Source: Candidatus Sungiibacteriota bacterium | Lineage (GTDB): Bacteria > Patescibacteriota > Minisyncoccia > Sungbacterales > HO2-52-23 | Reading direction: 5' to 3' | Length of the DNA: 64,000 nucleotides | NCBI GenBank assembly: GCA_016180435.1 | Contig: JACPBG010000004.1 | Location: 59,660-123,659 of the forward strand | Shown: in pieces, positions 1 through 64,000 of the stretch | Numbering within the stretch: position 1 is the stretch's first letter | How the letters are laid out: every line of letters begins with the position of its first letter | Notes under the pieces: model-generated | Told to the model about the DNA's origin: nothing | What the model saw: the letters and a program-made list of their open reading frames with translations, nothing else | The model's database searches: none | Program-made: the position numbers and the translations under genes

Positions 1-22
1 CGGTTTTTTCAATCCAGACAAG

Positions 23-3000
23 TTGCCTGCGGCCAAAGAACTAAGAACTAAGAACTTAGAACTTAGAAAACCAAAAAGGGAACTAAGTTCTAAATCACTA
101 AGATCTAAGTTCTATGATGCAAAATCATTTTGCATCGTTGTCCCTCCTCCCAACGTTACCGGTTCTCTGCATATGGGACACGCTCTGAATGCCGTTATTC
201 AGGACATCTTGATACGCAAAAAACGAATGGAAGGATTTAGAACTTTATGGCTTCCCGGTACGGATCATGCCGGAATTGCTACGCAAAATGTGGTGGAAAA
301 AGAACTTCGCAAACAAAATATTTCGCGCCACGAATTGGGCAGGGAAAAATTTTTGGCGAGTGTGTGGGAATGGAAAGAAAAATACGGGAATATAATTCTG
401 GACCAATTTAAAAAACTGGGTTCTTCTATGGATTGGTCGCGCGTGCGTTTTACCATGGATGAGGGGTATAAAAAAGCGGTGGAGGAGGCATTTATTCACT
501 ATTATAAAAAAGGATGGATTTACCGCGGAGAGCGCACGGTGAATTGGTGTTCGCGTTGCGCGACTTCCCTTTCGGACCTTGAAATTGAGTATCGGGAAGA
601 GAAAGGCAAATTTTACTATATTAAATACGGCCCCATGGTTTTAGGAACCGCACGGCCGGAAACAAAATTAGGGGATACTGCGCTGGCGGTAAATCCGGTA
701 GACAAACGGTATAAAAAATACATCGGGAAGGAAATTATTATTCGATCGGTGGATTCGTCGGTGGTTCGTGAAGAACAGCCCCGGCTCAAAGATATAAAAA
801 TAAAGGTGGTTGCGGATGAGGCGGCTGATCCGAAATTTGGAACAGGCGTGATTAAAGTAACGCCGGCCCATGATGCGGCTGATTTTGGAATTTATCAGCG
901 GCATCCCGAGATTCTGATTATAAAAGTAATTGGCGAAAACGGACGCATGACTAAAGAGGCGGGTGCGCGTTATGAGGGGCTGAAGGTTTCCGAGGCCCGG
1001 AAACAAATTATTGAAGACCTGGAAAAATTAGGACTCATGGATCATATCGAGGATTACACGCATAACGTCTCGTTATGTTATCGCTGCGGGACAGTGATTG
1101 AGCCGCTTCTTTCCAAACAGTGGTTCTTAAAAATGGATGAATTGGCTAAAATGGCAATTAAAGCCGCCCGCCCCGTTAGAGCCGGCTCTAATGGGGTTAA
1201 ATCCGGAAAAATTAAGTTTCATCCCAAGCGTTGGGAGAAGATTTATTTTGATTGGCTCGGCAATATCAAAGATTGGTGCATATCAAGACAGATTTGGTGG
1301 GGACACCGTCTGCCTGTCTGGTATTGTATGGGCTCGCATATCCAAACCGAAAAAAAAATGGGATTTGCCGGAGATATTGTCCCACAGGTTTTTATCAACA
1401 AAACACGGACTTACCGGTTACGCGATCACGGATTTAAAATTGGTGACCGTGTTGCATTTGAAAACAGCGCTACCGGAGAGATCTTTGGATACGCCGTAAT
1501 TACTGAAATTAAAAAAACAACCGCGGGTGAAATCGATTTAAAAGACCCGAAACATTACAAAATATATAACACCTGCGAGGAACTTATTACAGCATTCAAG
1601 CACCATCCGCAAAAAATAAATAAAGGAACAATCAGTGAAAATACTCTCGTGTGGATTTATACATATCGGTTTGAACCGGCTGATAAATCTGGATCATGCA
1701 TTCGGTTAAATCCCGTTGTAAAGGGCAACTGGTTTTTTGTGAGGCATGGAGAAACGGATTTTAATAAAGAACGTCGTATTCAGGGACAAACCGCTGGAGG
1801 CCCTCTTAATGAATTAGGAAAAAAACAAGCATATGAAACCGCTCAGCGGTTGAAGCCATATAAAATTGATTTAATTATTAGTTCGGATTTGGCGCGAGCT
1901 AAAGATACCGCCGAAATAATTGCCAAAGAGCTTAACGCCGAGATCATTTTTGATGCGGCATTGCGCGAAAGAAATTATGGCATTGCGGAAGGTACGACCC
2001 CTGAAGAGCGAAAACAGCACTACCCCGAATTAGAAGACCGTCTCAAGGAATATACCTTTGTGCCAGACGGCGGAGAAAATTTACCAACCATGGAGAAACG
2101 GATATACCGGGCGCTGGCGCAGCATAAAAAAAATCACCTCCATAAAAATATAGTCATCATATCACACGGCGCCACACTTAAAGGACTTTTTCGTAAGTTA
2201 AAAAATATACCGTTCAACGAGTTTTCCGAATTTACGATCCATAACGCCGGCGTTATTCATGTCTCCATTTCCGATCCATGTGAGAAATGCGGGAGCGATT
2301 TGGCGGAGCAAGACACTAATGTTCTGGATACATGGTTTTCATCCGCGCTTTGGCCTCTGGCAACACTTGGTTGGCCGGATAAAACGGGAGATCTTAAAAA
2401 TTTCTATCCCACCTCGGTATTATCCACGGCGCGTGATATAATCAATTTATGGGTGGCGCGCATGGTATTTTCCGGGCTGGAATTTATGGGAAAGCCGCCG
2501 TTTAAGGATATAATCATCCACGCCACCATTCTCACTAAAGATGGCAAACGGATGTCAAAATCCCTCGGAACCGGCATTGACCCCATGATTTTGATTGAAA
2601 AATACGGGGCAGATGCCGCGCGTTTCGGACTTATTTGGCAGGCCATGGGCAATCAGGATATACACTGGTCGGAGGAGCATGTGGTGGCCGGAAAAAAGTT
2701 TGCCAATAAGATTTGGAACGCCAGCAGATTCGTCCTGCTCCAAATTCCAAATTCTAAATTCCAAACTCCAAACAAATCACAAATTCCAAATTCTAAATTC
2801 CAAACATCGGCGGATAAAAAGATACTGAAACAACTGGAAAAAACAAAAAAAGATGTTTCCAAAAGCATTGATAAATATGAATTTGGACAAGCGCTACATG
2901 CGCTTTACGAATTTTATTGGCACGAGTTTTGCGATGTCTACATAGAAACAGCTAAATCACAAATCACAAATCACAAATCACAAGCAGCAACAGAAAATAT

Positions 3001-3130
3001 TTTACTTTATGTTCTCATTGAATCATTGAAACTCCTACATCCTTTTATGCCTTTTGTTACCGAAGAAATATGGAGCCATCTGCCGCTGAAAGACAAGAAG
3101 CTGTTACTCGTTGAAAACTGGCCCACATAA
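23..3130 (+). CDS. valS: valyl-tRNA synthetase carrying a ~330-aa internal insertion (ASCH/PUA-like + histidine-phosphatase domains); 5' end possibly truncated by window edge (TTG start at 23, frame open to position 2)
   Basis: PPPNVTGSLHMGHA (HIGH), KMSKSLGTGIDP, editing-domain motifs TARPETKLGDTALAVNP and GTGVIKVTPAHD, DWCISRQIWWGHRLP, DTWFSSALWPLATLGWP. Confidence 0.9.
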   Translation: MPAAKELRTKNLELRKPKRELSSKSLRSKFYDAKSFCIVVPPPNVTGSLHMGHALNAVIQDILIRKKRMEGFRTLWLPGTDHAGIATQNVVEKELRKQNISRHELGREKFLASVWEWKEKYGNIILDQFKKLGSSMDWSRVRFTMDEGYKKAVEEAFIHYYKKGWIYRGERTVNWCSRCATSLSDLEIEYREEKGKFYYIKYGPMVLGTARPETKLGDTALAVNPVDKRYKKYIGKEIIIRSVDSSVVREEQPRLKDIKIKVVADEAADPKFGTGVIKVTPAHDAADFGIYQRHPEILIIKVIGENGRMTKEAGARYEGLKVSEARKQIIEDLEKLGLMDHIEDYTHNVSLCYRCGTVIEPLLSKQWFLKMDELAKMAIKAARPVRAGSNGVKSGKIKFHPKRWEKIYFDWLGNIKDWCISRQIWWGHRLPVWYCMGSHIQTEKKMGFAGDIVPQVFINKTRTYRLRDHGFKIGDRVAFENSATGEIFGYAVITEIKKTTAGEIDLKDPKHYKIYNTCEELITAFKHHPQKINKGTISENTLVWIYTYRFEPADKSGSCIRLNPVVKGNWFFVRHGETDFNKERRIQGQTAGGPLNELGKKQAYETAQRLKPYKIDLIISSDLARAKDTAEIIAKELNAEIIFDAALRERNYGIAEGTTPEERKQHYPELEDRLKEYTFVPDGGENLPTMEKRIYRALAQHKKNHLHKNIVIISHGATLKGLFRKLKNIPFNEFSEFTIHNAGVIHVSISDPCEKCGSDLAEQDTNVLDTWFSSALWPLATLGWPDKTGDLKNFYPTSVLSTARDIINLWVARMVFSGLEFMGKPPFKDIIIHATILTKDGKRMSKSLGTGIDPMILIEKYGADAARFGLIWQAMGNQDIHWSEEHVVAGKKFANKIWNASRFVLLQIPNSKFQTPNKSQIPNSKFQTSADKKILKQLEKTKKDVSKSIDKYEFGQALHALYEFYWHEFCDVYIETAKSQITNHKSQAATENILLYVLIESLKLLHPFMPFVTEEIWSHLPLKDKKLLLVENWPT

Positions 3131-3134
3131 AAGC

Positions 3135-3166
<32 letters not shown>

Positions 3167-3257
3167 AGACATGAATGCTAAGATCTAAGTTCTTGAATGC
3201 TAAGTTCTACGTTGCATAGCAACGCTGGCCGCAGTCATAGGAATAAATATCGGATAT

Positions 3258-3989
3258 GTGCTTTTAACCTTCGTGCCTCCGGTGCTCTGGCTTCTTTTTT
3301 ATTTGCGCGAAGATCGGCATCCCGAGCCCAAAACCCTGCTTCTTCTGACATTTATCGGAGGTATGGCATCGGCTCTCCTGGCCATGTTCGCCGAGATAGT
3401 GGCGCTGGGCGGTCCGGAAATGGCGTTTTCGGATTCGTCGTTTCTGCGGCAAAATATATTTATCTTTTTTTTGGTCATAGGACTTATTGAAGAATATGCT
3501 AAGTATCTTCCGGTGAAATTCTTGGTTCTGTCGCGCTGCCGCGACCATCAAAAATGCGATTTTGACGAGCCGATCGACGCCATGATTTATATGATAACCG
3601 CGGCCCTGGGTTTTGCCGCGCTTGAAAACACCCTGTTTTTGTTCCCGTTTTTTAAGGAAAACATCTATTTGGGACTTGAGGTTGCCGCCAACCGCTTTTT
3701 GGGAGCAAATCTTCTGCACGCTTTATCCTCCGGCATCGTGGGTTACTTTCTGGCACGCGCGTTTTTCTCGCCCTACAGGCATCATTTTGTGGCGCTGGGC
3801 ATAATTACCGCCGCCTTGTTGCACACTATTTTCAATTATCTTATACTGGTAAGAGAGGTACTGCCGCAAGGAACGTTTTATATAATCTTTCTTTTATCCA
3901 CTATGGCGGTTATGGTATTCGTGGATTTTGAACGACTCAAAAAGGCGCGAATAATAGACGAATCGCCCAAAACGAATATTAGCGAATAA
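3258..3989 (+). CDS. PrsW-family intramembrane protease-like membrane protein
   Basis: multi-TM; conserved-looking motifs LIEEYAKY (EExxK), GFAALENTLF (FxxxE), LLHTIFNYL (HxxxN). Confidence 0.6.
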   Translation: MLLTFVPPVLWLLFYLREDRHPEPKTLLLLTFIGGMASALLAMFAEIVALGGPEMAFSDSSFLRQNIFIFFLVIGLIEEYAKYLPVKFLVLSRCRDHQKCDFDEPIDAMIYMITAALGFAALENTLFLFPFFKENIYLGLEVAANRFLGANLLHALSSGIVGYFLARAFFSPYRHHFVALGIITAALLHTIFNYLILVREVLPQGTFYIIFLLSTMAVMVFVDFERLKKARIIDESPKTNISE

Positions 3990-4029
3990 CGATATATTTT
4001 GCGCCAAAGGCGGATACATTAAGAAAACT

Positions 4030-4200
4030 CGCTAGTGAGTGTATGGGCGATTGAGTCCGTTTTATTTCAGACAATGGGAGGACAAAATTGCTTGGTTTTG
4101 CGCGAATGCGCGCAAAAATTTTGTCCGACCCTTAGTGAGTCCCGCGCTGGACGGGACGAATCGTGTCTGAAATAAAATGGTGAAAATCGCCATACCGAGT
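4030..4200 (+). promoter_or_regulatory. structured leader upstream of hsp20: long-range inverted repeat (ggcgatt..ttttatttcagaca / tgtctgaaataaaa..aatcgcc) plus internal hairpin GTCCCGcgctggaCGGGAC
   Basis: inverted repeats seen directly, ~4046-4073 vs 4166-4193. Confidence 0.3.
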
Positions 4201-4205
4201 CAACA

Positions 4206-4787
4206 ATGAATACTTTTTTCGAAAAACTTACCAATTCCAAGCCGCAACCCGTTGCGGCCGATATTGGCGCGGAAGAACGCGATGATGAGGCCGCGGTTGT
4301 TGAAAAAGAAGTTACGCCTTCGCAGCCGTCTCCCAAACGCGCGCCCATGCGTAAAATCGCAGCCCCGGTCCAGCTAAAACCCAAACCAACTCAATTAAAA
4401 GTAGAAAGCGAGGAAGCGGAATCAACGGCAGGGGAGAAAGAAAAAGAACTTGAAGAAGAAGGAGAGTTGACTGTAGATATATATGACAATGGTAATGCTA
4501 TTGTAATTCAATCAACCGTAGCCGGAGTAAAGCCGGAGAATTTGGATGTTTCCATAACAACAGATACCGTGACTATTCGCGGGCGAAGGGAAAAATCCGA
4601 AGAGATTAAAGAAGAACATTATTACTACAAGGAACTTTTTTGGGGTTCTTTTTCCCGCTCGGTCATTTTGCCCGAAGAAATTGATGATACTGCCGCAGAG
4701 GCCGCTTTGAAACACGGCCTTCTCACTATCACGCTTCCGAAGAAAAGAAAAGGAGTGGCGCAGAAACTTAAGGTAAAGGTAACCTAA
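4206..4787 (+). CDS. Hsp20/alpha-crystallin family small heat-shock protein with low-complexity N-terminal extension
   Basis: C-terminal alpha-crystallin-like domain LTVDIYDNGNAIVIQSTVAGVKPENLDVSI...GLLTITLPKK. Confidence 0.8.
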   Translation: MNTFFEKLTNSKPQPVAADIGAEERDDEAAVVEKEVTPSQPSPKRAPMRKIAAPVQLKPKPTQLKVESEEAESTAGEKEKELEEEGELTVDIYDNGNAIVIQSTVAGVKPENLDVSITTDTVTIRGRREKSEEIKEEHYYYKELFWGSFSRSVILPEEIDDTAAEAALKHGLLTITLPKKRKGVAQKLKVKVT

Positions 4788-4958
4788 AAATCGCCATCCG
4801 GCGATTTTTTAGTAAATAAGGGTTGGTGTTTATATGATACTGTTCGGACTCATTTTGAGCAAAATCCCGACTGATTTACCCCTTGCTCGCACTCGGACGG
4901 CTCGGCATTCCTCCCCCCAACCCCCTCCTGCCGAGCCGTCCTCACGGTTGTGGCAGTG
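4782..4958. repeat. left terminal inverted repeat (~177 bp) of a TIR-bounded cassette; contains two strong hairpins (terminator-like, and GGACGGCTCGGCA...TGCCGAGCCGTCC)
   Basis: reverse-complement of 9507-9716 nearly base-for-base (right copy has an extra ~26 bp segment). Confidence 0.85.
4786..4812 (+). terminator. rho-independent terminator hairpin AAATCGCC-atcc-GGCGATTT followed by TTTT; also the outer end of the left terminal inverted repeat
   Basis: stem-loop plus T-run directly after hsp20 stop. Confidence 0.7.
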
Positions 4959-4962
4959 GCAT

Positions 4963-5166
4963 TCACGATTTCAATAAACTAGCTCCAAACTCTGAATGAC
5001 ATTTTACACAAAAACCCTTTAGCGTCATTCCAATTGTGTTAATCTTACCGACACTTTCTTTGTAATAGGTGGTACCCCTTACAATATCGCCACTACATCT
5101 ATCGCAACGTCGAGAAACCCGTGCTTTTGTTTCTTTAAGAAACTTAATGCTATCGTATTTACTCAT
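4963..5166 (-). CDS. small zinc-ribbon protein (CxxC...CxxC), last gene of cassette operon; 4-nt overlap with upstream MTase gene
   Basis: RRCDRCSGD ... CVKCHSEFG cysteine pairs; ATGA overlap at 5163-5166. Confidence 0.45.
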   Translation of the reverse strand: MSKYDSIKFLKETKARVSRRCDRCSGDIVRGTTYYKESVGKINTIGMTLKGFCVKCHSEFGASLLKS

Positions 5167-6014
5167 ACGGATTCAGCAAAAGCGTCCGATAGAATCATTA
5201 CCTCTCTGCCTTTGCGCGATTCATAAGCATTATAGTTGAGAGAAAAACTAACGATTTTTCTTTTTGGATATAATGACCTTATTTCTTTCTTGTTATCGTA
5301 AGTAAGTAACCAGAAAGCATCTCGATTCTCATTAAGTTTTTTTGCAAGTGCTTCGTGATTTTCTTTTTGATAGTGGTTGAGGTAAAGTGTTGCCCCCTTT
5401 TCAAAATAAGGGGGGTCGAGATATATGAAAGAGTTTTTCTTGTCTAAATATTCTTCAATCAATTCAAGGCCATCTTTGTTATATACCGAGATTTTGTCCT
5501 TATATCGGCCAAGTTGTTGGATTTTTTTCACCAAACTTTTCTTATTAAATCTTGCATCAATTTTCCATTTCCCTTTTTGGTTTAATCCACCAATAGGTCC
5601 TCCATCTAAAATCCCGGAAATATTAGTTCTATTTAGAAAAAAGGTTGCAAACCCCAGCTTAAAAAGCCATGATTTTGGATTTTCATAAATTGCCTTTTGT
5701 TTTTTCCATTCGTCAATAGTAATTGGGGTTCTGTAAATCTTCCCTACAAACTTTTCTGAATCAAAAATCGCTGACTGCCAAAACGAGTAAATCGCCCTAT
5801 CAAGATCATTAATCACAATTTTTTTGACCCTGCCAGAAAATAAGAGCGCAAGCGCTGCTCCCGCTCCGCCAGCAAACGGTTCAACGTAAGTGAGATTTTT
5901 CAGACCTTGCTCTTTAATAACTTTTTCAAAAAAGGGCACAAGAGAAGTCTTACCTCCAGGATATCGAAGGGGGCTGTGGTAATTTTTCTGATTTTTGTTC
6001 GTTAGTATTTTCAT
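5163..6014 (-). CDS. Dam-family (D12 class) N6-adenine DNA methyltransferase
   Basis: YPGGK near N-terminus, EPFAGGAG (SAM-binding motif I), IYLDPPYFEKG (DPPY motif IV). Confidence 0.85.
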   Translation of the reverse strand: MKILTNKNQKNYHSPLRYPGGKTSLVPFFEKVIKEQGLKNLTYVEPFAGGAGAALALLFSGRVKKIVINDLDRAIYSFWQSAIFDSEKFVGKIYRTPITIDEWKKQKAIYENPKSWLFKLGFATFFLNRTNISGILDGGPIGGLNQKGKWKIDARFNKKSLVKKIQQLGRYKDKISVYNKDGLELIEEYLDKKNSFIYLDPPYFEKGATLYLNHYQKENHEALAKKLNENRDAFWLLTYDNKKEIRSLYPKRKIVSFSLNYNAYESRKGREVMILSDAFAESV

Positions 6015-6035
6015 TCAATTACATTATACGGCAAT

Positions 6036-6962
6036 TTAAAGCGCCTTCCCATACCTTTGGAGGCGTTTGTAAATAGTCGGTAGTTTGGTTTTAAACCATT
6101 CGCCGTTCCATTCTTGCGCCCAAAAAGCGATGCGACTTCTATCGAAGAGTATGCCGACATCTGGGTAATAAAAATCTTGCCAGTCTGATTCATCAACCTC
6201 GTGAGGAACAAAAAAAGAAAAGATTATCCCCGGCATATCCCAAAAAGAGTAATACTGTTGAAGTTCTTTAATTTCCCGCTTCTTGCTTTTGAAATTGTTT
6301 CCAGCGGCGCATTGGCCAAGTAAAAAGAGCTTACTTTTCCTTCCATCTGGAAAAGGGCGCCAAGCCACAATATCAAGACCGGCATCTTTTTTTTGCGAGG
6401 CATTAGAATTATTTTTAATATCGCCTTCATTAACTTTTATCTTCAAGAACTCCAACGCTCTTCTGAAGGGTTTTTTATCCTGCGTCCATGAATTTCTAGG
6501 TGCGCCAAATTGCAAAGATTGAGCGTTCACCTCTTTACTCGAAAGAAAATTTTCCGCAACCAAGGAAGAAAGTTTCTCAAATAGATCAGAGGTTTTTTGT
6601 TTGTCCCAAACTTTTAGCTCTTTTGCGCCTTTTTCCAGTCCGACATATGACACAAGGAGACAAAATAAATATGCCCAATGATTCTTGTTTGGTTTTTTGT
6701 TTTTCACCTCAACGAGTTTCCCATTGAAACGGAAGGGGTAAACTTTATCCAATTTCCTCAATCGGCTCAATAGTTCGCTTGAGACATCTGTTTTAAGATT
6801 TTCAATTGTTGTTTCTCTGTCTGCATATTCTATCTTTAGCTTTGATGCTAAGTCCTCAATGCTGGACGAGTTATCCTTGTCTAACAACGCGTTTACCTCG
6901 AGCCAGTCGGCAAGCTTAATTTTATTAAGTCGTTCTTTTGGTAGATCAATAACAACAGCCAT
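6036..6962 (-). CDS. hypothetical protein, candidate restriction endonuclease partner of the Dam-like methyltransferase
   Basis: position immediately upstream of the MTase in same operon; no motif I can name with certainty (weak PD-(D/E)xK-like stretch GLDIVAWRPF...LLGQCAAG). Confidence 0.3.
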   Translation of the reverse strand: MAVVIDLPKERLNKIKLADWLEVNALLDKDNSSSIEDLASKLKIEYADRETTIENLKTDVSSELLSRLRKLDKVYPFRFNGKLVEVKNKKPNKNHWAYLFCLLVSYVGLEKGAKELKVWDKQKTSDLFEKLSSLVAENFLSSKEVNAQSLQFGAPRNSWTQDKKPFRRALEFLKIKVNEGDIKNNSNASQKKDAGLDIVAWRPFPDGRKSKLFLLGQCAAGNNFKSKKREIKELQQYYSFWDMPGIIFSFFVPHEVDESDWQDFYYPDVGILFDRSRIAFWAQEWNGEWFKTKLPTIYKRLQRYGKAL

Positions 6963-6968
6963 AGCATA

Positions 6969-8108
6969 TTAATTTTTACCGTTACGCTTTGTTCTCATCT
7001 GTTCTAAAATAGTGTTGGCCAATTCAGCAATTTCCTTCATTTGTTTATAAACCTCCTCGTTTCCTTTATATCGATTTAGATAACCGGCCGTTTTTCTAAG
7101 ATTGTTGAGGGCTTTAAAAACGAAATCTTCCAATTTATAATCCTCTGTATCCGTGTAGGATAAAGCATTTTCGAGTGAAGAAAATTCCTGCGAGTTTTCT
7201 CTTAAGTAGTTTGTAGCCAACTTATGTCCCAGAACATTATCGAGGTATTTCAAATCAGGATTTTGGGATTTAATAACAGATTTTTTAGCGCCATCCTTAC
7301 TCCCAAAGAGAAATTCAAGCAATAACCTAAGATTATTAAAATACTTTCTGGGAACTGGATTTTCAGAAAATATCTCCTTTTGTTTGTTTCTTATACCGAG
7401 ATACTTTCTAGTATTGTCATAACCTAGAATTGTGTAGAGGTGGGAAAAGTAAAATCTTCTCAACTCAACTTCTTCTGCTTTGAAATATCCCTCCTTTTCT
7501 GCCTGCTCTAAAACCCGGAGACCGTTGCACATTTTGATAACGGTCAGGTGTCTGTCTCCGATTCTCTCGGCAATCTTCTCAATCGGTATTTTATATTCTT
7601 TGTGAACCCGAAGTGCATATACGGCCTTACTGTAGGAATCCCATTCTTGTGGGCCATTTATATGCCTAAAGCCCAGATAGGTCCAAAGCGTTTGACGATC
7701 CGGGTATATTGCTACCGGTATCTGTTTAGTAAGTTGTGTCTTTAACTTCTCACTAATCTTTTTTTCTGATTTTAAAAGCGTTTTTATTGCAGCTAATCTT
7801 CTATTACCTTCAATTACAACAAATTTGCCCTTGTGTTTTTTGGATTCAACAGTGAGTAAGGGCTCGGTGTTATAAAAGCCATTTTTTTCAAAGGAATCAA
7901 TCAGCTCGTCCAGATGCATTTCTTTTTGTAGCTTACTAAGAATCTCGTTGTCAGATGCATTTTTTGACAAGCCAGCAAATCGTGGATTCTCGCTATCAAG
8001 TAGCAATCTATCCAACTTAACATAGTTGATTTGGATGGGATCTTGCAGAGTTTTGGTTTTTTGTTCGTTCATATTTTTATTCTTCAGAATATTCCGAATA
8101 CTCATCAA
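6969..8108 (-). CDS. ParB/Srx-like nuclease-domain protein with long C-terminal extension
   Basis: LLLDSENPRF and VIEGNRRLAAIKTLL resemble ParB N-terminal domain boxes (NPR... / (V/I)xEG(E/N)RRxRAA). Confidence 0.5.
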   Translation of the reverse strand: MMSIRNILKNKNMNEQKTKTLQDPIQINYVKLDRLLLDSENPRFAGLSKNASDNEILSKLQKEMHLDELIDSFEKNGFYNTEPLLTVESKKHKGKFVVIEGNRRLAAIKTLLKSEKKISEKLKTQLTKQIPVAIYPDRQTLWTYLGFRHINGPQEWDSYSKAVYALRVHKEYKIPIEKIAERIGDRHLTVIKMCNGLRVLEQAEKEGYFKAEEVELRRFYFSHLYTILGYDNTRKYLGIRNKQKEIFSENPVPRKYFNNLRLLLEFLFGSKDGAKKSVIKSQNPDLKYLDNVLGHKLATNYLRENSQEFSSLENALSYTDTEDYKLEDFVFKALNNLRKTAGYLNRYKGNEEVYKQMKEIAELANTILEQMRTKRNGKN

Positions 8109-9195
8109 GAATTGTATCCGTCATATGTTCCAACCTTTTCTCTTTTGCTAATTCATAAATGGAGTCATAGGGAATATATGAACAGAGCTCCGACAAAGGC
8201 CCTTTCTCCATGACCGCAAAGATTGGGCGAGAAATTTGTTTAAAAACTTCATTTCGTCTGTTGTTGGGCGCAACAATATGAATTTTAATTTCTATATTTG
8301 GCAAAAGAGAAAGTAGATCGGCCATTCTTAAAATACCGGAGTAAATCGACGTCGTTCCCTCAACTTCAAACGCTCGAATTATTGTACGCCCTTGAATCCA
8401 AAGAACGTCGATATTTTTAATCGTTCTTAATGTGATGTCATCAAAAGAAAATGGAAGCTCCTCCAATAAGACATTTTCTTTCGGCTTCCATACTTCTAAT
8501 ACTCCCACGCGATCATTTCTTGGTAACCACACCTTAAAACCTAATTTCTCTCCAATTTCCGAGAGTTTGGCCTGAACCCTGATCGATTCCCGCTCCTCGC
8601 CTACTGGTACTACTTCTTGTGCTTCTTTAGTGGGTTCTTCATCTTCCGGAACTGACACAGAAACTTCCTTTTTGCCAGCCAGACGCATTTTTGAAGATTT
8701 TAATTTCTTTTCATCATTTTCACTAAATTTATATTCAACGAGTTTTTGAGATTGTTCAATGAGTATTTTTTCCAAAAACTCGCAATCGGTTTTTGGCCAC
8801 AAACGAGGACTCGAAAAAATCACATACGTCCATTTGTTGCTATCTTTGGCGAATTCTTTTGTAAAAGAAAGATTATTCCAAATAAAGTCCTCGTGAACAG
8901 GAATCGCTTTTTCAAAAGGTAACCAAACTATAGGTTTTACATTAAAGCGCAAAATAAATGGATCATCTTCTTTTTGAAACAGAGGTGTCTTATCTATAAA
9001 ATATTTACTGGTAATTTCCAAAACACCAACGAAGCGTTGTATCCTTGTTACATAGCAAATAAACTTGTCGCCCGGGCCAATATTTTGATTTTCTACATAA
9101 GTTTTTCTGGAAATCCGAAAACCGCTTACATCCTGTTTGGATTGTTCAAATGCTCGTGCGGTTTCCGGAGAAAATAGATCAATAAAGTAACTCAT
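8077..9195 (-). CDS. EVE/PUA-like N-terminal domain fused to C-terminal putative PD-(D/E)xK-like nuclease domain (type IV / modification-dependent restriction-like)
   Basis: N-term GPGDKFICYVTRIQRFVGVLEITSKYF...DPFILRFNVKPIVWL fits PUA-like beta-barrel pattern; C-term IDVLWIQGRTIIRAFEVEGTTSIYSGILRMADL nuclease-like core; acidic low-complexity linker. Confidence 0.45.
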   Translation of the reverse strand: MSYFIDLFSPETARAFEQSKQDVSGFRISRKTYVENQNIGPGDKFICYVTRIQRFVGVLEITSKYFIDKTPLFQKEDDPFILRFNVKPIVWLPFEKAIPVHEDFIWNNLSFTKEFAKDSNKWTYVIFSSPRLWPKTDCEFLEKILIEQSQKLVEYKFSENDEKKLKSSKMRLAGKKEVSVSVPEDEEPTKEAQEVVPVGEERESIRVQAKLSEIGEKLGFKVWLPRNDRVGVLEVWKPKENVLLEELPFSFDDITLRTIKNIDVLWIQGRTIIRAFEVEGTTSIYSGILRMADLLSLLPNIEIKIHIVAPNNRRNEVFKQISRPIFAVMEKGPLSELCSYIPYDSIYELAKEKRLEHMTDTILDEYSEYSEE

Positions 9196-9197
9196 AA

Positions 9198-9407
9198 CTA
9201 TTTCATTAAATCATCAAGCGATACGCCGAGCGCGTCCGCAATTTTCTTAACCGTCTCAATGGTTGGATTAGGTGTCGTTCCGGCTTCAATCTTGGCGATA
9301 GTATGAAAAGCAAGGTTTGCCCTTTTTGAGAGGACATCTTGAGAAATACCGAGCTTGTTTCGGTATTTCTTTATATTCTCGCCAATTGTCGCTCCTTGCT
9401 TTGACAT
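9198..9407 (-). CDS. XRE-family helix-turn-helix transcriptional regulator (controller-protein-like), first gene of cassette operon
   Basis: LGISQDVLSKRANLAFHTIAKIEAG ... IADALGVSLDDL classic HTH_3. Confidence 0.85.
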   Translation of the reverse strand: MSKQGATIGENIKKYRNKLGISQDVLSKRANLAFHTIAKIEAGTTPNPTIETVKKIADALGVSLDDLMK

Positions 9408-9506
9408 AGTTCGTATAGTTATACTATACTAGTTAGTAGATACTCGTTGGTTTAACTATCACAAGTTTAGTATATGCAATTTTTAGGATTTAATCAATTG
9501 GTTGGT

Positions 9507-9716
9507 CACTGCCACAACCGTGAGGACGGCTCGGCAGGAGGGGGTTGGGGGGAGGAATGCCGAGCCGTCCGAGTGCGAGCCGACCAGCAGGGCGGCGAGC
9601 CAATCAAGGGGTAAATCAGTCGGGATTTTGCTCAAAATGAGTCCGAACAGTATCATATAAACACCAACCCTTATTTACTAAAAAATCGCCGGATGGCGAT
9701 TTTTTAGTAAATAAGG
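9507..9716. repeat. right terminal inverted repeat (~210 bp), outer end is a perfect extended palindrome ccaacccttatttactaaaaaatcgcc-ggat-ggcgattttttagtaaataagggttgg, abutting tRNA-Ala 3' end
   Basis: reverse complement of 4782-4958. Confidence 0.85.
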
Positions 9717-9718
9717 GT

Positions 9719-9789
9719 TGGACCTACGGGGAGTCGAACCCCGACCTCATCCATGCCATGGATGCGTAATGCCGCTTTACTATAGGCCC
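9719..9789 (-). tRNA. tRNA-Ala (anticodon GGC), G3:U70 present, CCA not encoded
   Basis: cloverleaf folds by hand: acceptor GGGCCTA/TAGGTCC, anticodon loop ATGGCAT, T-loop TTCGACT. Confidence 0.85.
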
Positions 9790-9817
9790 GTTTCGATCTT
9801 AAATTGTGATGATATTA

Positions 9818-10303
9818 TTACGGTATATTTTTATACACATCGATAATTCGTTTAATCGTAGCGGCTAATTCTTTGTCGTCCCGGATATCAGTATCTTGTA
9901 AAGATTCTTCAAGCGCCCGTACCGCCGCTTTTTTATTGGATTGAGATTCCATGAATACCGTAAGATGGATAGCCGCGAGCCGCTGTTTTTTATTTTTTTC
10001 GATCATCGGCGCGTCATCGGATAATTTTTGTTCCATAATTTTTTTCAAAATCGATTGCAGCGCGGCACGTTCCGGAGTTGTTTTTTCGACGGTTTCACGT
10101 TTCGATTTCTCTTCCATCCCCACTTCGCCCCCCTTCGCAAAACCCTCCGATGCGGCAACGGAGAGGAATGCACCGAGCGCAAGGGCGGATGTCTTTTTTC
10201 CGATGCGTTTCAATGCCAACGATTTTTCCTGTTTCAATTTATTGTCCGTACGCACCTCTTTATGCTTCGGTATATTCTCTGATGGTTGCCGTTCAAAATT
10301 CAT
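9818..10303 (-). CDS. hypothetical protein with N-terminal hydrophobic anchor/signal, charged low-complexity body
   Basis: ORF only. Confidence 0.4.
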   Translation of the reverse strand: MNFERQPSENIPKHKEVRTDNKLKQEKSLALKRIGKKTSALALGAFLSVAASEGFAKGGEVGMEEKSKRETVEKTTPERAALQSILKKIMEQKLSDDAPMIEKNKKQRLAAIHLTVFMESQSNKKAAVRALEESLQDTDIRDDKELAATIKRIIDVYKNIP

Positions 10304-10343
10304 ATAAAAAATATTTTACGAATAATAATTTTATACGACCGTA

Positions 10344-10790
10344 TTAAATTCGCGTATAAGATAATACCAATAATCCGACTAAAACAATTGTAAACACTAT
10401 TTCAGATTTTGAAAATATCGGTAAAAATCCTCTAATCTTATGCTTGAACGGATAAAAATACTGTTTTTCGTCTTGATCGGGCCAGTCCAGAATTAAATGC
10501 ACAAGATAAGCAATAAAGAAATAAAAAGCACCAGTTATATTTATAAATAATATTGGAATAGTCATAACAGCTGCTCCTAAAATAGAATGCGCATATTTTG
10601 TTTTATAGCGTATATTGTGGGCGTCTTCAAATCTCATGCTGTCTATGATTTTATTCCAAGAAAAAATTTTATGCCGGTATAAGACAAATAAATGGTCAAG
10701 GTCGGGAATAATTGAACCCGCCAGCCAAAACCAAGAAAATTGGTAATTATTTACTGGCATCGTACCTATTATTAAGTGCGCAAAAATCAT
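10344..10790 (-). CDS. membrane-bound metal-dependent hydrolase-like protein (YdjM/DUF457-like)
   Basis: LIIGTMPVNNYQFSWFWLAGSIIPDLDHLF pattern (H..G....PDxDH) and 4 TM. Confidence 0.4.
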   Translation of the reverse strand: MIFAHLIIGTMPVNNYQFSWFWLAGSIIPDLDHLFVLYRHKIFSWNKIIDSMRFEDAHNIRYKTKYAHSILGAAVMTIPILFINITGAFYFFIAYLVHLILDWPDQDEKQYFYPFKHKIRGFLPIFSKSEIVFTIVLVGLLVLSYTRI

Positions 10791-10900
10791 ATTATTTTTT
10801 TATCCTCAATTCTAAACTTTGCACGAACCCATTTTGAGCATAACCTTGGGCCATAGTGGGCGCAAGGTGACCTCCGCAGCTCACCCAGCCCCGCCATTGG

Positions 10901-10938
10901 CTCCTTTTCAATTAGAAATCAATTTTTGTGGGTTTTGG
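10901..10938. repeat. 38-bp inverted repeat, left copy (tccttttcaattagaaatcaatttttgtgggttttggg)
   Basis: perfect reverse complement at 12105-12142. Confidence 0.8.
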
Positions 10939-11040
10939 GGCGTTACTGACTTGCCGCTAGGTAGGCCGGAGTTACCCGAGTATGATGTATAAAATGATTT
11001 GCCACAAACAAATTTATTGTTACACCCCTGCGAACTAATT

Positions 11041-12048
11041 TTATCGCATTCTTAACTCGCACGCTTCTCGTGAGCTCATGGACTTGCCGTCAACAATAAA
11101 AGAATGTTTTATAAGCGAATTATCAAAGGTGCTGCACGGATTCGGATCAGAATAAGAAGTTTTATAAGCTAGGATACACTTTTTAAAGTTTGGCGCATAA
11201 ACAAAAAGTTCGTTGCAAATAGTCACGTCTCTTGATTTTATGGCGTAAGCAACTATACAAGCACCTGTCGCATCTTCCGGTAAATCGATTTTTATATTGA
11301 GATCATTTTTGGGCTCTGGTCTAATTTTATACTTTGAAGAGGTCAAGCGCGCTACTTCTGGTTTTTGGCACTCAACAACTGATTTTGCGGCATAAATCCT
11401 GTTGTAGAAAATAGCTTCTGCAAAAGTATAGTTAAAAATATATGCCCCCATCAATATTACTATTAAAAATATGAACCCTATTCTGTAGTAAAAAAATGAT
11501 TTTACTTTACTAATACCGGATATAACTCCTGCTACCCACATCATGCCTGCCAGGTAAGCCGTGTATAAAATATAGGACATTGTATTAACTAAATATAAAG
11601 GGGTTTCTACATCAAGAAAGAATTTTAAGTTTTCGGCACCGACTAGAAATATGTTTAACAAATAATGCCTTAAAAGCGTTATGCCGACTCCATCATAAAT
11701 ATTAGAATCTCTAACCGCTGGTATTAAAAGTAGTACCAAGAATAATATTGCTAAAAAATATTTTTTGGTAAGAAATTTTTTAGTTGTAAAAAATATTACT
11801 AGTGCATAACCTACCACAAGTCCAAGATTTATTAAGGCGTTAAATGGAGCCCAAAGAATACTAGGAAACAAGGCTGTGTAAAATACAAATCCACATCCTC
11901 CAAAGGAGCAACCATAATAAATCAAAGGCGCTGAAAGCGCTATAATAAACGAGAAGAAAAACAATCTTTTCCTAGAATATACAAACTTTTCTGTAATAGT
12001 TCCAGTGGACATTAATTTAAGAATAACTTGTCGGTCTTTTATTATCAA
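11041..12048 (-). CDS. AT-rich polytopic membrane protein with Cys-rich C-terminal extracytoplasmic region; hypothetical
   Basis: ~8 TM helices, C-terminal CxxxC-rich tail; markedly lower GC than neighbours. Confidence 0.55.
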   Translation of the reverse strand: MIIKDRQVILKLMSTGTITEKFVYSRKRLFFFSFIIALSAPLIYYGCSFGGCGFVFYTALFPSILWAPFNALINLGLVVGYALVIFFTTKKFLTKKYFLAILFLVLLLIPAVRDSNIYDGVGITLLRHYLLNIFLVGAENLKFFLDVETPLYLVNTMSYILYTAYLAGMMWVAGVISGISKVKSFFYYRIGFIFLIVILMGAYIFNYTFAEAIFYNRIYAAKSVVECQKPEVARLTSSKYKIRPEPKNDLNIKIDLPEDATGACIVAYAIKSRDVTICNELFVYAPNFKKCILAYKTSYSDPNPCSTFDNSLIKHSFIVDGKSMSSREACELRMR

Positions 12049-12104
12049 GTTCCGATTACAAGTCTGGTATATGTGCGGATTAGCTCCACTTTTGCGCTAG
12101 CAAA

Positions 12105-12142
12105 GCCCAAAACCCACAAAAATTGATTTCTAATTGAAAAGG
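12105..12142. repeat. 38-bp inverted repeat, right copy
   Basis: reverse complement of 10901-10938. Confidence 0.8.
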
Positions 12143-12194
12143 AAATTCCGCGCGCCCACCTTCTCCGCTAAAGGCGGGTTGCGGGTTTTTGGAG

Positions 12195-12298
12195 CGAGTC
12201 CCAGCATGATAATACTTTCCCGATTTTTGGGGGAGGTTGCCTCGCCGCTTCGCGGCTCGGCTCGGCGGCTTTGCGCAAGGCGCAAAGCCAAAAAATCC
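12195..12298. repeat. ~104-bp inverted repeat, left copy (upstream of recombinase start)
   Basis: reverse complement of 13775-13876 with few mismatches. Confidence 0.8.
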
Positions 12299-12361
12299 CA
12301 CGGCGCGGAAAACGAAAAGGAAGCGGATAAGGAATATCTAAAATCAATAATTTAAGAAATT

Positions 12362-13972
12362 ATGCTCAAACCAAAATATTTTCTCTACGCTCGCAAGAGC
12401 ACCGAGGATGATGACAAACAAGTAATGTCTATTGAAGCACAGCTTTTTGAATTGCGTGAATTTGCCAAAAGAGAAAATATTGAAATTCTTGAAGAATTTA
12501 CCGAGGCGAAAAGCGCAAAGACGCCGGGACGAGAAGTATTTAATTTAATGATGGGAAAAATTGAAAAATTGGAGGGAGTTGGAATCCTCGCGTGGCACCC
12601 AGATCGTCTCGCTAGAAATTCTGTTGATGGTGGTAAAATCGTTTATTTTGTTGATACGCAAAAAATAATTTCTTTGCGCTTTCCGCAATTTTGGTTTGAG
12701 CCAACTCCGCAAGGGAAATTTATGTTGCAAGTGGCGTTCGGACAGAGCAAATATTTTTCTGACAACTTGGTGGAAAATGTAAAGCGCGGTATCCGCCAAA
12801 AACTCCGCCGTGGCGAGTGGTTGACGCTCGCACCCTTTGGCTATGTGAACAATCCGAAAACGAGACAAATTGAACCGCACCCTACCAAATCAAAAATTGT
12901 CGTGCGAGCGTTTGAGGAGTTTGCCAAAGGAACGCATACGCTCAAAAGTATGTCGGAGTTTTTGGCGGAGCTTGGCGTTGAAACAAAGAACCGAACGCCA
13001 CTTGCGAAATGCAGTATTCACCACTTACTTACCAATCGCGCCTATCTCGGTTTTGTCGCGCACCACGGCGAATATCACGAGGGCACATTTCCGCCAATTC
13101 TTTCCCTCGCAACCTTTGAAGCCGTGCAGGAAGTATTGAAAAGGAAAGCGAAACCTCGCAAATCCAAACAGAGGCACAATTTCCCTTTTACCGGACTACT
13201 CACCTGCGGAGAGTGCGGCTCGGCGATCACCGCGCAATTCGCGCACGGCAATGGCGGAACATATCGCTACTATCGGTGCACGCGGAAAAAGGGAAATTGC
13301 GCTCAAAGATATTTGCGAGAGGATTTACTCGTTTCGCAATTAAAAGCACGGCTTCAAAGCGTTGCGCTTTGCGATGAGTGGATAAAGAAAATGTTAGCGA
13401 AAGTAAATGAATGGGAAAAAGAAAAAGTCCACTCATCGCAAACATTCGTCCAAAATCTGGAAACCAAAAGAACGGCCACGCAAGAGAAACTGGATAAACT
13501 TGTCTCGGCGTATATTGACGGCGACATACCCAAAGAAAACTATTTGAAAAAGAAAGAGGAGTTATTGAAGCAAAAAGTTTCTTTTGCGTCCCAAAAATCG
13601 GATTTTGGACGAACGGGAAAGAATTGGATCGAACCCTTGCGGAGTTGGATTTTAGATATACAGAAAGCCGAAAAATTGTCGCAGAGCGACAATTTTGAGG
13701 ACATTAAGGCGTTTGTCCAAAAAGTTGGAACGAACCATCAACTTTTGGACAAATCCGCTTCATTTTCGTTTTCTGCGCCGTGGGATTATGCGGCTTTGCG
13801 TCTCGCGCAAAGCCGCCAAGCCGAGGGGCGAAGCGGCGAGGCAACCTCCCCCAAAAATCGGGAAAGTATTATCATGTCCCCTCGGGAAGAATTGAACTCC
13901 CATTTTCTCCTTAGGACGGAGACGCTCTGTCCGTTGAGCTACGAGGGGGTTTGGATATTCGCTAAAATATAG
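12362..13972 (+). CDS. large serine recombinase (resolvase/invertase catalytic domain + recombinase domain + zinc ribbon); annotated ORF reads through right repeat and tRNA-Arg so true stop may be as given or protein C-terminus is fortuitous read-through
   Basis: YARKSTEDDDKQ (catalytic Ser region), LAWHPDRLARN, VKRGIRQKLRRGEWLTLAPFGY, CGECGS...YRYYRC. Confidence 0.85.
   Translation: MLKPKYFLYARKSTEDDDKQVMSIEAQLFELREFAKRENIEILEEFTEAKSAKTPGREVFNLMMGKIEKLEGVGILAWHPDRLARNSVDGGKIVYFVDTQKIISLRFPQFWFEPTPQGKFMLQVAFGQSKYFSDNLVENVKRGIRQKLRRGEWLTLAPFGYVNNPKTRQIEPHPTKSKIVVRAFEEFAKGTHTLKSMSEFLAELGVETKNRTPLAKCSIHHLLTNRAYLGFVAHHGEYHEGTFPPILSLATFEAVQEVLKRKAKPRKSKQRHNFPFTGLLTCGECGSAITAQFAHGNGGTYRYYRCTRKKGNCAQRYLREDLLVSQLKARLQSVALCDEWIKKMLAKVNEWEKEKVHSSQTFVQNLETKRTATQEKLDKLVSAYIDGDIPKENYLKKKEELLKQKVSFASQKSDFGRTGKNWIEPLRSWILDIQKAEKLSQSDNFEDIKAFVQKVGTNHQLLDKSASFSFSAPWDYAALRLAQSRQAEGRSGEATSPKNRESIIMSPREELNSHFLLRTETLCPLSYEGVWIFAKI
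13775..13876. repeat. ~104-bp inverted repeat, right copy, lying inside 3' end of recombinase ORF and abutting tRNA-Arg(CCT) 3' end
   Basis: reverse complement of 12195-12298. Confidence 0.8.
13877..13948 (-). tRNA. tRNA-Arg (anticodon CCT); overlapped by 3' end of recombinase ORF
   Basis: cloverleaf by hand: acceptor CCCCTCG/CGAGGGG, D-arm GCTC..GAGC, anticodon loop GTCCTAA, T-loop TTCAATT; backbone very similar to tRNA-Arg(TCT) at 17102. Confidence 0.7.
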
Positions 13973-13984
13973 TATCATAAATTT

Positions 13985-15058
13985 ATGCCTTACACAAACT
14001 ATGAGGAAAAAATAATTGATACGGTAAAAAAAGTGATGCCCGCGGTGGTGTCTATTGTTGTTGGGAAGACCTATGACGAAATTGTAAAAGAGCGTCCGTA
14101 TGAGCTCATGGTGCCGCACGGCGATCATGTGGATTTGCCGCCGCCGGAGGAAGATTTGCCGCACACTCCATCCGGTAAAGTGCGTATTGGCGGAGGATCA
14201 GGATTTATTATTGACGCCTCCGGTCTTATTTTAACCAATAAACACGTGGTTTTTGACGAAAAAGCAGAATATCTTGTAACTACCGCGGCTGAAGACACGT
14301 ATCCCGCTAAAGTTATTGCGCGTGATCCGTTAAATGATGTGGCAATCGTAAAAATAGAAGCGGAGAATTTGCAGGTTATTTCTCTGGGAAATTCAAATGC
14401 CATAGAGCTCGGGCAAACCGCGCTTGCGGTTGGCACGGCTCTGGGTGAATTCCAGAATACGGTTTCGGCCGGAATTGTTTCCGGACTGTCGCGTTTTATC
14501 AATGCCATTACCGATATGGAAGGACATTCGGAACGGCTGCGGGGGCTGATTCAGACCGATGCCGCCATAAATCCGGGAAATTCCGGCGGGCCGCTGGTAA
14601 ATTTAAAAGGCGAGGCAATCGGAATTAACGCGGCCGTGGTTTTCGGCGCGCAAAACATAGGGTTTGCGATTCCCATCAATAAAGCCAAGTACGATCTTGA
14701 TGAATTAAAAAAATACGGTCGTATTCGCCGGCCTTTTCTGGGCATCCGCTATATCCTTTTAAACCCCATGCTTAAACGCAGATTTCGTTTGGCGGTTGAT
14801 CGGGGCGCATTTGTGTTGCGCGAGGGGGTTCCGGGGCGATCGGCCGTGATAGCCGGATCAGCCGCGGAAAAAGCGGGCATACATGAGACCGATATAATCC
14901 TTGAGCTTAATCAAATCAAAATAGACGAAAAAACCTCGCCCGAGGATATCTTGGAAGGTGCGGCTTTGGGCACAAAAATACCCGTAAGAATTTTACGGGA
15001 CGGCAAAGAAGAAATTTTAACAGCACCAGTTGAAGAGCGCGCGATATCAACCGGATAG
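13985..15058 (+). CDS. htrA: HtrA/DegP-family serine protease with C-terminal PDZ domain
   Basis: catalytic triad contexts TNKHVV (His), NDVAIVKIE (Asp), GNSGGPLVN (Ser). Confidence 0.85.
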   Translation: MPYTNYEEKIIDTVKKVMPAVVSIVVGKTYDEIVKERPYELMVPHGDHVDLPPPEEDLPHTPSGKVRIGGGSGFIIDASGLILTNKHVVFDEKAEYLVTTAAEDTYPAKVIARDPLNDVAIVKIEAENLQVISLGNSNAIELGQTALAVGTALGEFQNTVSAGIVSGLSRFINAITDMEGHSERLRGLIQTDAAINPGNSGGPLVNLKGEAIGINAAVVFGAQNIGFAIPINKAKYDLDELKKYGRIRRPFLGIRYILLNPMLKRRFRLAVDRGAFVLREGVPGRSAVIAGSAAEKAGIHETDIILELNQIKIDEKTSPEDILEGAALGTKIPVRILRDGKEEILTAPVEERAISTG

Positions 15059-15063
15059 ATACG

Positions 15064-15447
15064 TTAGGCCGTGCCAGCCGCCTTTTTTACGCGCTCTACA
15101 ATTTCCGGGAGCGCGAAATTTGCTTTTACAAGATAATCAATCGCGCCCAGGCGTTTGGCTTCTTCAATATCGGTTTCTTCCGAGAGGTTTGAAAGAAACA
15201 TGGCTTTCATTTCCGGTCCTCCGGGTTCGCGCCGTATTTTGCGCAGTGTGTCAAAGCCGTTTTGGTCCGGAAGCAGTACGTCAAGTAGAATAATATCCGG
15301 CGCGGATTCTTTGAATTTTTCAACACCCTCGGCTCCGGTACGCGCCACCGAAATTTCAAAACCCGCATTGGAGAATTCATGCGTCAAAAGTTCCACCATA
15401 AAGGCGTCGTCCTCAACCAATAGAATTTTATGAGAAGTTTCTGCCAT
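15064..15447 (-). CDS. single-domain CheY-like response regulator (receiver domain); start taken at MAETSHKILLVEDD rather than longest ORF (15573)
   Basis: ILLVEDD...DIILLDVLLPDQNGFD...KAMFLSN receiver-domain pattern. Confidence 0.75.
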   Translation of the reverse strand: MAETSHKILLVEDDAFMVELLTHEFSNAGFEISVARTGAEGVEKFKESAPDIILLDVLLPDQNGFDTLRKIRREPGGPEMKAMFLSNLSEETDIEEAKRLGAIDYLVKANFALPEIVERVKKAAGTA

Positions 15448-15451
15448 AAAT

Positions 15452-15571
15452 GGGATTGTTGCCGAATGCGCTTTCGTAGCGAAAATGATGAATTTTGAGA
15501 CAAAATCGCTGAATAAACTTGGCGGCCTATCTGAAAGATAAGCCAAGAAGATGGTATTCGGCAACAGTCCC
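15452..15571 (-). ncRNA. ~120-nt structured 5' leader element immediately upstream of response-regulator start codon; second copy at 62732-62893
   Basis: outer stem GGGATTGTTGCC/GGCAACAGTCCC, internal hairpins CGCTttcgtAGCG and TTGGC..TATCtgaaaGATA..GCCAA; conserved blocks shared with 62732-62893. Confidence 0.45.
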
Positions 15572-15629
15572 AAATATAGTGTATAACTTTATTGGATTAA
15601 AATCAAAAACCGGTTTTGCACAAAACTTG

Positions 15630-15702
15630 GGCGGCTAGAGAGAATTGAACTCTCGCTAAGGGTTCCACAAACCCCTGTGACTGCCACTACACCATAGCCG
15701 CC
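15630..15702 (-). tRNA. tRNA-His (anticodon GTG) with encoded G-1 opposite C73
   Basis: anticodon loop TTGTGGA, T-loop TTCAATT, acceptor GCGGCTA/TAGCCGC plus extra 5' G. Confidence 0.8.
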
Positions 15703-15763
15703 AACCCATCAAATTATACCGTAAAAACTTCCAAAAATCAACTTTTCATGCTATAATTAGTAA

Positions 15764-17101
15764 ATGCCGAAAATCCCGAAAAAGCAGGTTAAAAATCGCG
15801 TAAAACCCGAACTTGGGGGCGGTTTTCGCGACTATGGGCCGGAGGACGCAATTTTGCGTATTCGCCTTGTTGAAAAAATCAAAAAAACATTCGAGGATTT
15901 CGGATTTGATCCTATGGAAACGCCGGCCGTGGAACGCACGGAAGTGCTTCTGGGCGGCGAGAAAGAATCGGGCAAGATTATATTTAATGTTAGCGGATCA
16001 AAGGAGAAAAAATCGGATCTGTCGTTGCGTTTTGATTTAACGGTGCCGCTCGCGCGTTTTTTATCCGCAAATCCCGATGTCCCCAAGCCATTCAAGCGTT
16101 ATCAGATCGGAAATTCGTGGCGGGGCGAGTCGCCGCAAGCCGGCAGATACCGCGAATTCATGCAGGCGGATCTGGATATTGCGGGCGCATCCTCTTCGGA
16201 TGCGGATGCCGAAATAATCTCCGTGATTTGGAAAACCTTCAAAAATCTGGGAATAAGCAAATTTCTTATTAAAATCAATAGCCGTAAAATTCTGAATGGT
16301 TTGCCGCAATACGCCGGGTTTCCGGAAAAAAAATTGCCGGAGCTCCTGCGCCTTATCGATAAAAAAGAAAAAATCGGGGATGCCGCATTGCCAAAAGAAT
16401 TAAATAAACAATTTAAGTCCAAGGCATCCGGGAAAATTATGGAAGTTATGGCCATATCCGGAGACACCAAGACCCGCCTTTTGAAAATACGGGAATTGCT
16501 GAAAGATGTGCCGGTTGCGCAGGAGGGAGTCAATGAACTTATCGAAATCGTCAGGAATTTAAACGCAAGCGGCGTCTTACCGGAAAACTGGGAAATTGAT
16601 TTTTCCATAGCGCGGGGGCTTGGATATTATACCGGCTCGGTATTTGAGACGTATTTAACCGATGCTAAAGAATTCGGAAGCGTGGCATCCGGCGGGCGGT
16701 ATGATATGCTAACTGCTCCTTTCACCGGGCAAAAACTTCCGACGGTCGGCGGATCTATCGGCGTGGACCGGCTGTATGCCGCGTTTGAAAAATTAAATTT
16801 GCTGAAGAAAAAACAAACTACGACAAAGGTTCTTATTTTAAATTTGGCAGAGGAATTAAAAAAAGAATATCTTGCGTTTGCCCAGACGCTTCGATCCGCG
16901 AATATTAACACCTCATTTTATCTTGGGGATGATCGCGCGTTTCAGGCCCAACTGGCATACGCTGTAAAAAGAGAAATTCCCCTTGTTTTGATTTATGGAG
17001 AGAACGAAGACAAAAAAGGAACTGTGACTATAAAAAATCTGGTGACGCGGGAACAAAAAGAAATCCCGAAAGAAAAGATTGTGGAATATTTTAGAAAATA
17101 A
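15764..17101 (+). CDS. hisS: histidyl-tRNA synthetase
   Basis: class II motifs: FRDYGPEDAILR, RFDLTVPLARF, YQIGNSWRGESPQAGRYREFMQADLDIAG, GGRYDML. Confidence 0.9.
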   Translation: MPKIPKKQVKNRVKPELGGGFRDYGPEDAILRIRLVEKIKKTFEDFGFDPMETPAVERTEVLLGGEKESGKIIFNVSGSKEKKSDLSLRFDLTVPLARFLSANPDVPKPFKRYQIGNSWRGESPQAGRYREFMQADLDIAGASSSDADAEIISVIWKTFKNLGISKFLIKINSRKILNGLPQYAGFPEKKLPELLRLIDKKEKIGDAALPKELNKQFKSKASGKIMEVMAISGDTKTRLLKIRELLKDVPVAQEGVNELIEIVRNLNASGVLPENWEIDFSIARGLGYYTGSVFETYLTDAKEFGSVASGGRYDMLTAPFTGQKLPTVGGSIGVDRLYAAFEKLNLLKKKQTTTKVLILNLAEELKKEYLAFAQTLRSANINTSFYLGDDRAFQAQLAYAVKREIPLVLIYGENEDKKGTVTIKNLVTREQKEIPKEKIVEYFRK

Positions 17102-17173
17102 GCCCTCGTAGTTCAACGGACAGAACAGCGCTCTTCTAAGGCGCATATGGGGGTTCAATTCCCTCCGAGGGCG
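17102..17173 (+). tRNA. tRNA-Arg (anticodon TCT), starts 1 nt after hisS stop
   Basis: acceptor GCCCTCG/CGAGGGC, anticodon loop CTTCTAA, T-loop TTCAATT. Confidence 0.85.
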
Positions 17174-17211
17174 ATTTGATTTTTTTAATCCGTTGTATAT
17201 ACTTTAGTTAT

Positions 17212-17484
17212 ATGAAAACCTTAATCAGTATCAAGGCCGACATTGACGTGAAGAGGCGGGCGCAAAAAGCGGCTAAAGAGCTGGGGATACCGCTTAGCAC
17301 CATAGTTAATGCATATCTCAAACAATTGGGCCGTGAACCGCGGATTAGTTTTGCTGTGCCGTTAAGGCCCAATAAAAAGACCGCAGAGTTACTCCAGCGG
17401 GCCAGTAGGGACTATCGCAGGGGGAGAAATATCTCTCCGGAGTTTTCTACGGGAGAGGAAATGGATGAGTATCTAAACTCATGA
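17212..17484 (+). CDS. RelB/DinJ-family antitoxin
   Basis: MKTLISIKADIDVKRRAQKAAKELGIPLSTIVNAYLKQL ribbon-helix-helix DinJ-like N-terminus; 4-nt overlap with toxin gene. Confidence 0.7.
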   Translation: MKTLISIKADIDVKRRAQKAAKELGIPLSTIVNAYLKQLGREPRISFAVPLRPNKKTAELLQRASRDYRRGRNISPEFSTGEEMDEYLNS

Positions 17485-17741
17485 AAATCATCCTCCACCG
17501 GAATTTCAAGAAACAATACATAAAACTCCGCGATGAAGAACGGCAGCGGTTTGGAGAAAGGAGAGATTTATTTCTTAAAAATCCATTCCACCCCATTCTT
17601 AATAATCATCCTCTACACGGAGCTTATCGGGGTTATCGCAGTATTAGCGTGGGCGGAGATTTACGAGTAATTTATGAAGAAATAGATTCTTATACCGTAT
17701 ATTTTATTCTCATCGACACTCACAGCAATCTTTACGAATAA
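17481..17741 (+). CDS. RelE/YafQ-family toxin (mRNA interferase)
   Basis: LHGAYRGYRSISVGGDLRVIYEE matches YafQ/RelE core; operonic with antitoxin. Confidence 0.7.
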   Translation: MKIILHRNFKKQYIKLRDEERQRFGERRDLFLKNPFHPILNNHPLHGAYRGYRSISVGGDLRVIYEEIDSYTVYFILIDTHSNLYE

Positions 17742-17820
17742 TCAATAGGCGTAAACTATATTTTGAATTTGCTTGCACTGAGCGAGGTCGAAGTGGGGGA
17801 AGAAAATTTTTATTCATGCT

Positions 17821-18582
17821 ATGCAAATTAAATTTCCAACGAATTTCCATGAAAAAACTTTTAATTCTGCGGTAGATTTCCTAAAGAAAGAAAAAAATGT
17901 AATGGCTCTTACACTATCCGGAGCTTGCGCTCGTGGTGAGGGTTCGTATGATTCAGATATTGATATAGACGCCTTTGTAGAAAACCCTGATACCGGCAAA
18001 GAAATTTGGGAAAGATTTGAAAAGTTTGCCTCTACAATTGGCACATCGAATGAAGTTGCGAAATATTTTGGCATGGACTTACACATAAGATTTGCTGATA
18101 TCAAGCCCAAAAAGAGGGGTTGGACCGATGGTCCGGACGATTTTGAGCTTGAGATAGGTAATGCTTTTATCTATTCCCAGCTTATTTTTGAAAAAGAAGA
18201 TTTTTTTACTAAAGCAAAAGAAAAATATTTGCCATACTATGATGAGACATTGCGTCAAGAACGCTTGAAAGAGGTGTTGAAATTTTGCAATAACAATCTC
18301 GGTCACATAGAGCCTTATGTAAAAAGAGGACTTCATTTTCAAGCGTTCAAACGACTGTATGACGCAAGCAAAGAATTTCTTCAAGCCCTTTTTATCCACA
18401 AGAGAATTTATCCCATTGCTTACGATAAGTGGGTGAAAAAGCAAATTGTAGAAATTCTTCAGTTGCCGGAACTCTACAAAGAGTTTGTGACTCTCTACGA
18501 AATTTCTAAACTTGAAAGTGATGAGCTGGTGCATAAGGGCGATAAATTACATAATTTATTGAATCAGTATATTAAGATTTAA
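17821..18582 (+). CDS. nucleotidyltransferase-fold protein (KNTase/ANT(4')-like or minimal NTase + helical C-domain)
   Basis: LSGACARGEGSYDSDIDIDAFV = G[SG]x9-13Dh[DE]h NTase signature; 253 aa. Confidence 0.6.
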   Translation: MQIKFPTNFHEKTFNSAVDFLKKEKNVMALTLSGACARGEGSYDSDIDIDAFVENPDTGKEIWERFEKFASTIGTSNEVAKYFGMDLHIRFADIKPKKRGWTDGPDDFELEIGNAFIYSQLIFEKEDFFTKAKEKYLPYYDETLRQERLKEVLKFCNNNLGHIEPYVKRGLHFQAFKRLYDASKEFLQALFIHKRIYPIAYDKWVKKQIVEILQLPELYKEFVTLYEISKLESDELVHKGDKLHNLLNQYIKI

Positions 18583-18646
18583 AGAGTATGTCGCCCCATC
18601 CTTCGCCAAGGCTACGAAGGGCAGTGCAAAGAAAAACCCCGGTAGT

Positions 18647-18671
18647 AGAATATTTCATATTCACTACGGGG
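18647..18671. repeat. small palindromic element, family 2 (CCCCGGTAGTAGAA-n8-TTCACTACGGGG)
   Basis: inverted repeat; second copy inside recG at 21196-21227. Confidence 0.6.
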
Positions 18672-18750
18672 CAGGCGGCCCGACCAGTTTTTCAAGCACC
18701 GCACAATGCTTTTGGATAAGGCGTTGTTTTTTTGACGCAATCGTATCATC

Positions 18751-19656
18751 TTGATACGATTAAAGTGTCCAAATGATATGATTATGATCCCTTCTCTCGG
18801 TATTTTTTTTGCGATTCTGGCTATGGTGCTTTGGGGGCTGGAAGAGCTTTTTTTAAAAGAATCCCTTGAGCGCCTGCGAAGCACCACGACCTACTTTATT
18901 AACACCGTAAGCGGGGTTTTACTGCAAACCGCGGTAATTTTTTTATTTTGGGGAGGCGGCATAACGCTTTTGGCTCCGAATGATTTTCTTCTGGCGGTTT
19001 TAAGCGCCGGGGTGGCTTTTCTTGGTTTTTATCTTTTCTATCTTGCTCTGGAGCGCCAAAAATTATCGCTTATATCCTCACTGGACGAGAGCTGGATTAT
19101 CGTTACGATTCTGATCGCGGTATTCTTTTTCGGCGAAACATTAAGCCCGCTTCACATATTTTCGATTGTTATCGTGCTTTCGGGCGCATTGTTGATTTCC
19201 GCGGATATTTCAAATCTGCGCAATTTATCGTTTATTTCCGGCTCCGGATATGAATTTTTATCGATCATTTTGATCGGCATCTCCATCCCACTTGAGAAAA
19301 TAGTGCTTGATCGGATCGGTGAAGTAAATGCCATTTTTTATTTAAGCGCGTTGGTTATCCCGTTTATCCTTATCACAAAATTTTTGCGGGGCCATACTTT
19401 TGTAAAAGCACCCGGCAAGATTTTTCGGATAGCGGTATATTCCGGTTTTGCCGACGGACTTGCATTTTTATTCTATCTGCTCGCCATTCAAAGCGTTGCG
19501 ATCTCCATAGTATCCCCCATTGTCGCGTCCAGCGTGGTGGTGTCGGTGATCCTTGCGCGGATATATCTTAAGGAGCGCACGGCGTCCAAAGAGATTTTCG
19601 GAGCGTGTCTAATTCTGGCTGGCGTGATTATTCTTTCCATACTGTCTCCGACATAA
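18751..19656 (+). CDS. EamA/DMT-superfamily transporter
   Basis: 10 predicted TM helices in two 5-TM repeats; typical EamA-like hydropathy. Confidence 0.6.
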   Translation: MIRLKCPNDMIMIPSLGIFFAILAMVLWGLEELFLKESLERLRSTTTYFINTVSGVLLQTAVIFLFWGGGITLLAPNDFLLAVLSAGVAFLGFYLFYLALERQKLSLISSLDESWIIVTILIAVFFFGETLSPLHIFSIVIVLSGALLISADISNLRNLSFISGSGYEFLSIILIGISIPLEKIVLDRIGEVNAIFYLSALVIPFILITKFLRGHTFVKAPGKIFRIAVYSGFADGLAFLFYLLAIQSVAISIVSPIVASSVVVSVILARIYLKERTASKEIFGACLILAGVIILSILSPT

Positions 19657-19672
19657 GGAGGTCTTATGTGTC

Positions 19673-21865
19673 ATGTCTATTTTGGATATTCCAATTGAAA
19701 ACGCGCCGCGGATCAACCGCCGCATTATTCCGGCGCTTAGGCGTTTGGGCATAAAAACCGTGCGCGATATTTTGTTTCATTTTCCCTCGCGCTATGAAGA
19801 TTTTTCGAACGAGAAACAAATTTCTGAAATAAAAATCGGAGAGATAGTAACCATATCCGGAATTATTAAAAGAACCGCTTTGCACCGCACGGCCCGCAAA
19901 CATATGGCGCTGGTGGAGGCGGTGGTTTCGGACGAGAGCGGATCCATAAAAGCCGTTTGGTTCAACCAGCCGTATCTTTTGCGGAATTTCAGAATCGGCA
20001 ACGCTCTGCGCCTTTCCGGAAAAATTGCCCGCGGACCCAAAGGAGTTTATCTGCAAAATCCCGCATACGAGAAGTTATCAGCTACCAGCTACCAACTACC
20101 AGCTCAACAAAGTATCCATACTGGAGGACTGGTTGCAATTTATCCGGAAACGCGGGGCATTACTTCGCGTTGGTTGAGGTTCTTGGTAAAGACCTTTATT
20201 GATCAGAGAAAATTTATAATTGATCCTCTGTCGACCGATGTGCGGAAAAAGCATGTTCTTCCGGATATTCAAACCGCGCTCAAAGTAATCCATTTTCCGC
20301 AAGATAAAAAGGAATCAAATCAGGCGCGACGTCGGTTCGTTTTTGAGGAACTTTTTTTAATCCAACTTCGTGCGCTTCGCGCCCGGGCGTTACTTAAGCA
20401 ATACTCGGCTCCCCAGATTCCGACCAATTTGCCGCTTCTTAAAGAATTCGTGGCGTCTTTGCCTTTTAAGTTGACCGATGCCCAGCGCCGATCCGTGTGG
20501 GAAATCGCGAAAGATATAGAAAAACCGCGTCCCATGAACCGTCTGCTGGAGGGAGATGTGGGGTCCGGAAAAACCGTGGTTGCGGCCGCAGCCGCATTGC
20601 TTGCGGTTCGCGCGGGATACAAGATCGCATTTATGGCGCCCACCGAAATTCTGGCGCACCAGCACTATGATACGTTTCAGAAAATACTTGAGCCGTTTGA
20701 TATAAAAATTGGAATTTTGACCGGCGCGAAAAAATTAGCACAAAATGCGGACATAATAGTCGGCACGCATGCGCTTCTCCACCCCGTTAGAAGTAAGACG
20801 TCGGGGGCGTCTGCCGATCCAATTTTATCGGATCGGACTTCTAACGGGGTAAAAAAATCCGCCAGGTTTGAAAATTTGGGGCTGGTGATTATTGACGAAC
20901 AGCATCGTTTCGGAGTCCAGCAACGAGCGGCGCTTGTTGTACGCGGATCTGCGTTGCTGCCCCACTTTTTAAGCATGAGTGCAACCCCCATTCCGCGCAC
21001 TCTTGCCCTTACAATCTATGGAGACTTGGACCTTTCCATATTGGATGAGATGCCAAAATCGCGGAAACAGGTTATTACGAGAATCATAGAGCCGGGGAAA
21101 CGGAATGAGGCATACCAATTTATTCGATCAGAAGTAAAAAAAGAAAGACAAGTTTTTGTGATATGTCCGCGCATAGAGCCATCACCAACGAATAACCCCG
21201 AAGTAGAACCATCGGTTCACTACGGGGCAGGCGAATCCGGCGCGAATAAACGAATAAATGAATCGGCGTTTCGCTTGTGGGAGGTTAGGGCGGTGAAAGA
21301 TGAATATAAAAAACTTTCCGAAACAATTTTTCCCGAATTTAAAATAGGAATGCTTCACGGCAAATTAAAATCCAAAGAAAAAGAGGCGGTGATGAAAAAA
21401 TTTAAAAGCGGAGAAATCGATATTCTGGTTTCAACTTCGGTGGTGGAGGTCGGCGTGGATATACAAAATGCCACGATCATGATTATAGAGGGCGCGGAGC
21501 GTTTCGGGCTGGCACAACTTCATCAATTCCGCGGCCGCGTGGGGCGCGGGACTGATCAATCATATTGTTTTCTTTTTCCCACCGAGGACGGCATGGTAAC
21601 GCGGCGTCTGCGCGCGGTGGTGGATGCCAGAAACGGATTTGAGCTGGCGGAGCAGGATCTGAAAATCCGCGGTCCCGGCGATCTTTTCGGGACGGAACAA
21701 TGGGGAATTTCGGATACGGCCATGGCCGCAATTACCGATTCGGTTTTGGTCCGAGAGGTGCGCTCTGCCGCTTATGATTTGATGCGTGAAGACCCCCTGC
21801 TTTTACTTGTGCCGGAGTTAAAGCGCAAACTTGAAGAGATTGAAAAAACAGCTCATCCGGAATAA
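19673..21865 (+). CDS. recG: ATP-dependent DNA helicase RecG, carrying in-frame palindromic-element insertions
   Basis: LEGDVGSGKTVVAAAAALLAVRAGYKIAFMAPTEILAHQH (Walker A region), LVIIDEQHRFGVQQR (DExH), helicase C motifs; wedge-domain region FNQPYLLRNFRIG. Confidence 0.9.
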   Translation: MSILDIPIENAPRINRRIIPALRRLGIKTVRDILFHFPSRYEDFSNEKQISEIKIGEIVTISGIIKRTALHRTARKHMALVEAVVSDESGSIKAVWFNQPYLLRNFRIGNALRLSGKIARGPKGVYLQNPAYEKLSATSYQLPAQQSIHTGGLVAIYPETRGITSRWLRFLVKTFIDQRKFIIDPLSTDVRKKHVLPDIQTALKVIHFPQDKKESNQARRRFVFEELFLIQLRALRARALLKQYSAPQIPTNLPLLKEFVASLPFKLTDAQRRSVWEIAKDIEKPRPMNRLLEGDVGSGKTVVAAAAALLAVRAGYKIAFMAPTEILAHQHYDTFQKILEPFDIKIGILTGAKKLAQNADIIVGTHALLHPVRSKTSGASADPILSDRTSNGVKKSARFENLGLVIIDEQHRFGVQQRAALVVRGSALLPHFLSMSATPIPRTLALTIYGDLDLSILDEMPKSRKQVITRIIEPGKRNEAYQFIRSEVKKERQVFVICPRIEPSPTNNPEVEPSVHYGAGESGANKRINESAFRLWEVRAVKDEYKKLSETIFPEFKIGMLHGKLKSKEKEAVMKKFKSGEIDILVSTSVVEVGVDIQNATIMIIEGAERFGLAQLHQFRGRVGRGTDQSYCFLFPTEDGMVTRRLRAVVDARNGFELAEQDLKIRGPGDLFGTEQWGISDTAMAAITDSVLVREVRSAAYDLMREDPLLLLVPELKRKLEEIEKTAHPE
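20782..20849. repeat. RPE-like palindromic element, family 1 (CCCCGTTAGAAGT...ACTTCTAACGGGG), inserted in-frame in recG adding ~23 aa (PVRSKTSGASADPILSDRTSNGV)
   Basis: terminal 13-bp inverted repeats; same termini at 29584-29684 and 59050-59183. Confidence 0.8.
21196..21227. repeat. palindromic element family 2 copy (CCCCGAAGTAGAA-n8-TTCACTACGGGG) inside recG
   Basis: shares TTCACTACGGGGCAGGCG with 18661-18680. Confidence 0.6.
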
Positions 21866-21892
21866 AAATCCATTCTCCGACTTAATTTTAAT

Positions 21893-21932
21893 TCCTATCT
21901 TATGCTTACGCGCGATCGCGCGTAAGCATAAG
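21893..21932. terminator. 36-bp perfect palindrome tcttatgcttacgcgcgatcgcgcgtaagcataaga between convergent recG and 22016..22612; likely bidirectional terminator; adjacent tandem repeat aaaagtgtgcgaataaaa x2 and second hairpin gtaccgaatttagttcggtac
   Basis: seen directly. Confidence 0.6.
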
Positions 21933-22015
21933 ATGGAAAAGTGTGCGAATAAAAAGTGTGCGAATAAAAAATGTACCGAATTTAGTTCGGTACAATACCG
22001 CATTCGCATCGGTTT

Positions 22016-22612
22016 CTACTGCAAAATGTCTTTTTCGGGAATATAAATTCCTTGCTCGCGAAGCCATTCCAAATTCTTTTGATCGCCCGTATTTACATAA
22101 CGCTTCCACACGGCGGTAACCACCTCAAGTTCTATGCCGACATTTCCCTCTACCAGCACATGGGAAAAGACCCGGACGAATTTATGGATATCGGCAGCCA
22201 GTGTATTGAAAGTAACTGCTTGGCCGACCTCTCTAATTATTCGTTCATATAGCTTTTGATATGCGGTCGCGGCGGTTTGAATATAATATTCCGTCCCCAA
22301 AATTCGGTGGGAAATAAGTTTTTGGGCAGTAAATACGCCGGAAACCAAAAGGGCTGTATCTCCAATGTATTTTATTCTTAAATTTGCCTCTCGTCCGTTT
22401 TGCGGCAGAAGCAAATAAAGAATTGTATTCAGGTGATATTCGTTCAGGACACCTTTTTCTTTACAAAAAAATTCCATGAGAACATCAACAAGGTAACTTT
22501 CTACCATAAGATAATCATTGGTTAGGGGAAGATTTTGAACTTCCCAAATTTTGTCAAGGAGCTCCCGAAAAAGTTCGGGCGGAGTGGTAACTGTATCAAT
22601 AATGGGTTTCAT
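22016..22612 (-). CDS. hypothetical protein
   Basis: ORF with good coding look, no recognisable motif. Confidence 0.4.
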   Translation of the reverse strand: MKPIIDTVTTPPELFRELLDKIWEVQNLPLTNDYLMVESYLVDVLMEFFCKEKGVLNEYHLNTILYLLLPQNGREANLRIKYIGDTALLVSGVFTAQKLISHRILGTEYYIQTAATAYQKLYERIIREVGQAVTFNTLAADIHKFVRVFSHVLVEGNVGIELEVVTAVWKRYVNTGDQKNLEWLREQGIYIPEKDILQ

Positions 22613-22684
22613 GGCCGCCCCCCGGTTCCGGAATAAATATATATAAATATACTACCCTATTATTCTAAAAATAAAAGCCCGCTC

Positions 22685-24145
22685 TTATTGAACGGGTTTG
22701 AATACTAATTGATTTTCGGAAACGCAAAGCAGCGTTTCTTTGCCATTGACGGTCGTATTCAGGACCACTTCGTGCCCCCAAAGCTGGCGAAGATACTGGA
22801 GCGTCTTCTCGGCATATTCTAACTGGAGGTCGCGGCCGTCATGGGCGTGCTTCAAATATAGCGTTCGCTCACTGTTATAATCGGCATCCTCAACTTTAAT
22901 GACCGGTATGGTTCCGGTGCCGACGTTTTGAATCAAAGTGTCTTTGATGCTCCGCCAGTTCTCCTCGTCGGCGACGCGGCTGATGACTTTGTCGTTGCCC
23001 CTGGTTTGATATTCAAACAGTTTGAGTTCGCGAACCAGGTCTTCAGTAAGGAATCGTCGAAGAAAAGATGTGTCCCGCTCAACTTCGCGCACCACAAATA
23101 TTTTATTCCTGCCCTGCATTGTTTTTATGTTCCAGTCGCTTCGTTCGCTAGCCGTACACAAATCATATTCCGGACCGAAACGGCCTTTATCCCACCGCTC
23201 TTCAATGTCTTCCCAGATTTTCATGCCAACATGATACGGATTTAGGCCGCCCGGAGTCGGACAGAGCACCTGCGTGTGGCGCACGATGAACTCCATATGT
23301 AGGTTTTGAGGCAGTTCTAGGGATTCAAGGATTCGTTTGTGCCAGAAGCTTGCCCAACCCTCGTTCATAATCTTGGTTTCCATCTGGGGAATGAAATACT
23401 GCGCTTGTTCGTGTACGATGGTCAAAAGGTCTTTTTCCCATTCCGCCAAGTGCGGGTTATGATCCCGCACAAAGAGAAGTATGTCTTCTTCCGGATAGGG
23501 CGGGACCTTTGTCAAGTCGGGTTCCACGTGTTCTACTCTCCGATGGATGGCGTGGTGCGGGTCATGCCTTGGCCTTGATTCATCGATTTTTCGTTCTTTC
23601 TGCTCTTTCTCGGTTTCTTTCTTGATGGAAAGATTCCGTCGGCATTGGAGCGATAGCGCGTGCGCCGCGTCAAGTACGCGCTCAACTTTTTCCAGTCCAA
23701 TGCTTGGATCCTCAATGTAGTGGCGCACGCGGTTGGCGTGAGCCTTGAATGTTTCAATAGTGTATTCCGTCTGGGTGGTTCTGAAAGTGAAGTTGTTCTT
23801 AAAAAAGTCGTTGTGCGCGTATACATGGGCGATGGTGAGAACCTGCAAGGCCAGACTGTTATCGCGCATGAGATAGGCGATGGAGGGATTGGAATTGATC
23901 ACCATCTCGTAGGGCAGGCCGCTGAGACCGTAGTCGTAAAGGGTTTTGAGTTTCTCGAACCCCTTGCCGTAAGACCAGTGGGGATAGTGGGAGGGCATGC
24001 CGGAATAGACCATATAAGAGAGCATCTGTTCATAGTCGCAGACCTCGAATTCCTGGGAATAGGGGTCAAGACCGAATTTTTGCACCAGTTCAACGATACG
24101 CTGGTTCCACTCCTGGAGATCTTCGGTTGTCCATTCTCTACTCAT
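22685..24145 (-). CDS. SpoVR/YcgB-family protein
   Basis: N-terminal similarity pattern to YcgB: ...SYMVYSGMPSHYPHWSYGKGFEKL...PYEMVINSNPSIAYLMRDNSLALQVLTIAHVYAHNDFFKNN. Confidence 0.8.
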   Translation of the reverse strand: MSREWTTEDLQEWNQRIVELVQKFGLDPYSQEFEVCDYEQMLSYMVYSGMPSHYPHWSYGKGFEKLKTLYDYGLSGLPYEMVINSNPSIAYLMRDNSLALQVLTIAHVYAHNDFFKNNFTFRTTQTEYTIETFKAHANRVRHYIEDPSIGLEKVERVLDAAHALSLQCRRNLSIKKETEKEQKERKIDESRPRHDPHHAIHRRVEHVEPDLTKVPPYPEEDILLFVRDHNPHLAEWEKDLLTIVHEQAQYFIPQMETKIMNEGWASFWHKRILESLELPQNLHMEFIVRHTQVLCPTPGGLNPYHVGMKIWEDIEERWDKGRFGPEYDLCTASERSDWNIKTMQGRNKIFVVREVERDTSFLRRFLTEDLVRELKLFEYQTRGNDKVISRVADEENWRSIKDTLIQNVGTGTIPVIKVEDADYNSERTLYLKHAHDGRDLQLEYAEKTLQYLRQLWGHEVVLNTTVNGKETLLCVSENQLVFKPVQ

Positions 24146-25346
24146 AATTCACCTCGTTTTTAATGTTTGCGCGGTCTTTGGCAAGAAAGGTCTTGAAGGC
24201 GGACCAGATATCCTCTTTGCGCTGGATTTGCACCGTGAGGAAGTTGGGCTCCTGGATCTGCGAGAAATACTGAATCATGCTGCTGCCGTAGTAGCCCGCG
24301 CCCAAGGGCTTGATTTCGCCGTAGCCAAACAGATTGGATATTTTGGCGAGTTCCCGCGCGGAATTTAGCGCGGCGGTATTGTCGGATTCGAAATTGTCGC
24401 CGTCGGAACAGTGAAAGGCGTAAACGTTCCAGAGAGCGGGATGATATCGTTCATTGATGACCTCCAGGGCCTTGTTGTAGCCGGATGAGATAAAGGTTCC
24501 GCCGGATTCGCCCTTGTGGAAAAACTCTTCCTCGGTCACTTCGCGGGCTTCGGTGTGATGGGCGATGAACACGATCTCGACGTTCTGATAGCGCGTGCGC
24601 AGGAATTGGTACAGTAAAAAGAAGAAACTGCGCGCTAGATACTTTTTCATTGTATCCATGGAGCCGGAAGTATCCATGATGGCCATAACTACGGCGTTGG
24701 ATTCGCGCCGCATCTCTTTGACAACATGGTGGTAGCGCAGATCATCCTCGTGAAAAGGAAAGCGCTCGCCGTGAAGATTCGCGGCACCGGAGCGATGTGC
24801 GGATTTTTTGCGTCGTACTCGGGCACGGGCAGTGCGTTTTTTGTCCAAGCGCACGCGGATGCCTTTTTTTCGGAATCCTTTTTGGCGGAGATGGTCTACC
24901 GTCACGATTTCGCGTAAGTGCTTGCGTTCCAGATCCGGCAGTTCCAGGTCTTCGAACATCACTTCAATCAACTCATCGAGGCTGACCTCGGTCTCGTAGT
25001 AATCAACGCCGGCTTGGTCTCCGGCTTGCTGGCCCTGAGCGCCTTTTTTGCCTTGGCCAATGGTTTGTCCGGGCTGCAGGTCACCGTCCCCGCCTTGTCC
25101 CACGCCGGGCGCGTTCTCTCCGTAAACGAAACGGTATTCTTTTACACCTCGAATCGGCACTTTGATCACGCGGTTTTTGTCTTTGCCGATAATGGATTCT
25201 TCGGCGATGATGTCGGCGATGTTGTTACGAATCGCCTCGCGTACTTTCTGGCGGTGGCGCTGGCGATCCCCGGCCGATCGGTCGCTGCGCTGTCCGGAGG
25301 AAGGGTGATATGGCCGAAATATAGTATCCATCCGATAAACCTCCAA
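24138..25346 (-). CDS. YeaH/YhbH-family protein (DUF444, vWA-like)
   Basis: DTSGSMD...YQNVEIVFIAHHTEAREVTEEEFFHKGESGGTFISSGY...WNVYAFHCSDGDN closely parallels E. coli YeaH core. Confidence 0.8.
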   Translation of the reverse strand: MEVYRMDTIFRPYHPSSGQRSDRSAGDRQRHRQKVREAIRNNIADIIAEESIIGKDKNRVIKVPIRGVKEYRFVYGENAPGVGQGGDGDLQPGQTIGQGKKGAQGQQAGDQAGVDYYETEVSLDELIEVMFEDLELPDLERKHLREIVTVDHLRQKGFRKKGIRVRLDKKRTARARVRRKKSAHRSGAANLHGERFPFHEDDLRYHHVVKEMRRESNAVVMAIMDTSGSMDTMKKYLARSFFFLLYQFLRTRYQNVEIVFIAHHTEAREVTEEEFFHKGESGGTFISSGYNKALEVINERYHPALWNVYAFHCSDGDNFESDNTAALNSARELAKISNLFGYGEIKPLGAGYYGSSMIQYFSQIQEPNFLTVQIQRKEDIWSAFKTFLAKDRANIKNEVNYE

Positions 25347-25435
25347 TTGTAAAAGGCCTGTTTCTGTATTCGTAGTAGTATCATAATCGGCAAATAAAGT
25401 CCACGGATAAAAAAAGACACCCTGGCCGGGTGCCG

Positions 25436-27427
25436 TTATTTAAAAATTCGTCTGGCGTAGCTTAACAGGTTCTGCCAGCAACACTCCCGGTATCCTCTAT
25501 TCTGCAATAGTTCTTTCTTTATTTTGTCTAGGTTCTGCTTGGCTTTGTTGGGGTCAATCCCTTTGTCTTTCTCTTGATCCAGTGAATTCCAACATACTGC
25601 ACGCCTCACTATATCGTGATATTCGCTTATGATTTGCTTGGTCACCGCTTCTTCGAGCGGCAGATGGCTATCAAAATCATACGGCGGATCTCCCGGCAGG
25701 TTAGAATCCACACATTTTCTGAAATCATCGGCAGCTACTCCAATCACCGCGATTTGTTCCTCAATCTTTTCAAGAAAGTCCCGATTTGGATCTATGCACG
25801 TCACCTTGTTTTCGGCGTCCCGGATTTCAACTTTTTGTTTTTTTAAAAGGGCTTTCGTGTGAACCGCATAATCGTTGAAATACGTTTTTTGCCGCTCGGT
25901 GAATGCGGAGGATCCGACATGGCCGCGTACCAAATCTTCAAAGGCGCGATCTTGATACCAATCCCCCTCCAGCGGCGCGTGATCATATTCTCCCGATGAA
26001 TTCTTATCAATGGGGACCCACTTTTTTATCCGCGCCAAAGAGTCGCTTTCAAGGTTTTCAAAATTGGCTTCACGAATCGTCCTGATAAATTGGTTGATGC
26101 CTATGCAATTGTTCTGTTGCCCGGCCAACGCCATCAGATTGCCACCTTGGCGCATAGTCAGGCCGCGCGTTCCGTCTTTAGGCCTTTTATCACAGAGTTC
26201 TCGAAAACTATGTTTGACGAGGAATTTTCTATCGTCAGAAATCATGGCGCCGCCGCCGTAAAAAAGCGCCGCCTCGGCATTTTCGAGCTTCAGCTTATAT
26301 GGATAGTTATCCGTGTCAAGACGAGATGCGGTTATTACCTGACAGGCGGCCTCCTCTACCCACGGGACAAAGTGAAAACTGCGTCCCTCACTCATTGATT
26401 CTTTGCGCTGAATCTTAAGTTCCGCAACCGGATCCATAACCATAGGAAATGTTACGGAAACCACTCGATCAATGAGCGCGTCCTCTTTTGGAAACGCCTC
26501 TTTGATCGTTTTATTACTAATGCTTACAACCGCTATGTCCGGCCACCAGTCGGTTTGATCCCGGCCCTTGAACCAGCCGTCGCTGACCATCCGGCTTAAC
26601 CTGCCGCAAAATTCTAGGTTTTGTGCGGGAAAGTCAACAAAGAAAAGCCCACCGTTGGCCAAATCAATTACTCGGTACCAATCCTCCGGAATTTTTGAAA
26701 CCCTGCCTTCCTTGTCAAATTCCGGTTCAGTCAACCTCCCCTCGATCTGCAACATCCCGATACCTGCCCCCAGGCGGTATTCAGATGATTTTACCGGCAT
26801 ATTTTCCCATTTTCCGCCAAATTCATTTTGAAAACGCTCTTCGCATCCTCGACACAGCCGTCCTCGAAAACGAGACAGGCGAGAAGCTATATTTTCATGG
26901 CATAACACCTTTTGAATATCATCCCGCGGGTGTCCTATTTTTTTCCGCAGTGTACGCGGAATGGCGTTTAACGGATGCTCGTGGTGCGGACATTCCTCAA
27001 GGTAAAAAAAGCTTTCTTCTTCCATTTTGTCCGCGATGAGTTTCAGCCACGTTGTCTTTCCTACCCCGGTTTTGCCGGTGACCTCGAGTATTCTCCGCTC
27101 CATGGCTCCGCCGGATGCTGCTTGTCTGAAGAATTCGCCTGTTTCCGCCAAATAGGGATCAATGCCGACAAGTTCATTTTTGAACAAAGGAAAACGCATA
27201 TACTGCGGCGGTTGATTGTGAAACAGATTTTTCTCACGCGGGGCCTTGAGCTCCGATAGGATTTCCGGCCCCTCCCCGTTTATAGTCGAGGAAATCGCTT
27301 TCCATACTTTGCTGTATGCGCGATCAAGCAGTTCGGGTTTTTCCTGGGCGCACCTTAAAAGGTCTCCAATTGTTTTGATTTCGCTTGACATTTTGTCAGC
27401 TCCTTTTCCGATTCTGATTTTATTCAA
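25436..27427 (-). CDS. PrkA-like paralog (divergent PrkA-family AAA/serine-kinase-like protein)
   Basis: Walker A VTGKTGVGKTTWL, CP..H..PL, FGGKWENMP, FLEKIEEQIAVIGVAADDFRKCV all parallel motifs in the adjacent canonical PrkA. Confidence 0.7.
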   Translation of the reverse strand: MNKIRIGKGADKMSSEIKTIGDLLRCAQEKPELLDRAYSKVWKAISSTINGEGPEILSELKAPREKNLFHNQPPQYMRFPLFKNELVGIDPYLAETGEFFRQAASGGAMERRILEVTGKTGVGKTTWLKLIADKMEEESFFYLEECPHHEHPLNAIPRTLRKKIGHPRDDIQKVLCHENIASRLSRFRGRLCRGCEERFQNEFGGKWENMPVKSSEYRLGAGIGMLQIEGRLTEPEFDKEGRVSKIPEDWYRVIDLANGGLFFVDFPAQNLEFCGRLSRMVSDGWFKGRDQTDWWPDIAVVSISNKTIKEAFPKEDALIDRVVSVTFPMVMDPVAELKIQRKESMSEGRSFHFVPWVEEAACQVITASRLDTDNYPYKLKLENAEAALFYGGGAMISDDRKFLVKHSFRELCDKRPKDGTRGLTMRQGGNLMALAGQQNNCIGINQFIRTIREANFENLESDSLARIKKWVPIDKNSSGEYDHAPLEGDWYQDRAFEDLVRGHVGSSAFTERQKTYFNDYAVHTKALLKKQKVEIRDAENKVTCIDPNRDFLEKIEEQIAVIGVAADDFRKCVDSNLPGDPPYDFDSHLPLEEAVTKQIISEYHDIVRRAVCWNSLDQEKDKGIDPNKAKQNLDKIKKELLQNRGYRECCWQNLLSYARRIFK

Positions 27428-27558
27428 AAGTTAACGTGCTGGGTTAGATATACGACATAATTATATAAAATACAAGGGCGTCTCGTACCAAATAAAATTC
27501 CCGTCACGTAAACGTAACGGGCTACTAAGTTCTAAGATCTAAGTTCTTGGTGCTTGTC

Positions 27559-29493
27559 TTAATCTTTCCACAGGTTATTGGCCGCGTATTTGAGAATCAC
27601 GTCCACGCAGCTCGGGCAGTATCCATGCTCAAGGAGATTTTTGGTCATCATGTCGTATTTTTCCGTTTGCTCCGTGTCGCGCATGCGCGACTTGGTGATA
27701 ACCCGGCTTAGGTCGCGCACCGAAGTGATGAGTTTTTTCTCAATGGCCTCTTTGAGTGGCTCGTAACTGCGGAAGTCAATCTTTTCTTCGCGCCGCTTGG
27801 CTGCCCATAGATAGGAGATCACTTCCTGGCGGAATCCGTCGGCGGCCGAGCCGATGATGGCGATTTGCTCCTCGATTGATTTCATGAATCCTTCGTCGGG
27901 CGCCAACTCTTCTTTGGTGTTGCGATCCTTTACTTTGCTCTTGTTAACGTAGGCCTCGGCGTGATCCAGGTAATTCTGGAATAGCGCCTCCGCCTGCTCC
28001 TGGTAGGAATAGACAAACGCGCGGGTAATCTCCTTTTCCAGCACCTCAAGGTACTCCTTGTGCAGTGTATCCTGGAGAAACTCCAGATACTGCTTGCGCA
28101 TTTCGTCCGACAGATCAGCTTCCTTCACCATGTTGATCAGCGCTTCCCGAACATTGATGGGGTTGATGCAGTTGCCAGCGGTATTGTCGGTGAGCGCGTT
28201 ATCCAAGGCCTTCATTATGAAGCGCGTGGAAATACCGTTCATGCCTTCGCGTTTGGCTGCCTCGCGCAATTCCTGTACATCAACTTTCTTGGTGCGCCCC
28301 TTCTCAAGCACCTCTTCGCCGTTATACAGCTTCAGCTTGGTCATGAGGTCGCACTTGTTGGTGGGCTCCAGGCGCGACAGGATCGCGAACATGGAGGCGA
28401 CCTCCAGGGTGTGCGGCGCCACGTGGGCGCGGAAGTCGGAGTTGCGGATGATCTTCTGATAAATTTTAACTTCTTCGGAGAGGCGCAGGTTGTAGGACAC
28501 GCGAATCACCACAATGCGATCCAGAATCGCTTCGTTGGTGTGGTCTCCCTTGAATTTCTGCCACTCAGCCTCGTTGGAATGGGCCACGATAACTGTGTCC
28601 ACATAGACCAATCCGTGGCGGCCGGGCGCGGGCACAACCTTTTCTTGGGTCGCCGTGATCATGCAATGGAGATACTCGATTTCGTTTTTGAAAACCTCAA
28701 TGAACTCAACTATGCCGCGGTTGCCAACATTAAGCGCGCCATTTAGTTCCAGGACCCGCGGATCGCCCTCGGAATAGAGATCCAACTTCGAGATATCTTC
28801 GCTGCCGATCAGTACGGAAGTATCTTGGTTATTGGAATCCACAGGCGGAACCGATGCGGTACCGACCCGCGCGCGTTTGGAAAATTCCACGGTAGTAATT
28901 GGGAAGTCCTCATACTTGCCGCCGAACTCTTCTTTAAGCCGATAACGGCAGACCGGACACAGGTCGCCTTCAATGTGAATTCCCAGCATCTTTTCAAATT
29001 CTTTTCTCAAGTGGCGCGGTATCAAATGCAGGGGCTCTTCGAACATCGGACAGCCATCAATGGCGAAGATGGGATCGCTTGCCTCCAGGCCTCGATTCAG
29101 TTTTTCCGCAAGCGAGCTTTTGCCGGAACCCACCGGACCCATCAGATAGAGCACCTGGCGGCTTTCTTCACCTTTGAGCGATGCGGCGTGGAAGTAGCGC
29201 ACGATCTGGCTGACTATTTTCTCGATGCCGAAGAACTCATCGGTGAAGAAATCGTAAACCTTGATTGACTCGTCTTTGAAAAGACGTTTAACGTGGGGGT
29301 CGGTGCTTTCCTGAATGTCGCGGACGCCTGCTTTGACGATGATGTCATAAAAACGGGCGTGAGCCAGCTTGGCGATGGAGGGATCTTCCTTGATCTTGTC
29401 GAGGTAGCCGAGTAGCTTCCCGCTCCAATCATTTCGCCTATGGTGTGTTTCTCGGTCCTGTCTGATCAGTTCTCTGTATTCGTCTTCGCTCAT
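27559..29493 (-). CDS. prkA: PrkA-family serine protein kinase (YeaG-like)
   Basis: LYLMGPVGSGKSSLAEKL, FGGKYEDFP, NGALNVGNRGIVEFIEVFK, HCMITATQEK, IVAHSNEAEW, EEQIAIIGSAADGFRQEV. Confidence 0.85.
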   Translation of the reverse strand: MSEDEYRELIRQDRETHHRRNDWSGKLLGYLDKIKEDPSIAKLAHARFYDIIVKAGVRDIQESTDPHVKRLFKDESIKVYDFFTDEFFGIEKIVSQIVRYFHAASLKGEESRQVLYLMGPVGSGKSSLAEKLNRGLEASDPIFAIDGCPMFEEPLHLIPRHLRKEFEKMLGIHIEGDLCPVCRYRLKEEFGGKYEDFPITTVEFSKRARVGTASVPPVDSNNQDTSVLIGSEDISKLDLYSEGDPRVLELNGALNVGNRGIVEFIEVFKNEIEYLHCMITATQEKVVPAPGRHGLVYVDTVIVAHSNEAEWQKFKGDHTNEAILDRIVVIRVSYNLRLSEEVKIYQKIIRNSDFRAHVAPHTLEVASMFAILSRLEPTNKCDLMTKLKLYNGEEVLEKGRTKKVDVQELREAAKREGMNGISTRFIMKALDNALTDNTAGNCINPINVREALINMVKEADLSDEMRKQYLEFLQDTLHKEYLEVLEKEITRAFVYSYQEQAEALFQNYLDHAEAYVNKSKVKDRNTKEELAPDEGFMKSIEEQIAIIGSAADGFRQEVISYLWAAKRREEKIDFRSYEPLKEAIEKKLITSVRDLSRVITKSRMRDTEQTEKYDMMTKNLLEHGYCPSCVDVILKYAANNLWKD

Positions 29494-29583
29494 CTTTTTT
29501 CTCCTTGTTTTGTGGCCAATATTGAGTTACCAAAGATCACATTACGTAAGCGCACTATAGCGCAAACCCCCATAAAAAGTCAA

Positions 29584-29684
29584 CCCCGTTAGAAGTTTGG
29601 TCCTGAAATCTCCATACGATTCAAATAATCCAACTATTATTGTGATGACGCATACACCGGGTGAGGATTACACTTCTAACGGGG
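29584..29684. repeat. RPE-like palindromic element family 1, intergenic copy
   Basis: CCCCGTTAGAAGT ... ACTTCTAACGGGG termini. Confidence 0.8.
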
Positions 29685-29929
29685 TCAACCCCCCAGTTTT
29701 GTACAATACGAGATTAGCCCCAAATAATCCTTAACTATACGGTATCAAAGGTAATTCCTCGACTCGCTCGGCTCGCTTGGAGAATATTGTTCGAGTTTAT
29801 CGAGAACCTTCCTAAGGTAACCGCGCAGCAAGCTGACGCGGAATTATCAAGTTAAAAAACCCATGAAATTCCATGGGCCCATTTTATTGAGGTGAAGACG
29901 GGGCGAGCAAGCCCGCGGTTTTCTGGGGC

Positions 29930-29962
29930 GCGGATAAAAAATCGGGCGAGGCCCGATTAAAT
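29930..29962 (-). terminator. rho-independent terminator downstream of Pup-like locus (AATCGGGCctcGCCCGATT + T-run on minus strand)
   Basis: hairpin followed by TTTTTTATCC on coding strand. Confidence 0.6.
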
Positions 29963-31674
29963 TAACTCATATTTATTTCATCTTCATTTTCCGGATGTGT
30001 ATCGGATATCGCCGGTCTGAATTTTTTGGCGGCGCGATTTACTTGCGCCAGCGCTTTTCTGTCGCGGGCGGATATTTTGTAACGCTCCGGGTCGAGGTTT
30101 TTGATATATAGGATTTTGGCGGATCTCTTGCCTGCATTAAATACAAAAGTAAACTCTTCCCAAACAGAGTCAACCAGGCATTTTTTATCGAGCTCGCGGG
30201 AAAAAATTATCCGGAGTATTTCTTCGCGCCAGTTAGCGCGCGTGCGTTCCGGCGGATTTTGCGTGGCCCACCTGACAAGATTTTCCGGAAATAATTTTTT
30301 AATAAGGCCGGCGCGAAGATACTGGCCGTAGGGACTTTGGGCGGTGTCCATGAATGCGTACTCGGATATGAACTCAAGAATATCTCGCAAAACATCCTGG
30401 TTGGAAGATGTGGGGATTTTTCCAACCGGCCGTTCTTCGCCGCGCGGCAGGATAGCTTCCGGATCAAACCCTCGGCTTTTCAGATACGGCATGATAAAAT
30501 AATGCAAAATCGCGGCCCAATCCAGGAATTGCGCAAGATACGGGAGGTCCCAGTGGGCGATCGCATCAATTATGTTTTCCCAGAGATTAAGGGCAAGTTT
30601 CCGTTCCGGGCTGAAGGATTGGCGTCCCGGCCCCGCAAAAAATTCCTGCGCCTGTTTTATGTAGAAGCGCTGGAAATCAAGCGCGTTCCAGCGTAAACCC
30701 TCTTCCAGAAGCGAAACCGGATTTTTTGATCCGGGGTCGGCGTTAAAAAAAAGCGAGGCCTCGAATAAATCCATCGGATAAATGTTCGGCGGGATCTTTA
30801 GAAATTTCTCTTCGGCCATGGTCAGAATAATGTCCAGCGTTGCATATTTCAAAAACAATTGCCATGCGGACATCGTGGAATTTCCTGACACATCATGGTG
30901 GCGTCTCCATCTCGTTTTGTCTGCGTATTGAGAATCTTTTTTTGAGAAGAAACTGGGTTTGTCTTCGGCCTTCCTGTTATTTTTCATGACCTCGGCGCGT
31001 TGGGAGAGGACAAACTGCAGGGTGTTGTCCGTTGCATTGATTTTTATCCAGCCGTTTCCAATAAGGCACCAGCGCGATATTAAAAACGGTATAATTAATT
31101 CGAAAAAATCACTGCGTTTGGAAAAGACCGATTTTTTTACCAAATAATTGGCATGCGAGCCCCAGCTGTTAACATCTAAATCCACCATCGGATACAATTC
31201 CACGTCGTAACAACAATTTCGGTTGGTCTTATAAAGTTTGAAATCCAAACCGGTTTTTCTTTTCAGGCGCCGCATCATCTGCGTCATAATCTGGAGCCCC
31301 GCGCTCTCAAAAAGCGCAAGTTCCAGGGCGCCCAGGCACTCCGGAGTGGAATATTCCACATGTTCGTTATCTATATAGATGATTCCTTGATTAGGAAGAA
31401 CGGCTTTGGGACGCCGGTTTGAGAAGCTGTCGTCATCCGGGTTGATTAGCCGGCGGCGGTCTTGTTTTGAAACCGCAGCGCGCAGAATCAATGGCTGATT
31501 TTCCGATTCCTTGACAAGAAGAAAAGGCTCCGGCGAACTTAATTCATTTTCGGCGCCCATGATGCGATGGATTATTCTTTCGGTTTTTTGCGAACCCATG
31601 CGTGTACCGTATTGAATTGGCAAGTTCCTGAATAAAGCATCGCAAGATATACGAAATAAAGCAAGCGGCGGCAT
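29962..31674 (-). CDS. PafA/Dop-family (Pup ligase/deamidase family) homolog 2; start may be internal Met (~31599)
   Basis: RIMGAENE (cf. RIMGIETE), IYIDNEHVEYSTPEC (cf. LYLDVGSHPEYATAEC), WGSHANYLV (GCHENYL), FVLSQRAE (LSQRA), RRHHDVSGNSTMS (RRLHVIVGDSNMS). Confidence 0.7.
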   Translation of the reverse strand: MPPLALFRISCDALFRNLPIQYGTRMGSQKTERIIHRIMGAENELSSPEPFLLVKESENQPLILRAAVSKQDRRRLINPDDDSFSNRRPKAVLPNQGIIYIDNEHVEYSTPECLGALELALFESAGLQIMTQMMRRLKRKTGLDFKLYKTNRNCCYDVELYPMVDLDVNSWGSHANYLVKKSVFSKRSDFFELIIPFLISRWCLIGNGWIKINATDNTLQFVLSQRAEVMKNNRKAEDKPSFFSKKDSQYADKTRWRRHHDVSGNSTMSAWQLFLKYATLDIILTMAEEKFLKIPPNIYPMDLFEASLFFNADPGSKNPVSLLEEGLRWNALDFQRFYIKQAQEFFAGPGRQSFSPERKLALNLWENIIDAIAHWDLPYLAQFLDWAAILHYFIMPYLKSRGFDPEAILPRGEERPVGKIPTSSNQDVLRDILEFISEYAFMDTAQSPYGQYLRAGLIKKLFPENLVRWATQNPPERTRANWREEILRIIFSRELDKKCLVDSVWEEFTFVFNAGKRSAKILYIKNLDPERYKISARDRKALAQVNRAAKKFRPAISDTHPENEDEINMS

Positions 31675-31710
31675 GAAAAAACGGGGAATATTCCCCGTAG
31701 AAATAAGTAT

Positions 31711-31911
31711 TTATTCGCCTTTTTCCTGTATGTGGCGGCGCCTTTTGCGTCGGGCCTTTTTCTTCAGATCCTTCTTGTTTTTCTTGAGTACCTCGTTGAT
31801 CCTTTTCTTTATTTCCTCCGCTTCCTCAACTGTGGCTCCAGGATTATTTATCACACCCCGCTCGGGGATATTGAATTCCGGGCGCTCTATTTTCTCGCGT
31901 TTTACCGGCAT
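31711..31911 (-). CDS. candidate Pup/UBact-like small protein modifier (66 aa, ends -QEKGE)
   Basis: located between two PafA/Dop homologs; helical segment ATVEEAEEIKKRINEVLKKN resembles Pup Mpa-binding helix TEETDDLLDEIDDVLEENAE; C-terminal Gly-Glu like Pup -GGQ/-GGE. Confidence 0.5.
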   Translation of the reverse strand: MPVKREKIERPEFNIPERGVINNPGATVEEAEEIKKRINEVLKKNKKDLKKKARRKRRRHIQEKGE

Positions 31912-31974
31912 AAAGACCTAATTTGCGCATATTTATCGGTTCTCATAACATTTTACGCCATATCCGAAAAATCA

Positions 31975-33567
31975 TCAAACGCAGAATTTCACAACTTTAA
32001 CCGGAATCATTCTTTCGGCATCGGCCAGAAATTTTTCAAGCGGCAGAGCCAGAAGCTGATCGGCAACTCCTTGGTTCCACATAAGAGTCGGGTCTTGGAA
32101 ATAAAGTTCTGCGCGGACAGTTCTTTTGGCCGGATTTTTAAATGAAATCATGTGCCAATAATTAGAGTCCGCAATATTTTTTTTGAAGCGGCGCGCCACA
32201 TTCATAATCCAGCGCGAGCGGGTTAGGGGCGGGGCGCCCACGGCGCCGTTGATATCCTGGTCGTGCGTAATGCGTCCGTTTTTGGCGAAAATTTCGCGCT
32301 GGAACACGCTTTCCGGATCATTATCATGGTATTCGTAGTCAAGCCCCATGGCTAAATCGCTTTTCCAGCCCCCTCGCTCTTGGGAGACGGCGTTTTGTAT
32401 GAATAGGAATTTGGTCGGCCAATCCAAAACGCCATAAAGCGATTCGTAGTCGCGCCGGAAAAGTTTTTTAAGAATATCGGCCAGGCGCGCTAAAACATCA
32501 TAAAGCACTTCATTTTCCGGATGATATTCATCCAGATAATTTCCGAAAAGTTCGTAATAATCCCAAAGGCAATCAAGCGCGAGGCGCGTTCTTTTTTTAT
32601 TTCGCAAAGTAACGCGGTGCGTCATGTCAAGCGAGCGCGAAATTGCCCAAAATTCTTTAACAGGATCCATGAGGGCGAAGCGGTTGTCCAGTACCTCATC
32701 CTCAAGCATCATAAAAAGTATGGATGTTAAGCCAATTTTGAGATACTCCGGAATTTCCAGCATATTGGAATCGCCGGGAATAACATGTATTCGGCGGAAG
32801 CGTCCGGCGTCGGCATACGGAGCGTCGCGGGTGTTATATATTCCCCGATCCTCCATGGTGTCCAGTCCCCACTCGCAGGTGAAAAAATCAGCGCGCTGGG
32901 AAATCTGGTAAGGCGCCTCCGGGGTGCAGTTGTCTGCCCCGATTTTGCCGGCTCCGATAAGAGGCGTGCGCAACACCAGCCACGGCACCGTATGCGATAT
33001 TAATTTTTCTAAAGGAATCCGGCGCAAAACCGTATAATTTTCGTGGCAAGCAAAAGAGTTGCGGGCGCCGGAGCCAGGAATATAATCTTGCGGTTTTCCG
33101 GCAACGTTATTTCTAATTACGGCGTATTTTTTTCTGTGAACCTCCTCGTGTTTTTTTCGCAAGAAATCAATTATGCGGTAACAGGCGCGATTCCAGGTAA
33201 TGAGCATTTTCGGATCAGAGCAGATCGGAGTTGAAATCTCGACATGCGCGCCATCAAGATATAGCCGGGCGCCGTTGGCAAGCAATATATTTTCACGCGA
33301 GCACCAGGAGTTCTCCTCAAAAAAATCATGATTTTTAGCGTCAGCATTTTTGGAAAGATCGCTAAACAACTCCGCTCGTATTTGCGGGCTTAATCTCTCC
33401 TGCGGATTCCACGGGATCATGCATGCATCCGGCATCCATTCGGGTTGGATGGATTGAATGAATTTGGCGTTGGCCGATATAGGGCCTGCGCGGGATGACA
33501 GATCAATGATCCCGAATTCGGTTTCAATCCCGCACATCTTGGGAATGGCGCGTGATTCTTTTGGCAT
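31975..33567 (-). CDS. PafA/Dop-family homolog 1 (clear member)
   Basis: MCGIETEFGI, NGARLYLDGAHVEISTP, FACHENY, ISQRADF, YNTRDAPYADAGRFRRIHVIPGDSNM. Confidence 0.85.
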   Translation of the reverse strand: MPKESRAIPKMCGIETEFGIIDLSSRAGPISANAKFIQSIQPEWMPDACMIPWNPQERLSPQIRAELFSDLSKNADAKNHDFFEENSWCSRENILLANGARLYLDGAHVEISTPICSDPKMLITWNRACYRIIDFLRKKHEEVHRKKYAVIRNNVAGKPQDYIPGSGARNSFACHENYTVLRRIPLEKLISHTVPWLVLRTPLIGAGKIGADNCTPEAPYQISQRADFFTCEWGLDTMEDRGIYNTRDAPYADAGRFRRIHVIPGDSNMLEIPEYLKIGLTSILFMMLEDEVLDNRFALMDPVKEFWAISRSLDMTHRVTLRNKKRTRLALDCLWDYYELFGNYLDEYHPENEVLYDVLARLADILKKLFRRDYESLYGVLDWPTKFLFIQNAVSQERGGWKSDLAMGLDYEYHDNDPESVFQREIFAKNGRITHDQDINGAVGAPPLTRSRWIMNVARRFKKNIADSNYWHMISFKNPAKRTVRAELYFQDPTLMWNQGVADQLLALPLEKFLADAERMIPVKVVKFCV

Positions 33568-33649
33568 ATTCCGCCCCTTTTAAAAAGCTGATCCCAGCGT
33601 AGCAGGTTTTGGGCCAAAATAAAATACCCCCGCGCGCTGCGTAGGGGCG

Positions 33650-33856
33650 TTATTTTGGATGGTTGCGATTTTCGCGGATGTCCTGGAATCTTCGGAGCAT
33701 CGCTTTTTGGGCGGATTCCAAAATATCAGACCGCAGGATTTTGAGCGATTGGTCAGTTCCGTGTTCAAGCCGTTTTAGTGCGGCCAGCTTGGCATTGCGG
33801 ACCGTTTCCTCGATCATGGCGCCGGTTATTACGTCAATTCCCTGTGACCTTTGCAT
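33650..33856 (-). CDS. small hypothetical helical protein overlapping AAA gene 3' end
   Basis: ORF only. Confidence 0.25.
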   Translation of the reverse strand: MQRSQGIDVITGAMIEETVRNAKLAALKRLEHGTDQSLKILRSDILESAQKAMLRRFQDIRENRNHPK

Positions 33857-34994
33857 TTCCGTTGTCCGCTTTCAGTTCATCCATGTCAAATGGCAGCTCG
33901 GGCAGGAGGTATTTTCTAAAAATATCTTTGGTGCCGCTGGTGCCTGGGGCCTTGATTTCAAGTATAAGATCAATGCGGCCCGGCCGTATCACGGCGCGGT
34001 CAAAAATGTCGCGGCGGTTTGAAGCAAAAATAACCAAGACATTATCGAGTTTTTCCAGGCCGTCAAGTTCTCCCAGAATTTGCGATACCAGCGGGTCAAA
34101 AAGCTGGGAATTGATTCCGGCCGAGTCGCGCGGGCGCAAAATGGACTCCGCTTCGTCAATAAATATTACGCACGATTCGCGCCGCGCTTCGGCAAAAACC
34201 ATGCGAACTTTTTCTTCTCCGGTGCCGATCAGCGGCCTAAGAAACTCCGCGCTGTTAAAATAAAGGAATCGTCGTCCGAGTTCTTTGGCCAGCGCTTTGG
34301 CCAGCATGCTTTTTCCGCAGCCCGGGGGGCCGATTAGCAGCACGCCCTTGGTGGGACGTAAATTTAACTTTCGGAAGGCGTCCGGGAAGCGTTGCGGATA
34401 TTCTATGGCCGCGCGCAGTTCCTCGATTTCTTTATCCAGGCCGCCGATATCCGAAAAACTTACATCCAGCGCATAGTCCTTGGCAAATGAGGGCGGTGTC
34501 GGCTCGGGCAGTTTTTCAAAAAGAAAACCAGACGCTGAATCCATCAGGAGCTTATCGCCCGGTTTCAATTCTTGTGACCGAAGGGACGAGGCCAGAACGC
34601 CAACCGGCTCTCGGGATTGATGTGCAACCAACGCGCGACCGTTATCCAGTTTTTCTTTAAATGTAACGGCAACGCCCGAACGGATGGGTGCGCGTACTTT
34701 GCCGATAATGTTCATGGCCGAATTTAAAATTACCACATCTCCGGGTTCCAGCGCGTCAGCGCCCCGTGCATTATAGAATGGATTACCTACCCTTATGGGT
34801 ACTGGTCGGCCGTCGGCAAAAACATCTACGGTTTTGTCGTCATTATGTTGCCCTAAAATTCCATAATAAAAAGGCGGTTTTGAAATTTTTTCCGTGTACG
34901 CCAGGGCGTTTTTAAGCGCTTGCTCAAGTTCGGAATTCCTTCTTTCCAGAAGAACAATCTCGCGCAGCGTGTGGGCAGATTTATTACGGGCCAT
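33834..34994 (-). CDS. short proteasomal-ATPase-like AAA+ protein (coiled coil + single OB-like + AAA), Mpa/ARC/PAN-like but lacking C-terminal HbYX/GQYL tail
   Basis: Walker A GPPGCGKSMLAK, Walker B VIFIDEAES, second region RPGRIDLILE; N-term coiled coil LREIVLLERRNSELEQALKNA. Confidence 0.75.
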   Translation of the reverse strand: MARNKSAHTLREIVLLERRNSELEQALKNALAYTEKISKPPFYYGILGQHNDDKTVDVFADGRPVPIRVGNPFYNARGADALEPGDVVILNSAMNIIGKVRAPIRSGVAVTFKEKLDNGRALVAHQSREPVGVLASSLRSQELKPGDKLLMDSASGFLFEKLPEPTPPSFAKDYALDVSFSDIGGLDKEIEELRAAIEYPQRFPDAFRKLNLRPTKGVLLIGPPGCGKSMLAKALAKELGRRFLYFNSAEFLRPLIGTGEEKVRMVFAEARRESCVIFIDEAESILRPRDSAGINSQLFDPLVSQILGELDGLEKLDNVLVIFASNRRDIFDRAVIRPGRIDLILEIKAPGTSGTKDIFRKYLLPELPFDMDELKADNGNAKVTGN

Positions 34995-35092
34995 TTGTCG
35001 ATTTTTCCTGGAAAAGTTCTACTTTATTCTTATCATCCCGCGTCAAATAGCGCAAATTAAAAATCGGCCCGGCGGGGTCTTAGTTTTTGAAA

Positions 35093-35164
35093 TGGGGATG
35101 GCAGGGATCGAACCTGCGACGGCCGTCTTATAAGGGCGGTGCTCTACCACTGAGCTACATCCCC
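35093..35164 (-). tRNA. tRNA with anticodon TAT (UAU; Ile-type), acceptor GGGGATG/CATCCCC
   Basis: anticodon loop CTTATAA read by hand from cloverleaf; one C:A mismatch in anticodon stem. Confidence 0.6.
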
Positions 35165-35246
35165 ACAAAAAAGCTTGCCCTCCTAAATTTTGCAATACAA
35201 AATTTTGGAGGGTGAAGAAGGACAAGCCAAGCCACATGCTCATAAA

Positions 35247-37082
35247 TTATTCCTTCACCAACTTTTCAAATTCATCCCGCTCAATTGTTTCTCTTTCCAC
35301 AAGTATTTTGGCGATTTCATCAAGTTTCGCGCGGCGGCGCGTTAAAATTTCCCGCGCGCGTTTCTCCGCACCGGTAATCAATTTTTTGATTTCCTCGTCA
35401 ATAATGCGCGCGGTTTCTTCCGAATAATTGCGTTCGGTGGTGAGTTCGCGTCCCAAAAACACCAACTCTTCTTTCTCGCCAAGCGTCATGGGGCCGACTT
35501 TATCCGACATCCCGAAGCGCATGACAAGCGATCGCGCCAGGTCGCTGGCTTTTTTCAGGTCATCGTGCGGTCCGGTGGTGATGTCCGCAAAGACCAATTT
35601 TTCCGCAACAAACCCGCCCAGAGCCACTGCCAATTCATTCAGCAGATAACTTCTGGAATGCAGATGCCGGTCTTCGGTCGGAAGTTTCAGGGTATAACCG
35701 GCGGCGCGGCCTCGCGACACTATGGATACTTTATGGATCGGATCAACGCCCTTAAGGGATGCGGCCACCAGAGCGTGTCCTCCTTCGTGGTAAGCCGAGA
35801 TTTTTTTCTCTTCGGGCGACAAAATATGGCTTTTTCTTTCCGGCCCCAACATAACTTTTTCAATGGAATTAATAAGATCCATTTGTGATACTTTTTTCTG
35901 ATTTTCGCGCGCAGCCAGTATCGCCGCTTCATTCACCAGATTGGCCAAATCCGCGCCGGAAAATCCCGGGGTGCGTTCGGCAATTCTCCGCAGATTTACA
36001 TCATTGGCCAGGGGTTTATTAGCCGAATGAATATGCAAAATCGCTTCGCGGTCATTAATGTCCGGCAAATCCAGCGTAACCCTACGGTCAAACCTGCCGG
36101 GACGTAAAATCGCGGGGTCCAAGACGTCCGGACGATTCGTGGCCGCCATAACTATGACGCGGTCATCCGTTTCCATGCCATCCATTTCTACAAGAATCTG
36201 ATTCAGAGTTTGTTCGCGCTCATCATGACCTCCGCCAAGTCCGGCTCCGCGGATTCTTCCTATGGCATCCAATTCGTCAATAAAAATTATGGAGGGTGCG
36301 GCTTTTTTGGCAAGCCGGAATAAATCTCGGGTGCGTGAAGCCCCGACTCCCACGAACATTTCAATAAATTCCGAGGCGGACATGTGGAAAAACGGAACCC
36401 CGGCTTCTCCCGATACTGCCTTGGCAAGCAGTGTTTTTCCGGATCCCGGGGGACCCATCAAAAGCACGCCTTTCGGTATTTTGGCGCCGATGTCAAGGAA
36501 TTTCTTGGGGCTTTTCAGAAAATCCACTATTTCTTTTAGTTCCTCTTTGGCTTCTTTTACTCCGGCCACGTCTTTAAACATCACCCGTTCCTTTTTATTG
36601 TCCGGTGAGATCATGCGCGCCTTGGATTGGCCGAAGGTAAAGGCCTGCATGGCTCCGCGCTGGACCTGGCGCGCCGTAATCCAGAAAAAAAGAGCGATGA
36701 GAAGAACCGGCCCCAGGATCGGCAAAATAAATCCGAGAAAGAAATTCCATACCCCCTGGTTTTTGATCCCGATTTTTACCTCTTTTAATTTTTCTGGATC
36801 CACCCCGTAGTTTCTTAGGGTTTCGGTAAGTTCGGCCTGCGGCTCTTTTTCCGCGCGAAGTTCCTCACCCGAACGAGTGCGGATTTCAAGAGTAGAGTCC
36901 ACGATAGTGATCTCCGCAATTTCGCCCGCATTAACTTGGGCCGCAAGATCGGACAGCGGAATTTCTTTCACCTCACGGAGCGCTCCCGCCAACATAGAAT
37001 AAAATACTGAAATAGACATCAGTATAACCAGCGCCCACAAAAAATTTTTAGATAGATTTTTCATCCCGCACATAACCTGCAC
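35247..37082 (-). CDS. ftsH: ATP-dependent zinc metalloprotease FtsH
   Basis: N-term 2 TM, Walker [33 protein letters not shown] zinc motif. Confidence 0.9.
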
Positions 37083-37407
37083 AATTTAGTGGGTCTTAAA
37101 AGACCGCAAAATATAATTGTACAAATTTTTATGGTTAATCCCACACAAAAAACAAGTACTTTTAAATTTGAGCCAAGTGCAAGTTATGTGCGGGATTCAT
37201 GCGTTTTGTCATCATACACTAAAAAATACTACTGGACAAGTAGGAAAAAAATCAATAAAATTCCTATGTTATATGATCCCGTCCGTAGTCCAATTTTACT
37301 CTCCAACCCGCCTTGGCTATATAGCAAAATCCGGATTCCACCCGCATTCTTAATTTAGATATAGTGGATAATTTTACCTTGCAGTTCGGCTGTCATGTGT
37401 GATATAA

Positions 37408-38181
37408 TTGGAGGTACACATGAATGCGCCGAAAGAACTAAAAACTAAAGCGATTTATTTGAGAAAACGTGGTTTGAGTTATAACGAAATCCGACATCAC
37501 GTGCCGGTTGCAAAAAGCACATTAAGCTTGTGGCTTAAAAGCACCCCCCTCTCAAAAGAGCATAAACGTAGATTATATACCAAAAATATTCTTCTTCTTT
37601 CACGCGGACCAAATAGTCAACACGAAAGAAGAAAAAGGGAGATTGAAGCAATCATAGCACGGGCACATAGTGAGATTCATTTGCCGATTCAGCCGGAAAC
37701 ATTCCAGCTTATGGGCGCGGCGTTATATTGGGCAGAGGGAAGCAAGACGAAGAAATTTGAGTTTACAAATTCAGACCCGCATTTTATTCTTTTTATGGTT
37801 AGATGGGCAGAAAAAATTTTTGGTCTTTCCAGTAAAACCTTTAGTGCTACGTTAAATATCTATCCGCAACAAAACGAGGTACGGCTCAAAAAATTCTGGT
37901 CGGAACTGACAAACATTCCATTACATAATTTCGGAAAAAGTTTTGTTAAGCCGCTAAGCAAGAATTACAAGAAAAATAATCTTTACTACGGAACGATAAA
38001 AGTTTATGTGCCGCGAGGTACTGATATGCGTCATCGCGTTTTTGGATGGATTGAAGCCGCCTTGAAAAATATAGAACCGAAAGTAAATTCTATAACCAAG
38101 CGCTGGATATCTTTAAAAAAAACGCCGCGTCCTGTTAATTTATCCCCCCATAACTCAATTGGTAGAGTACCCGCCTCTTAA
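37408..38181 (+). CDS. HTH-containing protein with LAGLIDADG-like motif (homing-endonuclease-like); 3' end overlaps tRNA-Lys
   Basis: N-term HTH LRKRGLSYNEIRHHVPVAKSTLSLWLK; LMGAALYWAEGSK resembles single LAGLIDADG motif. Confidence 0.4.
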   Translation: MEVHMNAPKELKTKAIYLRKRGLSYNEIRHHVPVAKSTLSLWLKSTPLSKEHKRRLYTKNILLLSRGPNSQHERRKREIEAIIARAHSEIHLPIQPETFQLMGAALYWAEGSKTKKFEFTNSDPHFILFMVRWAEKIFGLSSKTFSATLNIYPQQNEVRLKKFWSELTNIPLHNFGKSFVKPLSKNYKKNNLYYGTIKVYVPRGTDMRHRVFGWIEAALKNIEPKVNSITKRWISLKKTPRPVNLSPHNSIGRVPAS

Positions 38182-38216
38182 GCGGAATGTTCCAGGTTCG
38201 AGCCCTGGTGGGGGGA
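38144..38216 (+). tRNA. tRNA-Lys (anticodon CTT)
   Basis: acceptor CCCCCCA/TGGGGGG, anticodon loop CTCTTAA, T-loop TTCGAGC. Confidence 0.8.
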
Positions 38217-38423
38217 AAATGCGGAGCATTTTCCGAGTTCACTTCCTGCTCTCCGTTCATTCATGAACGCAGAAATTGAAGTTAACTCCGGGCTGTGCCT
38301 AGGAGGCACGGAAATGATTGCCATTATTTTCCCCACTTATTGAACGATGCGCGAACTTATAAAAAAATGTGCTTGACTCAAAAAATGCGTATAATATTGA
38401 TATAAATCAAGTATTATAAAAGC

Positions 38424-39299
38424 ATGAAAAAAAATAAAGGGCCGGACAATCAAATTGCAATTTTTGAAAACTTTAAAATCCGCCGTCACTATGACGAAAA
38501 GGCGGAGATTTGGTATTTTTCAGTAATTGACATTATCCGAGTATTGATTGGTCAATCGGGTTATCAAGCCGCCAGAAATTATTGGAAAGTGCTTAAAAGC
38601 CGTCTGAAAACGGAGGGAAGTGAACTGGTTACAAAATGTAACCGGTTGAAAATGACAGCAGAAGACGGAAAGATGAGAGAAACCGACGTTGCAAACATCG
38701 AAACTATTTTACGATTAGTTCAATCCGTTCCTAGTCCAAAGGCCGAGCCGATAAAGCTTTGGCTGGCTAAAGTCGGCCATGAAAGAATTCAGGAGTTGGC
38801 TGATCCGGAAAAATCTTTAAATCGTGCCAGAGAAAATTGGAAAAAGCACGGCCGCAGTGGAAAGTGGATCCAGCAGAGGATGATGGGGCAGGAAACTAGA
38901 AATAAGTTAACTGATTATTGGAGCGGCCATGGCATTAAAGAAAAAGATGAGTTTGCCATTCTTACTAACATCATCCACCGGGAATGGTCTGATTTGACGA
39001 TCAAAGAGCACAAGAATTTGAAAGGTTTGAAAACGCAGAATCTGCGCGACCACATGAATGAAGCCGAACTAATTTTTACGGCTTTAGCCGAGTTGTCCAC
39101 TCGGCAAATCGCGGAAACGACGGAAGCCATGGGCGTAGATGAAAATAAAGTGGCCGGTAAAAGAGGCGGCGGCATTGCTAAGAAAGCGAGAATTGATTTG
39201 GAAAATAAAACCGGAAGGAAGGTGGTCACCGGAGACAATTATTTAAAGAATGCTGAAAGTAAAAAATTGCCGGAACAAGGCGTTCCGGTAAAGCTCTAA
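38424..39299 (+). CDS. Bro-N domain protein (DinD-like / antirepressor-like)
   Basis: IAIFENFKIRRHYDEKAEIWYFSVIDIIRVL matches Bro-N N-terminal pattern. Confidence 0.5.
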   Translation: MKKNKGPDNQIAIFENFKIRRHYDEKAEIWYFSVIDIIRVLIGQSGYQAARNYWKVLKSRLKTEGSELVTKCNRLKMTAEDGKMRETDVANIETILRLVQSVPSPKAEPIKLWLAKVGHERIQELADPEKSLNRARENWKKHGRSGKWIQQRMMGQETRNKLTDYWSGHGIKEKDEFAILTNIIHREWSDLTIKEHKNLKGLKTQNLRDHMNEAELIFTALAELSTRQIAETTEAMGVDENKVAGKRGGGIAKKARIDLENKTGRKVVTGDNYLKNAESKKLPEQGVPVKL

Positions 39300-39851
39300 C
39301 TATTTTGGGAGAACAACGTATCCGATTTGTTTTTGCCCGGTAACACACGGCAGAAACTGCGTATAAAACGGCTCATTAATTCCTGATGCATTATTGGGCA
39401 TCGCGTGCCGCATAATCAGCCGGAGTTCATGGACGGTTTTGGGTTTTCTCTTTCGGATGAGTTTCGTGGCCGCCAGACACTCCTGATTGAAACGCGGACC
39501 AATCAGATGTTTATATCGCACCGCGAGATAAACAGTCCGCGCCAGCTGGTCTCGGAAAATTCTCCGGACACTGCGATCTTGTGTCGTGACCGGATCAAAC
39601 GCCAATCGGGCATAAGGGAATGGAATTAGCCATTCTATTTCCACATCGTCGTCCGGAACAAGCGATATATCGGTAAGCACCCAGCCCACGTACATATTGC
39701 GGTGATGCTTGTCTTCCACTGTTTTAATGGCATCTGCGATAGGAATCAGGCCGTTTTCTCCGTCAGCCGCGATTTCAACCCTGCGTTTTTCAAGTCCGGT
39801 ACGTTTTTCCGGAGGAGTTTTGGGATCGGCAAAAGTTGCTCTCCACTTCAT
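39300..39851 (-). CDS. hypothetical protein
   Basis: ORF only. Confidence 0.35.
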   Translation of the reverse strand: MKWRATFADPKTPPEKRTGLEKRRVEIAADGENGLIPIADAIKTVEDKHHRNMYVGWVLTDISLVPDDDVEIEWLIPFPYARLAFDPVTTQDRSVRRIFRDQLARTVYLAVRYKHLIGPRFNQECLAATKLIRKRKPKTVHELRLIMRHAMPNNASGINEPFYTQFLPCVTGQKQIGYVVLPK

Positions 39852-39938
39852 AATATTGATTCCTTAAAGAACTGTCTTGCGGACAGCTTAACATATCTTG
39901 TTATTATGACAAGAGGACGAAATGGTTCGTTAGATATT

Positions 39939-41639
39939 TTAAAACGCCAATTGTTGGAGTTTTTTTTGGATTTTTTCTTCCTGCCCTCTTCGTGCGAAGT
40001 CATATTCGCCCATGTTTACGCGCATATGCTCGGCAATTAGTGGATAAGCTTTTTCCAAAAGCTTGAATTTTTCCTGCGCAATATGGCGATAATCCGGATG
40101 TCCCTCGGGAATGGAGCGTAATTCCATTTCCCAAAAACATTCGCGCAGATTTTCCCATTGCATAAAGCGCACGCGATGCGCCAGGGTTACGGCATATTGC
40201 GCCAGAGCCGGATTTTTACGGCTGATTTTATAAAATACGTCCTCGGCTTTTTTAATTGCTTCCGAAAATTCATCCGTAAGTCCTGCCTCGGTAATTTCCG
40301 GCGGCACATGATATCCGTGATAGCAGGAAAAATCCTGTCGCATCTGGGTAAGCATGCGGTGGCGGTGCAAATCGCGCCAGGCCCCGATATTTACGGCAAT
40401 TTCAAAGCGCACATAGGCATTTTCAAACGCGCGCCCCACTCTTTGCCAGCGTTCGGTCCGGTTGCCAAGATACGCGGCGATGATTTTTCGTTTTTCATTC
40501 GTAGACATTTTTTGCACGCGCATAAAAATCTCCTCCCAGGGTAAATGGTTTCGCGGAGCGGAAAATAAAATGCCCGTAATAATTTTTTCTTCCCCCCGCG
40601 GGTCATATTCAATGAGAAAAACTTCGGTTTCGCCGCGCGAGGATACGAGTCGCTCTCCGAGCCCATCTTTCATCAACGGAAATACGCGCTCGCCCTTTTT
40701 TGCCAAATACTCCTGGTAATTTTTAGAATTTTCCTGCTCTATTCTTCGTAAAAACGACGGAACCGCGGTATTCAGTTCCTGATATGCCATCCGGGCAACC
40801 CAGCGGATTTCGCCAAGCGCGTGGCGCGATGAGCGGGTGATAAGATATTCAAATGCCTGTCCGTTGCCGAAAAATGCGACCTGGGAAAGCGTGGATACCG
40901 GCAAAAGGCCGCGGAGCGTATCAAACGCCTTTTTTTCCACTACTGCGGGTTTTTCTTCCGAAAAACGCTTTTGCAGCCATTCGGTCAGGCGCGGAATAAG
41001 ACGCGTATATGTTTCAAAAAGTCCGTCCATAGCGGTGCGGTATTCGGCTTCAAGCCCCATTTCTTTTAGGGTCGGATCGGTGTAATAAAGATATGAACCG
41101 CCTGCTTTTTTGGAATAATTTACATAGCGGGTGGATTTTTCAATGGGCGCCAATCCTATGCGCTGGTCTTCAAGGTGTTTAATGGCAACCTGTGAGATTC
41201 CGGTGAAAACCAGATGCATTCCGGCCATCTGGGCTATGGAGTCGTCGCCGTATTCGGCGAGCCACTTTACGTAAAAAGCGCGCGCCTTGGGGTTTGAAAA
41301 AATTTCAAGAAACGGGTGCTTTTGCAGAAATTCCACAAATTCGGCAAGCGATCTCCCGTATTTTTCTTTTTCCGCAAAACTTTCATCCGTATCTTTAGGA
41401 TCGCACGCGGGATTTAAAAACGGACCGATAAACTCTTTCAAAAAAATCAGGCGTAAATCATCCGCGGCGCGGCTGGTGCGGGAACACAACGCGCCGATGA
41501 GCTCCGGCGCAAAAATCAGCGGCACATATACGGATTTATCCAAATTGGTAAAAAATGGCGCAATCAGTTTGCATTCTTCTGCGGTGTAATCATCCGGTTT
41601 AAAAATTGGAGCGAATTCTTCAGATGGTTTCATGAGCAT
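39939..41639 (-). CDS. tandem-domain flavin-dependent thymidylate synthase (ThyX)-like protein
   Basis: C-terminal half has ThyX-like RHRxxxxxS region WRDLHRHRMLTQMRQDFS; N-terminal half degenerate repeat; adjacent to tmk. Confidence 0.45.
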   Translation of the reverse strand: MLMKPSEEFAPIFKPDDYTAEECKLIAPFFTNLDKSVYVPLIFAPELIGALCSRTSRAADDLRLIFLKEFIGPFLNPACDPKDTDESFAEKEKYGRSLAEFVEFLQKHPFLEIFSNPKARAFYVKWLAEYGDDSIAQMAGMHLVFTGISQVAIKHLEDQRIGLAPIEKSTRYVNYSKKAGGSYLYYTDPTLKEMGLEAEYRTAMDGLFETYTRLIPRLTEWLQKRFSEEKPAVVEKKAFDTLRGLLPVSTLSQVAFFGNGQAFEYLITRSSRHALGEIRWVARMAYQELNTAVPSFLRRIEQENSKNYQEYLAKKGERVFPLMKDGLGERLVSSRGETEVFLIEYDPRGEEKIITGILFSAPRNHLPWEEIFMRVQKMSTNEKRKIIAAYLGNRTERWQRVGRAFENAYVRFEIAVNIGAWRDLHRHRMLTQMRQDFSCYHGYHVPPEITEAGLTDEFSEAIKKAEDVFYKISRKNPALAQYAVTLAHRVRFMQWENLRECFWEMELRSIPEGHPDYRHIAQEKFKLLEKAYPLIAEHMRVNMGEYDFARRGQEEKIQKKLQQLAF

Positions 41640-41725
41640 AGTATTCCTATATTAAAAGAACAAAGATTATTTGCATAGTAGTATTTTTCCCCACTTTTTG
41701 AGTTATGAGTTAGTTCATATTAAAA

Positions 41726-41765
41726 TGTATCTAAAATTACGCTTAAGCGTAATTTTAGATACATT
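41726..41765. terminator. 40-bp perfect palindrome atgtatctaaaattacgcttaagcgtaattttagatacat downstream of tmk
   Basis: seen directly. Confidence 0.5.
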
Positions 41766-41798
41766 CCCTAAAAACGTAAAAATGTTATCCCGATGAAA

Positions 41799-42647
41799 TT
41801 ATAAAGATATAATGGGTTTTATTTTATTCCAAATCTCGCCGGAAACACTTTGAATATTACCGGAGCCGTCGAAATTTTCCATCACCATTCCGTGTTTTGA
41901 TCTTAAATCCTCCGCGGCCTCCTGATACGCGCGATCAATTCTTTCCAGCCGTTCTCGGGTGTCATGATATTCCAATCGCCCCCGCTGTTTTTTCATTGTT
42001 CTTTCAAGGCCGATAACAACGGGTACGGAAAGAAAAATTGAGCAGTCGGGCATCAAAAATTCATCACCCAAAACATCATATTGCATTTCAAGAAACGGTC
42101 GCCATCCGGCCCCATCAGCTGCGCCATAGGCAACGGTGGATAAAAAATAGCGGTCGCTGACCACAACTGTTCCCTCGCGAAGCGCCGGAATAATTATTTG
42201 AGAAAGATGTTCGTGCCGGTCCAGAGTCATAATGGTCTGAAGAAGCAATATGATATTTTGGTGCTCAAGCGATATTTTTTTGGCCGCCATCTCCTCAAGG
42301 CGCGTTATGTACATTAATTTTTTTTCGTTTGCCGCCCGTTTTGAATTAAGATATTCCTCGTTTAAAAGCAGTCCTTTGAGCGATTCGCGTACGAATTCCT
42401 GCGCCGATTCCGCTTCATACATTAATCGCGCCAATTTCCCAAAAAAAAGATCATCCGTGGGTTCGCGGGTAAGTAGAGCCTTTTTGCCATTTTTACTAAG
42501 TTGTTCGGCTAAAAGCTTGGCTTGGGTGGTTTTGCCCGAGCCCTCAATGCCCTCAAATACGATAAATTTTCCCGGATAAGGATTTTTTTGCATGTCCGAA
42601 TTTATTTTGCCACACTTATAAATATTTGTATAGTTGCCGTCCGCCAA
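41799..42647 (-). CDS. tmk: thymidylate kinase (start probably at internal Met, ~42593)
   Basis: FIVFEGIEGSGKTTQ (P-loop), LLTREP, DRYFLSTVAYG. Confidence 0.8.
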   Translation of the reverse strand: MADGNYTNIYKCGKINSDMQKNPYPGKFIVFEGIEGSGKTTQAKLLAEQLSKNGKKALLTREPTDDLFFGKLARLMYEAESAQEFVRESLKGLLLNEEYLNSKRAANEKKLMYITRLEEMAAKKISLEHQNIILLLQTIMTLDRHEHLSQIIIPALREGTVVVSDRYFLSTVAYGAADGAGWRPFLEMQYDVLGDEFLMPDCSIFLSVPVVIGLERTMKKQRGRLEYHDTRERLERIDRAYQEAAEDLRSKHGMVMENFDGSGNIQSVSGEIWNKIKPIISL

Positions 42648-42697
42648 ATGTCATGGCAGAATTATTTATAGTATAGTTCTTTGGGCGGGAATTTTAA

Positions 42698-43345
42698 ATG
42701 AAAGTCGTGATAGAACGGAGCGAGCCGATTGAATGCGCACTTGAGCGTCTTTATAATTCAGTTCTTTTAAATACCGGGGAAGAGAAAATCTATTACTTCC
42801 GAACTTCCACCATGCGCCTCGCGGATTTTAGGCCGCAGGAGATAAATCCGACCTCTTTATATGTTTTGCGCGATCACCTTGAATTTCAACGGGAACTTCA
42901 TAGCGAATTGCTGGCGTTTGGGATAGACACGTTTCGTATGGATGAAGTGATTCATTATCGTGTGGATGGCGGAGAGCTATGGGGTATGGCGCCGCCCGTG
43001 GTTGAGATTCATGAGGAATTCATATCTATTACGTCGCGGCGGCAAAAGGATGTTTCCGAGCTGCGTGTGCGGGTGGCGCTTTTGGAAGACGGAGAACACA
43101 GGGCTTGGTGTGCCATGAAATTACATACAACCCTGCGTTGTATTTTAATCAGCGACACCGATTCGGCGAAATATCCATTTGTCGCATATCCTGTTTCTTG
43201 GGCGGATGTTAAGGTGTGCGATGCGGTACCGTCTCGAAAAAGATATTACCGCAATTCTCAAAATCAGTATGTATTTGCCCGGCCACTTCATATACTGCGC
43301 CAAGTGGGTGATATCCCGCCACCGCCGGAGATCGGAAGAAAATAA
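42698..43345 (+). CDS. hypothetical protein, intact member of a 2-copy paralog family
   Basis: paralogous to 44661..45328. Confidence 0.45.
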   Translation: MKVVIERSEPIECALERLYNSVLLNTGEEKIYYFRTSTMRLADFRPQEINPTSLYVLRDHLEFQRELHSELLAFGIDTFRMDEVIHYRVDGGELWGMAPPVVEIHEEFISITSRRQKDVSELRVRVALLEDGEHRAWCAMKLHTTLRCILISDTDSAKYPFVAYPVSWADVKVCDAVPSRKRYYRNSQNQYVFARPLHILRQVGDIPPPPEIGRK

Positions 43346-43365
43346 TTGCCTTAGGGTCGGTTTAA

Positions 43366-43881
43366 CTATATCAACTGCCGCACCAATGCGGCGGTTTTTT
43401 TAAAAACAGCTCTTTGGCCTTTTGAAGTATTTATTACATAATGCGGTTCGCGGATTTTCTCAAAACTCTGCCGCATGGCAAGGTATTGCGAGAAACGCGC
43501 ATCGCTTATACTGCGGTGCGTTCTTTTGTTTAGGCGTAAATGCACCACAGCCACGGAACACATTGTTTCTATAATTACAAAGCGCCGTCCGAGGAGTTTG
43601 GCAATGCGAAGTGCGGTTTTGCGGTGTTTCTTTTTTGAAAATGTGGCATCAAGGATTATATTTCGTGTCTCCTCGGATTTTTGTGCTTGTAAAAAAAGTT
43701 CGCGATACACCCGATCCACATTTTTGGCGTCATAACGCGGCTGACGAAAGATCTCTTTTCGTATCACATCTGTGCGTAGAAGCTTGGCACCAAGGCGTTG
43801 GGCAAGTATTTTTGCCACCGTGCTTTTTCCGGTCCCGGGCAGTCCGCACACAATAATAAGAAGTTTTTGTCCACTTGTCAT
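43366..43881 (-). CDS. P-loop NTPase/kinase (AAA_33-like small kinase)
   Basis: LIIVCGLPGTGKSTVAKILAQRLGAKLLRTDVIRK. Confidence 0.55.
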   Translation of the reverse strand: MTSGQKLLIIVCGLPGTGKSTVAKILAQRLGAKLLRTDVIRKEIFRQPRYDAKNVDRVYRELFLQAQKSEETRNIILDATFSKKKHRKTALRIAKLLGRRFVIIETMCSVAVVHLRLNKRTHRSISDARFSQYLAMRQSFEKIREPHYVINTSKGQRAVFKKTAALVRQLI

Positions 43882-43947
43882 ATTATTATCATATATTATA
43901 CTTTTAACTGGGTTTTTGAAATAGCCAAATAAGAAAGGACGGCGCGG

Positions 43948-44658
43948 ATGATACGAGTTATTTTGGTTGACGGACTTTTTACGATTTTTGTTCCGAAAAA
44001 CGGCATGAGCAGATACGAAATGCTACAACTTTTAATCGTCAAATTTCTTGGCGTACGGATTGAGGTTGATGAAATTCAGCCGGTATACGATGCCATGCGT
44101 AAAAAATGGGAAGAGATCCTACCGCCAAATCACGGAGAAAAGTGGGCGATTATTGACCGCGAAATATTGCGGGCGCTTGTTCCCACAATTTCGTTGGCAA
44201 ATGCGGCTTTGGTCGGCAAGAAAATAAGCCATGCCACACTTTCGGACCCCGATCTTTATGAAATTTTGCCGGATACGCGCGGATTTTTGCGGCGCGCCAA
44301 ACACCGCGGAATACGTACGGTATTCGCCTCAAATCAGGATAAGGAAAAGTTACAAATTCTGATTGGGGCTTTCGGATTGGGACCGCTGGTTAACGCGGTG
44401 TATGTTTCTACGGAAATCGGCCATGAGAAACCAAGCCAGGATTTTTTTGAAGCAATACTTCGGCAGGAAAATATTCGGGCCGATGAATGCGTGATGGTTG
44501 GCAATAATCCGCATAATGACATTTACGGCGCGGCTTCAGTCGGAATTCGCGGGATTTTATATGACCGTGACAATGCCTATTCGGATTTTTCCGGACATCG
44601 CGTATCGCGTCTTAGCGAGGTTTTCGAGATTGATGCAATTTTTGGGGAAAGGAGATAG
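43948..44658 (+). CDS. HAD-superfamily hydrolase-like protein
   Basis: motif III-like VMVGNNPHNDIYGAASVGIRGILYD, motif II-like TVFASNQ; motif I region VILVDGLFT degenerate. Confidence 0.5.
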   Translation: MIRVILVDGLFTIFVPKNGMSRYEMLQLLIVKFLGVRIEVDEIQPVYDAMRKKWEEILPPNHGEKWAIIDREILRALVPTISLANAALVGKKISHATLSDPDLYEILPDTRGFLRRAKHRGIRTVFASNQDKEKLQILIGAFGLGPLVNAVYVSTEIGHEKPSQDFFEAILRQENIRADECVMVGNNPHNDIYGAASVGIRGILYDRDNAYSDFSGHRVSRLSEVFEIDAIFGERR

Positions 44659-44660
44659 CG

Positions 44661-45328
44661 ATGCGGATAATTTTGGAGCGGGTTGAGCCATTTGAAAAAG
44701 CGTTTGCGCGCTTGCGCGAGTCGCCGTTGGAACAAGCCGGAGACGAAAAAATCTTGATTTACCGCGATGCCAATATCCGGCTGGCAAAATTTTACGCCGC
44801 GGAATTAAACCCGACCGCGCTTTATGTGTTAGATCATAAGTTGGAGTTTCAGCGAGAAATGCGCCGCTATCTCCTGGATCGTTACCAGATTGATACGTTT
44901 AATCCGCCGGGCATTTTGCATCTGCGAAACGAGGAGGGAAAACTGGAGGCCATGTTTCCGCCGTTTGTGGAATTTTATCCCGAGCAATTGCGGATATTGC
45001 CCAAAAAAGGAGATAACACCCCCCCAAAGGGCAGAATCTGCTGATTCCTGTTATGAAAGACGGAATCCACCGCGCGTATGATGCGTATAGGAATAACGAA
45101 TCCATTCTTTGTATTGTCGTATCAAGAGCTCTGGCGGAGCCGCGGCCGTATGCGTATCCGAATGCGTGGGACGAAATAAAAGTTTGCGATAAAATTCCTT
45201 TGGTTAAAAAGTACTATCGCCGCAAAGATCCATACACTTTTATGCGCCCCTTGACCGCGCTTCGCCAGACCGGAGAAGCGCAAGTCCTTCCACAATGGGG
45301 AAGAACCGACGGCGGAATAGGAAAATAG
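44661..45328 (+). pseudogene. frameshifted paralog of 42698..43345; frame break at a C7 homopolymer near 45030-45037 (splits into 44661..45044 and 45053..45328)
   Basis: N-half MRIILERVEPFEKAFARL.. aligns with MKVVIERSEPIECALERL..; C-half LIPVMKDGIHRAYDAY.. aligns with LLEDGEHRAWCAMKL.. in the +1 frame. Confidence 0.6.
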
Positions 45329-45356
45329 GCATTGTAACAAGTGCCTTTTTTTTTGT

Positions 45357-45944
45357 TTGAAATTTTACGTCGCCCCGATTATGATTAACTATATGACCAA
45401 ACAAATAATCATTGCGGTGGTTGGCCTTATCGGATCCGGAAAGACTGAGGCCACCCAAAAATTTATAGAGGCCGGTTTTGAAAGAGTCGGATTTAATGAT
45501 CGCGTATATGAAGAGTTGGATCAAAGAGGTCTTGCGTGCATAGAAAAAAACGAACGTGCGGTTCGGGAGGAACTTCGCGCACAAGAGGGCATGGGCGTTA
45601 TGGCTAAGCGCTCGCTTTCTAAAGTAGAATCGGCCCTGCGGGATGGAAAAAATGTCGTGGTGGAAAGTTTATACAGCTGGGATGAGTATAAAATCATGAA
45701 AGAGCGGTTTGGCGAACAATTCCGAACTCTGGCAATTTATGCGCAGCCCGAAATTCGTTATCGGCGTTTGGCGGCCCGCCCGATCCGTCCGCTTTCGCTG
45801 GAAAATGCGATTTCCCGAGATTATGCCCAAATAGAAAATCTTGATCAGGCCGGGCCGATTGTAATGGCTGATTGGACCATAGAAAATATCGGGACCAGAG
45901 AAGAATTGCTGGCGGCATTGGATAAAATTATTAACGGACTATAG
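45357..45944 (+). CDS. P-loop nucleotide kinase, dephospho-CoA-kinase-like
   Basis: IIIAVVGLIGSGKTEATQKF (CoaE-like P-loop). Confidence 0.45.
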   Translation: MKFYVAPIMINYMTKQIIIAVVGLIGSGKTEATQKFIEAGFERVGFNDRVYEELDQRGLACIEKNERAVREELRAQEGMGVMAKRSLSKVESALRDGKNVVVESLYSWDEYKIMKERFGEQFRTLAIYAQPEIRYRRLAARPIRPLSLENAISRDYAQIENLDQAGPIVMADWTIENIGTREELLAALDKIINGL

Positions 45945-46024
45945 ATAAAAAAACGGCGCAGAAAAATGCGTCGTTTGGATTTTGGGGGCGGATTGATTTA
46001 AATCCGGGTGTATGGTCCGGCAGA

Positions 46025-46696
46025 TTATGATGCAAGAAGGTCGGGGTTATTGTTCAGGTATTTCATAATTTCCAGACTCCAATTATCAATGCCGAGAAGC
46101 CCGCGGGCTTTTTCTTTTTGGTCGCGTTCCGTGAGTTCCTCAAGCGACCACCATTTGGCCTCTTCCAGCTCCTCGCCGGCGTTTATACGAACCGAAAGTT
46201 CGTCACCCATAAGGAGAAATGCAAACCCCAGATGCGCCGCGCTGACTTGGCGCGACGGGTCGTAAATTACGCCGATGGGAAACGCAAAGGGCAGTCCTTC
46301 GTATCGAATTTCCTCGCACCATTCGCGCCGGAACCACCCTATCAAGCTTCCATAATCCGTGGTGTCGCGTTTTCGCAGGTGTCCGGCTATGCCTATCATT
46401 CGTTCGCCGTGAAGGCGCGTTTCACTTGAGCGGTTTGACTTAACATATGAGAAGATTTTTTCCTGCGCCGAAAGAACGCCGAAAGGAATAACCTGCAGCC
46501 ATTCGGTGGTGTAGGTTTCATCTACTCCATTTTTTCCGAAGCGCGGCAGAAATTTATGGCATTGGCGCACAACTTTAAGGAGGCGGCTGAATTCCGGATT
46601 GATGCCCATCCACGAGCCGTTGGCAAAAATGTCGTCTCGGTGCACGACCATTACTTCTTCGTTTTCACGATTTCGTCGCGCCATTGGACAGCTCAA
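46025..46696 (-). CDS. hypothetical protein
   Basis: ORF only. Confidence 0.35.
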   Translation of the reverse strand: MSCPMARRNRENEEVMVVHRDDIFANGSWMGINPEFSRLLKVVRQCHKFLPRFGKNGVDETYTTEWLQVIPFGVLSAQEKIFSYVKSNRSSETRLHGERMIGIAGHLRKRDTTDYGSLIGWFRREWCEEIRYEGLPFAFPIGVIYDPSRQVSAAHLGFAFLLMGDELSVRINAGEELEEAKWWSLEELTERDQKEKARGLLGIDNWSLEIMKYLNNNPDLLAS

Positions 46697-46837
46697 TCTG
46701 TAAAAAATCTATATCCAATTAAGCATATAAGATTAAAGACGGCAAGCCACTATCGACTAGTTCGGCCGGGTTTACAATCCGCACCGGATGTTATATGCTA
46801 TCCGTAGTTCATTTATACGTGAGTTAAGGAGAATTTT

Positions 46838-47182
46838 ATGTGCCAGGCATATGAAGCGGAGCGGAGTTTCATTGTTCATTCAGAGAACATTGCAACGGTT
46901 AAAGGATTTGTTGCGGCTCGAAGAGGTGAGCCGAAAAAGTCCAATCCTTATCATGAATTTGAAAAATACAGCAGAGAGGCGTGGGATCATGGATGGAGAT
47001 GCTGGAATTCAAACCCCCCGGTTTTACCCTGGGCCCTGGAGCAGCAGCTACCTTCTGGCGAGAGGACCAAGGCGCGGCTGTGTTTTGAGAAAACTCGTGA
47101 ACTTCCGGAAGTTCTTTTGCAAGAAGTCGAATCTTGGGACCAGGTGGCAGTGGCCGATGCGTTTTTGGAGAAAAGACAATGA
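46838..47182 (+). CDS. hypothetical small protein
   Basis: ORF only. Confidence 0.25.
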   Translation: MCQAYEAERSFIVHSENIATVKGFVAARRGEPKKSNPYHEFEKYSREAWDHGWRCWNSNPPVLPWALEQQLPSGERTKARLCFEKTRELPEVLLQEVESWDQVAVADAFLEKRQ

Positions 47183-47418
47183 AGAAAAAAGAATTTCTTG
47201 TTCCTGTCGACAAGTTAGAATTGGGTGCAGGAATTCCTTGCGAGATTATAGAGACATGTGATGCCGTGCCCCGCGGCGATGGTGTTGTTGAACCATGTTT
47301 TCATATCCGGATAACCGTTGGCGTAGAATGGTTTATTCCTGTCAATCCGGAAACTGCCTACATTTTGCTTTCCGAAGATGATGTGGCGGCCGGTAAAATC
47401 CCTGAGGTATTTGATTAA
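47180..47418 (+). CDS. hypothetical small protein (start at MKKKEFLVPVDK)
   Basis: ORF only. Confidence 0.25.
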
Positions 47419-47466
47419 CCACCCGATTTGATATAAAAATAGCGTTTCGATTTAGGCGAAGCGCTT

Positions 47467-48060
47467 TTATATTTGCCAGCCGGTGTTGGCAAGGATTAGT
47501 TTTATTTGGCTGCCGAGTTCCTTTATGGTTCCGTTATTATCAAGGACCCGTACGGCCGAAAGATTTTTGATCGTGGCGACAAATTTTGCGGTCTCGTGCT
47601 CGTGCATTTTTTTAAATTCTTCCAGCGTGATCTTGGCCTCATCCGGTTTAGCGTCAGCTTCTTGGCAAAGTGCGGCCAGCCGCGCGCGTTTATATCTGGT
47701 TTCTATTTTGCAGTCAACGAAAAAAAGAATATTTTGCGGAAAACTTCGGATGAATTCCACGTCCCAAGGCATAAGCACGCCGTCAAATATCCAGATTCTT
47801 TTTTTGCTCTCTTCCCATCGTTCACGGATGCCGGAGTGCAGACACCTCCTGCCAAGCGCCTTTTGGGCCCGGGAAAAGCAGTCCTGCAAAGTTTTCCGGT
47901 TGGTCGGATCCGGCCGCTCAAAAGCCATGGCAAGATCGGTTAAGATCATGCCGCTGGAAATTACCGAGGTATCGCCGTGAAATATGGTTTCAAGAATTTT
48001 AACACAGGTTCCCTTCCCACCGCGAAGTTCCGCTGATATTCCGATTACGGTATCGGGCAT
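47467..48060 (-). CDS. P-loop NTPase-like hypothetical protein
   Basis: GISAELRGGKGT P-loop-like. Confidence 0.4.
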   Translation of the reverse strand: MPDTVIGISAELRGGKGTCVKILETIFHGDTSVISSGMILTDLAMAFERPDPTNRKTLQDCFSRAQKALGRRCLHSGIRERWEESKKRIWIFDGVLMPWDVEFIRSFPQNILFFVDCKIETRYKRARLAALCQEADAKPDEAKITLEEFKKMHEHETAKFVATIKNLSAVRVLDNNGTIKELGSQIKLILANTGWQI

Positions 48061-48134
48061 AATTACTCTCCAATATAAAGAACTATTTAGAGCATATTAT
48101 GCAAAAACAAAAATGTCGAGGCGGTGTGGCCGAT

Positions 48135-48190
48135 TCAGTCGATCTTTTGATTGTTAACATCATACTACGATCGTATATAGTTGTTAACAA
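48135..48190. repeat. ~45-bp palindromic site GTTAACA-n3-TACTACGATCGTATATA-n2-TGTTAACA, copy 1
   Basis: near-identical direct copy at 48820-48868; each copy internally palindromic. Confidence 0.75.
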
Positions 48191-48222
48191 TTAACTTGGT
48201 TTGATCAATATATTCCTAAAAA

Positions 48223-48804
48223 TCAGTTTTTGAGTAAATTCTCTATTGTTCCACTTTTTTGTATGCTCAAAATATGAACTTTATTTTTGAGACGCAATTC
48301 ATCCAGCCGTTCAATAAATTGCTGGGGAAGCGGATTAAAGCCGAGCCACACGCTTTTTTGCAGGTGCCGAAATCCGCAGGCGGTCAATTCCATGCGCACT
48401 ATATCACGCTTTCGTCTTTCTCGTTCCGGAATGTCGAAAATAACCAGACGCGGGATACCATCTTTTTCCGGTATTTCCAGGACAATTTCCTGTCGCTTAT
48501 GCAATCGCAGTTTACCTTTTGTGGTAATATGCCACCGGGAATTTCGTGAGGATCCATTGCGTCCAACCAGTCCATGTCGCTTTAGACGGGAAAGAATGGC
48601 GGAGAGCGTGCGGGGAGAAACCTCGGGACTGGAATCTAATCCGAAAAGGCGGCGGCCAGATGATGTGAAGGAATATTGAGGAGGGAAGAAGGCGTCAAGA
48701 AATACTTTTCCTCCCTCTGCGAGTTTCTCCAATACAAGCCGCGTGATTGAGCGATTTTTTACATATACGCGGGAAGAGGGTTTTTGCATGTAGATTTTTA
48801 CCAT
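48223..48804 (-). CDS. winged-HTH protein with C-terminal Cas2-like/PaaX-C-like domain
   Basis: N-term wHTH-like LVLEKLAEGGKVFLDAFF; C-term LVIFDIPERERRKRDIVRMELTACGFRHLQKSVWLG resembles Cas2 core (vYDi...RR...k.L...G.r.Q.SVf). Confidence 0.4.
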   Translation of the reverse strand: MVKIYMQKPSSRVYVKNRSITRLVLEKLAEGGKVFLDAFFPPQYSFTSSGRRLFGLDSSPEVSPRTLSAILSRLKRHGLVGRNGSSRNSRWHITTKGKLRLHKRQEIVLEIPEKDGIPRLVIFDIPERERRKRDIVRMELTACGFRHLQKSVWLGFNPLPQQFIERLDELRLKNKVHILSIQKSGTIENLLKN

Positions 48805-48819
48805 AAAAATAGATATTAT

Positions 48820-48868
48820 GGACTGTTAACAATGTACTACGATCGTATATAACTGTTAACATTTGATG
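48820..48868. repeat. ~45-bp palindromic site copy 2
   Basis: direct repeat of 48135-48190. Confidence 0.75.
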
Positions 48869-48942
48869 AAACTTAATTTTTTGCTTTAGTAACACCTTAT
48901 TTTATCCACGTACCAGAAGACCACGGGCTTGCCCGTGGAGCT

Positions 48943-49368
48943 TCATTTCAGTATGTCAATTCCCATTGAGCGGGCCGTACCCTCGATTATTTTTTCTGCG
49001 GCCTCGGGGTTCTCGGCGTTTAAATCCTCCATTTTGCGCTCGGCGATCTTTCGGATGTCTTCGCGGGTAACACGCCCCACCTTCTTTTTATTCGGCTCTC
49101 CGGACCCCTTTTCCACGGATGCGGCTTTGCGCAGCATGTCGGATGCCGGCGGAGTTCGTAATTTAAACTCAAAACTACGGTCTTCAAAGATCGTAATTTC
49201 CACGGGCACAATTTCTCCCTCCATTTTTCCGGATGCCTCGTTATATTTTTTTACAAAGTCCCCGATATTGATGCCGTGCGGCCCGAGAGCCGTGCCTACC
49301 GGCGGCGCCGGAGTGGCTTTGCCGGCCGGAAGCTGGAGTTTAAGTTTTACTTTAATTGGTTTGGCCAT
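48943..49368 (-). CDS. rplK: 50S ribosomal protein L11 (start at [12 protein letters not shown])
   Basis: [45 protein letters not shown]. Confidence 0.9.
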
Positions 49369-49369
49369 G

Positions 49370-49420
49370 TTTTTACAGATTAACACAGATTTCTCACAGA
49401 TGTTCACAGATCACAGATAA
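49370..49420. repeat. array of CACAGAT heptamers (x5, irregular spacing)
   Basis: inverted counterpart ATCTGTG array at 49803-49845. Confidence 0.7.
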
Positions 49421-49847
49421 ATTGTTTTCTATCGTTTGTATGGATATATCTGCAGGGCTTTAACGTTTTTTCTGCGAAATTTACCGCATACCCAAGTTCA
49501 TATTTGCTTATTTTTAGATACTCTAAGAGTTGTCGTCCGGCTTCAATCATTTTATGCGGCGGGAGCGCCTTTAGTTCTACCAGCACTTTATCATTTATAA
49601 GATAGTCGGGCACAAAGAAACCAATTCTTTTTCCATTAGTCACAGAATGCAGTGTTATTTTGGGCTTCGCGATAAACGAAATTTTAGCTTGTTCGAGTTC
49701 CTCTTGAAAGGCGCGGTCATATATAATTTCTCTATGCCCAGATCCGTATTTATTATGCGCCGCAAACAGGCAACCGATTATTTTATGACATAATTCTTTT
49801 TCAGGAAATCTGTGATCTGTGTTGATCTGTGTAGAATCTGTGGGCAT
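49404..49847 (-). CDS. GxxExxY-family protein (PD-(D/E)xK-like), inserted between nusG and rplK
   Basis: N-term [30 protein letters not shown] and C-term [10 protein letters not shown] are the family hallmarks. Confidence 0.7.
49803..49845. repeat. array of ATCTGTG heptamers (x4-5)
   Basis: inverse of 49370-49420 array. Confidence 0.7.
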
Positions 49848-49853
49848 CGGTGT

Positions 49854-50399
49854 TTATAGTTTTTTTATTTGTAATGAATCCAGTTCTACGGGCGTGTCGC
49901 GGCCGAATACGTTAACAAGCACCTTGATCTTGCCGCGGTCCTGGTCCACTTCCGATACTTTGCCGTCAAAGTCCTTAAAGGGGCCGTCGGTAATTTTTAT
50001 CGGATCCCCGATCAATACATCAATTTTGAATTTGGGTTCCTCCTCTCCGACGCGATTCAGTAAAACCTCCATTTCTTCGGGTGAAAGCGGAGTGGGCGTG
50101 GTGCCGGCGCCGATAAATCCGGTAACGCGGGGAGTATTTCGCACTACGTACCAAGAGTCGTCGGTCACGACCATCTCCACCAAAACATACCCGGGATAAA
50201 TTTTTTCTTCAACTACGCGCCGTTTCCCGCTTTTAATTTTTATTTTTTTCTCCACCGGCACGAGCACGTTGAAAATTTTATCCTCCATACCCATGGATTC
50301 GATGCGTTGTTTTAAGTTTCGCGCAACCGCATCCTCATACCCGGAATAGGTATGGACCGCGTACCAATTGCGCCCGAATTCCGATGTTTGTTTAGGCAT
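49854..50399 (-). CDS. nusG: transcription termination/antitermination factor NusG
   Basis: NGN domain WYAVHTYSGYEDAV..., KOW GDPIKITDGPFKDFDGKVSEVD. Confidence 0.9.
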   Translation of the reverse strand: MPKQTSEFGRNWYAVHTYSGYEDAVARNLKQRIESMGMEDKIFNVLVPVEKKIKIKSGKRRVVEEKIYPGYVLVEMVVTDDSWYVVRNTPRVTGFIGAGTTPTPLSPEEMEVLLNRVGEEEPKFKIDVLIGDPIKITDGPFKDFDGKVSEVDQDRGKIKVLVNVFGRDTPVELDSLQIKKL

Positions 50400-50412
50400 A
50401 TCGTGCTTTGCA

Positions 50413-50529
50413 CCGCAATGATGCCAATCTACAAATGAAATGCTAATCTACAAATTGCGAATAAATTCTTTTTACAGTATTCGCGATTCGCTAGATTGGC
50501 ATTAAATTCGCATCGGATTGGCATCACTG
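50413..50529 (-). ncRNA. ~117-nt structured repeat element occupying the whole nusG 5' region (between secE stop and nusG start); copy A
   Basis: outer stem TGATGCCAATC/GATTGGCATCA, inner GCGAAT/ATTCGC hairpins; paralog at 50729-50859. Confidence 0.45.
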
Positions 50530-50715
50530 CTAAAGAATGAATGTATTCAAAATAAACTGGAATAAATAATCCAGCCCTCCCAAAAATACGGCAATGACCA
50601 GGCTTACGGCAACCACGGTTACTGTATAGCGAATCGTGTCTTCGCGATTCGGCCAAGTTACTTTTTTGAGTTCAAGCCTGGTTTCTTTAAGAAAAGTAGT
50701 AAGACGTTCCAACAT
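50530..50715 (-). CDS. secE: preprotein translocase subunit SecE (start at MLERLTTF)
   Basis: 61 aa, single C-terminal TM, KKVTWP motif. Confidence 0.8.
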   Translation of the reverse strand: MLERLTTFLKETRLELKKVTWPNREDTIRYTVTVVAVSLVIAVFLGGLDYLFQFILNTFIL

Positions 50716-50728
50716 ACCGCGCTTCGCG

Positions 50729-50859
50729 CCGCAATGATGCCAATCTATAAATCTTATGCTAATCCACAAATTGCAAATGAATATTCTCGATAGACTCGAA
50801 TAATAATTATTCGCAATTCGCTAAATTGGCATTAAATTCGCATCGGATTGGCATCACTG
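50729..50859 (-). ncRNA. ~131-nt structured repeat element copy B, 14 nt upstream of secE start
   Basis: direct repeat of 50413-50529. Confidence 0.45.
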
Positions 50860-51109
50860 TGGCCTTTTTTAAAAGGCCCGCAGGCCCTTAGTATTTCAAG
50901 CATACTGCAATATGGCGCAAGATGTCAATAGTCCCTAAATATCAAGATTTTTCACTGCTTTTGCGTGTGTCTGAACCCCGCACTAAAATTTCGACCGCCG
51001 CAATCTTGTTCTTTGGTTTGAGAAGGAATCTTTATTCACGAGAATTTCGCTCCGGCTTAGTCGGGGCGGCAACGAAAAGTCGAAATTTAGTTACGGGGCA
51101 AGTAAATTT

Positions 51110-53218
<2,109 letters not shown>

Positions 53219-53349
53219 TTAGCATTTTTGTGCCGTCTTTACAAGTAATTTCGTCCCGTATGTGCGGGACGAAATATGCCTTATATATGATACTTTTAGC
53301 TTACATGCATAATCGGATTTTACTTTCCATTGTTTGATGTTTCGAAGTC

Positions 53350-53393
53350 GGACTTCAGTAGCACACTATTGAAGTCCGACTTCAATAGACTAC
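53350..53393. other. 14-bp perfect inverted repeat hairpin GAAGTCGGACTTCA-n12-TGAAGTCCGACTTC between pheS end and gyrB start
   Basis: seen directly; no T-run so not a classic intrinsic terminator. Confidence 0.5.
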
Positions 53394-54547
53394 CGCAATA
53401 AAGCATGAAATATTTTCTCGGTTTGTTGATAAATTTTGGCTTGAATCGGGTCTATTTCTTCGGTTAAAAGCGTTCGTTCATTACTGCGGTATGTGATCCG
53501 ATAAGTGTAACTTATTTTTCCCGGGCCGAATTTTTCCTTATTTTCGTAGCGATCCAAAAGTTTCACTTCTTCCACCATATCTCCTCCCAAATCGCGGATA
53601 AGGTCAAAATAATTGTTGGGCACGAAATCATTTTTTACGATAAAGGAGATATCGCGGGTGATCTGCGGGAATTTTGAGACCTCTTTAAACTTATTACCCA
53701 ATTTTAACTGGTTTTTTACCCTTGGGTTTTCCGACCAGAGCAGTCGGATATCCGGTAGCGACATGGAAACAATTGCCAAGCGCTCGAGTCCGAAGCCAAA
53801 CGCCCAACCGTGGTAGCCCGTTAAACCAAAATTGGCAAGCACGCTTTTTCTTGCCATGCCGGAACCCAGCATTTCGATCCATTGGCTGTTTATTTCAGCT
53901 TCCATTTCAAAACTTGGGTCGGTATACGGAAATTGGTGCTCATAAAAGCGGAAATTTACGTCGCCAAAAATACTGCGGGCTATTTCAGACAGCGCGTTTT
54001 TTAGATCCACCGGGGTTATGGTGTGTTTATCATCCGGCGTTATATAAAGGCCGCCGAATTGATGGAAAACATTCATGTGCTTGCCGTCTATTTCATCTTT
54101 GCGATAGACCTTGCCGTAGCAAATAGCTCCCAAAGTTTCCTGGTTTTCAATTCTTTTTTTGATTTCGGGGTGGTTTAAATAATAATACCAAAAAACCGTA
54201 TCATGGGTCCTCAAAACATGATTATCGTCCACATAATATGTGTCAGATTTGCTGCGGGCAGGATGACCCGGGGGCATATTGAAAAGATCAAATAAAATAT
54301 AAGTGGAAACTATTTCCGGTATGTCTATTACATCAAATCCCACAAGACTTTTGACCCCGCAAGCCCTGTCAATAATTTCTTTTAAGGGACCCCCTTTTGT
54401 CCGTGAAAGATCGGGCATAGCCAAGAAGCGCAGGATGCGTTTGGCTTCCGGATCGGCGCGTTTTTTCAATTCCTGAAGGATTTTTTGTTCCTCATCGCGC
54501 GGGATATGGATTTCTTCTCCGGTTGTTTTGGTGAGTAGTGATGACAT
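53390..54547 (-). CDS. pheS: phenylalanyl-tRNA synthetase alpha-like single-chain enzyme with C-terminal FDX-ACB-like anticodon-binding domain (mitochondrial-type architecture)
   Basis: class II motifs PPGHPARSKSDTYYV, FRxE region, GWAFGFGLERLAIV (motif 3); ~100-aa C-terminal extension FPQITRDISFIV... Confidence 0.75.
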   Translation of the reverse strand: MSSLLTKTTGEEIHIPRDEEQKILQELKKRADPEAKRILRFLAMPDLSRTKGGPLKEIIDRACGVKSLVGFDVIDIPEIVSTYILFDLFNMPPGHPARSKSDTYYVDDNHVLRTHDTVFWYYYLNHPEIKKRIENQETLGAICYGKVYRKDEIDGKHMNVFHQFGGLYITPDDKHTITPVDLKNALSEIARSIFGDVNFRFYEHQFPYTDPSFEMEAEINSQWIEMLGSGMARKSVLANFGLTGYHGWAFGFGLERLAIVSMSLPDIRLLWSENPRVKNQLKLGNKFKEVSKFPQITRDISFIVKNDFVPNNYFDLIRDLGGDMVEEVKLLDRYENKEKFGPGKISYTYRITYRSNERTLLTEEIDPIQAKIYQQTEKIFHALLR

Positions 54548-54660
54548 GATTTTTGTATCATATCACTTTTGGGTAAAAAATAAAGTATGCCCACTTTTTC
54601 CGTTTGAGCGGGAAAAGTGGGCATACTTTGAAGTAAAAATTTCTACCGGGATTCAATTTT

Positions 54661-57600
54661 TTACTGCGGAGGGATTTCTATAAAAGAAGGCGGCGGTTTT
54701 ACCAGCGCGGTTGCACTTCTTGATATGCCATCGCAAGTCAAGGTAAATATGGTGGTGGAAGCCAGATTCACTTTGGGGCAGGCCTGGTATCCGGCAATTC
54801 CGCAATTGGTTTGAACCGGGGTATTGTTGATCGCGGTTTTGGGATTATTATCCGTAAGAGTGCAGTCAGTTGCGCCAAATCCGTCGGTTGTCCAAGAAAC
54901 AGTTGTGGGCTTGCCGGCGTCAATGGGTGTGGGATCTACGCCGAATGTTACAATTCGTCCTTTGATTTCTATGGGCGAGTTTGTGCAGGTGTTTGGCCCG
55001 TCGCTCGTAAATCCGTCACTTACGGTTACAGCTCCGTTTTTTTGGCCGCTGGAGGGATATATAGCATCATATGGGTTTGCGGTTTGTCCGCCAAGCGGAG
55101 CGTCTCCGGACCAGATAAAGCTGTAAGATCCCGAACCGCCGGTTGGGAATGCGGTCCAGCGCACCGTATCATCTATCATGGAGGCGATCGCCGGAACCGC
55201 CGTACAAGTCGCGTCAAGATTTACATTCACCACGGTGCGGCGTTCGGCAGACGGAGCAGGACCCTGTTCCAGGATAACTTTAGCGGTTGAACGCAGAGCA
55301 TAGGCGCGGGGAACCATCATGGAAGTCGCTGATTCGCCATTACATTTGGCGCCATTGGAGTTGGTCGCGCATATGCCGTCACCGGCTTGTTCACAACCCA
55401 CAGGATTACCCGGAGATATGCAAGTTGGCGGAAGCGCTCCACACACGCCTGATACGGTGCCAACATTAGTGCCGGCATTATTGCAATTCCACCAGAATGA
55501 ATAATTAATTGTGCCGAGTGCTGTACTTGCCGGGTCGCGCGTTGCGGTAATATTACGGTTAACACCCGGATCCGCCGGGTTTGGAACAACACTAAGCGAA
55601 GATATTAAAAGGGTCTGCGCATTAACAGTCAGGGTAAATGTCGTGGTGCGCGTAAGAGGGCCGCTTGTGCCGGTAACAGTTACGGGATATGACCCGGCCG
55701 GAGTTGAACCCGAGGTTGTAATATTAAGGGTTTTTGAACAAGGAGGATTGCAGGATGCGGGAGACGGGGCAAAGGAAAAACTGACACCGGAAATCGGCGC
55801 TGAAGTTATGGAAAATGTAACCGACTGGGTTGCGCCGGAATCAAGCGAGGCATTGATGGTCCGGGATGTATTATAGCCCTGGGTTACGGACACGTTGCCG
55901 TTGTTGGACAGCGAAAAATCAAACGCCGCGCCAACGGTAAATGAAGTCCCGGCTCCTGCGCAGTTATTATTTTCATTTGACTCGGTTACGGCGCCGGGCG
56001 GCGGAACCGGAGAAACATCCGCGCAAAAATACACGGTATGCGGCCCTATGGTTGCGGGCCAGGAGGATGAAGTAATTGAACCGGAACTTCCTCCGCCCGA
56101 AGTCAACGCTCCGATACTCGGAGCATTTATTTGTCCGGTAGAGGATGTAAGGCAATTTGAATTATCAATGCAAAAGCGGGCGGTGGATGCTCCGGCATTG
56201 GCTGTGCCGACATTGGTAACGCCGCTATTGGTAAAGGTAAGAGTTTGTCCCGCAATAAGAGTGCCATTTACCGTAATACTCGGACCAACCACAAGATCGG
56301 GTGTGGGAGGCACTCCCACGTTAAAAGTGGCGGTGGTGCAGTTATTTCCCTGACTTGTGTCATTAATATAGTCGCTGGTTTCGGAAAAAGCATTTCCCAC
56401 ATCCGCGCATACTTCAAAAAGATGTGTTCCAACTTGCGCGGTCCAGGCATTGGTCCAGTTTTCAACTTCGGTATCCCCGGGATTACTTGCGGCAGCTAAT
56501 GCTCCGGTGGTTTGATCAGCCGGAGTAAAATCCCATGTGCCATTATTATCTATATCCAAGCGTAAACGCGTTTGGGAAGATACGGATGCCGCACCCGTTC
56601 CGGAATTTCTCACAGTCGCCGCAAAAGTTACCAATTGTCCGGCGCTAATCGGGCCCGGAACCGGACCGGCTGTGGCCAGTCCCTCGGTAATGTAGTCGGG
56701 TTCAGATGCCGTTGAAACCGTAAACGTCTGCGCTGAACAATTGTTTGTTTCGTTTGTTTCATTCTCAACTGGATTCGGCTGATCGGCACAAAGGGAAATT
56801 CTATGAGTCCCGAGTTCCGCGGTCCATGTGCCCGATGTTACTGATTGCGAGCCCGAAGGCGCGAGCGCGCCAGCCGCAATCATGGGATGGGGAGTAAGCG
56901 CGCGATCTTTACCCATAGTATCGTTATAGAGCTGCGCAATTTCAGACGCATTCAGCGCCCTGCCGTACACATATACTTCATCAATTTGCCCGTCAAAATA
57001 TACCCCAGAGCCATCATCCTGACTACCGATTGCGCTATATGAGGAAGGCGTATTCGGCGTTAATGATTGAGAAAAATTCACAGGTCCTGATGCCGCAAGC
57101 GCGCCATTAACATACACGCTCATAAAATCTCCTGCATAATTTATCACCCCCGCGATATGGTACCACGTATTCAGCGCCAGCGGAGGAATTGCTCCCGAAG
57201 TGCTAACGCTTTGAATCGCCTCGGTATCCATAGACCGGCCCACAACCCGCACATTACCGGATGAGGTGAACTCAAGCGCGGCGCGAGATTCATTAGTTGG
57301 GACAGCGCTGTTGATTGAAAAAGAAACCACTCCGTTGACAAAGCCGGCAACTACGCTTTCTCTTCTAACCCACGCGGAAATGGTTACGGCGGCTTTTTTG
57401 CGTACGGTGTTAAGATTAGTACCCAAATTAACGTATTCATTCACTCCATCAAAATCAAGAGCTCCATTTACTCTGCCGCCCATCCAATCGGTGGATTCCA
57501 TATTGACGAGCGTCCCGTTGATTCCGCTTCCTGAAAAATCACCCGCGCTGGTTCCGGATGTTTCATCGAAATGCCATCCGCCCGCAAGCCCTATCGGATC

Positions 57601-58293
57601 GGGACTATTATTATTAAAATCAATATAGAATAGATTATTAAATGATGATATGTTGGCGCCAGCGCCGATGTTTGTAATGTTGCCCGAGAATGTAACAGGG
57701 CCGGGGTTTAGAGTGCCTGGGGAATTGAGCGCCGAGGTGAGATCGGTATTAGCGCTTACCGTAAACGTCTGCGTTGTGCAATTATTTCCCTCGTTTGTTT
57801 CGGCAATAACTAATTCCACATCCGCGCATACTTCAAATAAATGCGTTCCAACTTGCGCGGTCCAGGCATTGGACCAGGTTTCAACTTCGTTATCACCGGG
57901 ACTCATGAAGGAAGTTAATCCTGCGGTGGTTTGATCCGGCGAAATAGTTAAATCCCATACTCCGGGAGGATTGTCATTATTTATATCCAGACGTAAACGG
58001 GTTTGGGAAGGAATTGTTTCCGCATCATCCCCGTAATTTCTCACGGTTGCCGAAAAGGTTACCAATTGTCCGGCAGTAATCGGGCCGGGAACCGGACCGG
58101 CTGTGGCAAGTCCTTCGACTCTGTAATCAATTATACCAGGACCAGGACCAGGACCAGCCGAAACTCCCGCGGCAACGGTTAAAAAAGCGAGCATCAAAAA
58201 ACACGCCTGCAATGAGTTTAAAACGCGATGATGATCTAAAAAACCTGGCTTAATCATTATATTCAATATAGATGAGGCGCCGAAAATACACAA
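54661..58293 (-). CDS. large secreted surface protein with repeated CARDB-like modules and a LamG/concanavalin-like domain
   Basis: N-term signal/TM; repeated ...GLATAGPVPGPI(T/S)AGQLVTF(S/A)ATVRN.G... and NNCT modules; LamG-like GGWHFDETSG...ALNASEIAQLYN. Confidence 0.6.
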   Translation of the reverse strand: MCIFGASSILNIMIKPGFLDHHRVLNSLQACFLMLAFLTVAAGVSAGPGPGPGIIDYRVEGLATAGPVPGPITAGQLVTFSATVRNYGDDAETIPSQTRLRLDINNDNPPGVWDLTISPDQTTAGLTSFMSPGDNEVETWSNAWTAQVGTHLFEVCADVELVIAETNEGNNCTTQTFTVSANTDLTSALNSPGTLNPGPVTFSGNITNIGAGANISSFNNLFYIDFNNNSPDPIGLAGGWHFDETSGTSAGDFSGSGINGTLVNMESTDWMGGRVNGALDFDGVNEYVNLGTNLNTVRKKAAVTISAWVRRESVVAGFVNGVVSFSINSAVPTNESRAALEFTSSGNVRVVGRSMDTEAIQSVSTSGAIPPLALNTWYHIAGVINYAGDFMSVYVNGALAASGPVNFSQSLTPNTPSSYSAIGSQDDGSGVYFDGQIDEVYVYGRALNASEIAQLYNDTMGKDRALTPHPMIAAGALAPSGSQSVTSGTWTAELGTHRISLCADQPNPVENETNETNNCSAQTFTVSTASEPDYITEGLATAGPVPGPISAGQLVTFAATVRNSGTGAASVSSQTRLRLDIDNNGTWDFTPADQTTGALAAASNPGDTEVENWTNAWTAQVGTHLFEVCADVGNAFSETSDYINDTSQGNNCTTATFNVGVPPTPDLVVGPSITVNGTLIAGQTLTFTNSGVTNVGTANAGASTARFCIDNSNCLTSSTGQINAPSIGALTSGGGSSGSITSSSWPATIGPHTVYFCADVSPVPPPGAVTESNENNNCAGAGTSFTVGAAFDFSLSNNGNVSVTQGYNTSRTINASLDSGATQSVTFSITSAPISGVSFSFAPSPASCNPPCSKTLNITTSGSTPAGSYPVTVTGTSGPLTRTTTFTLTVNAQTLLISSLSVVPNPADPGVNRNITATRDPASTALGTINYSFWWNCNNAGTNVGTVSGVCGALPPTCISPGNPVGCEQAGDGICATNSNGAKCNGESATSMMVPRAYALRSTAKVILEQGPAPSAERRTVVNVNLDATCTAVPAIASMIDDTVRWTAFPTGGSGSYSFIWSGDAPLGGQTANPYDAIYPSSGQKNGAVTVSDGFTSDGPNTCTNSPIEIKGRIVTFGVDPTPIDAGKPTTVSWTTDGFGATDCTLTDNNPKTAINNTPVQTNCGIAGYQACPKVNLASTTIFTLTCDGISRSATALVKPPPSFIEIPPQ

Positions 58294-58324
58294 TCAATTT
58301 TATCCACACGGTAATAATATGATT

Positions 58325-59962
58325 TCAATTTTTACTTATGCCGAATGATACGGAAATCAAGTCAAGAATTGTTTTTTCCGGATAGGTTTTAAGCAGAGTT
58401 TGATAATCAACGTAATATTTTGTCTGTCCGTAGTATCGGACAAATGAGGGCGGCATATCGCCGTGCCACACTGATCCGGAAAATGGCAGAAAATAGAGCG
58501 AGGGGAAAGAGCGCGTGATAAAGAGCTCTTTTAACTCAAGGGGTTGGGGAAGAAGCGCGGTTAGTTTCATCAGGTTCCGGTTTTCAGCAACTCCCCGGCG
58601 GATGAGTGCTTCAAAATATCCGCTTTTCTCCCGGTTGACCTCAATAATTTCGCGAAGCAGGTCCGGAGTATCGTTTCCGGCAAGTTCGCGTAATTTTCCA
58701 TCCGGATATTTTTCAAGTGCCAATCGGATGGCGTAAAGCACCCGGTCCTGCGTTTCACGCCAGATCGGATCTGCTTTAAGAAATGAGTCAATTGCGGACA
58801 CAAGTTCGGGCAATTCTATATTCCAGTGGCTGGCGCGCCACTCCAGCAGCAATTTCCGCACGCGATATAGCGTAAAAATCTGGGCGTGGTAGGAAACATC
58901 CGGACAGGAATAATAATTGAAGTTTGGCTGCCAGTAATATTCAAGTCCGGCTTGGCGGAGCGGCTTGAAAAATCGCGTTTCCTCGCCATAACTCAGGGTG
59001 AAGTGAAAAAAGGTTTGGCGTATGGAAAGCGGAGTAAGAAATTTGTTGACCCCGTTAGAACTCCGCTGACTCCTGCTCGCCTCGCTAAAGCTATGGCGAA
59101 GCGGGTCGGCGGTAACGGCAGAGATAGTCGATGGGGGTGTAATACCCTCATCGGCGGGTTGTGAAGCGCCCGTTCTAACGGGGTTGACGCGCGCCAGGTA
59201 AAAAAGATCGCGTTCTCCTTTGGCCGGGTCTCCTCCACAGCCAGTCGGAATTTCGGCCAAAGGCATGACCGGCAGCCACTTCATGCGTTCAATGATTTTT
59301 TTTGTAAATGCAAGGTTACGCAGTTCGTCGGGGGCTAAAATCGGATTTGGCGCTATGACAGGCGCGGCAATGGTAACCGGCAAGGATGGCGCGGCGCGTT
59401 GAGTCGGGGTTTTTGCGTTTGCGATCAGCGCCGAAATATTGGAAAGAAGCATTTCGCGGGTTATAACGCTTGTCCCATAATGGTAAAATTCATTTTTTGT
59501 AACGCGGGGCAGATTTTCTAGCGCGTTTTGATATTGTAAAAGATCTTTTTGATATAACGCTGCAGTGCGGTTAAGCGCCCGACGGTATGTTAAAAAATTT
59601 TTCAATGCCAGATTTTTTATAAATGCGCGGCGCGTCTCCTCCAGGTTCGGCAGTGATTCCAGAAAATCAATAGGGTGAAAAGAGGTTTCAATGAGCTGTT
59701 TGTCCCCATCTTTAGGATAGAGGGCGGCGACTGCGTTGACGGTTTCTTTCAATTCTTTTATTTTAACGCGGAGCGTTGCGGTGTCTGCTCCCGTAAGCCC
59801 AAAACGCGGTTGGGTCCGGGCTTCCTCCAGCGCCGCAAAAATTATTTGTCTTGACCATCCCCAGATCAGCAGTATGGAAACGCAAATAAACGCCAAGGCG
59901 GTTACGCCTTTGCGCAAATTATCCGTTTGCAGCAGTTTTCTATTTTTTTTATTTATGTTCAT
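58325..59962 (-). CDS. hypothetical N-terminally anchored protein, paralog of 61373..62731; carries in-frame RPE-like insertion
   Basis: C-terminal RSFPSLYFLPFSGSVWH aligns with RSYPSLYYLTFNRSVWR in paralog. Confidence 0.5.
   Translation of the reverse strand: MNINKKNRKLLQTDNLRKGVTALAFICVSILLIWGWSRQIIFAALEEARTQPRFGLTGADTATLRVKIKELKETVNAVAALYPKDGDKQLIETSFHPIDFLESLPNLEETRRAFIKNLALKNFLTYRRALNRTAALYQKDLLQYQNALENLPRVTKNEFYHYGTSVITREMLLSNISALIANAKTPTQRAAPSLPVTIAAPVIAPNPILAPDELRNLAFTKKIIERMKWLPVMPLAEIPTGCGGDPAKGERDLFYLARVNPVRTGASQPADEGITPPSTISAVTADPLRHSFSEASRSQRSSNGVNKFLTPLSIRQTFFHFTLSYGEETRFFKPLRQAGLEYYWQPNFNYYSCPDVSYHAQIFTLYRVRKLLLEWRASHWNIELPELVSAIDSFLKADPIWRETQDRVLYAIRLALEKYPDGKLRELAGNDTPDLLREIIEVNREKSGYFEALIRRGVAENRNLMKLTALLPQPLELKELFITRSFPSLYFLPFSGSVWHGDMPPSFVRYYGQTKYYVDYQTLLKTYPEKTILDLISVSFGISKN
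59050..59183. repeat. RPE-like palindromic element family 1 (134 bp) inserted in-frame in 58325..59962, encoding NPVRTGAS...SSNGV
   Basis: CCCCGTTAGAACT ... CGTTCTAACGGGG termini. Confidence 0.8.
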
Positions 59963-59965
59963 CGT

Positions 59966-60008
59966 ATGTCAATTGTCAACTGTTAATTGTTAAATGTTGG
60001 TTGTCAGT
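59966..60008. repeat. 7-bp tandem repeat (NTGTYAA x6): atgtcaa ttgtcaa ctgttaa ttgttaa atgttgg ttgtcag
   Basis: seen directly between 58325..59962 start and 60004..61419 end. Confidence 0.7.
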
Positions 60009-61419
60009 CGTCGGTATCATCTATTTTCCGGATAAGGATTTGTTTGGCCGCGTCCGGAAAACCGCCCCTGATTTCTATTATCAGGGGCAGAAACCGGCCC
60101 GCAGATGCGAGATCCGCCAGGGTCTTATCCGGGGTTAAAAATAAATTTCTACTTATGTGCTCGGCTAGCCACGTTAAAAAATGGTTGATATCCAAAATAT
60201 GGGAGTCCGCGGGCTGGATTAATATTCTTAATTCACCAAGCAATTTTCCGCCGGTTTGTTTTTCCCGTACTTCTCCGCGCCACTCCTTAACGTATGATTT
60301 TAGGGAGCCCATGACCCTTTCCAGTTCCGTTCTCACGATAAGCGCGCCTCCGTATCGGATGTAGTCGTAATTTTTTCGGCCCGCCAGAAAAAGCGTGAAT
60401 TTCGCTCCGCAGGGGCATTTTTCTTTCACGACTCGTCCCATGTCGCCGGTGCGATAACGCAGCAGCGCCCATCTGTGGTTGAGGTGGGTGACCGCAATTT
60501 CGCCGCAACCGTTTTCATCCATATCCACCAATTCTATAATAGTACCATTTAAAAAATTGGGGTGGTACACGTCCTGGCGTCCATATCTTCGTTTCAGTTC
60601 CGGGCATGAGTGAGAAATCTTTCCGGCTTCGGTCATGGTGTAATTTAGATTAAGTCTCGCATTATGGAAAAATTCATGAATAATGCGGCGCTGGGTGGCG
60701 CTCAAGAAATCCCCACTCAAGTCAATAATTTGGATTTTAGAAGACAATGCTTCGGCCGCCGTAAAGACAGATGTGAATCTGATAAGATTTGCGGGGAAAC
60801 TGAAAATATTATCTGCGCCAAATTCTTCGAGGGCCTGCCGCATTTTGATGTTAAGACGCGCGGGGTCGAGTATAAGTGTTTGTAAAACCCCATTTGGTTC
60901 GCGGCGATTGCCCAAAATGTTTAGCAGAACGCCGCGTAGGCAAATCATAAATGGCCCTTCAATCCAAAGAGTGCGTTTTCTGCCGGAGCGCGCCAGGCCG
61001 ACCGGCATTAAAAAAAGAGGCGGTTCGTTTAGCGAAACGGTGCCGGAAGTGGCGCGCAGAATAAAATGACGGGTTTTATTTTTGATTTCCTCCCGCAGAT
61101 CAATCAGCCGCGGGTTTAGGCCAATTTTAAAAAAATCATCTTTAACCAGAAACGGAACGCGTTTCCACTGTTCTTTATCCATTTTTCCGGCTGTGAACCG
61201 AAAATTATGGTTGCCGAAATGTCTTTGCCAAAATTCGAGCTTCTGCAGTTCGGTTAAAAATTTTCCTAATTCGGACAAGGTAAGTTGTTGGGATTTTTGG
61301 GAAATAAATCCCCCTACCATGAATTTACGTTCGGGGCGTTCTTTTTTATGCGCGGTCGTGTCCATGGTCTTTTTAATAAAGTTGTTTCCAATCCATATGG
61401 CGGTATTTTTTGCTTTCAA
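60004..61419 (-). CDS. PaaK/CapK-like adenylate-forming enzyme (phenylacetate-CoA ligase / F390 synthetase family)
   Basis: ILRATSGTVS (cf. TSGTTGKP), YRTGDMGRV (YRTGD motif). Confidence 0.6.
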   Translation of the reverse strand: MKAKNTAIWIGNNFIKKTMDTTAHKKERPERKFMVGGFISQKSQQLTLSELGKFLTELQKLEFWQRHFGNHNFRFTAGKMDKEQWKRVPFLVKDDFFKIGLNPRLIDLREEIKNKTRHFILRATSGTVSLNEPPLFLMPVGLARSGRKRTLWIEGPFMICLRGVLLNILGNRREPNGVLQTLILDPARLNIKMRQALEEFGADNIFSFPANLIRFTSVFTAAEALSSKIQIIDLSGDFLSATQRRIIHEFFHNARLNLNYTMTEAGKISHSCPELKRRYGRQDVYHPNFLNGTIIELVDMDENGCGEIAVTHLNHRWALLRYRTGDMGRVVKEKCPCGAKFTLFLAGRKNYDYIRYGGALIVRTELERVMGSLKSYVKEWRGEVREKQTGGKLLGELRILIQPADSHILDINHFLTWLAEHISRNLFLTPDKTLADLASAGRFLPLIIEIRGGFPDAAKQILIRKIDDTDD

Positions 61420-62731
61420 AAATCTTTTCTAAAATTTCTGAAGAAACAAACGGTTCAATCTCTTCGAGGGTCTTGTAAATTCCCCCATTCCCAAAGCGGC
61501 TGCCTAAAAATCTCGGCGCATCGGATATGCGCCAGACACTGCGGTTAAAAGTCAAATAATATAGAGATGGATAGGACCGGGCAATAAAATTATAAAGCGG
61601 GGAGGGATTTTGGCCGGCCCGGGCCTGGACCTTTGACATAACCATATAAGACCGTTCGTGCTGTACCCCGGTCCATAAAATCAGGTCCAGCATACTTGAT
61701 TTCTGGCTAAGAACCGCCTGATGGTCTAAAAATGTGCGTCTCCAGTTTAAGTCCGTTAGGGTGGCCAAATCAGCATAATAACGAAGGTCTAGAACCGAGT
61801 AAAACGAGGTTACGTCTTGGTGCCAATAACGGACGCCGCGCTTGAGCGAGGGCTCGTATATGGCGCGGGTTCGGTTGTCAAACGGACTTTGTGCCGCAGG
61901 CAGGGCGCTTTCGGTTTTGGTTAATTCCAGGAAAAAACGGCAATCCGCCAGTGAAATATGAAAACTGCGGCGATTACGGTTGTCTCGGGTAACATAAGTG
62001 AAAAAGTTATGGATTCTGGGCGTGCCGTCCAAATGAGCGAATTCATAAAAAATAGGGCCGTATTTCTCAACCAGGCCGGATATATGTTTTTCTTCCAGAC
62101 GGAGAATTTCTTGATATTTTTCGGAAAGAGACGGCCCCTGAATTTTCCAGGGAATGGGGTCAGCCCCGGGAGGTTGCGCATCCGAAAAATTTATACTTTT
62201 GAAATCGCCGCGTTCAAAAATATTGCGGCGGCGTTTCACCTCCTTCTTTAACTCTTTTAGATTGGAGTAAATGACTTCAATTGATTTAAGAAACTCGGCG
62301 AGTGAAATGCTATTGGTATGAAAATAAAAAATCGAGGTGTCCGGCGGAATATGTTCTTGCCGGCATAAATCCAAAATGGAATCGCGGTAGGCCGTTAGGT
62401 TAAGTTCCAACGCGGAAACAGTTTTTTCGTGCGTGCGCAGGAGCAATTCGGCATTTTTTTCTGAGGGGCTGATTATAAATCGGCGCCGTTGGCGCTCGCT
62501 TTCCAAAAATCTTTTTAAGAAACCGATGGGATGCAGTGTTTCCGTGAAAGGATGCCAAAAACAAAACCAGCGGTGCGACGGGCGCCATACCCGTTCCACC
62601 TCGCGCGTTAAAAATTCCAGTTCCTCCAGCGCCCACTTGGCGTTGTCAATATCCAGCCCCTCGGCCGCAAACAAGGGGTCGCGGAGCGTGAAGTTGTGGA
62701 ACGATTTTATTTTTTTATCCATTGATTTCAT
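61373..62731 (-). CDS. hypothetical protein, paralog of 58325..59962
   Basis: shared C-terminal domain; preceded by structured leader copy 2. Confidence 0.5.
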   Translation of the reverse strand: MKSMDKKIKSFHNFTLRDPLFAAEGLDIDNAKWALEELEFLTREVERVWRPSHRWFCFWHPFTETLHPIGFLKRFLESERQRRRFIISPSEKNAELLLRTHEKTVSALELNLTAYRDSILDLCRQEHIPPDTSIFYFHTNSISLAEFLKSIEVIYSNLKELKKEVKRRRNIFERGDFKSINFSDAQPPGADPIPWKIQGPSLSEKYQEILRLEEKHISGLVEKYGPIFYEFAHLDGTPRIHNFFTYVTRDNRNRRSFHISLADCRFFLELTKTESALPAAQSPFDNRTRAIYEPSLKRGVRYWHQDVTSFYSVLDLRYYADLATLTDLNWRRTFLDHQAVLSQKSSMLDLILWTGVQHERSYMVMSKVQARAGQNPSPLYNFIARSYPSLYYLTFNRSVWRISDAPRFLGSRFGNGGIYKTLEEIEPFVSSEILEKIFESKKYRHMDWKQLY

Positions 62732-62893
62732 GGGTCTGTTGCCGAATGCGCTTTCGTCGCGAAATTTCAGAATTTCGAGGCAAAATCATTGAACAAATTT
62801 GGCGGTTTATCTGAAAGATAAGCCAAGAAATTTTGAGATGATTTTGACCGGAATTCTGAAATTGCAGTAGAAATGGCATTTGGCAACAGACCC
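62732..62893 (-). ncRNA. structured 5' leader element copy 2 (162 nt; copy-1 core plus ~40-nt insertion), begins directly after start codon of 61373..62731
   Basis: GGGTCTGTTGCC...GGCAACAGACCC outer stem; conserved blocks gccgaatgcgctttcgt, ttggcggtttatctgaaagataagccaagaa. Confidence 0.45.
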
Positions 62894-62922
62894 CCACAAG
62901 TGAAAAAATCTGCATCTTAAGA

Positions 62923-63948
62923 TTAAGATGCAGATGTGGTTTTATCAGACAGGGTGGCATAGTTGAATATTTTGGGACGCAACCATCCGCCGACCAGGCA
63001 GGCTATCAGAGTTATGGCAATTGGAACTAAACTTCCCACCGAAGAAATAGTCGGGTTTTTAACGATTGATCCGTAAACAAAGAGCGGCACGCCTATAACC
63101 ATACCCAGAATAATACCCCAAAAAGTGAATAATGGGGAGAGTTTTGACCAGAACAGCGAAAGAATTGTTGGCATAAGTAGCGCGCCGCGGAATGGAGCCA
63201 TTATAAGAATAAGGTATAAAAGCTGGATATTCGGAATTAGAGAGATAGACATTCCGATCAAAATCATAATAACCATACTTATTCTGGAAGCCATAACCAG
63301 CGCGCGATCCGAAGGGTCGGGTCGGAAAAATTTATATATGTCAACTGCGCCGATTGAACTTACCGCGGTCAGCGCCGAGCTTCCGGCTGCCACGAGGCTA
63401 GCCAGCACCATGGCTGTAAAACCCAGTACGGCGATGCCGGGTAAAAAATAGACAGCCGCGTAAAAACCGGCTAACTGATTTTGGTCCTTCGGTATATTTA
63501 AAATAGACGCATGATTTACCGCCACATAGCCAAGCATGCCCAGCATAATCGGCACAAAAGCGAACAGAAATCCTCCCCATAAGAATGAGCGCCGGACAAT
63601 TTTGTGTTTCATCGAAAAAGCGCGTTGCCATTGCTGTTGGTCCATTACGACTCCGGAAAAGAGCGTGATGCTGACGGGTACGCCGAAAGACCAGGCCACC
63701 GCCGGGTCAAAGATATGGGTAAAAGTTCCTTTTATTCCCCCTAAGCCGGATGTTATAGAATCAAGTCCCCCGCTTTCAAAAATCGTCCAGGGCACGATAA
63801 TAAACGCAACCATACAAATTAAAACGGCCTTAATAGTATCTTCAGTCAAAGAAGAGCGGATTCCTTTAAGCACGGAGAGTGAAACCATCATTAAGCCCAA
63901 AATCACGATTAGGGTTGATTTGGGAATCCCGGTAACCAAGTTCAGCAT
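62923..63948 (-). CDS. sodium:solute symporter-family membrane transporter, C-terminal portion (gene continues beyond window end)
   Basis: multi-TM profile typical of SSF C-terminal half; ORF open to window edge. Confidence 0.5.
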   Translation of the reverse strand: MLNLVTGIPKSTLIVILGLMMVSLSVLKGIRSSLTEDTIKAVLICMVAFIIVPWTIFESGGLDSITSGLGGIKGTFTHIFDPAVAWSFGVPVSITLFSGVVMDQQQWQRAFSMKHKIVRRSFLWGGFLFAFVPIMLGMLGYVAVNHASILNIPKDQNQLAGFYAAVYFLPGIAVLGFTAMVLASLVAAGSSALTAVSSIGAVDIYKFFRPDPSDRALVMASRISMVIMILIGMSISLIPNIQLLYLILIMAPFRGALLMPTILSLFWSKLSPLFTFWGIILGMVIGVPLFVYGSIVKNPTISSVGSLVPIAITLIACLVGGWLRPKIFNYATLSDKTTSAS

Positions 63949-64000
63949 CAGAAGCGCTGCGGTTAAATTAAAGACGATCGCATAGTTCTGGGCCGCGAAA

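Follow-up and report, generated by a model that had tools for sequence, protein, structure and literature searches.

A probable family of palindromic repeats on either side of secE in a Candidatus Sungbacteria genome

Why should two neighboring genes of one operon, secE and nusG, each be preceded by a copy of the same long hairpin? The question is raised by a 64-kb stretch of DNA, here called the window; NusG homologues assign its host to Candidatus Sungbacteria, part of the Parcubacteria within the candidate phyla radiation (CPR). [quoted passage not shown] The comparisons described here indicate that the copies probably belong to a small family of non-coding palindromic repeats of the CPR, comparable to MITEs, REPINs, and ERIC sequences, rather than constituting a regulator specific to secE and nusG. 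Most descriptions of small palindromic repeats concern proteobacteria, firmicutes, and cyanobacteria. No description of such repeats in CPR/Patescibacteria was found in the literature searched, and to our knowledge the repeats reported here, though of a known kind, form a new family and are the first such repeats described for this lineage.

The two copies and their operon

All genes of the region, namely gyrB, secE, nusG, a GxxExxY ORF, and rplK, are carried on the minus strand (Table 1). Copy B of the element is placed between a small GC hairpin and the secE ATG, and the stem foot of copy A overlaps the secE stop codon (50530-50532). No tRNA-Trp or other tRNA lies near the two copies, and neither secE nor nusG has a Shine-Dalgarno sequence, which is present in only 14 of the 49 genes of the window. 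The same strain has also been assembled independently (L100; GyrB 100% identical), and that assembly ends 30 nt into copy B, in keeping with the tendency of assemblers to stop at repeats.

Table 1. Coordinates of features in the secE region of the window and location of related copies at other loci
Feature	Location	Strand	Remarks
gyrB	51110-53203	minus	
Promoter-like site, TTGACA-18-TATGCT	50899-50928	minus	upstream of copy B; position conserved in all relatives
Small GC hairpin and UUUUAAAAAA	50865-50890	minus	start of secE transcript; kept in 9/9 loci
Copy B, whole homologous segment	50713-50861	minus	secE 5′ leader
Copy B, long imperfect hairpin	50732-50859	minus	termini CAGTGATGCCAATC...GATTGGCATCATTGC; covariance model 124 bits minus, 55 plus
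Copy B, tail	50716-50731	minus	mini-hairpin GCGC-GAA-GCGC (50719-50729), then GGU; adjoins secE ATG (50713-50715)
secE, 61 aa	50530-50715	minus	identified by Pfam; two copies on either side, direct orientation
Copy A, whole homologous segment	50397-50531	minus	fills secE-nusG spacer
Copy A, long imperfect hairpin	50415-50530	minus	covariance model 137 bits minus, 69 plus
Copy A, tail	50400-50414	minus	mini-hairpin GUGC-AAA-GCAC (50403-50413), then GAU; adjoins nusG ATG (50397-50399)
nusG, 181 aa	49854-50399	minus	identified by Pfam
GxxExxY / PD-(D/E)XK ORF (49404-49847) in 44-nt inverted arms	49375-49851	minus	fills nusG-rplK spacer
rplK	48943-49368	minus	
Copy L007 = L029	Sungbacteria RIFCSPLOWO2_01_FULL_47_10		between two CPR pilus genes
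Copy L009 = L045	Parcubacteria GW2011_GWA2_45_30		between 174-aa ORF and atpA
Copy L013 = L046 = L051	Parcubacteria GW2011_GWA2_45_30		between uridine-phosphorylase-like and HD/dGTPase-like genes
Copy L011	contig labelled Saccharibacteria		contig end, after stop codon of 392-aa ORF
Copies L031, L039, L071	metagenome contigs		more diverged copies; L039 between divergent genes

The small GC hairpin is itself a constant feature of the locus. In each of the nine Sungbacteria loci compared (the window, L001, L003, L005, L092, L094, L096, L097, and L099), it occurs a few bases past the conserved promoter and precedes U4-6 and an A run, and its stems vary among these loci in a compensatory way (GGCC/GGCC vs. 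GCCCC/GGGGC). It is terminator-like in shape and could serve as an attenuator or 5′ stabilizer of the secE-nusG operon. Farther upstream, the gyrB stop codon is directly followed by an imperfect long-range stem on the minus strand (50963-51108), with ~25 bp around a large internal loop and a z score of only -2. A 73-aa plus-strand ORF (50922-51143) matches no family and is likely to be spurious.

The duplication recorded in the first-pass annotation, two copies ~85% identical located 5′ of secE and nusG, was borne out by closer comparison. Copies A and B are 86% identical, with 14 extra nucleotides forming an additional mini-stem at the hairpin tip of B. The outer stem that had been noted in both, TGATGCCAATC/GATTGGCATCA, extends to 15-18 nt and provides terminal inverted repeats of the form GCA(A/G)TGATGCCAATC, a hallmark of MITEs; the element termini are GCAATGATGCCAATC. 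A 19-nt core occurs exactly twice in the 64-kb window, against an expectation of 0.04, and the terminal 11-mer is over-represented in the window. Within each arm are two 16-nt sub-repeats at a spacing of 19 nt, for example 50421-50436 and 50440-50455, which are identical at 15 of 16 positions. The element, a hairpin of 116-128 nt with a 16-nt tail, is small and non-coding, as MITEs are, with stops interrupting all six frames.

On the mRNA strand, each copy folds as one long hairpin, with a predicted free energy of -57.9 kcal/mol (z -9.2) for A and -66.7 kcal/mol (z -6.9) for B. The ATG lies 15-16 nt from the foot of the long stem in both cases, in agreement with the original estimate of ~15 nt, and the homology between the copies continues past the stem foot through UUGCG and a 4-bp mini-hairpin, up to 3 nt before the ATG. 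One compensatory change distinguishes the mini-hairpins of A and B. This mini-hairpin does not generally mark start codons in the genome, as two of its three matches in the window are inside the elements.

Covariation, which had been put forward as a check, was examined in the stem. In the six close copies, no stem pair of the 36 has changed on both sides, and five stem positions are conserved G-U pairs on the window mRNA-sense strand. Once three diverged copies were added, in an alignment that was fitted to the model, double changes appeared at 7 of the 36 pairs and G-U exceeded A-C by 30:10. Double changes of this sort are not evidence for a regulatory RNA, because any DNA palindrome maintains pairing. 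The strand that is mRNA sense in the window folds better than its complement by 2-13 kcal/mol, and its covariance-model score is about twice as high. Taken together, these results suggest that one single strand, either RNA or single-stranded DNA, is under some constraint. The better-folding strand is the mRNA sense in six of seven clear cases, a bias that is not significant.

Orthologous sites in relatives and copies at other loci

The orthologous locus was compared in eight Sungbacteria relatives, with NusG proteins 85-90% identical to that of the window, and profile-HMM and covariance-model searches found the element at the secE/nusG positions of none of them. In the closest relative (L099; GyrB 90%), the promoter, the small hairpin (identical), secE (~82%), and nusG align with the window, and the sequence differs wholly in two places, from the small hairpin to the secE ATG and from the secE stop to the nusG ATG. 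Across the relatives, the secE-nusG spacer may be as short as 11 nt with no insert (L003), 65 nt with a small hairpin (L001), or occupied by a 128-aa ORF (L005), and several unrelated long hairpins are found there in L092, L094, L096, L097, and L099. The distance from the small hairpin to the secE ATG similarly varies, from 10 nt in L001 to 149 nt in the window.

In most relatives some hairpin fills both positions flanking secE, a higher frequency than in the window, where ~20% of gene junctions have strong hairpins. Strongly structured spacers (z ≤ -4) occur in 5/9 loci and strongly structured leaders in 3/9, and they represent at least four or five unrelated sequence families. A long spacer hairpin is orthologous between L092 (9828-10000) and L096 (9792-10000) and exhibits compensatory changes (CAGTTTTAC/GTAAAACTG vs. 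CAATTTTGC/GCAAAATTG). Two causes are conceivable for this recurrent filling: the highly expressed operon may be a hot spot for insertion, or structure may be selected for there, the latter being considered unlikely. The spacers of L092 and L096 also contain a conserved second hairpin, TTTGTRGCGAAA...TTCGCTACAAGC, located after the long one.

The first-pass annotation had proposed a search for additional copies. Genome and metagenome collections were scanned solely for both termini at hairpin spacing, and chance matches were removed. The same termini were recovered from four genome contigs and several metagenome contigs, where the copies lie between unrelated genes, and within the collections scanned true relatives of the element came from CPR assemblies only (Table 1). 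Two copies are present in the 64-kb window, and at least three are found on two contigs of the GW2011_GWA2_45_30 assembly. The contigs bearing L013, L046, and L051 are ~80% identical at the nucleotide level to window positions 122-4083, indicating that a close relative of the window organism bears copies at other loci. Several dispersed copies and presence or absence between relatives, both expected of a MITE, were thus observed, the latter in the absence of the element at the orthologous sites of L099.

Wherever genes are co-directional, which applies to all copies except L039, the element takes the whole spacer and leaves 1-10 nt. The upstream stop codon is 0-4 nt away, or coincides with the terminal TGA of the element, and the start codon follows 3-10 nt beyond. 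The copy before atpA (L045) has the tail, the mini-hairpin, and the 3-nt gap to the ATG that are seen in copies A and B, and because this gene is unrelated to secE and nusG, the tail must belong to the element. Copy A shares 89% identity with L045 and 86% with copy B. Since A is no closer to its neighbor than to L045, local duplication between A and B was rejected in favor of separate insertions. Several copies depart from the basic form: one in L009 (5782-5989) has a nested palindrome of ~110 nt inserted in the tip, L071 has a tandem expansion of arm units, L029 is a one-and-a-half copy, and L046 is inverted.

Phage and plasmid collections and viral contigs yielded no match to the element, one chance match aside, and the 78 metagenome pattern matches were mostly chance occurrences or other hairpins. 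Among the latter, an unrelated AT-rich hairpin family from one metagenome (Ga0209679; L023, L025, L033, L034, L047, L059, and L078) has the same 10-nt termini, GATGCCAATC/GATTGGCATC, extended by GGCACACC and enclosing variable interiors.

Competing explanations and a proposed mechanism

A gene-specific cis-regulatory leader RNA, duplicated before both genes and responding to NusG, SecE, or ribosomal-protein feedback or acting as a riboswitch, would suit the location of the copies immediately before two start codons, their stable folding on the mRNA strand, and the compensatory change in the mini-hairpin. This half of the original annotation did not survive the comparisons and is now very improbable, being largely refuted by the absence of the element at eight orthologous loci, including that of the near relative L099, by its occurrence before atpA and other unrelated genes, and by the failure of six close copies to reveal any doubly changed stem pair. 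Its architecture is that of a plain long hairpin with nothing resembling a pocket, and Rfam at the gathering threshold returned tRNAs and no family for the element, a permissive threshold adding miRNA-precursor look-alikes. The conservation of the sequence itself, which includes positions pairing only as G-U, invites a DNA-level interpretation instead. The ATT(C/G/A)GC and ATGC(C/T)AATCTACAAAT units are candidate sites for a nucleoid protein, recombinase, or transposase, and the hairpin would be a by-product of their inverted layout; the regularly spaced sub-repeats of each arm and the expansion of arms by whole units are consistent with such a protein-binding array. However, the copies have no associated candidate protein, a duplex site would not be expected to have one strand that folds better than the other, and the elements are inside transcription units, so that a binding array seems improbable, if less so than a leader RNA.

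A more substantial competitor is that the hairpins are selected operon punctuation. According to this explanation, Sungbacteria require long hairpins at two places, the secE leader and the junction between secE and nusG, and interchangeable palindromes are recruited or retained there, possibly as an RNase III processing site, an mRNA-stabilizing barrier, or a device setting the SecE:NusG ratio. The structured spacers and leaders of the relatives, which derive from unrelated families, the compensatory changes in the orthologous hairpin of L092 and L096, the conserved G-U pairs on the mRNA strand, and the excess of hairpins around secE over the rate at window junctions all argue for it. Nevertheless, the 11-nt spacer of L003 and the 10-nt leader of L001 show the hairpin to be dispensable, the same element resides between unrelated genes elsewhere, hairpin fillers are common across the window, and in a DNA palindrome compensatory change is no proof that the RNA has a function. 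Selected punctuation is therefore regarded as unlikely, though it is the foremost of the alternatives. The preferred explanation, a family of mobile-type palindromic repeats, has difficulties of its own. Copy number is low, no target-site duplication is apparent in the flanks of nine copies compared by eye, and no parent insertion sequence or transposase with matching ends was found in the window or the 100 loci. Furthermore, the fold bias toward one strand hints at a constraint that purely selfish DNA would not need, and the hairpin excess around secE could be due to selection for structure rather than neutral insertion. The MITE proposal of the first-pass annotation is thus upheld as regards a palindromic, dispersed, small, and non-coding element with terminal inverted repeats; a target-site duplication or a partner transposase was not found. 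Likeness in kind to MITEs and REPINs is supported, and strict membership in either class is not established.

Proximity to start codons, which gave the locus its regulatory appearance, follows from the small size of the native spacers. These may be as short as 11 nt (L003) or, in the leader, 10 nt (L001), and an insertion that spares both genes must abut a stop and a start. Short native spacers account for the position of the copies without targeting or function, and the same account applies to the second palindromic family of the window and to the GxxExxY cassette between nusG and rplK.

A mechanism for the repeat family can be proposed along these lines. The element is an inverted repeat in which each arm has two ~16-nt sub-repeats, one subfamily having added the 3′ tail with its mini-hairpin of the GCGAAGC type, and a putative enzyme would move or copy it. 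Copies would insert, or persist, where tightly packed operons leave very short spacers, and would thereby come to span the space from stop to start codon, or from the 5′ end of a transcript to the start codon. The promoter-like site upstream of copy B would transcribe both copies within the secE-nusG mRNA, each as an imperfect double-stranded stem of ~45-50 bp. In RNA the element is probably tolerated and, by analogy with Correia and REP/ERIC sequences, might be cleaved by RNase III or influence mRNA stability. Closure of the hairpin would join its two ends and leave the secE stop and nusG start near each other despite the 130-nt insert, which may explain why the insert is tolerated, and translational coupling could persist.

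A bolder extension of this scheme is that Sungbacteria, and perhaps the CPR generally, make use of mobile, interchangeable palindromes to punctuate their operon junctions and leaders. The hairpins would then maintain the adjacency of stop and start codons and provide a processing or stability site, the tail would supply genes devoid of a Shine-Dalgarno sequence with a portable 5′ module, and the positions around secE would be filled because structure is selected for while sequence turns over freely. This extension is doubtful, somewhat more so than selected punctuation by itself.

Several candidates for a partner enzyme or a different identity of the element were considered and rejected. The window has no Y1 transposase. 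The closest relative, L099, encodes a RAYT-like Y1 protein (7898-8563; 39.7 bits against a family cut-off of 80), and this gene is flanked by unrelated GTGCAACAC-NNN-GTGT palindromes and has no repeats in common with the element. It is located between a large ORF and pheS, and the syntenic spot of the window (54582-54629) has only a hairpin with a 21-bp stem. A serine recombinase gene of the window (12362-13972) likewise has no repeats in common with the element and possesses 124-nt inverted repeats of its own. IS630/Tc1-like ends (CAGTG) with TA duplication were discounted on finding that the flanks of the copies are not TA. The ends of both copies lack the GTT or AAC core (GTTRRRY/RYYYAAC) of an integron attC site, and the genes they flank are core genes. 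The stems are AU-rich and are followed by UUGCGG rather than a U run, in disagreement with an intrinsic terminator.

Comparable repeats and other palindromes

The ERIC or IRU sequences of enterobacteria, reportedly described by Hulton et al. in 1991 as imperfect palindromes of about 127 bp, resemble the element in their size and wholly palindromic nature, location in transcribed intergenic regions within or beside operons, occurrence in either orientation, presence or absence between relatives, and lack of a known transposase. They are unrelated to it in sequence, belong to another phylum, number 30-700 copies where two or three were seen here, and do not have the mini-hairpin tail abutting an ATG. 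The Correia elements (CREE) of Neisseria are also non-coding sequences (100-155 bp) with terminal inverted repeats, often just upstream of genes and co-transcribed with them. Unlike the CPR element, for which no target duplication is apparent, they duplicate a TA target; they also contain promoter and IHF motifs, and their ends are unrelated to those of the CPR element. Decay of mRNA is altered by ERIC elements, and RNase III cuts Correia elements at their terminal repeats (PMC10969869).

REPINs are mobilized by RAYT tyrosine transposases. They are extragenic and non-autonomous and do not duplicate their target (PMC3116915). Like them, the element consists of two inverted units and a spacer that form a hairpin in single-stranded DNA or mRNA, and it is extragenic. 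GTAG precedes its ATTGGCAT/ATTAGCAT units on one strand, and a close relative of the window organism (L099) has a RAYT-like gene. Unlike REPINs, the element has units that are not palindromic, GTAG on the 3′ arm of the canonical strand only, and a low copy number. A cognate RAYT gene flanked by the same repeats is found neither in the window nor in L099, where other palindromes flank the gene.

Cassettes of the intervening-sequence type, with inverted arms around a four-helix-bundle (S23p) or GxxExxY ORF, provide a comparison within the same operon. They have the same architecture as the element, and their arms of short repeats fill a spacer exactly, but the element has no ORF and the arms have no sequence in common. 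Derivation of the element from such cassettes is a conjecture. Intervening-sequence stems of this type in rRNA are removed by RNase III. The GxxExxY cassette between nusG and rplK has arms composed of ACAGAT-type short repeats, and L099 has the same cassette; in other relatives, this junction (L003, 10605-10997; L094, 10600-10902; L092, 10602-10829) contains a 23S_rRNA_IVP four-helix-bundle ORF, a 75-aa ORF, or nothing.

The element is in itself an ordinary kind of thing. What lends it importance is the setting, in that CPR genomes are tiny and tightly packed, and repeats that occupy whole spacers in an essential, highly expressed operon matter. They can mislead annotation through false N-terminal extensions, such as a 79-aa secE ORF, and cause assembly breaks (L100). 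They are relevant to the processing and translation of polycistronic mRNAs in organisms where most genes lack a Shine-Dalgarno sequence, and could serve as strain markers.

Strong hairpins are present at about one-fifth of the gene junctions of the window, and many of these intergenic hairpins are unrelated to each other. A second palindromic family (15446-15577 and 62732-62893) is unrelated to the element and consists of two copies that are 85% identical. Its terminal arms measure 22-24 nt and end within 0-4 nt of two start codons, one belonging to a response-regulator gene (15064-15447) and the other to a 452-aa ORF (61373-62731). The parallel with this family that the first-pass annotation had drawn is apt, as both are palindromes that abut start codons.

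Larger inverted repeats occur as well. Those of 124 nt (92% complementary) at 12205-13876 flank the large serine recombinase ORF, which contains Resolvase, Recombinase, and zinc-ribbon domains and lies beside tRNA-Arg (13876-13948); the region probably represents an integrated mobile element. A 323-aa ORF (11041-12012) with no Pfam match is surrounded by a perfect 38-nt inverted repeat (10902-10939 and 12106-12143). Downstream of rplK, a PaaX-like ORF with a Cas2-like domain (48223-48804) has similar palindromes on both sides (48147-48194 and 48821-48864), whose arrangement, TGTTAACA...TACGATCGTA...TGTTAACA, has the look of an operator. Heptamer tandem repeats, AACTTAG/AACTAAG, are found at 35-68 and 3116-3177 as part of a spacer hairpin (3131-3257), and similar hairpins built of short units (AAATTCG, ACGAAT) are found in L013, L045, L046, L005, L097, and L099.

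What the first reader, a model, noticed from the sequence alone, without database searches (positions are those of the whole stretch)
53390..54547. Single-chain PheRS with C-terminal FDX-ACB-like domain and no pheT nearby
The alpha-type catalytic core (HPAR, motif 3 GWAFGFGLERL) is followed by a ~100-aa ferredoxin-like extension (FPQITRDISFIVKND..YTYRITYRS). This is the architecture of monomeric mitochondrial PheRS, which lacks a beta subunit. No pheT is adjacent, where in most bacteria it directly follows pheS.
Basis: partly seen in the sequence, partly recalled or inferred. Interest (0 to 1): 0.55.

Follow-up and report, generated by a model that had tools for sequence, protein, structure and literature searches.

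The report
Single-chain mitochondria-like PheRS in CPR bacteria
This ultra-small (CPR/Parcubacteria) bacterium encodes a one-piece phenylalanyl-tRNA synthetase built like the mitochondrial enzyme instead of the two-subunit enzyme expected in bacteria; it is probably the cell's working PheRS, and one active-site acidic residue has moved to a neighbouring position.

Summary
Window 53390-54547 (minus strand) encodes a 385-aa protein with a PheS-type class II core (Pfam PF01409, E=2e-51) fused to an FDX-ACB anticodon-binding domain (PF03147, E=3e-22). Its AlphaFold model (pLDDT 91) superposes end to end on human mitochondrial PheRS (TM 0.76). No pheT or second pheS is in the 64-kb window, or in 1.27 Mb around orthologs from 80 Parcubacteria genomes.

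The gene belongs to a very large Parcubacteria family. It is more conserved than neighbouring gyrB and sits in a housekeeping locus (gyrB-secE-nusG). NCBI calls it 'hypothetical'; it falls below the cut-offs of pheS, pheS_mito and the 'mystery ligase' SrmL.

The family has two orthologous subtypes. The canonical motif-2 acid (FHQxD/EG) is Gly here (FHQFGG), and the neighbouring HTT strand is HDT. There are no intermediates among 240 sequences. In human mtPheRS these two positions hold the same water that anchors the substrate amino group, so the carboxylate moved and was not lost.

Published family counts show about 400 CPR genomes lacking both canonical subunits. This suggests replacement but does not prove it. 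Genome-wide absence of pheT and enzymatic activity were not tested. I found no paper describing this.

The parts
53390..54547 (-). Whole gene: 385-aa single-chain PheRS-like protein (NCBI 'hypothetical protein HYT98_04235', Candidatus Sungbacteria MAG)
   Evidence: ORF list; 100% identical database entry P0001
54398..54547 (-). N-terminal region (aa 1-50): helical, with no Phe_tRNA-synt_N coiled-coil domain; contains the family-conserved 'MPDLSR' segment
   Evidence: No Pfam hit in this region; helices 18-29 and 33-43 in the model; conservation
53708..54397 (-). Class II PheS-type catalytic core (aa 51-280), with HPAR (95-98), motif 2 VYRKDEID...FHQ (147-163), FPYTDPS (206-212) and motif 3 GWAFGFGLERL (247-257)
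   Evidence: PF01409 E=2.1e-51; residues invariant in 120/120 family members; coordinates
54155..54196 (-). Clade-specific insertion VFWYYYLNHPEIKK (aa 118-131) after the H-D-T strand; shared by CPR and Oligoflexia single-chain forms, absent from canonical alpha and mitochondrial enzymes
   Evidence: Alignment; helices 116-124 and 127-134 in the model
54200..54202 (-). Codon of Asp116 (Thr in canonical, mitochondrial and type-B enzymes; equivalent to human mtPheRS Thr120, a ligand of the conserved water X9)
   Evidence: PMC5521548
54053..54055 (-). Codon of Gly165 (Glu/Asp in all other PheRS examined; equivalent to human mtPheRS Glu159, a ligand of the same water X9)
   Evidence: PMC5521548
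53924..53926 (-). Codon of Tyr208 (second aromatic residue of the Phe-ring 'edge-to-face' pair; Phe in canonical and mitochondrial enzymes, e.g. human Phe234)
   Evidence: PMC5521548
53393..53677 (-). FDX-ACB (ferredoxin-fold anticodon-binding, PheT-B8-type) domain, aa 291-385, with conserved RDISF and SYTYRITYRS segments
   Evidence: PF03147 E=3.3e-22; pheT_bact model positions 691-798; beta-alpha-beta-beta-alpha-beta elements in the model
54582..54629 (-). Strong hairpin followed by a U-run (54574-54581): intrinsic terminator of the upstream CARDB gene, so the PheRS gene is a separate transcription unit
   Evidence: RNA fold -35 kcal/mol, z=-6.6; only sub-threshold Rfam hits
54557..54565 (-). 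TGATATGAT, an extended -10-like element 9 nt upstream of the ATG (inferred promoter; not found by the two-hexamer scan)
   Evidence: Sequence read directly; the scan found no -35/-10 pair here
51110..53203 (-). gyrB, immediately downstream; conserved neighbour of the family
   Evidence: Pfam; gyrB within 1.5 kb downstream in 40 of 63 GTDB loci; same order in type-B locus L097
49854..50769 (-). secE (50530-50769) and nusG (49854-50399), completing the conserved housekeeping synteny PheRS-gyrB-secE-nusG
   Evidence: Pfam; identical order in Yanofskybacteria loci L096/L097

Best explanation
The gene encodes a single-chain phenylalanyl-tRNA synthetase with the mitochondrial architecture: a PheS-type class II catalytic core fused directly to the B8/FDX-ACB anticodon-binding domain that normally ends the beta subunit. 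It has no coiled-coil N-domain and no B1-B7 domains, so it has no B3/B4 editing site. It would activate Phe with ATP in the core. The FDX-ACB domain would then swing from the closed to the open position to hold the GAA anticodon of tRNAPhe, and Phe would be transferred to A76, as described for human mtPheRS. I propose that it is the housekeeping PheRS of this Sungbacterium and of a large part of the Parcubacteria, and that it has most likely replaced the (alpha-beta)2 enzyme there. In the window's subtype the carboxylate that helps hold the conserved water anchoring the substrate alpha-ammonium group has moved from the motif-2 position (Glu/Asp to Gly165) to the adjacent H-T-S strand (Thr to Asp116). 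Shown: domain architecture, fold, conservation, synteny, the two-state covariation, and absence of pheT/pheS locally. Inferred: Phe specificity, tRNAPhe charging, monomeric state, compensation by Asp116, and absence of pheST genome-wide.
For: Architecture and fold:
- PF01409 plus PF03147.
- Best solved relatives are human mtPheRS over both domains (E~5e-55).
- The AF2 model has pLDDT 91 and pTM 0.87. Its Foldseek TM is 0.76 to closed mtPheRS over about 386 columns, against about 0.52 for bacterial alpha subunits.

Catalytic and specificity residues:
- HPAR, the motif-2 Arg149, the motif-3 Arg256, F206, T209 and A249 (the last two aligning with the E. coli PheS pocket residues; alignment) are invariant in 120/120 sequences.

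Selection and context:
- The protein is more conserved than adjacent GyrB (median 70% against 62% identity; higher in 79% of genome pairs).
- It was found in 216 GTDB species representatives.
- The locus PheRS-gyrB-secE-nusG is housekeeping and conserved.

Carboxylate relocation:
- 121 sequences are H-D-T/FHQ.G(G/A) (mostly FHQFGG) and 119 are H/Q-T-T/FHQxDG, with no D/D or T/G combinations.
- The two types occupy the same locus in different lineages.
- In human mtPheRS, Thr120 and Glu159 both hydrogen-bond the water X9 that anchors the alpha-NH3+ group (PMC5521548). The same network is described in M. tuberculosis PheRS (PMC8136816).

Replacement of pheST:
- There is no PheT or second PheS in the window or in 1.27 Mb around 80 orthologs.
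- Meheust 2019 Supplementary Data 1 lists canonical PheS in 1645 and PheT in 1642 CPR genomes, against 1978-2118 for Ala/Ser/His/ArgRS. Non-CPR bacteria show no such gap.
- The lineages carrying this gene account for a few hundred genomes in that dataset.
- A stand-alone PheT-B2-type tRNA-binding gene lies directly upstream in 21 of 76 genomes.
Against: No whole genome could be scanned, so pheST may exist elsewhere. The 1.27-Mb sample would contain only about 1.6 pheST loci by chance even if every genome had one. Meheust's clustering (coverage >=0.5) could have merged single-chain proteins into the PheS family, and in that case the count argument fails. The protein scores below every curated cut-off: pheS_mito 213.8 against 258, pheS 167.5 against 237. 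Its top NCBIfam hit is the 'PheS-related mystery ligase' SrmL, at 217.6 against 300. The universal motif-2 acid is missing and Phe260 (T. thermophilus numbering) is Tyr; compensation by Asp116 is inferred from a homologous crystal structure and was not measured on this model. The T/D-to-D/G switch may be a single evolutionary event, so the covariation has little statistical weight. Some mycobacterial-size genomes (an Oligoflexia MAG) carry relatives that probably coexist with pheST. No activity data exist.
Confidence: 0.72

Rival explanations
1. It is a PheS-derived paralog ('mystery ligase', like NCBIfam SrmL). It would coexist with a canonical pheST elsewhere in the genome and would use the class II core plus an RNA-binding domain for another reaction, such as a Phe analogue, another acceptor RNA, or a non-translational aminoacylation.
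For: The top NCBIfam hit is SrmL (217.6 bits) and the protein fails the pheS_mito and pheS cut-offs. The otherwise universal motif-2 Glu/Asp is Gly and the pocket Phe is Tyr, both invariant. Genome-wide presence of pheST was not excluded. A related protein occurs in an Oligoflexia MAG in a non-housekeeping context.
Against: The score is well below the SrmL cut-off of 300, and none of 20 related representatives is an SrmL. The carboxylate is relocated to a ligand of the same water and not lost. Type-B orthologs in the same locus keep the canonical site. The locus is housekeeping and the protein is more conserved than GyrB. There is a matched CPR deficit of about 400 genomes for both canonical subunits. 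Genomes under 1 Mb rarely keep a redundant 385-aa aaRS paralog (inference).
Confidence: 0.14
2. It is a genuine PheRS, but a second copy that coexists with canonical (alpha-beta)2 PheRS. It could be, for example, an inhibitor-resistant or stress isoform acquired by horizontal transfer.
For: Duplicate or xenologous aaRS copies used for antibiotic resistance are well documented (PMC5388404). Single-chain PheRS genes are mobile enough to occur on huge-phage-like contigs. Whole genomes could not be checked.
Against: The gene appears vertically inherited. Its divergence correlates with GyrB (r=0.49), its chromosomal locus is conserved across Parcubacteria lineages, and type A and type B each form a well-supported clade. 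It is near-ubiquitous among the sampled lineages. The published PheS/PheT deficit in CPR also argues against it.
Confidence: 0.1
3. It is an artefact: eukaryotic (mitochondrial FARS2-like) or phage DNA mis-binned or mis-assembled into a bacterial contig.
For: The closest characterised relatives are eukaryotic mitochondrial enzymes. Short relatives sit on phage-like contigs.
Against: The identical gene is flanked by the same bacterial genes on independent assemblies from six or more sequencing runs. Orthologs occur in 216 species-level genomes with conserved gyrB/secE/nusG synteny. Identity to the fission-yeast mitochondrial enzyme Msf1 (P0146) is only 32% (29-30% to human mtPheRS by Foldseek) and to the phage-like form 39%. 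CPR sequences form their own clade with 100% bootstrap.
Confidence: 0.01

Closest known systems
Mitochondrial phenylalanyl-tRNA synthetase (human FARS2, PDB 3CMQ/3TUP/5MGH; yeast Msf1; NCBIfam TIGR00469 pheS_mito)
   Same: It has the same two-domain single chain (PheS-type core plus FDX-ACB). It uses the same fusion junction ('PDIRLxWSxDxR...Q' followed by the 'SK(Y/F)P...RDISF' segment). The whole-chain fold matches (TM 0.76 to the closed state). It lacks the coiled-coil N-domain and the editing domains. The catalytic cores of all single-chain forms group together against canonical alpha subunits (100% NJ bootstrap).
   Different: It is bacterial, chromosomal and in a housekeeping locus. Identity is only about 30-32%. 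It scores 213.8 against the TIGR00469 cut-off of 258. It forms a CPR clade separate from the mitochondrial/phage-like clade. It has a 14-residue insertion after the HTS strand. Glu159 is replaced by Gly with Thr120 replaced by Asp, and Phe234 is replaced by Tyr. In a quarter of genomes it is accompanied by a stand-alone PheT-B2-like gene.
Canonical bacterial (alpha-beta)2 PheRS: PheS (TIGR00468) plus PheT (TIGR00472)
   Same: The catalytic core is homologous to PheS (E. coli PheS E=1e-33), with the same motifs 1-3 and Phe-pocket residues (the residues aligned with E. coli T251 and A294). The C-terminal domain is homologous to PheT domain B8.
   Different: It is one chain instead of two genes. 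It has no Phe_tRNA-synt_N domain and no B1-B7, so no editing site and none of the beta-subunit scaffold that the alpha subunit is generally held to need for activity (from general knowledge, not checked here). It scores below the pheS cut-off (167.5 against 237). No adjacent pheT.
NCBIfam NF051887 'PheS-related mystery ligase SrmL'
   Same: It is the best-scoring NCBIfam model (217.6 bits), aligned over core plus C-terminal domain (model positions 31-345 of 349). SrmL therefore also appears to be a single-chain PheS-like protein of similar length.
   Different: The score is far below the curated cut-off of 300. No true SrmL member was found among 20 relatives scanned. I found no literature on SrmL, so its defining context and function could not be compared.
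Single-chain PheRS genes on huge-phage-like contigs (e.g. P0279 on a 340-kb contig; LR745206.1, 635 kb)
   Same: They have the same architecture. They are about 39% identical to the window protein, and they keep the canonical acidic residue.
   Different: They are shorter (about 340-360 aa). The P0279-type short forms pass the pheS_mito cut-off and cluster with mitochondrial enzymes, not with the CPR clade; LR745206 was not scanned against NCBIfam and fell outside both clades in the tree. They are accessory genes of mobile genomes, not genes in a chromosomal housekeeping locus.

Membership tests
Mitochondrial-type single-chain PheRS (architecture PF01409+PF03147; TIGR00469) | PheS-type class II catalytic core with motifs 1-3 | tested here: met
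   PF01409 E=2.1e-51. HPAR, motif-2 Arg and motif-3 GWAFGFGLERL are invariant.
Mitochondrial-type single-chain PheRS (architecture PF01409+PF03147; TIGR00469) | FDX-ACB anticodon-binding domain fused C-terminally in the same polypeptide | tested here: met
   PF03147 E=3.3e-22, full-length model match at aa 291-385.
Mitochondrial-type single-chain PheRS (architecture PF01409+PF03147; TIGR00469) | Absence of the alpha N-terminal coiled coil and of beta-subunit domains B1-B7 (no editing domain) | tested here: met
   No other significant Pfam domain. Only pheT_bact positions 691-798 are matched.
Mitochondrial-type single-chain PheRS (architecture PF01409+PF03147; TIGR00469) | Whole-chain fold equivalent to solved mtPheRS | tested here: met
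   Foldseek against PDB: 5MGH/3CMQ E~1e-34, TMq 0.76 over about 386 columns; open form 3TUP TM 0.58. The model has pLDDT 91.
Mitochondrial-type single-chain PheRS (architecture PF01409+PF03147; TIGR00469) | Score at or above the curated TIGR00469 equivalog cut-off (258.35 bits) | tested here: not met
   213.8 bits. Eukaryotic and phage-like relatives reach 260-407 bits.
Mitochondrial-type single-chain PheRS (architecture PF01409+PF03147; TIGR00469) | Canonical substrate-binding residues (human His119, Thr120, Ser121, Gln157, Glu159, Phe232, Phe234) | tested here: inconclusive
   His115, Gln163 and Phe206 are kept, and Ser is conservatively replaced by Thr117. Thr120 is Asp116, Glu159 is Gly165 and Phe234 is Tyr208. 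The first two are ligands of the same water, which suggests compensation.
Mitochondrial-type single-chain PheRS (architecture PF01409+PF03147; TIGR00469) | Common ancestry of the catalytic core with mitochondrial enzymes to the exclusion of canonical alpha subunits | tested here: met
   NJ, 226 core columns, 300 bootstraps: all single-chain forms against 5 canonical PheS at 100%. The CPR clade is distinct from the mitochondrial/phage clade. This is NJ only, with a small outgroup.
Mitochondrial-type single-chain PheRS (architecture PF01409+PF03147; TIGR00469) | Active as a monomer; charges tRNAPhe with Phe | not testable with these tools
   Needs biochemistry.
Canonical bacterial PheRS alpha subunit (TIGR00468 pheS) | Score at or above the cut-off of 237.45 bits | tested here: not met
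   167.5 bits.
Canonical bacterial PheRS alpha subunit (TIGR00468 pheS) | N-terminal Phe_tRNA-synt_N (PF02912) coiled-coil domain | tested here: not met
   No PF02912 hit at E<=1.
Canonical bacterial PheRS alpha subunit (TIGR00468 pheS) | Partner beta subunit (pheT), usually adjacent | tested here: not met
   None in the 64-kb window and none in 80 orthologous loci covering 1.27 Mb. Genome-wide presence could not be tested. Published counts suggest absence in about 400 CPR genomes.
PheS-related mystery ligase SrmL (NF051887) | Score at or above the curated cut-off of 300 bits | tested here: not met
   217.6 bits.
PheS-related mystery ligase SrmL (NF051887) | Family-specific genomic context or function | not testable with these tools
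   No paper mentions SrmL in this sense. No member was recovered for comparison.

The most novel reading that the evidence does not exclude
The single-chain enzyme is the only PheRS in a large part of the Parcubacteria, and related forms serve other CPR lineages such as the UGA-recoded ones. That would make the (alpha-beta)2 PheRS, with its editing site, non-universal in Bacteria. In addition, because all single-chain cores form one clade spanning CPR bacteria, huge phages and mitochondria, the 'chimeric' mitochondrial PheRS would have been invented in the bacterial/phage world and acquired by eukaryotes, not assembled in eukaryotes.
Probability: 0.3. Interest if true: 0.8.

Novelty: new variant of a known kind. 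Interest (0 to 1): 0.62.

Why it matters
In the reviews and structural papers I read, bacterial PheRS is treated as an obligate (alpha-beta)2 heterotetramer with a beta-subunit editing site, and the monomeric, editing-less form as a mitochondrial peculiarity. If a major bacterial radiation translates Phe codons with a single-chain enzyme, four things follow.

1. The minimal functional PheRS would be a free-living-lineage solution and not only an organellar one.
2. These organisms would lack cis-editing of Tyr-tRNAPhe and m-Tyr-tRNAPhe, which bears on translation fidelity in ultra-small symbionts.
3. The origin of the mitochondrial enzyme becomes directly testable by rooted phylogeny, because bacterial and phage sister groups now exist.
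4. Marker sets and annotation pipelines would be affected. NCBI calls this protein 'hypothetical', and GTDB bac120 uses TIGR00468 and TIGR00472 (from memory). Both would systematically mis-score these genomes.

The two-state D116/G165 against T/D swap is also a clean natural experiment on moving a substrate-anchoring carboxylate between neighbouring positions.

Tried and rejected
1. Direct search for pheT/pheS elsewhere in the genome was not possible. The NCBI contig of this MAG is not in the look-up index (one search returned only Logan contigs of 8 kb or less), and loci are limited to +/-10 kb. The substitutes were six-frame phmmer on the window and on 80 GTDB loci. Both were negative, but the second has low power.

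2. I found no way to obtain a CPR PheT seed for a homology search. Queries with E. coli PheT would return only enterobacterial hits, so I ran no further search on it.

3. Ten literature searches covered CPR or monomeric bacterial PheRS, SrmL and marker absence (and reading in 38, 40, 45, 46, 51). None describes this enzyme. The Vampirococcus supplements held nothing relevant.

4. SrmL membership is rejected on score. Twenty relatives were scanned and none is an SrmL.

5. I first thought Asp116 must point away from the pocket (beta-strand alternation) and that the acid was simply lost. I dropped this after the model showed that residue 116 starts a helix, and after PMC5521548 showed that Thr120 and Glu159 share water X9.

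6. The idea that types A and B are paralogs in one genome is rejected. They occupy the same locus in different lineages, and all 80 GTDB loci are type A. The one MAG with two copies has 90%-identical copies at contig ends, which is probably strain mixing.

7. A T-box or leader-peptide attenuator upstream is rejected. There is no Rfam match above threshold, and the hairpin is the terminator of the upstream gene.

8. The phage-collection search added only host-derived canonical pheS and one huge phage.

9. Contamination by eukaryotic DNA is rejected.
Full report
**What is there**

The ORF at 53390-54547 is on the minus strand and encodes 385 aa. Pfam finds a PheS-type class II core (PF01409, aa 51-280, E=2.1e-51) and a complete FDX-ACB domain (PF03147, aa 291-385, E=3.3e-22).

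The flanking genes are gyrB downstream (followed by secE and nusG) and a 1210-aa CARDB/Laminin_G_3 protein upstream. A strong terminator hairpin (-35 kcal/mol, z=-6.6) separates the gene from the upstream ORF, and no known RNA leader is present.

None of the ten largest other ORFs is a pheT. Six-frame phmmer with E. coli PheT and PheS hits nothing else in the 64 kb.

**Organism and family**

An identical protein is deposited as 'hypothetical protein HYT98_04235 [Candidatus Sungbacteria bacterium]', and the same gene with the same neighbours appears in independent assemblies.

The best 120 database clusters are 75-87% identical and come from Parcubacteria-group CPR lineages: Giovannoni-, Yanofsky-, Doudnabacteria, Paceibacterota and Minisyncoccia. 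NCBI names them 'hypothetical' and JGI names them 'PheRS alpha chain'. A scan of GTDB species representatives found 216 genomes with a relative, and the best 80 are all Parcubacteria-type MAGs.

41% of positions are at least 98% conserved across 120 clusters. The protein is more conserved than the adjacent GyrB (median 70% against 62% identity; higher in 79% of genome pairs), and its divergence correlates with that of GyrB (r=0.49). gyrB follows the gene in 40 of 63 loci. This is the signature of a vertically inherited, essential housekeeping gene.

**Relation to known PheRS**

By sequence, the best solved relatives are human mitochondrial PheRS over both domains (E~5e-55). The closest bacterial alpha subunits score 1e-31 to 6e-34, more distant ones are weaker, and all match the core only. 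An AlphaFold2 model (pLDDT 91, pTM 0.87) superposes on closed-state human mtPheRS over the whole chain (TM 0.76), while bacterial alpha subunits reach about 0.52.

The protein nevertheless fails every curated NCBIfam cut-off:
- SrmL 'PheS-related mystery ligase': 217.6 against 300.
- pheS_mito: 213.8 against 258.
- pheS: 167.5 against 237.

An exhaustive HMMER search of 1.84 billion representatives and follow-up scans identified these relatives:
- Eukaryotic mitochondrial enzymes, which pass pheS_mito.
- Short forms of 340-360 aa, which also pass pheS_mito. One of them lies on a 340-kb phage-like contig.
- An Oligoflexia MAG protein.
- Proteins from a UGA=Gly recoded CPR lineage.

No true SrmL turned up, and no paper on SrmL exists in the library.

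In an NJ tree of the catalytic core alone (226 columns, 300 bootstraps), all single-chain forms separate from five canonical alpha subunits with 100% support. CPR types A+B form a clade at 100%. Deeper groupings have only 66-67% support. The shared fusion junction also points to a single origin of the fusion. Caveats: this is NJ only, and the outgroup is small.

**Active site**

The ATP and class II residues (HPAR, Arg149, Arg256) are invariant. So are the Phe-pocket residues F206, T209 and A249, the last two aligning with the E. coli PheS pocket positions (I recall these as E. coli T251 and A294).

Three positions depart from every other PheRS examined:
- The motif-2 acid (FHQxE/DG) is Gly165.
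- The H-T-S/T strand reads H-D-T (Asp116).
- The second ring-stacking Phe is Tyr208.

A search with the nearest outgroup showed that Parcubacteria contain two subtypes. There are 121 sequences with Asp116/Gly165 and 119 with Thr116/Asp165, and no D/D or T/G combination.

A type-B gene in a Yanofskybacteria MAG sits in exactly the window's locus (PheRS-gyrB-secE-nusG-rplK), so the subtypes are positional orthologs and not paralogs. All 80 GTDB loci are type A.

The structural literature explains the pairing. In human mtPheRS the substrate alpha-NH3+ is held by Ser121 and by a conserved water, X9. That water is hydrogen-bonded to Thr120 O-gamma, Gln157 and Glu159 O-epsilon (PMC5521548). M. tuberculosis PheRS shows the same water-mediated network (PMC8136816). 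Thr120 and Glu159 align with positions 116 and 165.

The carboxylate has thus moved between two ligands of one water. This argues that an alpha-amino acid is still the substrate. The argument is an inference, because I could not measure distances in the model.

**Is it the only PheRS?**

I could not scan a whole genome. The local evidence is negative: in 1.27 Mb around 80 orthologs, the only PheS homolog is the gene itself. The only PheT-like sequences are its own FDX-ACB domain and a stand-alone tRNA_bind gene. However, only about 1.6 pheST loci would be expected in that sample by chance.

Independent published data help. Meheust et al. 2019, Supplementary Data 1, gives the number of genomes carrying each family:

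| Family | CPR genomes | Non-CPR bacterial genomes |
|---|---|---|
| Canonical PheS (PF02912+PF01409, median 341 aa) | 1645 | 1011 |
| PheT (B3_4+B5+FDX-ACB, median 666 aa) | 1642 | 1046 |
| AlaRS | 2118 | 1039 |
| HisRS | 2053 | 1023 |
| SerRS | 2017 | 946 |
| ArgRS | 1978 | 1029 |

About 400 CPR genomes therefore lack both subunits together, and non-CPR bacteria show no such gap. The lineages in which I find the single-chain gene contribute a few hundred genomes to that dataset.

There is a caveat. Their family-merging threshold (coverage >=0.5) does not exclude single-chain proteins having been merged into the PheS family. If they were merged, however, the equal counts of PheS and PheT and their common shortfall would both need another explanation.

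Mukai et al. 2017 note that many CPR PheRS-beta lack domain B2, so other CPR lineages do keep the two-subunit enzyme.

**A partner in some genomes**

In 21 of 76 loci (not in this window), a 130-205-aa ORF lies directly upstream on the same strand. It is a tRNA_bind domain (PF01588). Its best NCBIfam match is the B2 segment of PheT (model positions 41-152, 94-118 bits), ahead of YtpR, CsaA-type and MetRS-C models. It may supply B2-like tRNA binding in trans. This is inference.

**Verdict**

The most likely explanation (0.72) is a functional single-chain PheRS of the mitochondrial architecture. It would serve as the housekeeping enzyme of this Sungbacterium and of many Parcubacteria, probably in place of pheST, with a relocated amino-group-anchoring carboxylate.

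The rivals are:
- A paralogous 'mystery ligase' (0.14).
- A second PheRS alongside pheST (0.10).
- Contamination (0.01).

I found no publication describing a bacterial housekeeping single-chain PheRS, but the library is incomplete. The domain architecture itself is visible in public databases. I therefore class it as a new variant of a known kind, with interest 0.62.

Noticed in passing
window 23-3130 (+): A 1035-aa class I aaRS (tRNA-synt_1 plus Anticodon_1, IleRS-like) carries a complete histidine-phosphatase/phosphoglycerate-mutase domain (His_Phos_1, E=5.5e-47) inserted at aa 571-751. Kantor et al. 2013 described an SR1 IleRS interrupted by nudix and phosphoglycerate-mutase domains. This looks like the same phenomenon in a Sungbacterium.
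   Followed up: partly
window 35092-35165 (-): ARAGORN calls a tRNA-Ile with anticodon UAU. Most bacteria read AUA with a lysidine-modified CAU tRNA. A UAU tRNA-Ile in the same window as an unusual IleRS may be connected.
   Followed up: no
L007 9543-9974; also L012, L016, L021, L027, L028, L030, L031, L033-L035, L039-L043, L046, L049, L055, L064, L070, L087: A stand-alone gene encoding a PheT-B2-type tRNA_bind domain (130-205 aa) lies directly upstream of the single-chain PheRS gene in 21 of 76 Parcubacteria genomes. It is absent from this window.
   Followed up: yes
L092 10001-11047 (340-kb contig); L102 1471-2556 (LR745206.1, 635-kb phage): Single-chain PheRS genes occur on huge-phage-like contigs. 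The 348-aa form passes the pheS_mito cut-off and groups with mitochondrial enzymes, not with the CPR clade.
   Followed up: partly
L090 9463-10833: A 456-aa single-chain PheRS (37% identical, canonical FHQIDG) contains 13 in-frame UGA codons. Several align with conserved Gly positions, so it comes from a code-25 (Gracilibacteria/Absconditabacteria-type) CPR genome next to an ATP-synthase operon.
   Followed up: partly
window 25436-33567 (-): Tandem paralog pairs are present: two PrkA-family proteins (663 and 644 aa) followed by two Pup-ligase-family proteins (570 and 530 aa). This is unexpected cargo for a reduced CPR genome.
   Followed up: no
window 12362-13972 (+) and 13876-13948 (-); 6000-12000: The 3' end of a large serine recombinase gene overlaps a tRNA-Arg(CCU) gene. 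The preceding 6-12 kb has lower GC (0.36-0.39 against about 0.45-0.50). This may be an integrated element at a tRNA gene.
   Followed up: no
window 39939-41639 (-): A 566-aa protein has two Thy1 (ThyX) matches, about twice the usual ThyX length. It may be a duplicated or fused thymidylate synthase.
   Followed up: no
L052 and L071 (MAG JACQLT01): One MAG holds two copies of the single-chain PheRS gene, 90% identical in protein and 83% in DNA, both at contig ends. This is probably two strains binned together and not a duplication.
   Followed up: partly
L094 and L095 (type-B loci on ~0.9-Mb contigs): In these genomes the single-chain PheRS gene is followed by a CCA-adding enzyme gene (PolyA_pol+HD) and lies near gatC/gatA, which is another tRNA-related neighbourhood.
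   Followed up: no

Follow-up and report, generated by a model that had tools for sequence, protein, structure and literature searches.

The insert and its host gene

The open reading frame at 58325..59962 (minus strand) of the window, by which we mean the whole 64-kb stretch of DNA analysed, codes for a 545-aa hypothetical protein with the same sequence as HYT98_04245 from a Candidatus Sungbacteria MAG. Pfam assigns no family to it or to the ORFs next to it (60004-61419 and 61373-62731). Residues 259/260-304/305 correspond to a 134-bp segment (59050..59183, not assigned to a strand), which a first-pass annotation had described as an in-frame insertion and had translated as NPVRTGASQPADEGITPPSTISAVTADPLRHSFSEASRSQRSSNGV; within the 545-aa ORF, the translation is exactly this one. 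An example peptide predicted for the insert-bearing ORF (58325-59962) is TGASQPADEGITPPSTISAVTADPLR.

The segment starts with the terminal inverted repeat CCCCGTTAGAAC (59050..59061, plus strand) and finishes with GTTCTAACGGGG (59172..59183, plus strand), and these arms form a perfect inverted repeat of 12 nt, or of 13 nt when the flanking A/T is included. Outside the arms, TTGA (TCAA on the gene strand) is present on both sides, at 59046..59049 and 59184..59187 (plus strand). The 12-mer end, with up to one mismatch, is found seven times in the window, while 0.27 matches are expected and none of 100 shuffles reached seven. Between its ends, the element has no ORF of its own. Folded as a single strand, it reaches -83 kcal/mol (z = -6.8 relative to shuffled sequences), with two predicted internal hairpins on the plus strand, the first at 59063..59112 (CCGCTGAC...GTCGGCGG) and the second at 59127..59155 (CGATGGGGGTGTAATACCCTCATCG). 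Both are conserved in the subfamily to which the segment belongs (see below), the first with compensatory changes; six compensatory pairs were counted in the structure of this subfamily.

Evidence for insertion

The check suggested in the first-pass annotation, a comparison with the paralogue at 61373..62731, was uninformative, as the BLASTP alignment covers residues 94-184 and 445-508 only and does not include the insertion site. Since the paralogue is too divergent at this position, orthologues were needed instead. Three of them (P0002, P0003 and P0004, with 42-76% identity) were found, which makes four sequences in all for this protein family, and all three lack exactly those 46 residues. 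At the DNA level, an orthologous locus (L001) contains the empty site, GCGCGTCAAC directly followed by AAATTT, where TCAA is present once instead of the two copies that surround the 134-bp element. The net gain relative to the orthologues is consequently 138 bp, or 46 codons, composed of the 134-bp element and a 4-bp target duplication.

These observations make it very probable that the segment was inserted. A non-autonomous, MITE-like element would have entered a CPR-specific gene, within its coding region, after the split from the 76%-identical orthologue, and the target TCAA, inside GTCAAC, would have been duplicated in the process, in agreement with the consensus R/TNAA/(C) of the family described below. 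The opposite polarity, in which the orthologues lost an ancestral stretch of 46 residues by exact deletion and the inverted repeat is incidental, can be raised because few taxa, four sequences in the protein family, define the direction of change. It is nevertheless scarcely credible and already contradicted: the segment has the ends of a dispersed family, the 4-bp site that is single in the orthologue is duplicated around it, full-length copies about 80% identical to it lie at unrelated, mostly intergenic loci, and its G+C content is 61%, compared with 45.5% across the window.

The survival of the host gene can be attributed to the gain of 138 bp being 46 codons, to the absence of stops in the ends, which are translated as PVR... 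and ...SNGV, and to the GC-rich subfamily being largely stop-free in that frame. The additional 46 residues probably form a surface loop; the structure predicted for the host protein from the four sequences has a mean pLDDT of 44.5, with the insert as low-confidence coil, and is too poor to show a tolerated loop.

A family of elements in Patescibacteria

Four copies of the family were found in the window, three of them in frame in genes and one intergenic. Besides the 134-bp element, there is a 68-bp copy in frame in recG (HPVRSKTSGASADPILSDRTSNGV; 20782..20849, plus strand), of a two-hairpin, three-way-junction subtype; a 101-bp intergenic copy (29584..29684, not assigned to a strand) upstream of a 644-aa ORF (27559..29493), with a perfect TCAA duplication; and a 26-bp minimal hairpin in valS (1171..1196, plus strand; RPVRAGSNGV), with one mismatch in the arms and no duplication left. 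The valS copy coincides exactly with a 10-residue gap in the alignment with the ValRS of T. thermophilus (1gax). Searches of the window using nhmmer with two subfamily profiles detected no further copies. The first-pass annotation had attributed the same terminal repeats to the recG copy and to the 134-bp element, on opposite coding strands. Family and orientation are as it proposed, but the ends differ at position 12, which belongs to GAAC in the 134-bp element and to GAAG in recG and is matched on both arms in each case.

Outside the window, sampling of about 1.5 Mb of sequence around the matches, in dozens of Patescibacteria MAGs, gave about 100 elements with the common ends and with lengths of 29-166 bp. 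From 120 genome loci, 85 elements with paired ends were extracted, and exact 4-bp duplications flank 51 of the 79 simple ones. The target logo has a purine at position -1 (50 of 54 sites), followed by T-N-A-A, for a consensus of R/TNAA. Duplications persist even around elements of only 29 bp, that is, two ends and a loop.

The 134-bp element belongs to a GC-rich, GAAC-type subfamily that was found at 16 metagenome loci (nhmmer E = 4.8e-41 against the subfamily profile). It aligns end to end, with about 80% identity, with four elements from unrelated metagenomes (L129, L141, L128 and L136), and all five are flanked by TTNA duplications in the same orientation. The presence of such full-length relatives at unrelated loci bears out the mobility that the first-pass annotation had claimed. 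The segment has the following features of a MITE: terminal inverted repeats, a duplication verified against an empty site and small, dispersed, ORF-less copies. The evidence for the insertion, the family and its mobilisation is comparative throughout.

No Rfam model matched the element at the gathering score or at E <= 10, and literature searches on the motif, on MITEs in this clade and on GIY-YIG genes with TIR/TSD brought up no account of the family. The family, spread across CPR/Patescibacteria, is consequently undescribed so far in that literature and in Rfam. Viral contigs yielded 81 single matches to the same 14-mer, essentially as expected by chance, and only one contig with two short elements. 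Two other candidate assignments were discarded. A hammerhead-like sequence, CUGAUGAG, is present in two copies and not conserved in the family, and the reading of the element as an integron attC site (RYYYAAC ... GTTRRRY) has the order of the core sites reversed on both strands, as the element starts ..GTTAGAA and finishes TTCTAAC...

Short hairpin-forming repeats in many copies are also typical of REPs and REPINs, which could suggest that a Y1 (RAYT/IS200-like) transposase moves the family. Indeed, the element is a hairpin-rich palindrome, and a gene for a 221-aa Y1_Tnp protein lies between a CARDB gene and pheS in the orthologous neighbourhood of relatives (L001-L006). However, REPs, which are linked to the gene for a Y1 transposase, show no target duplication, and Y1 transposition leaves none, while duplications are the rule in this family. 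Additionally, the motif is absent from the relatives that carry Y1_Tnp (L001-L006), the window lacks a Y1_Tnp gene, and the family shows no association with any Y1 gene. A Y1-dependent origin therefore seems very improbable.

Copies inside genes and the reading frame

Most copies of the family are intergenic. When empty sites were reconstructed, only 13 of 79 fell in long ORFs, compared with 56% of random positions (p = 7e-13); that is, the family is depleted from genes. Among these 13 sites, the frame is preserved in nine and broken in four (p = 0.009), a copy being frame-preserving when its length plus 4 is a multiple of three. The first-pass annotation had considered the family to be frame-preserving by nature. 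This is not an intrinsic property, as the lengths of 29-166 bp fall in all classes modulo 3; frame preservation is a product of selection and not a property of the element itself. All copies that were found within a long open frame lack stops in it, although this was the criterion by which they were chosen. What the element does bring with it is a pair of terminal repeats that contain no stop in two of the three frames, in either orientation. Both orientations are represented among the copies in genes. Genes of relatives with in-frame copies include those for IF-2, SecA, DnaE, HypD and a sulfatase.

A further possibility is that the segment is excised from the transcript or from the protein, like an intron or an intein, leaving the mature protein unaltered. 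The strongly conserved secondary structure would be compatible with such removal, and intervening sequences are known in CPR rRNA genes (PMC11270868). We consider this highly improbable given the lack of Rfam matches even at E <= 10 and of intein-like termini (the insert begins with NPVR and finishes with SNGV). Moreover, the enrichment of frame-preserving lengths in genes and the stop-free frames are constraints that neither form of splicing would need, and the copies in genes are found in both orientations.

The term "RPE-like", used in the first-pass annotation, is appropriate for a palindromic repeat that lies in frame in protein-coding genes, but only as an analogy; no homology to the Rickettsia elements is claimed. 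Rickettsia palindromic elements are palindromic repeats of about 100-150 bp found in frame in unrelated, often essential genes, where the added peptide is tolerated (PMC10969869). The present family also resides in reduced-genome hosts and has in-frame copies in ValRS, RecG, IF-2, SecA and DnaE. In contrast to RPEs, it is found in Patescibacteria, is mostly intergenic, and has crisp terminal repeats of 12-13 nt, 4-bp duplications and a candidate protein-coding parent.

A 282-bp GIY-YIG unit as the candidate parent

These ends and duplications are also found around a recurrent 282-bp unit whose sole product is an 86-93-aa nuclease with a GIY-YIG domain (PF01541). Among proteins of solved structure, those closest to the nuclease are BH0048 and EF2693 of the UPF0213 type (PDB 1zg2 and 1ywl), while NCBIfam TIGR01453 scores 28 bits against it, under the cut-off of 56. 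We collected 956 nuclease homologues. Among the 120 best cluster representatives, the left end is read as PVRS or PVRN in 74 and the final residue is F in 91, and the two ends co-vary, PVRS with DF and PVRN with GF (p = 2.4e-7). The unit ends were confirmed in DNA at nine loci, six of them with exact duplications. The nuclease ORF fills the unit, beginning at or before the left end and finishing inside the right end with no other spacer. Typically, its start codon is a host ATG within the target (ATGAA); the left end is then translated as (M)NPVRS, and a TAA in the right end terminates the frame. Coding function of the ends in the 282-bp unit would explain why the terminal repeats are translation-friendly.

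A 135-bp element (L016:1531-1665) has a profile match to positions 1-103 and 251-285 of the unit, and is therefore an internal-deletion derivative of it. For the AT-rich MITEs, pairwise comparison with the 3′ end of the unit is only suggestive: the score of three copies was reached in 2-16 of 500 shuffles and that of two others was not significant, so that the L016 profile match is the firmer link. In the window there is no GIY-YIG unit, and its four copies share just the 12-13-nt ends with the unit; the GAAC ("PVRT") end variant of the 134-bp copy is found in none of the 120 best nuclease representatives.

From these sequence relationships, it can be proposed that the family is mobilised in trans by the 282-bp unit, through its UPF0213-like GIY-YIG nuclease. 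We give this role of the nuclease slightly less than an even chance. The protein, a single domain of roughly 90 aa, has no obvious DNA-binding or strand-transfer module; we know of no GIY-YIG enzyme that performs TIR/TSD transposition, and none was found in the literature searched. Like free-standing homing genes, the unit, whose protein has a GIY-YIG domain, lies between host genes or where they begin. Homing endonucleases such as I-TevI, however, have a DNA-binding extension and lack terminal repeats and duplications, whereas the protein of the unit has only 86-93 aa, is bounded by both and borrows the start codon of the host.

The main alternative is that the MITEs are moved in trans by an unsampled conventional DDE transposase (for instance, IS1380/piggyBac-like or IS5-like), the GIY-YIG gene being often carried along as a passenger or having colonised the element as a homing gene. 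Target duplications of four bases, together with short terminal repeats, typify DDE elements that move by cut and paste. The 4-bp T..AA target and the ends (CCCC..TAGAA) may also resemble those of piggyBac (CCCTAGAAAG, TTAA) and the "CC" ends of the IS1380 type, and sampling was limited to about 1.5 Mb around the matches. By contrast, in the fetched loci no transposase lies between paired ends that are separated by 0.3-6 kb and flanked by matching duplications; a search for longer autonomous elements among such pairs recovered only adjacent independent copies. The only neighbouring DDE transposase (L239) is not bounded by these ends, the target is RTNAA and not strictly TTAA, the nuclease ORF is integrated with both co-varying ends, and one MITE (L016:1531-1665) derives from the nuclease unit. 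We thus regard a DDE transposase as possible but rather unlikely. As a whole, a MITE-like insertion combined with the proposed mobilisation in trans by the GIY-YIG unit is probably the best explanation of the data.

We also tentatively suggest, with somewhat less confidence than for the role of the nuclease, that the unit may be a new minimal autonomous mobile element of roughly 282 bp, with 13-nt repeats and 4-bp duplications at RTNAA. It would land preferentially on start codons (ATGAA), use the RBS and ATG of the host for its own translation and hand a new start to the host gene (CATGACTTCTAACGGGGTGAA, MTSNGV-), while the copies without coding capacity, among them the three that lie in frame in genes of the window, would be its MITEs. 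To our knowledge, roughly 282 bp is below the size of any insertion sequence.

The family resembles prokaryotic MITEs (e.g., Coxiella QMITE1, Correia, ERIC and Nezha), which are likewise small, ORF-less, dispersed, fold-back sequences with inverted repeats and duplications that are occasionally fused in frame to host ORFs (PMC10969869, PMC5896051). It differs from them in its candidate parent, a unit with only a GIY-YIG gene instead of an IS with a DDE transposase, in the conservation of its ends across phylum-level CPR lineages, and in the duplications kept by 29-bp elements.

Implications for Patescibacteria

Patescibacteria have some of the smallest and most streamlined bacterial genomes, and few genetic tools are available for them. 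In one 64-kb window of such a genome, selfish inserts nevertheless lie in frame in three genes, those for ValRS, RecG and a lineage-specific protein, which suggests that the phenomenon known from RPEs has arisen independently in a second clade with reduced genomes. If the 282-bp unit is indeed the autonomous parent, a nuclease class would be added to the repertoire of TIR/TSD transposition, and the CPR clade would have a very small, host-compatible mobile element. In practice, PVR...SNGV segments inflate protein lengths and alignments in CPR, and MTSNGV- extensions lead to some mis-set gene starts. The presence or absence of individual copies may also serve as a strain-level marker.

Insertion of copy A

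The 134-bp element at 59050-59183 (copy A) lies in the ORF 58325..59962 (minus strand, 545 aa), and the peptide that the first-pass annotation gave for it exactly matches the translation of this ORF. Its termini, CCCCGTTAGAAC at the start and GTTCTAACGGGG at the finish, are perfect inverted repeats of each other (13 nt including the flanking A/T). Allowing at most one mismatch, the 64-kb window contains 7 occurrences of the 12-mer end versus 0.27 expected, a count reached by no shuffle. As a single strand, copy A folds at -83 kcal/mol (z = -6.8) into a closing stem and two internal hairpins, and its G+C content is 61% versus 45.5% for the window.

The annotation had also taken these 134 bp for an insertion, and homologues bear this out. 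The sequence of the host protein is exactly that of HYT98_04245 from a Candidatus Sungbacteria MAG, and the only homologues retrieved were three proteins of 500, 496 and 465 aa (76, 74 and 42% identity, respectively), all of which precisely lack the 46 residues between ...LFYLAR and VNKFL.... In the DNA of the closest orthologue (L001), the empty site reads GGCGCGCGTCAAC|AAATTT, while the filled site of the window reads GGCGCGCG-TCAA-[CCCC...GGGG]-TCAA-CAAATTT. Thus, the gain consists of the 134-bp element plus a 4-bp target duplication, that is, 138 bp or 46 codons, and copy A is an inserted member of a dispersed family with terminal inverted repeats and target-site duplications (TIR/TSD). 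The paralogue comparison suggested as a check aligned only near both protein ends and was uninformative on the insertion. The insert is probably translated and tolerated as a loop; the predicted structure model of the host protein was too weak to support the loop reading.

Three other copies are present in the window, and profile searches found no more: a 68-bp copy in frame in recG (20782-20849; HPVRSKTSGASADPILSDRTSNGV, flanked by THALL and ...FENLGLVIIDEQH), an intergenic 101-bp copy (29584-29684) that lies upstream of the 644-aa ORF 27559..29493 and is flanked by a perfect TCAA duplication, and a 26-bp minimal hairpin in valS (1171-1196). The latter is read as RPVRAGSNGV and corresponds to an exact 10-residue gap in the comparison with T. 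thermophilus ValRS.

Distribution, target site and interiors

A genome scan for ACCCCGTTAGAAGT, with one genome per species, returned at least 120 loci. Lone matches in unrelated bacteria are at the chance expectation for a 14-mer, and the negative control, 2.9 million viral contigs, gave 81 single matches and two short elements in one contig only. The family spans Patescibacteria: among the matches listed, paired inward-facing ends spaced by 29-282 bp were observed in dozens of Patescibacteria MAGs, with CPR hosts in Saccharibacteria and Nealson-, Staskawicz-, Kaiser-, Jorgensen-, Doudna-, Falkow- and Gribaldobacteria, and also in a few Pirellulales, Omnitrophota and Gammaproteobacteria MAGs. 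From these matches, at least 85 elements were extracted, 79 of them simple, and an exact 4-bp direct repeat is found outside CCCC...GGGG in 51 of the 79. When oriented by the duplication, the target in this set is R|T-N-A-A followed by a weak C, with a purine at -1 in 50 of 54 sites; the copy A site, G|TCAA|C, agrees with this consensus.

The interiors are not random and sort into subfamilies. The canonical AT-rich form (~130 bp) is conserved across lineages and comprises one end, an A/T hairpin (CAGAAAAAATTT..AAATTTTTTCTG), a ATAACGGGG box, GTCTGTCTGAAATTAGC..GACAGAC and the other end. In the ~65-bp form, which includes the recG copy, the linkers AAG and CTG are kept and both hairpin stems have changed in a compensatory manner, while minimal forms (29-44 bp) are reduced to the two ends and a loop, with duplications still present. 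For the GAAC form, to which copy A belongs, a metagenome scan returned 16 loci; copy A (nhmmer, E = 4.8e-41) aligns over its full length with L129, L141, L128 and L136 (134 or 131 bp), a 123-bp form is related, and all these relatives have TTNA duplications in copy A orientation. The fold is conserved in its closing stem and in both hairpins, and six pairs have changed in a compensatory manner. No Rfam family matches any interior form.

Some loci are unusual. At L139:902-1028, four minimal hairpins lie in tandem with a period of ~31 bp (CCCCGTTAGAACTCGATTGAGTTCTAACCGA x4), an arrangement seen nowhere else in the family. At L047:543-672 and 1247-1376, two identical 130-bp copies at a distance of 704 bp share both the TAAA duplication and the downstream flank; they are a local tandem duplication, not two insertions. 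The interior of a 166-bp element (L095:770-935) contains a segment resembling the 3′ half of a tRNA (GGGTTCGATTCCCAGCGGCCCG), which suggests that foreign sequence may be captured between the ends.

Insertion in genes and reading frame

Among the matches listed, reconstruction of the empty sites placed 13 of 79 elements inside long ORFs, versus 56% of random positions (p = 7e-13), and length plus 4 is divisible by three in 9 of these 13 (p = 0.009). Gene insertions are filtered for frame, and frame preservation is a matter of selection. The first-pass annotation had called the family frame-preserving; the in-frame insertion stands, but the frame is kept by selection, in 9 of the 13 ORF copies, rather than by the family itself.

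Two reading frames run through the ends without a stop, PVR.../...SNGV and PLE.../...LLTG, and the third contains TAG and TAA. Long open frames were found across ten copies elsewhere; the reading is PVR...SNGV in seven of these and PLE...LLTG in the other three. In a Pfam check of eight host ORFs, PVR...SNGV readings were found in IF-2, SecA, DNA polymerase III alpha and HypD, as well as in a sulfatase, a histidine kinase, a DeoR-like regulator and an fn3 protein. The 134-bp subfamily is easily tolerated in genes because its PVR frame is stop-free in 7 of 10 copy-orientations, and both orientations are found in genes. Additionally, 13 of 68 non-coding elements with perfect duplications occupy a start codon, regenerating GTG.

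A GIY-YIG unit as candidate parent

At locus L082, the family's ends and a TGAA duplication surround a 282-bp unit whose single ORF encodes a 93-aa GIY-YIG protein. The closest solved structures are the stand-alone UPF0213 GIY-YIG proteins 1zg2 and 1ywl, and a protein search gave 956 homologues. Identity is 68-100% for the 120 best cluster representatives among these, most of which have 93 or 86 aa; in 74 of the 120 the N-terminus is the translated left end (MNPVRS, MNPVRN, MSPVRS etc., from ATG AAC CCC GTT AGA AGT), and 91 have a C-terminal F (for example GAC TTC TAA), which puts the stop within the right end. In this set, the termini co-vary as two ends must (PVRS with DF, 34:2; PVRN with GF, 13:4; p = 2.4e-7), and none has the GAAC end variant of copy A. 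Unit ends were confirmed in the DNA of nine independent loci, six with exact duplications; the GIY-YIG-only unit thus has both the ends and the duplications of the family.

At several loci, the unit sits exactly at the host start codon. For instance, ...ATGAA|unit|TGAAAGCAGCAGTTTTCGAGGGC at L239 restores (M/V)KAAVFEG, the start of a zinc-type alcohol dehydrogenase gene (Pfam ADH_N, ADH_zinc_N), and at L224 the unit occupies the ATGA overlap between a His_biosynth-family gene (hisF/hisA-like) and a glutamine amidotransferase gene (hisH-like). Some units end in CATGACTTCTAACGGGGTGAA, by which the host gene gains an in-frame ATG; at L224, L226 and L235 the downstream gene is called from this ATG, 11 nt before the unit stop.

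At least one of the short non-coding copies (MITEs) derives from the unit. In the 135-bp element L016:1531-1665, a DNA profile built from eight units matched two stretches, corresponding to unit positions 1-103 (E = 1.3e-5) and 251-285 (E = 6e-4). The alignment reveals an internal deletion, which joins a pair of inverted internal segments: CGAAAAAGAATTT, with the codons KKRIL, and AAATTCTTTTTCG, with the codons LKFFF. The pair forms the A/T hairpin typical of canonical MITEs. For other AT-rich MITEs, pairwise similarity to the 3′ end of the unit is only suggestive, and all four window copies have only the ends in common with it. For the canonical AT-rich MITEs and the units, element orientation is tightly coupled to that of the TNAA target. 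However, the canonical MITEs are apparently oriented opposite to the units relative to the downstream gene start, which could reflect selection or mechanism.

We infer that the GIY-YIG nuclease mobilises the family. Against this, the unit protein is tiny, no unit with the GAAC end was seen, the family has 4-bp duplications, a pattern typical of DDE enzymes, and a longer partner element outside the sampled loci may be responsible instead. To our knowledge, GIY-YIG-driven TIR/TSD transposition has no precedent, nor was one found in the literature searched. There is a considerable, though unproven, chance that the parent unit is a minimal transposon of a new class.

Relation to known systems

The family formally qualifies as MITEs, and functionally it shows the same phenomenon as the Rickettsia palindromic elements (PMC10969869), here in a second reduced-genome clade. 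No REP/RAYT element, attC site or described RNA fits it. The literature searched holds no mention of the motif, of MITEs in CPR bacteria or of TIR-flanked GIY-YIG mini-elements.

Neighbouring features

A second, unrelated inverted-repeat family is present at 15446-15577 (132 bp) and 62732-62893 (162 bp), with ends GGGACTGTTGCCGAAT.../...ATTCGGCAACAGTCCC and the common interior GCGCTTTCGT.GCGAAA...GCCAAGAA; one copy runs across the end of a response-regulator ORF, the other lies between genes. Besides its 10-aa insert, the 1035-aa ValRS (valS, 23-3130) has a long internal segment (approximately residues 560-760) with an RHG motif (NWFFVRHGETDFNKERRIQGQ...) that, by eye, looks like an inserted histidine-phosphatase (phosphoglycerate-mutase-like) domain. 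Runs of the 7-mer AGAACTT and an inverted partner (AGAACTTAGAACTTAG / CTAAGATCTAAGTTCT) lie at 51-113, within the called 5′ part of valS, and at 3139-3193, just beyond its stop.

A 147-aa PD-(D/E)XK ORF (PF13366; 49404-49847) lies with almost no spacer between the ORFs 49854-50399 and 48943-49407, which by position would correspond to nusG and rplK of the relatives. It is also inserted in the L002 and L004 contigs of relatives and is uncalled in L001 and L003; given this patchiness, it may be another small selfish gene. In L001-L006, a 221-aa Y1_Tnp (IS200/RAYT-like) gene lies between a CARDB gene and pheS, ~10 kb from the orthologue; the window lacks it at the syntenic position (54547-54661). 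Finally, a large serine recombinase ORF (12362-13972; Resolvase, Recombinase, Zn_ribbon_recom) overruns into a tRNA-Arg (13876-13948, minus strand), a junction that may mark the edge of an integrated element.
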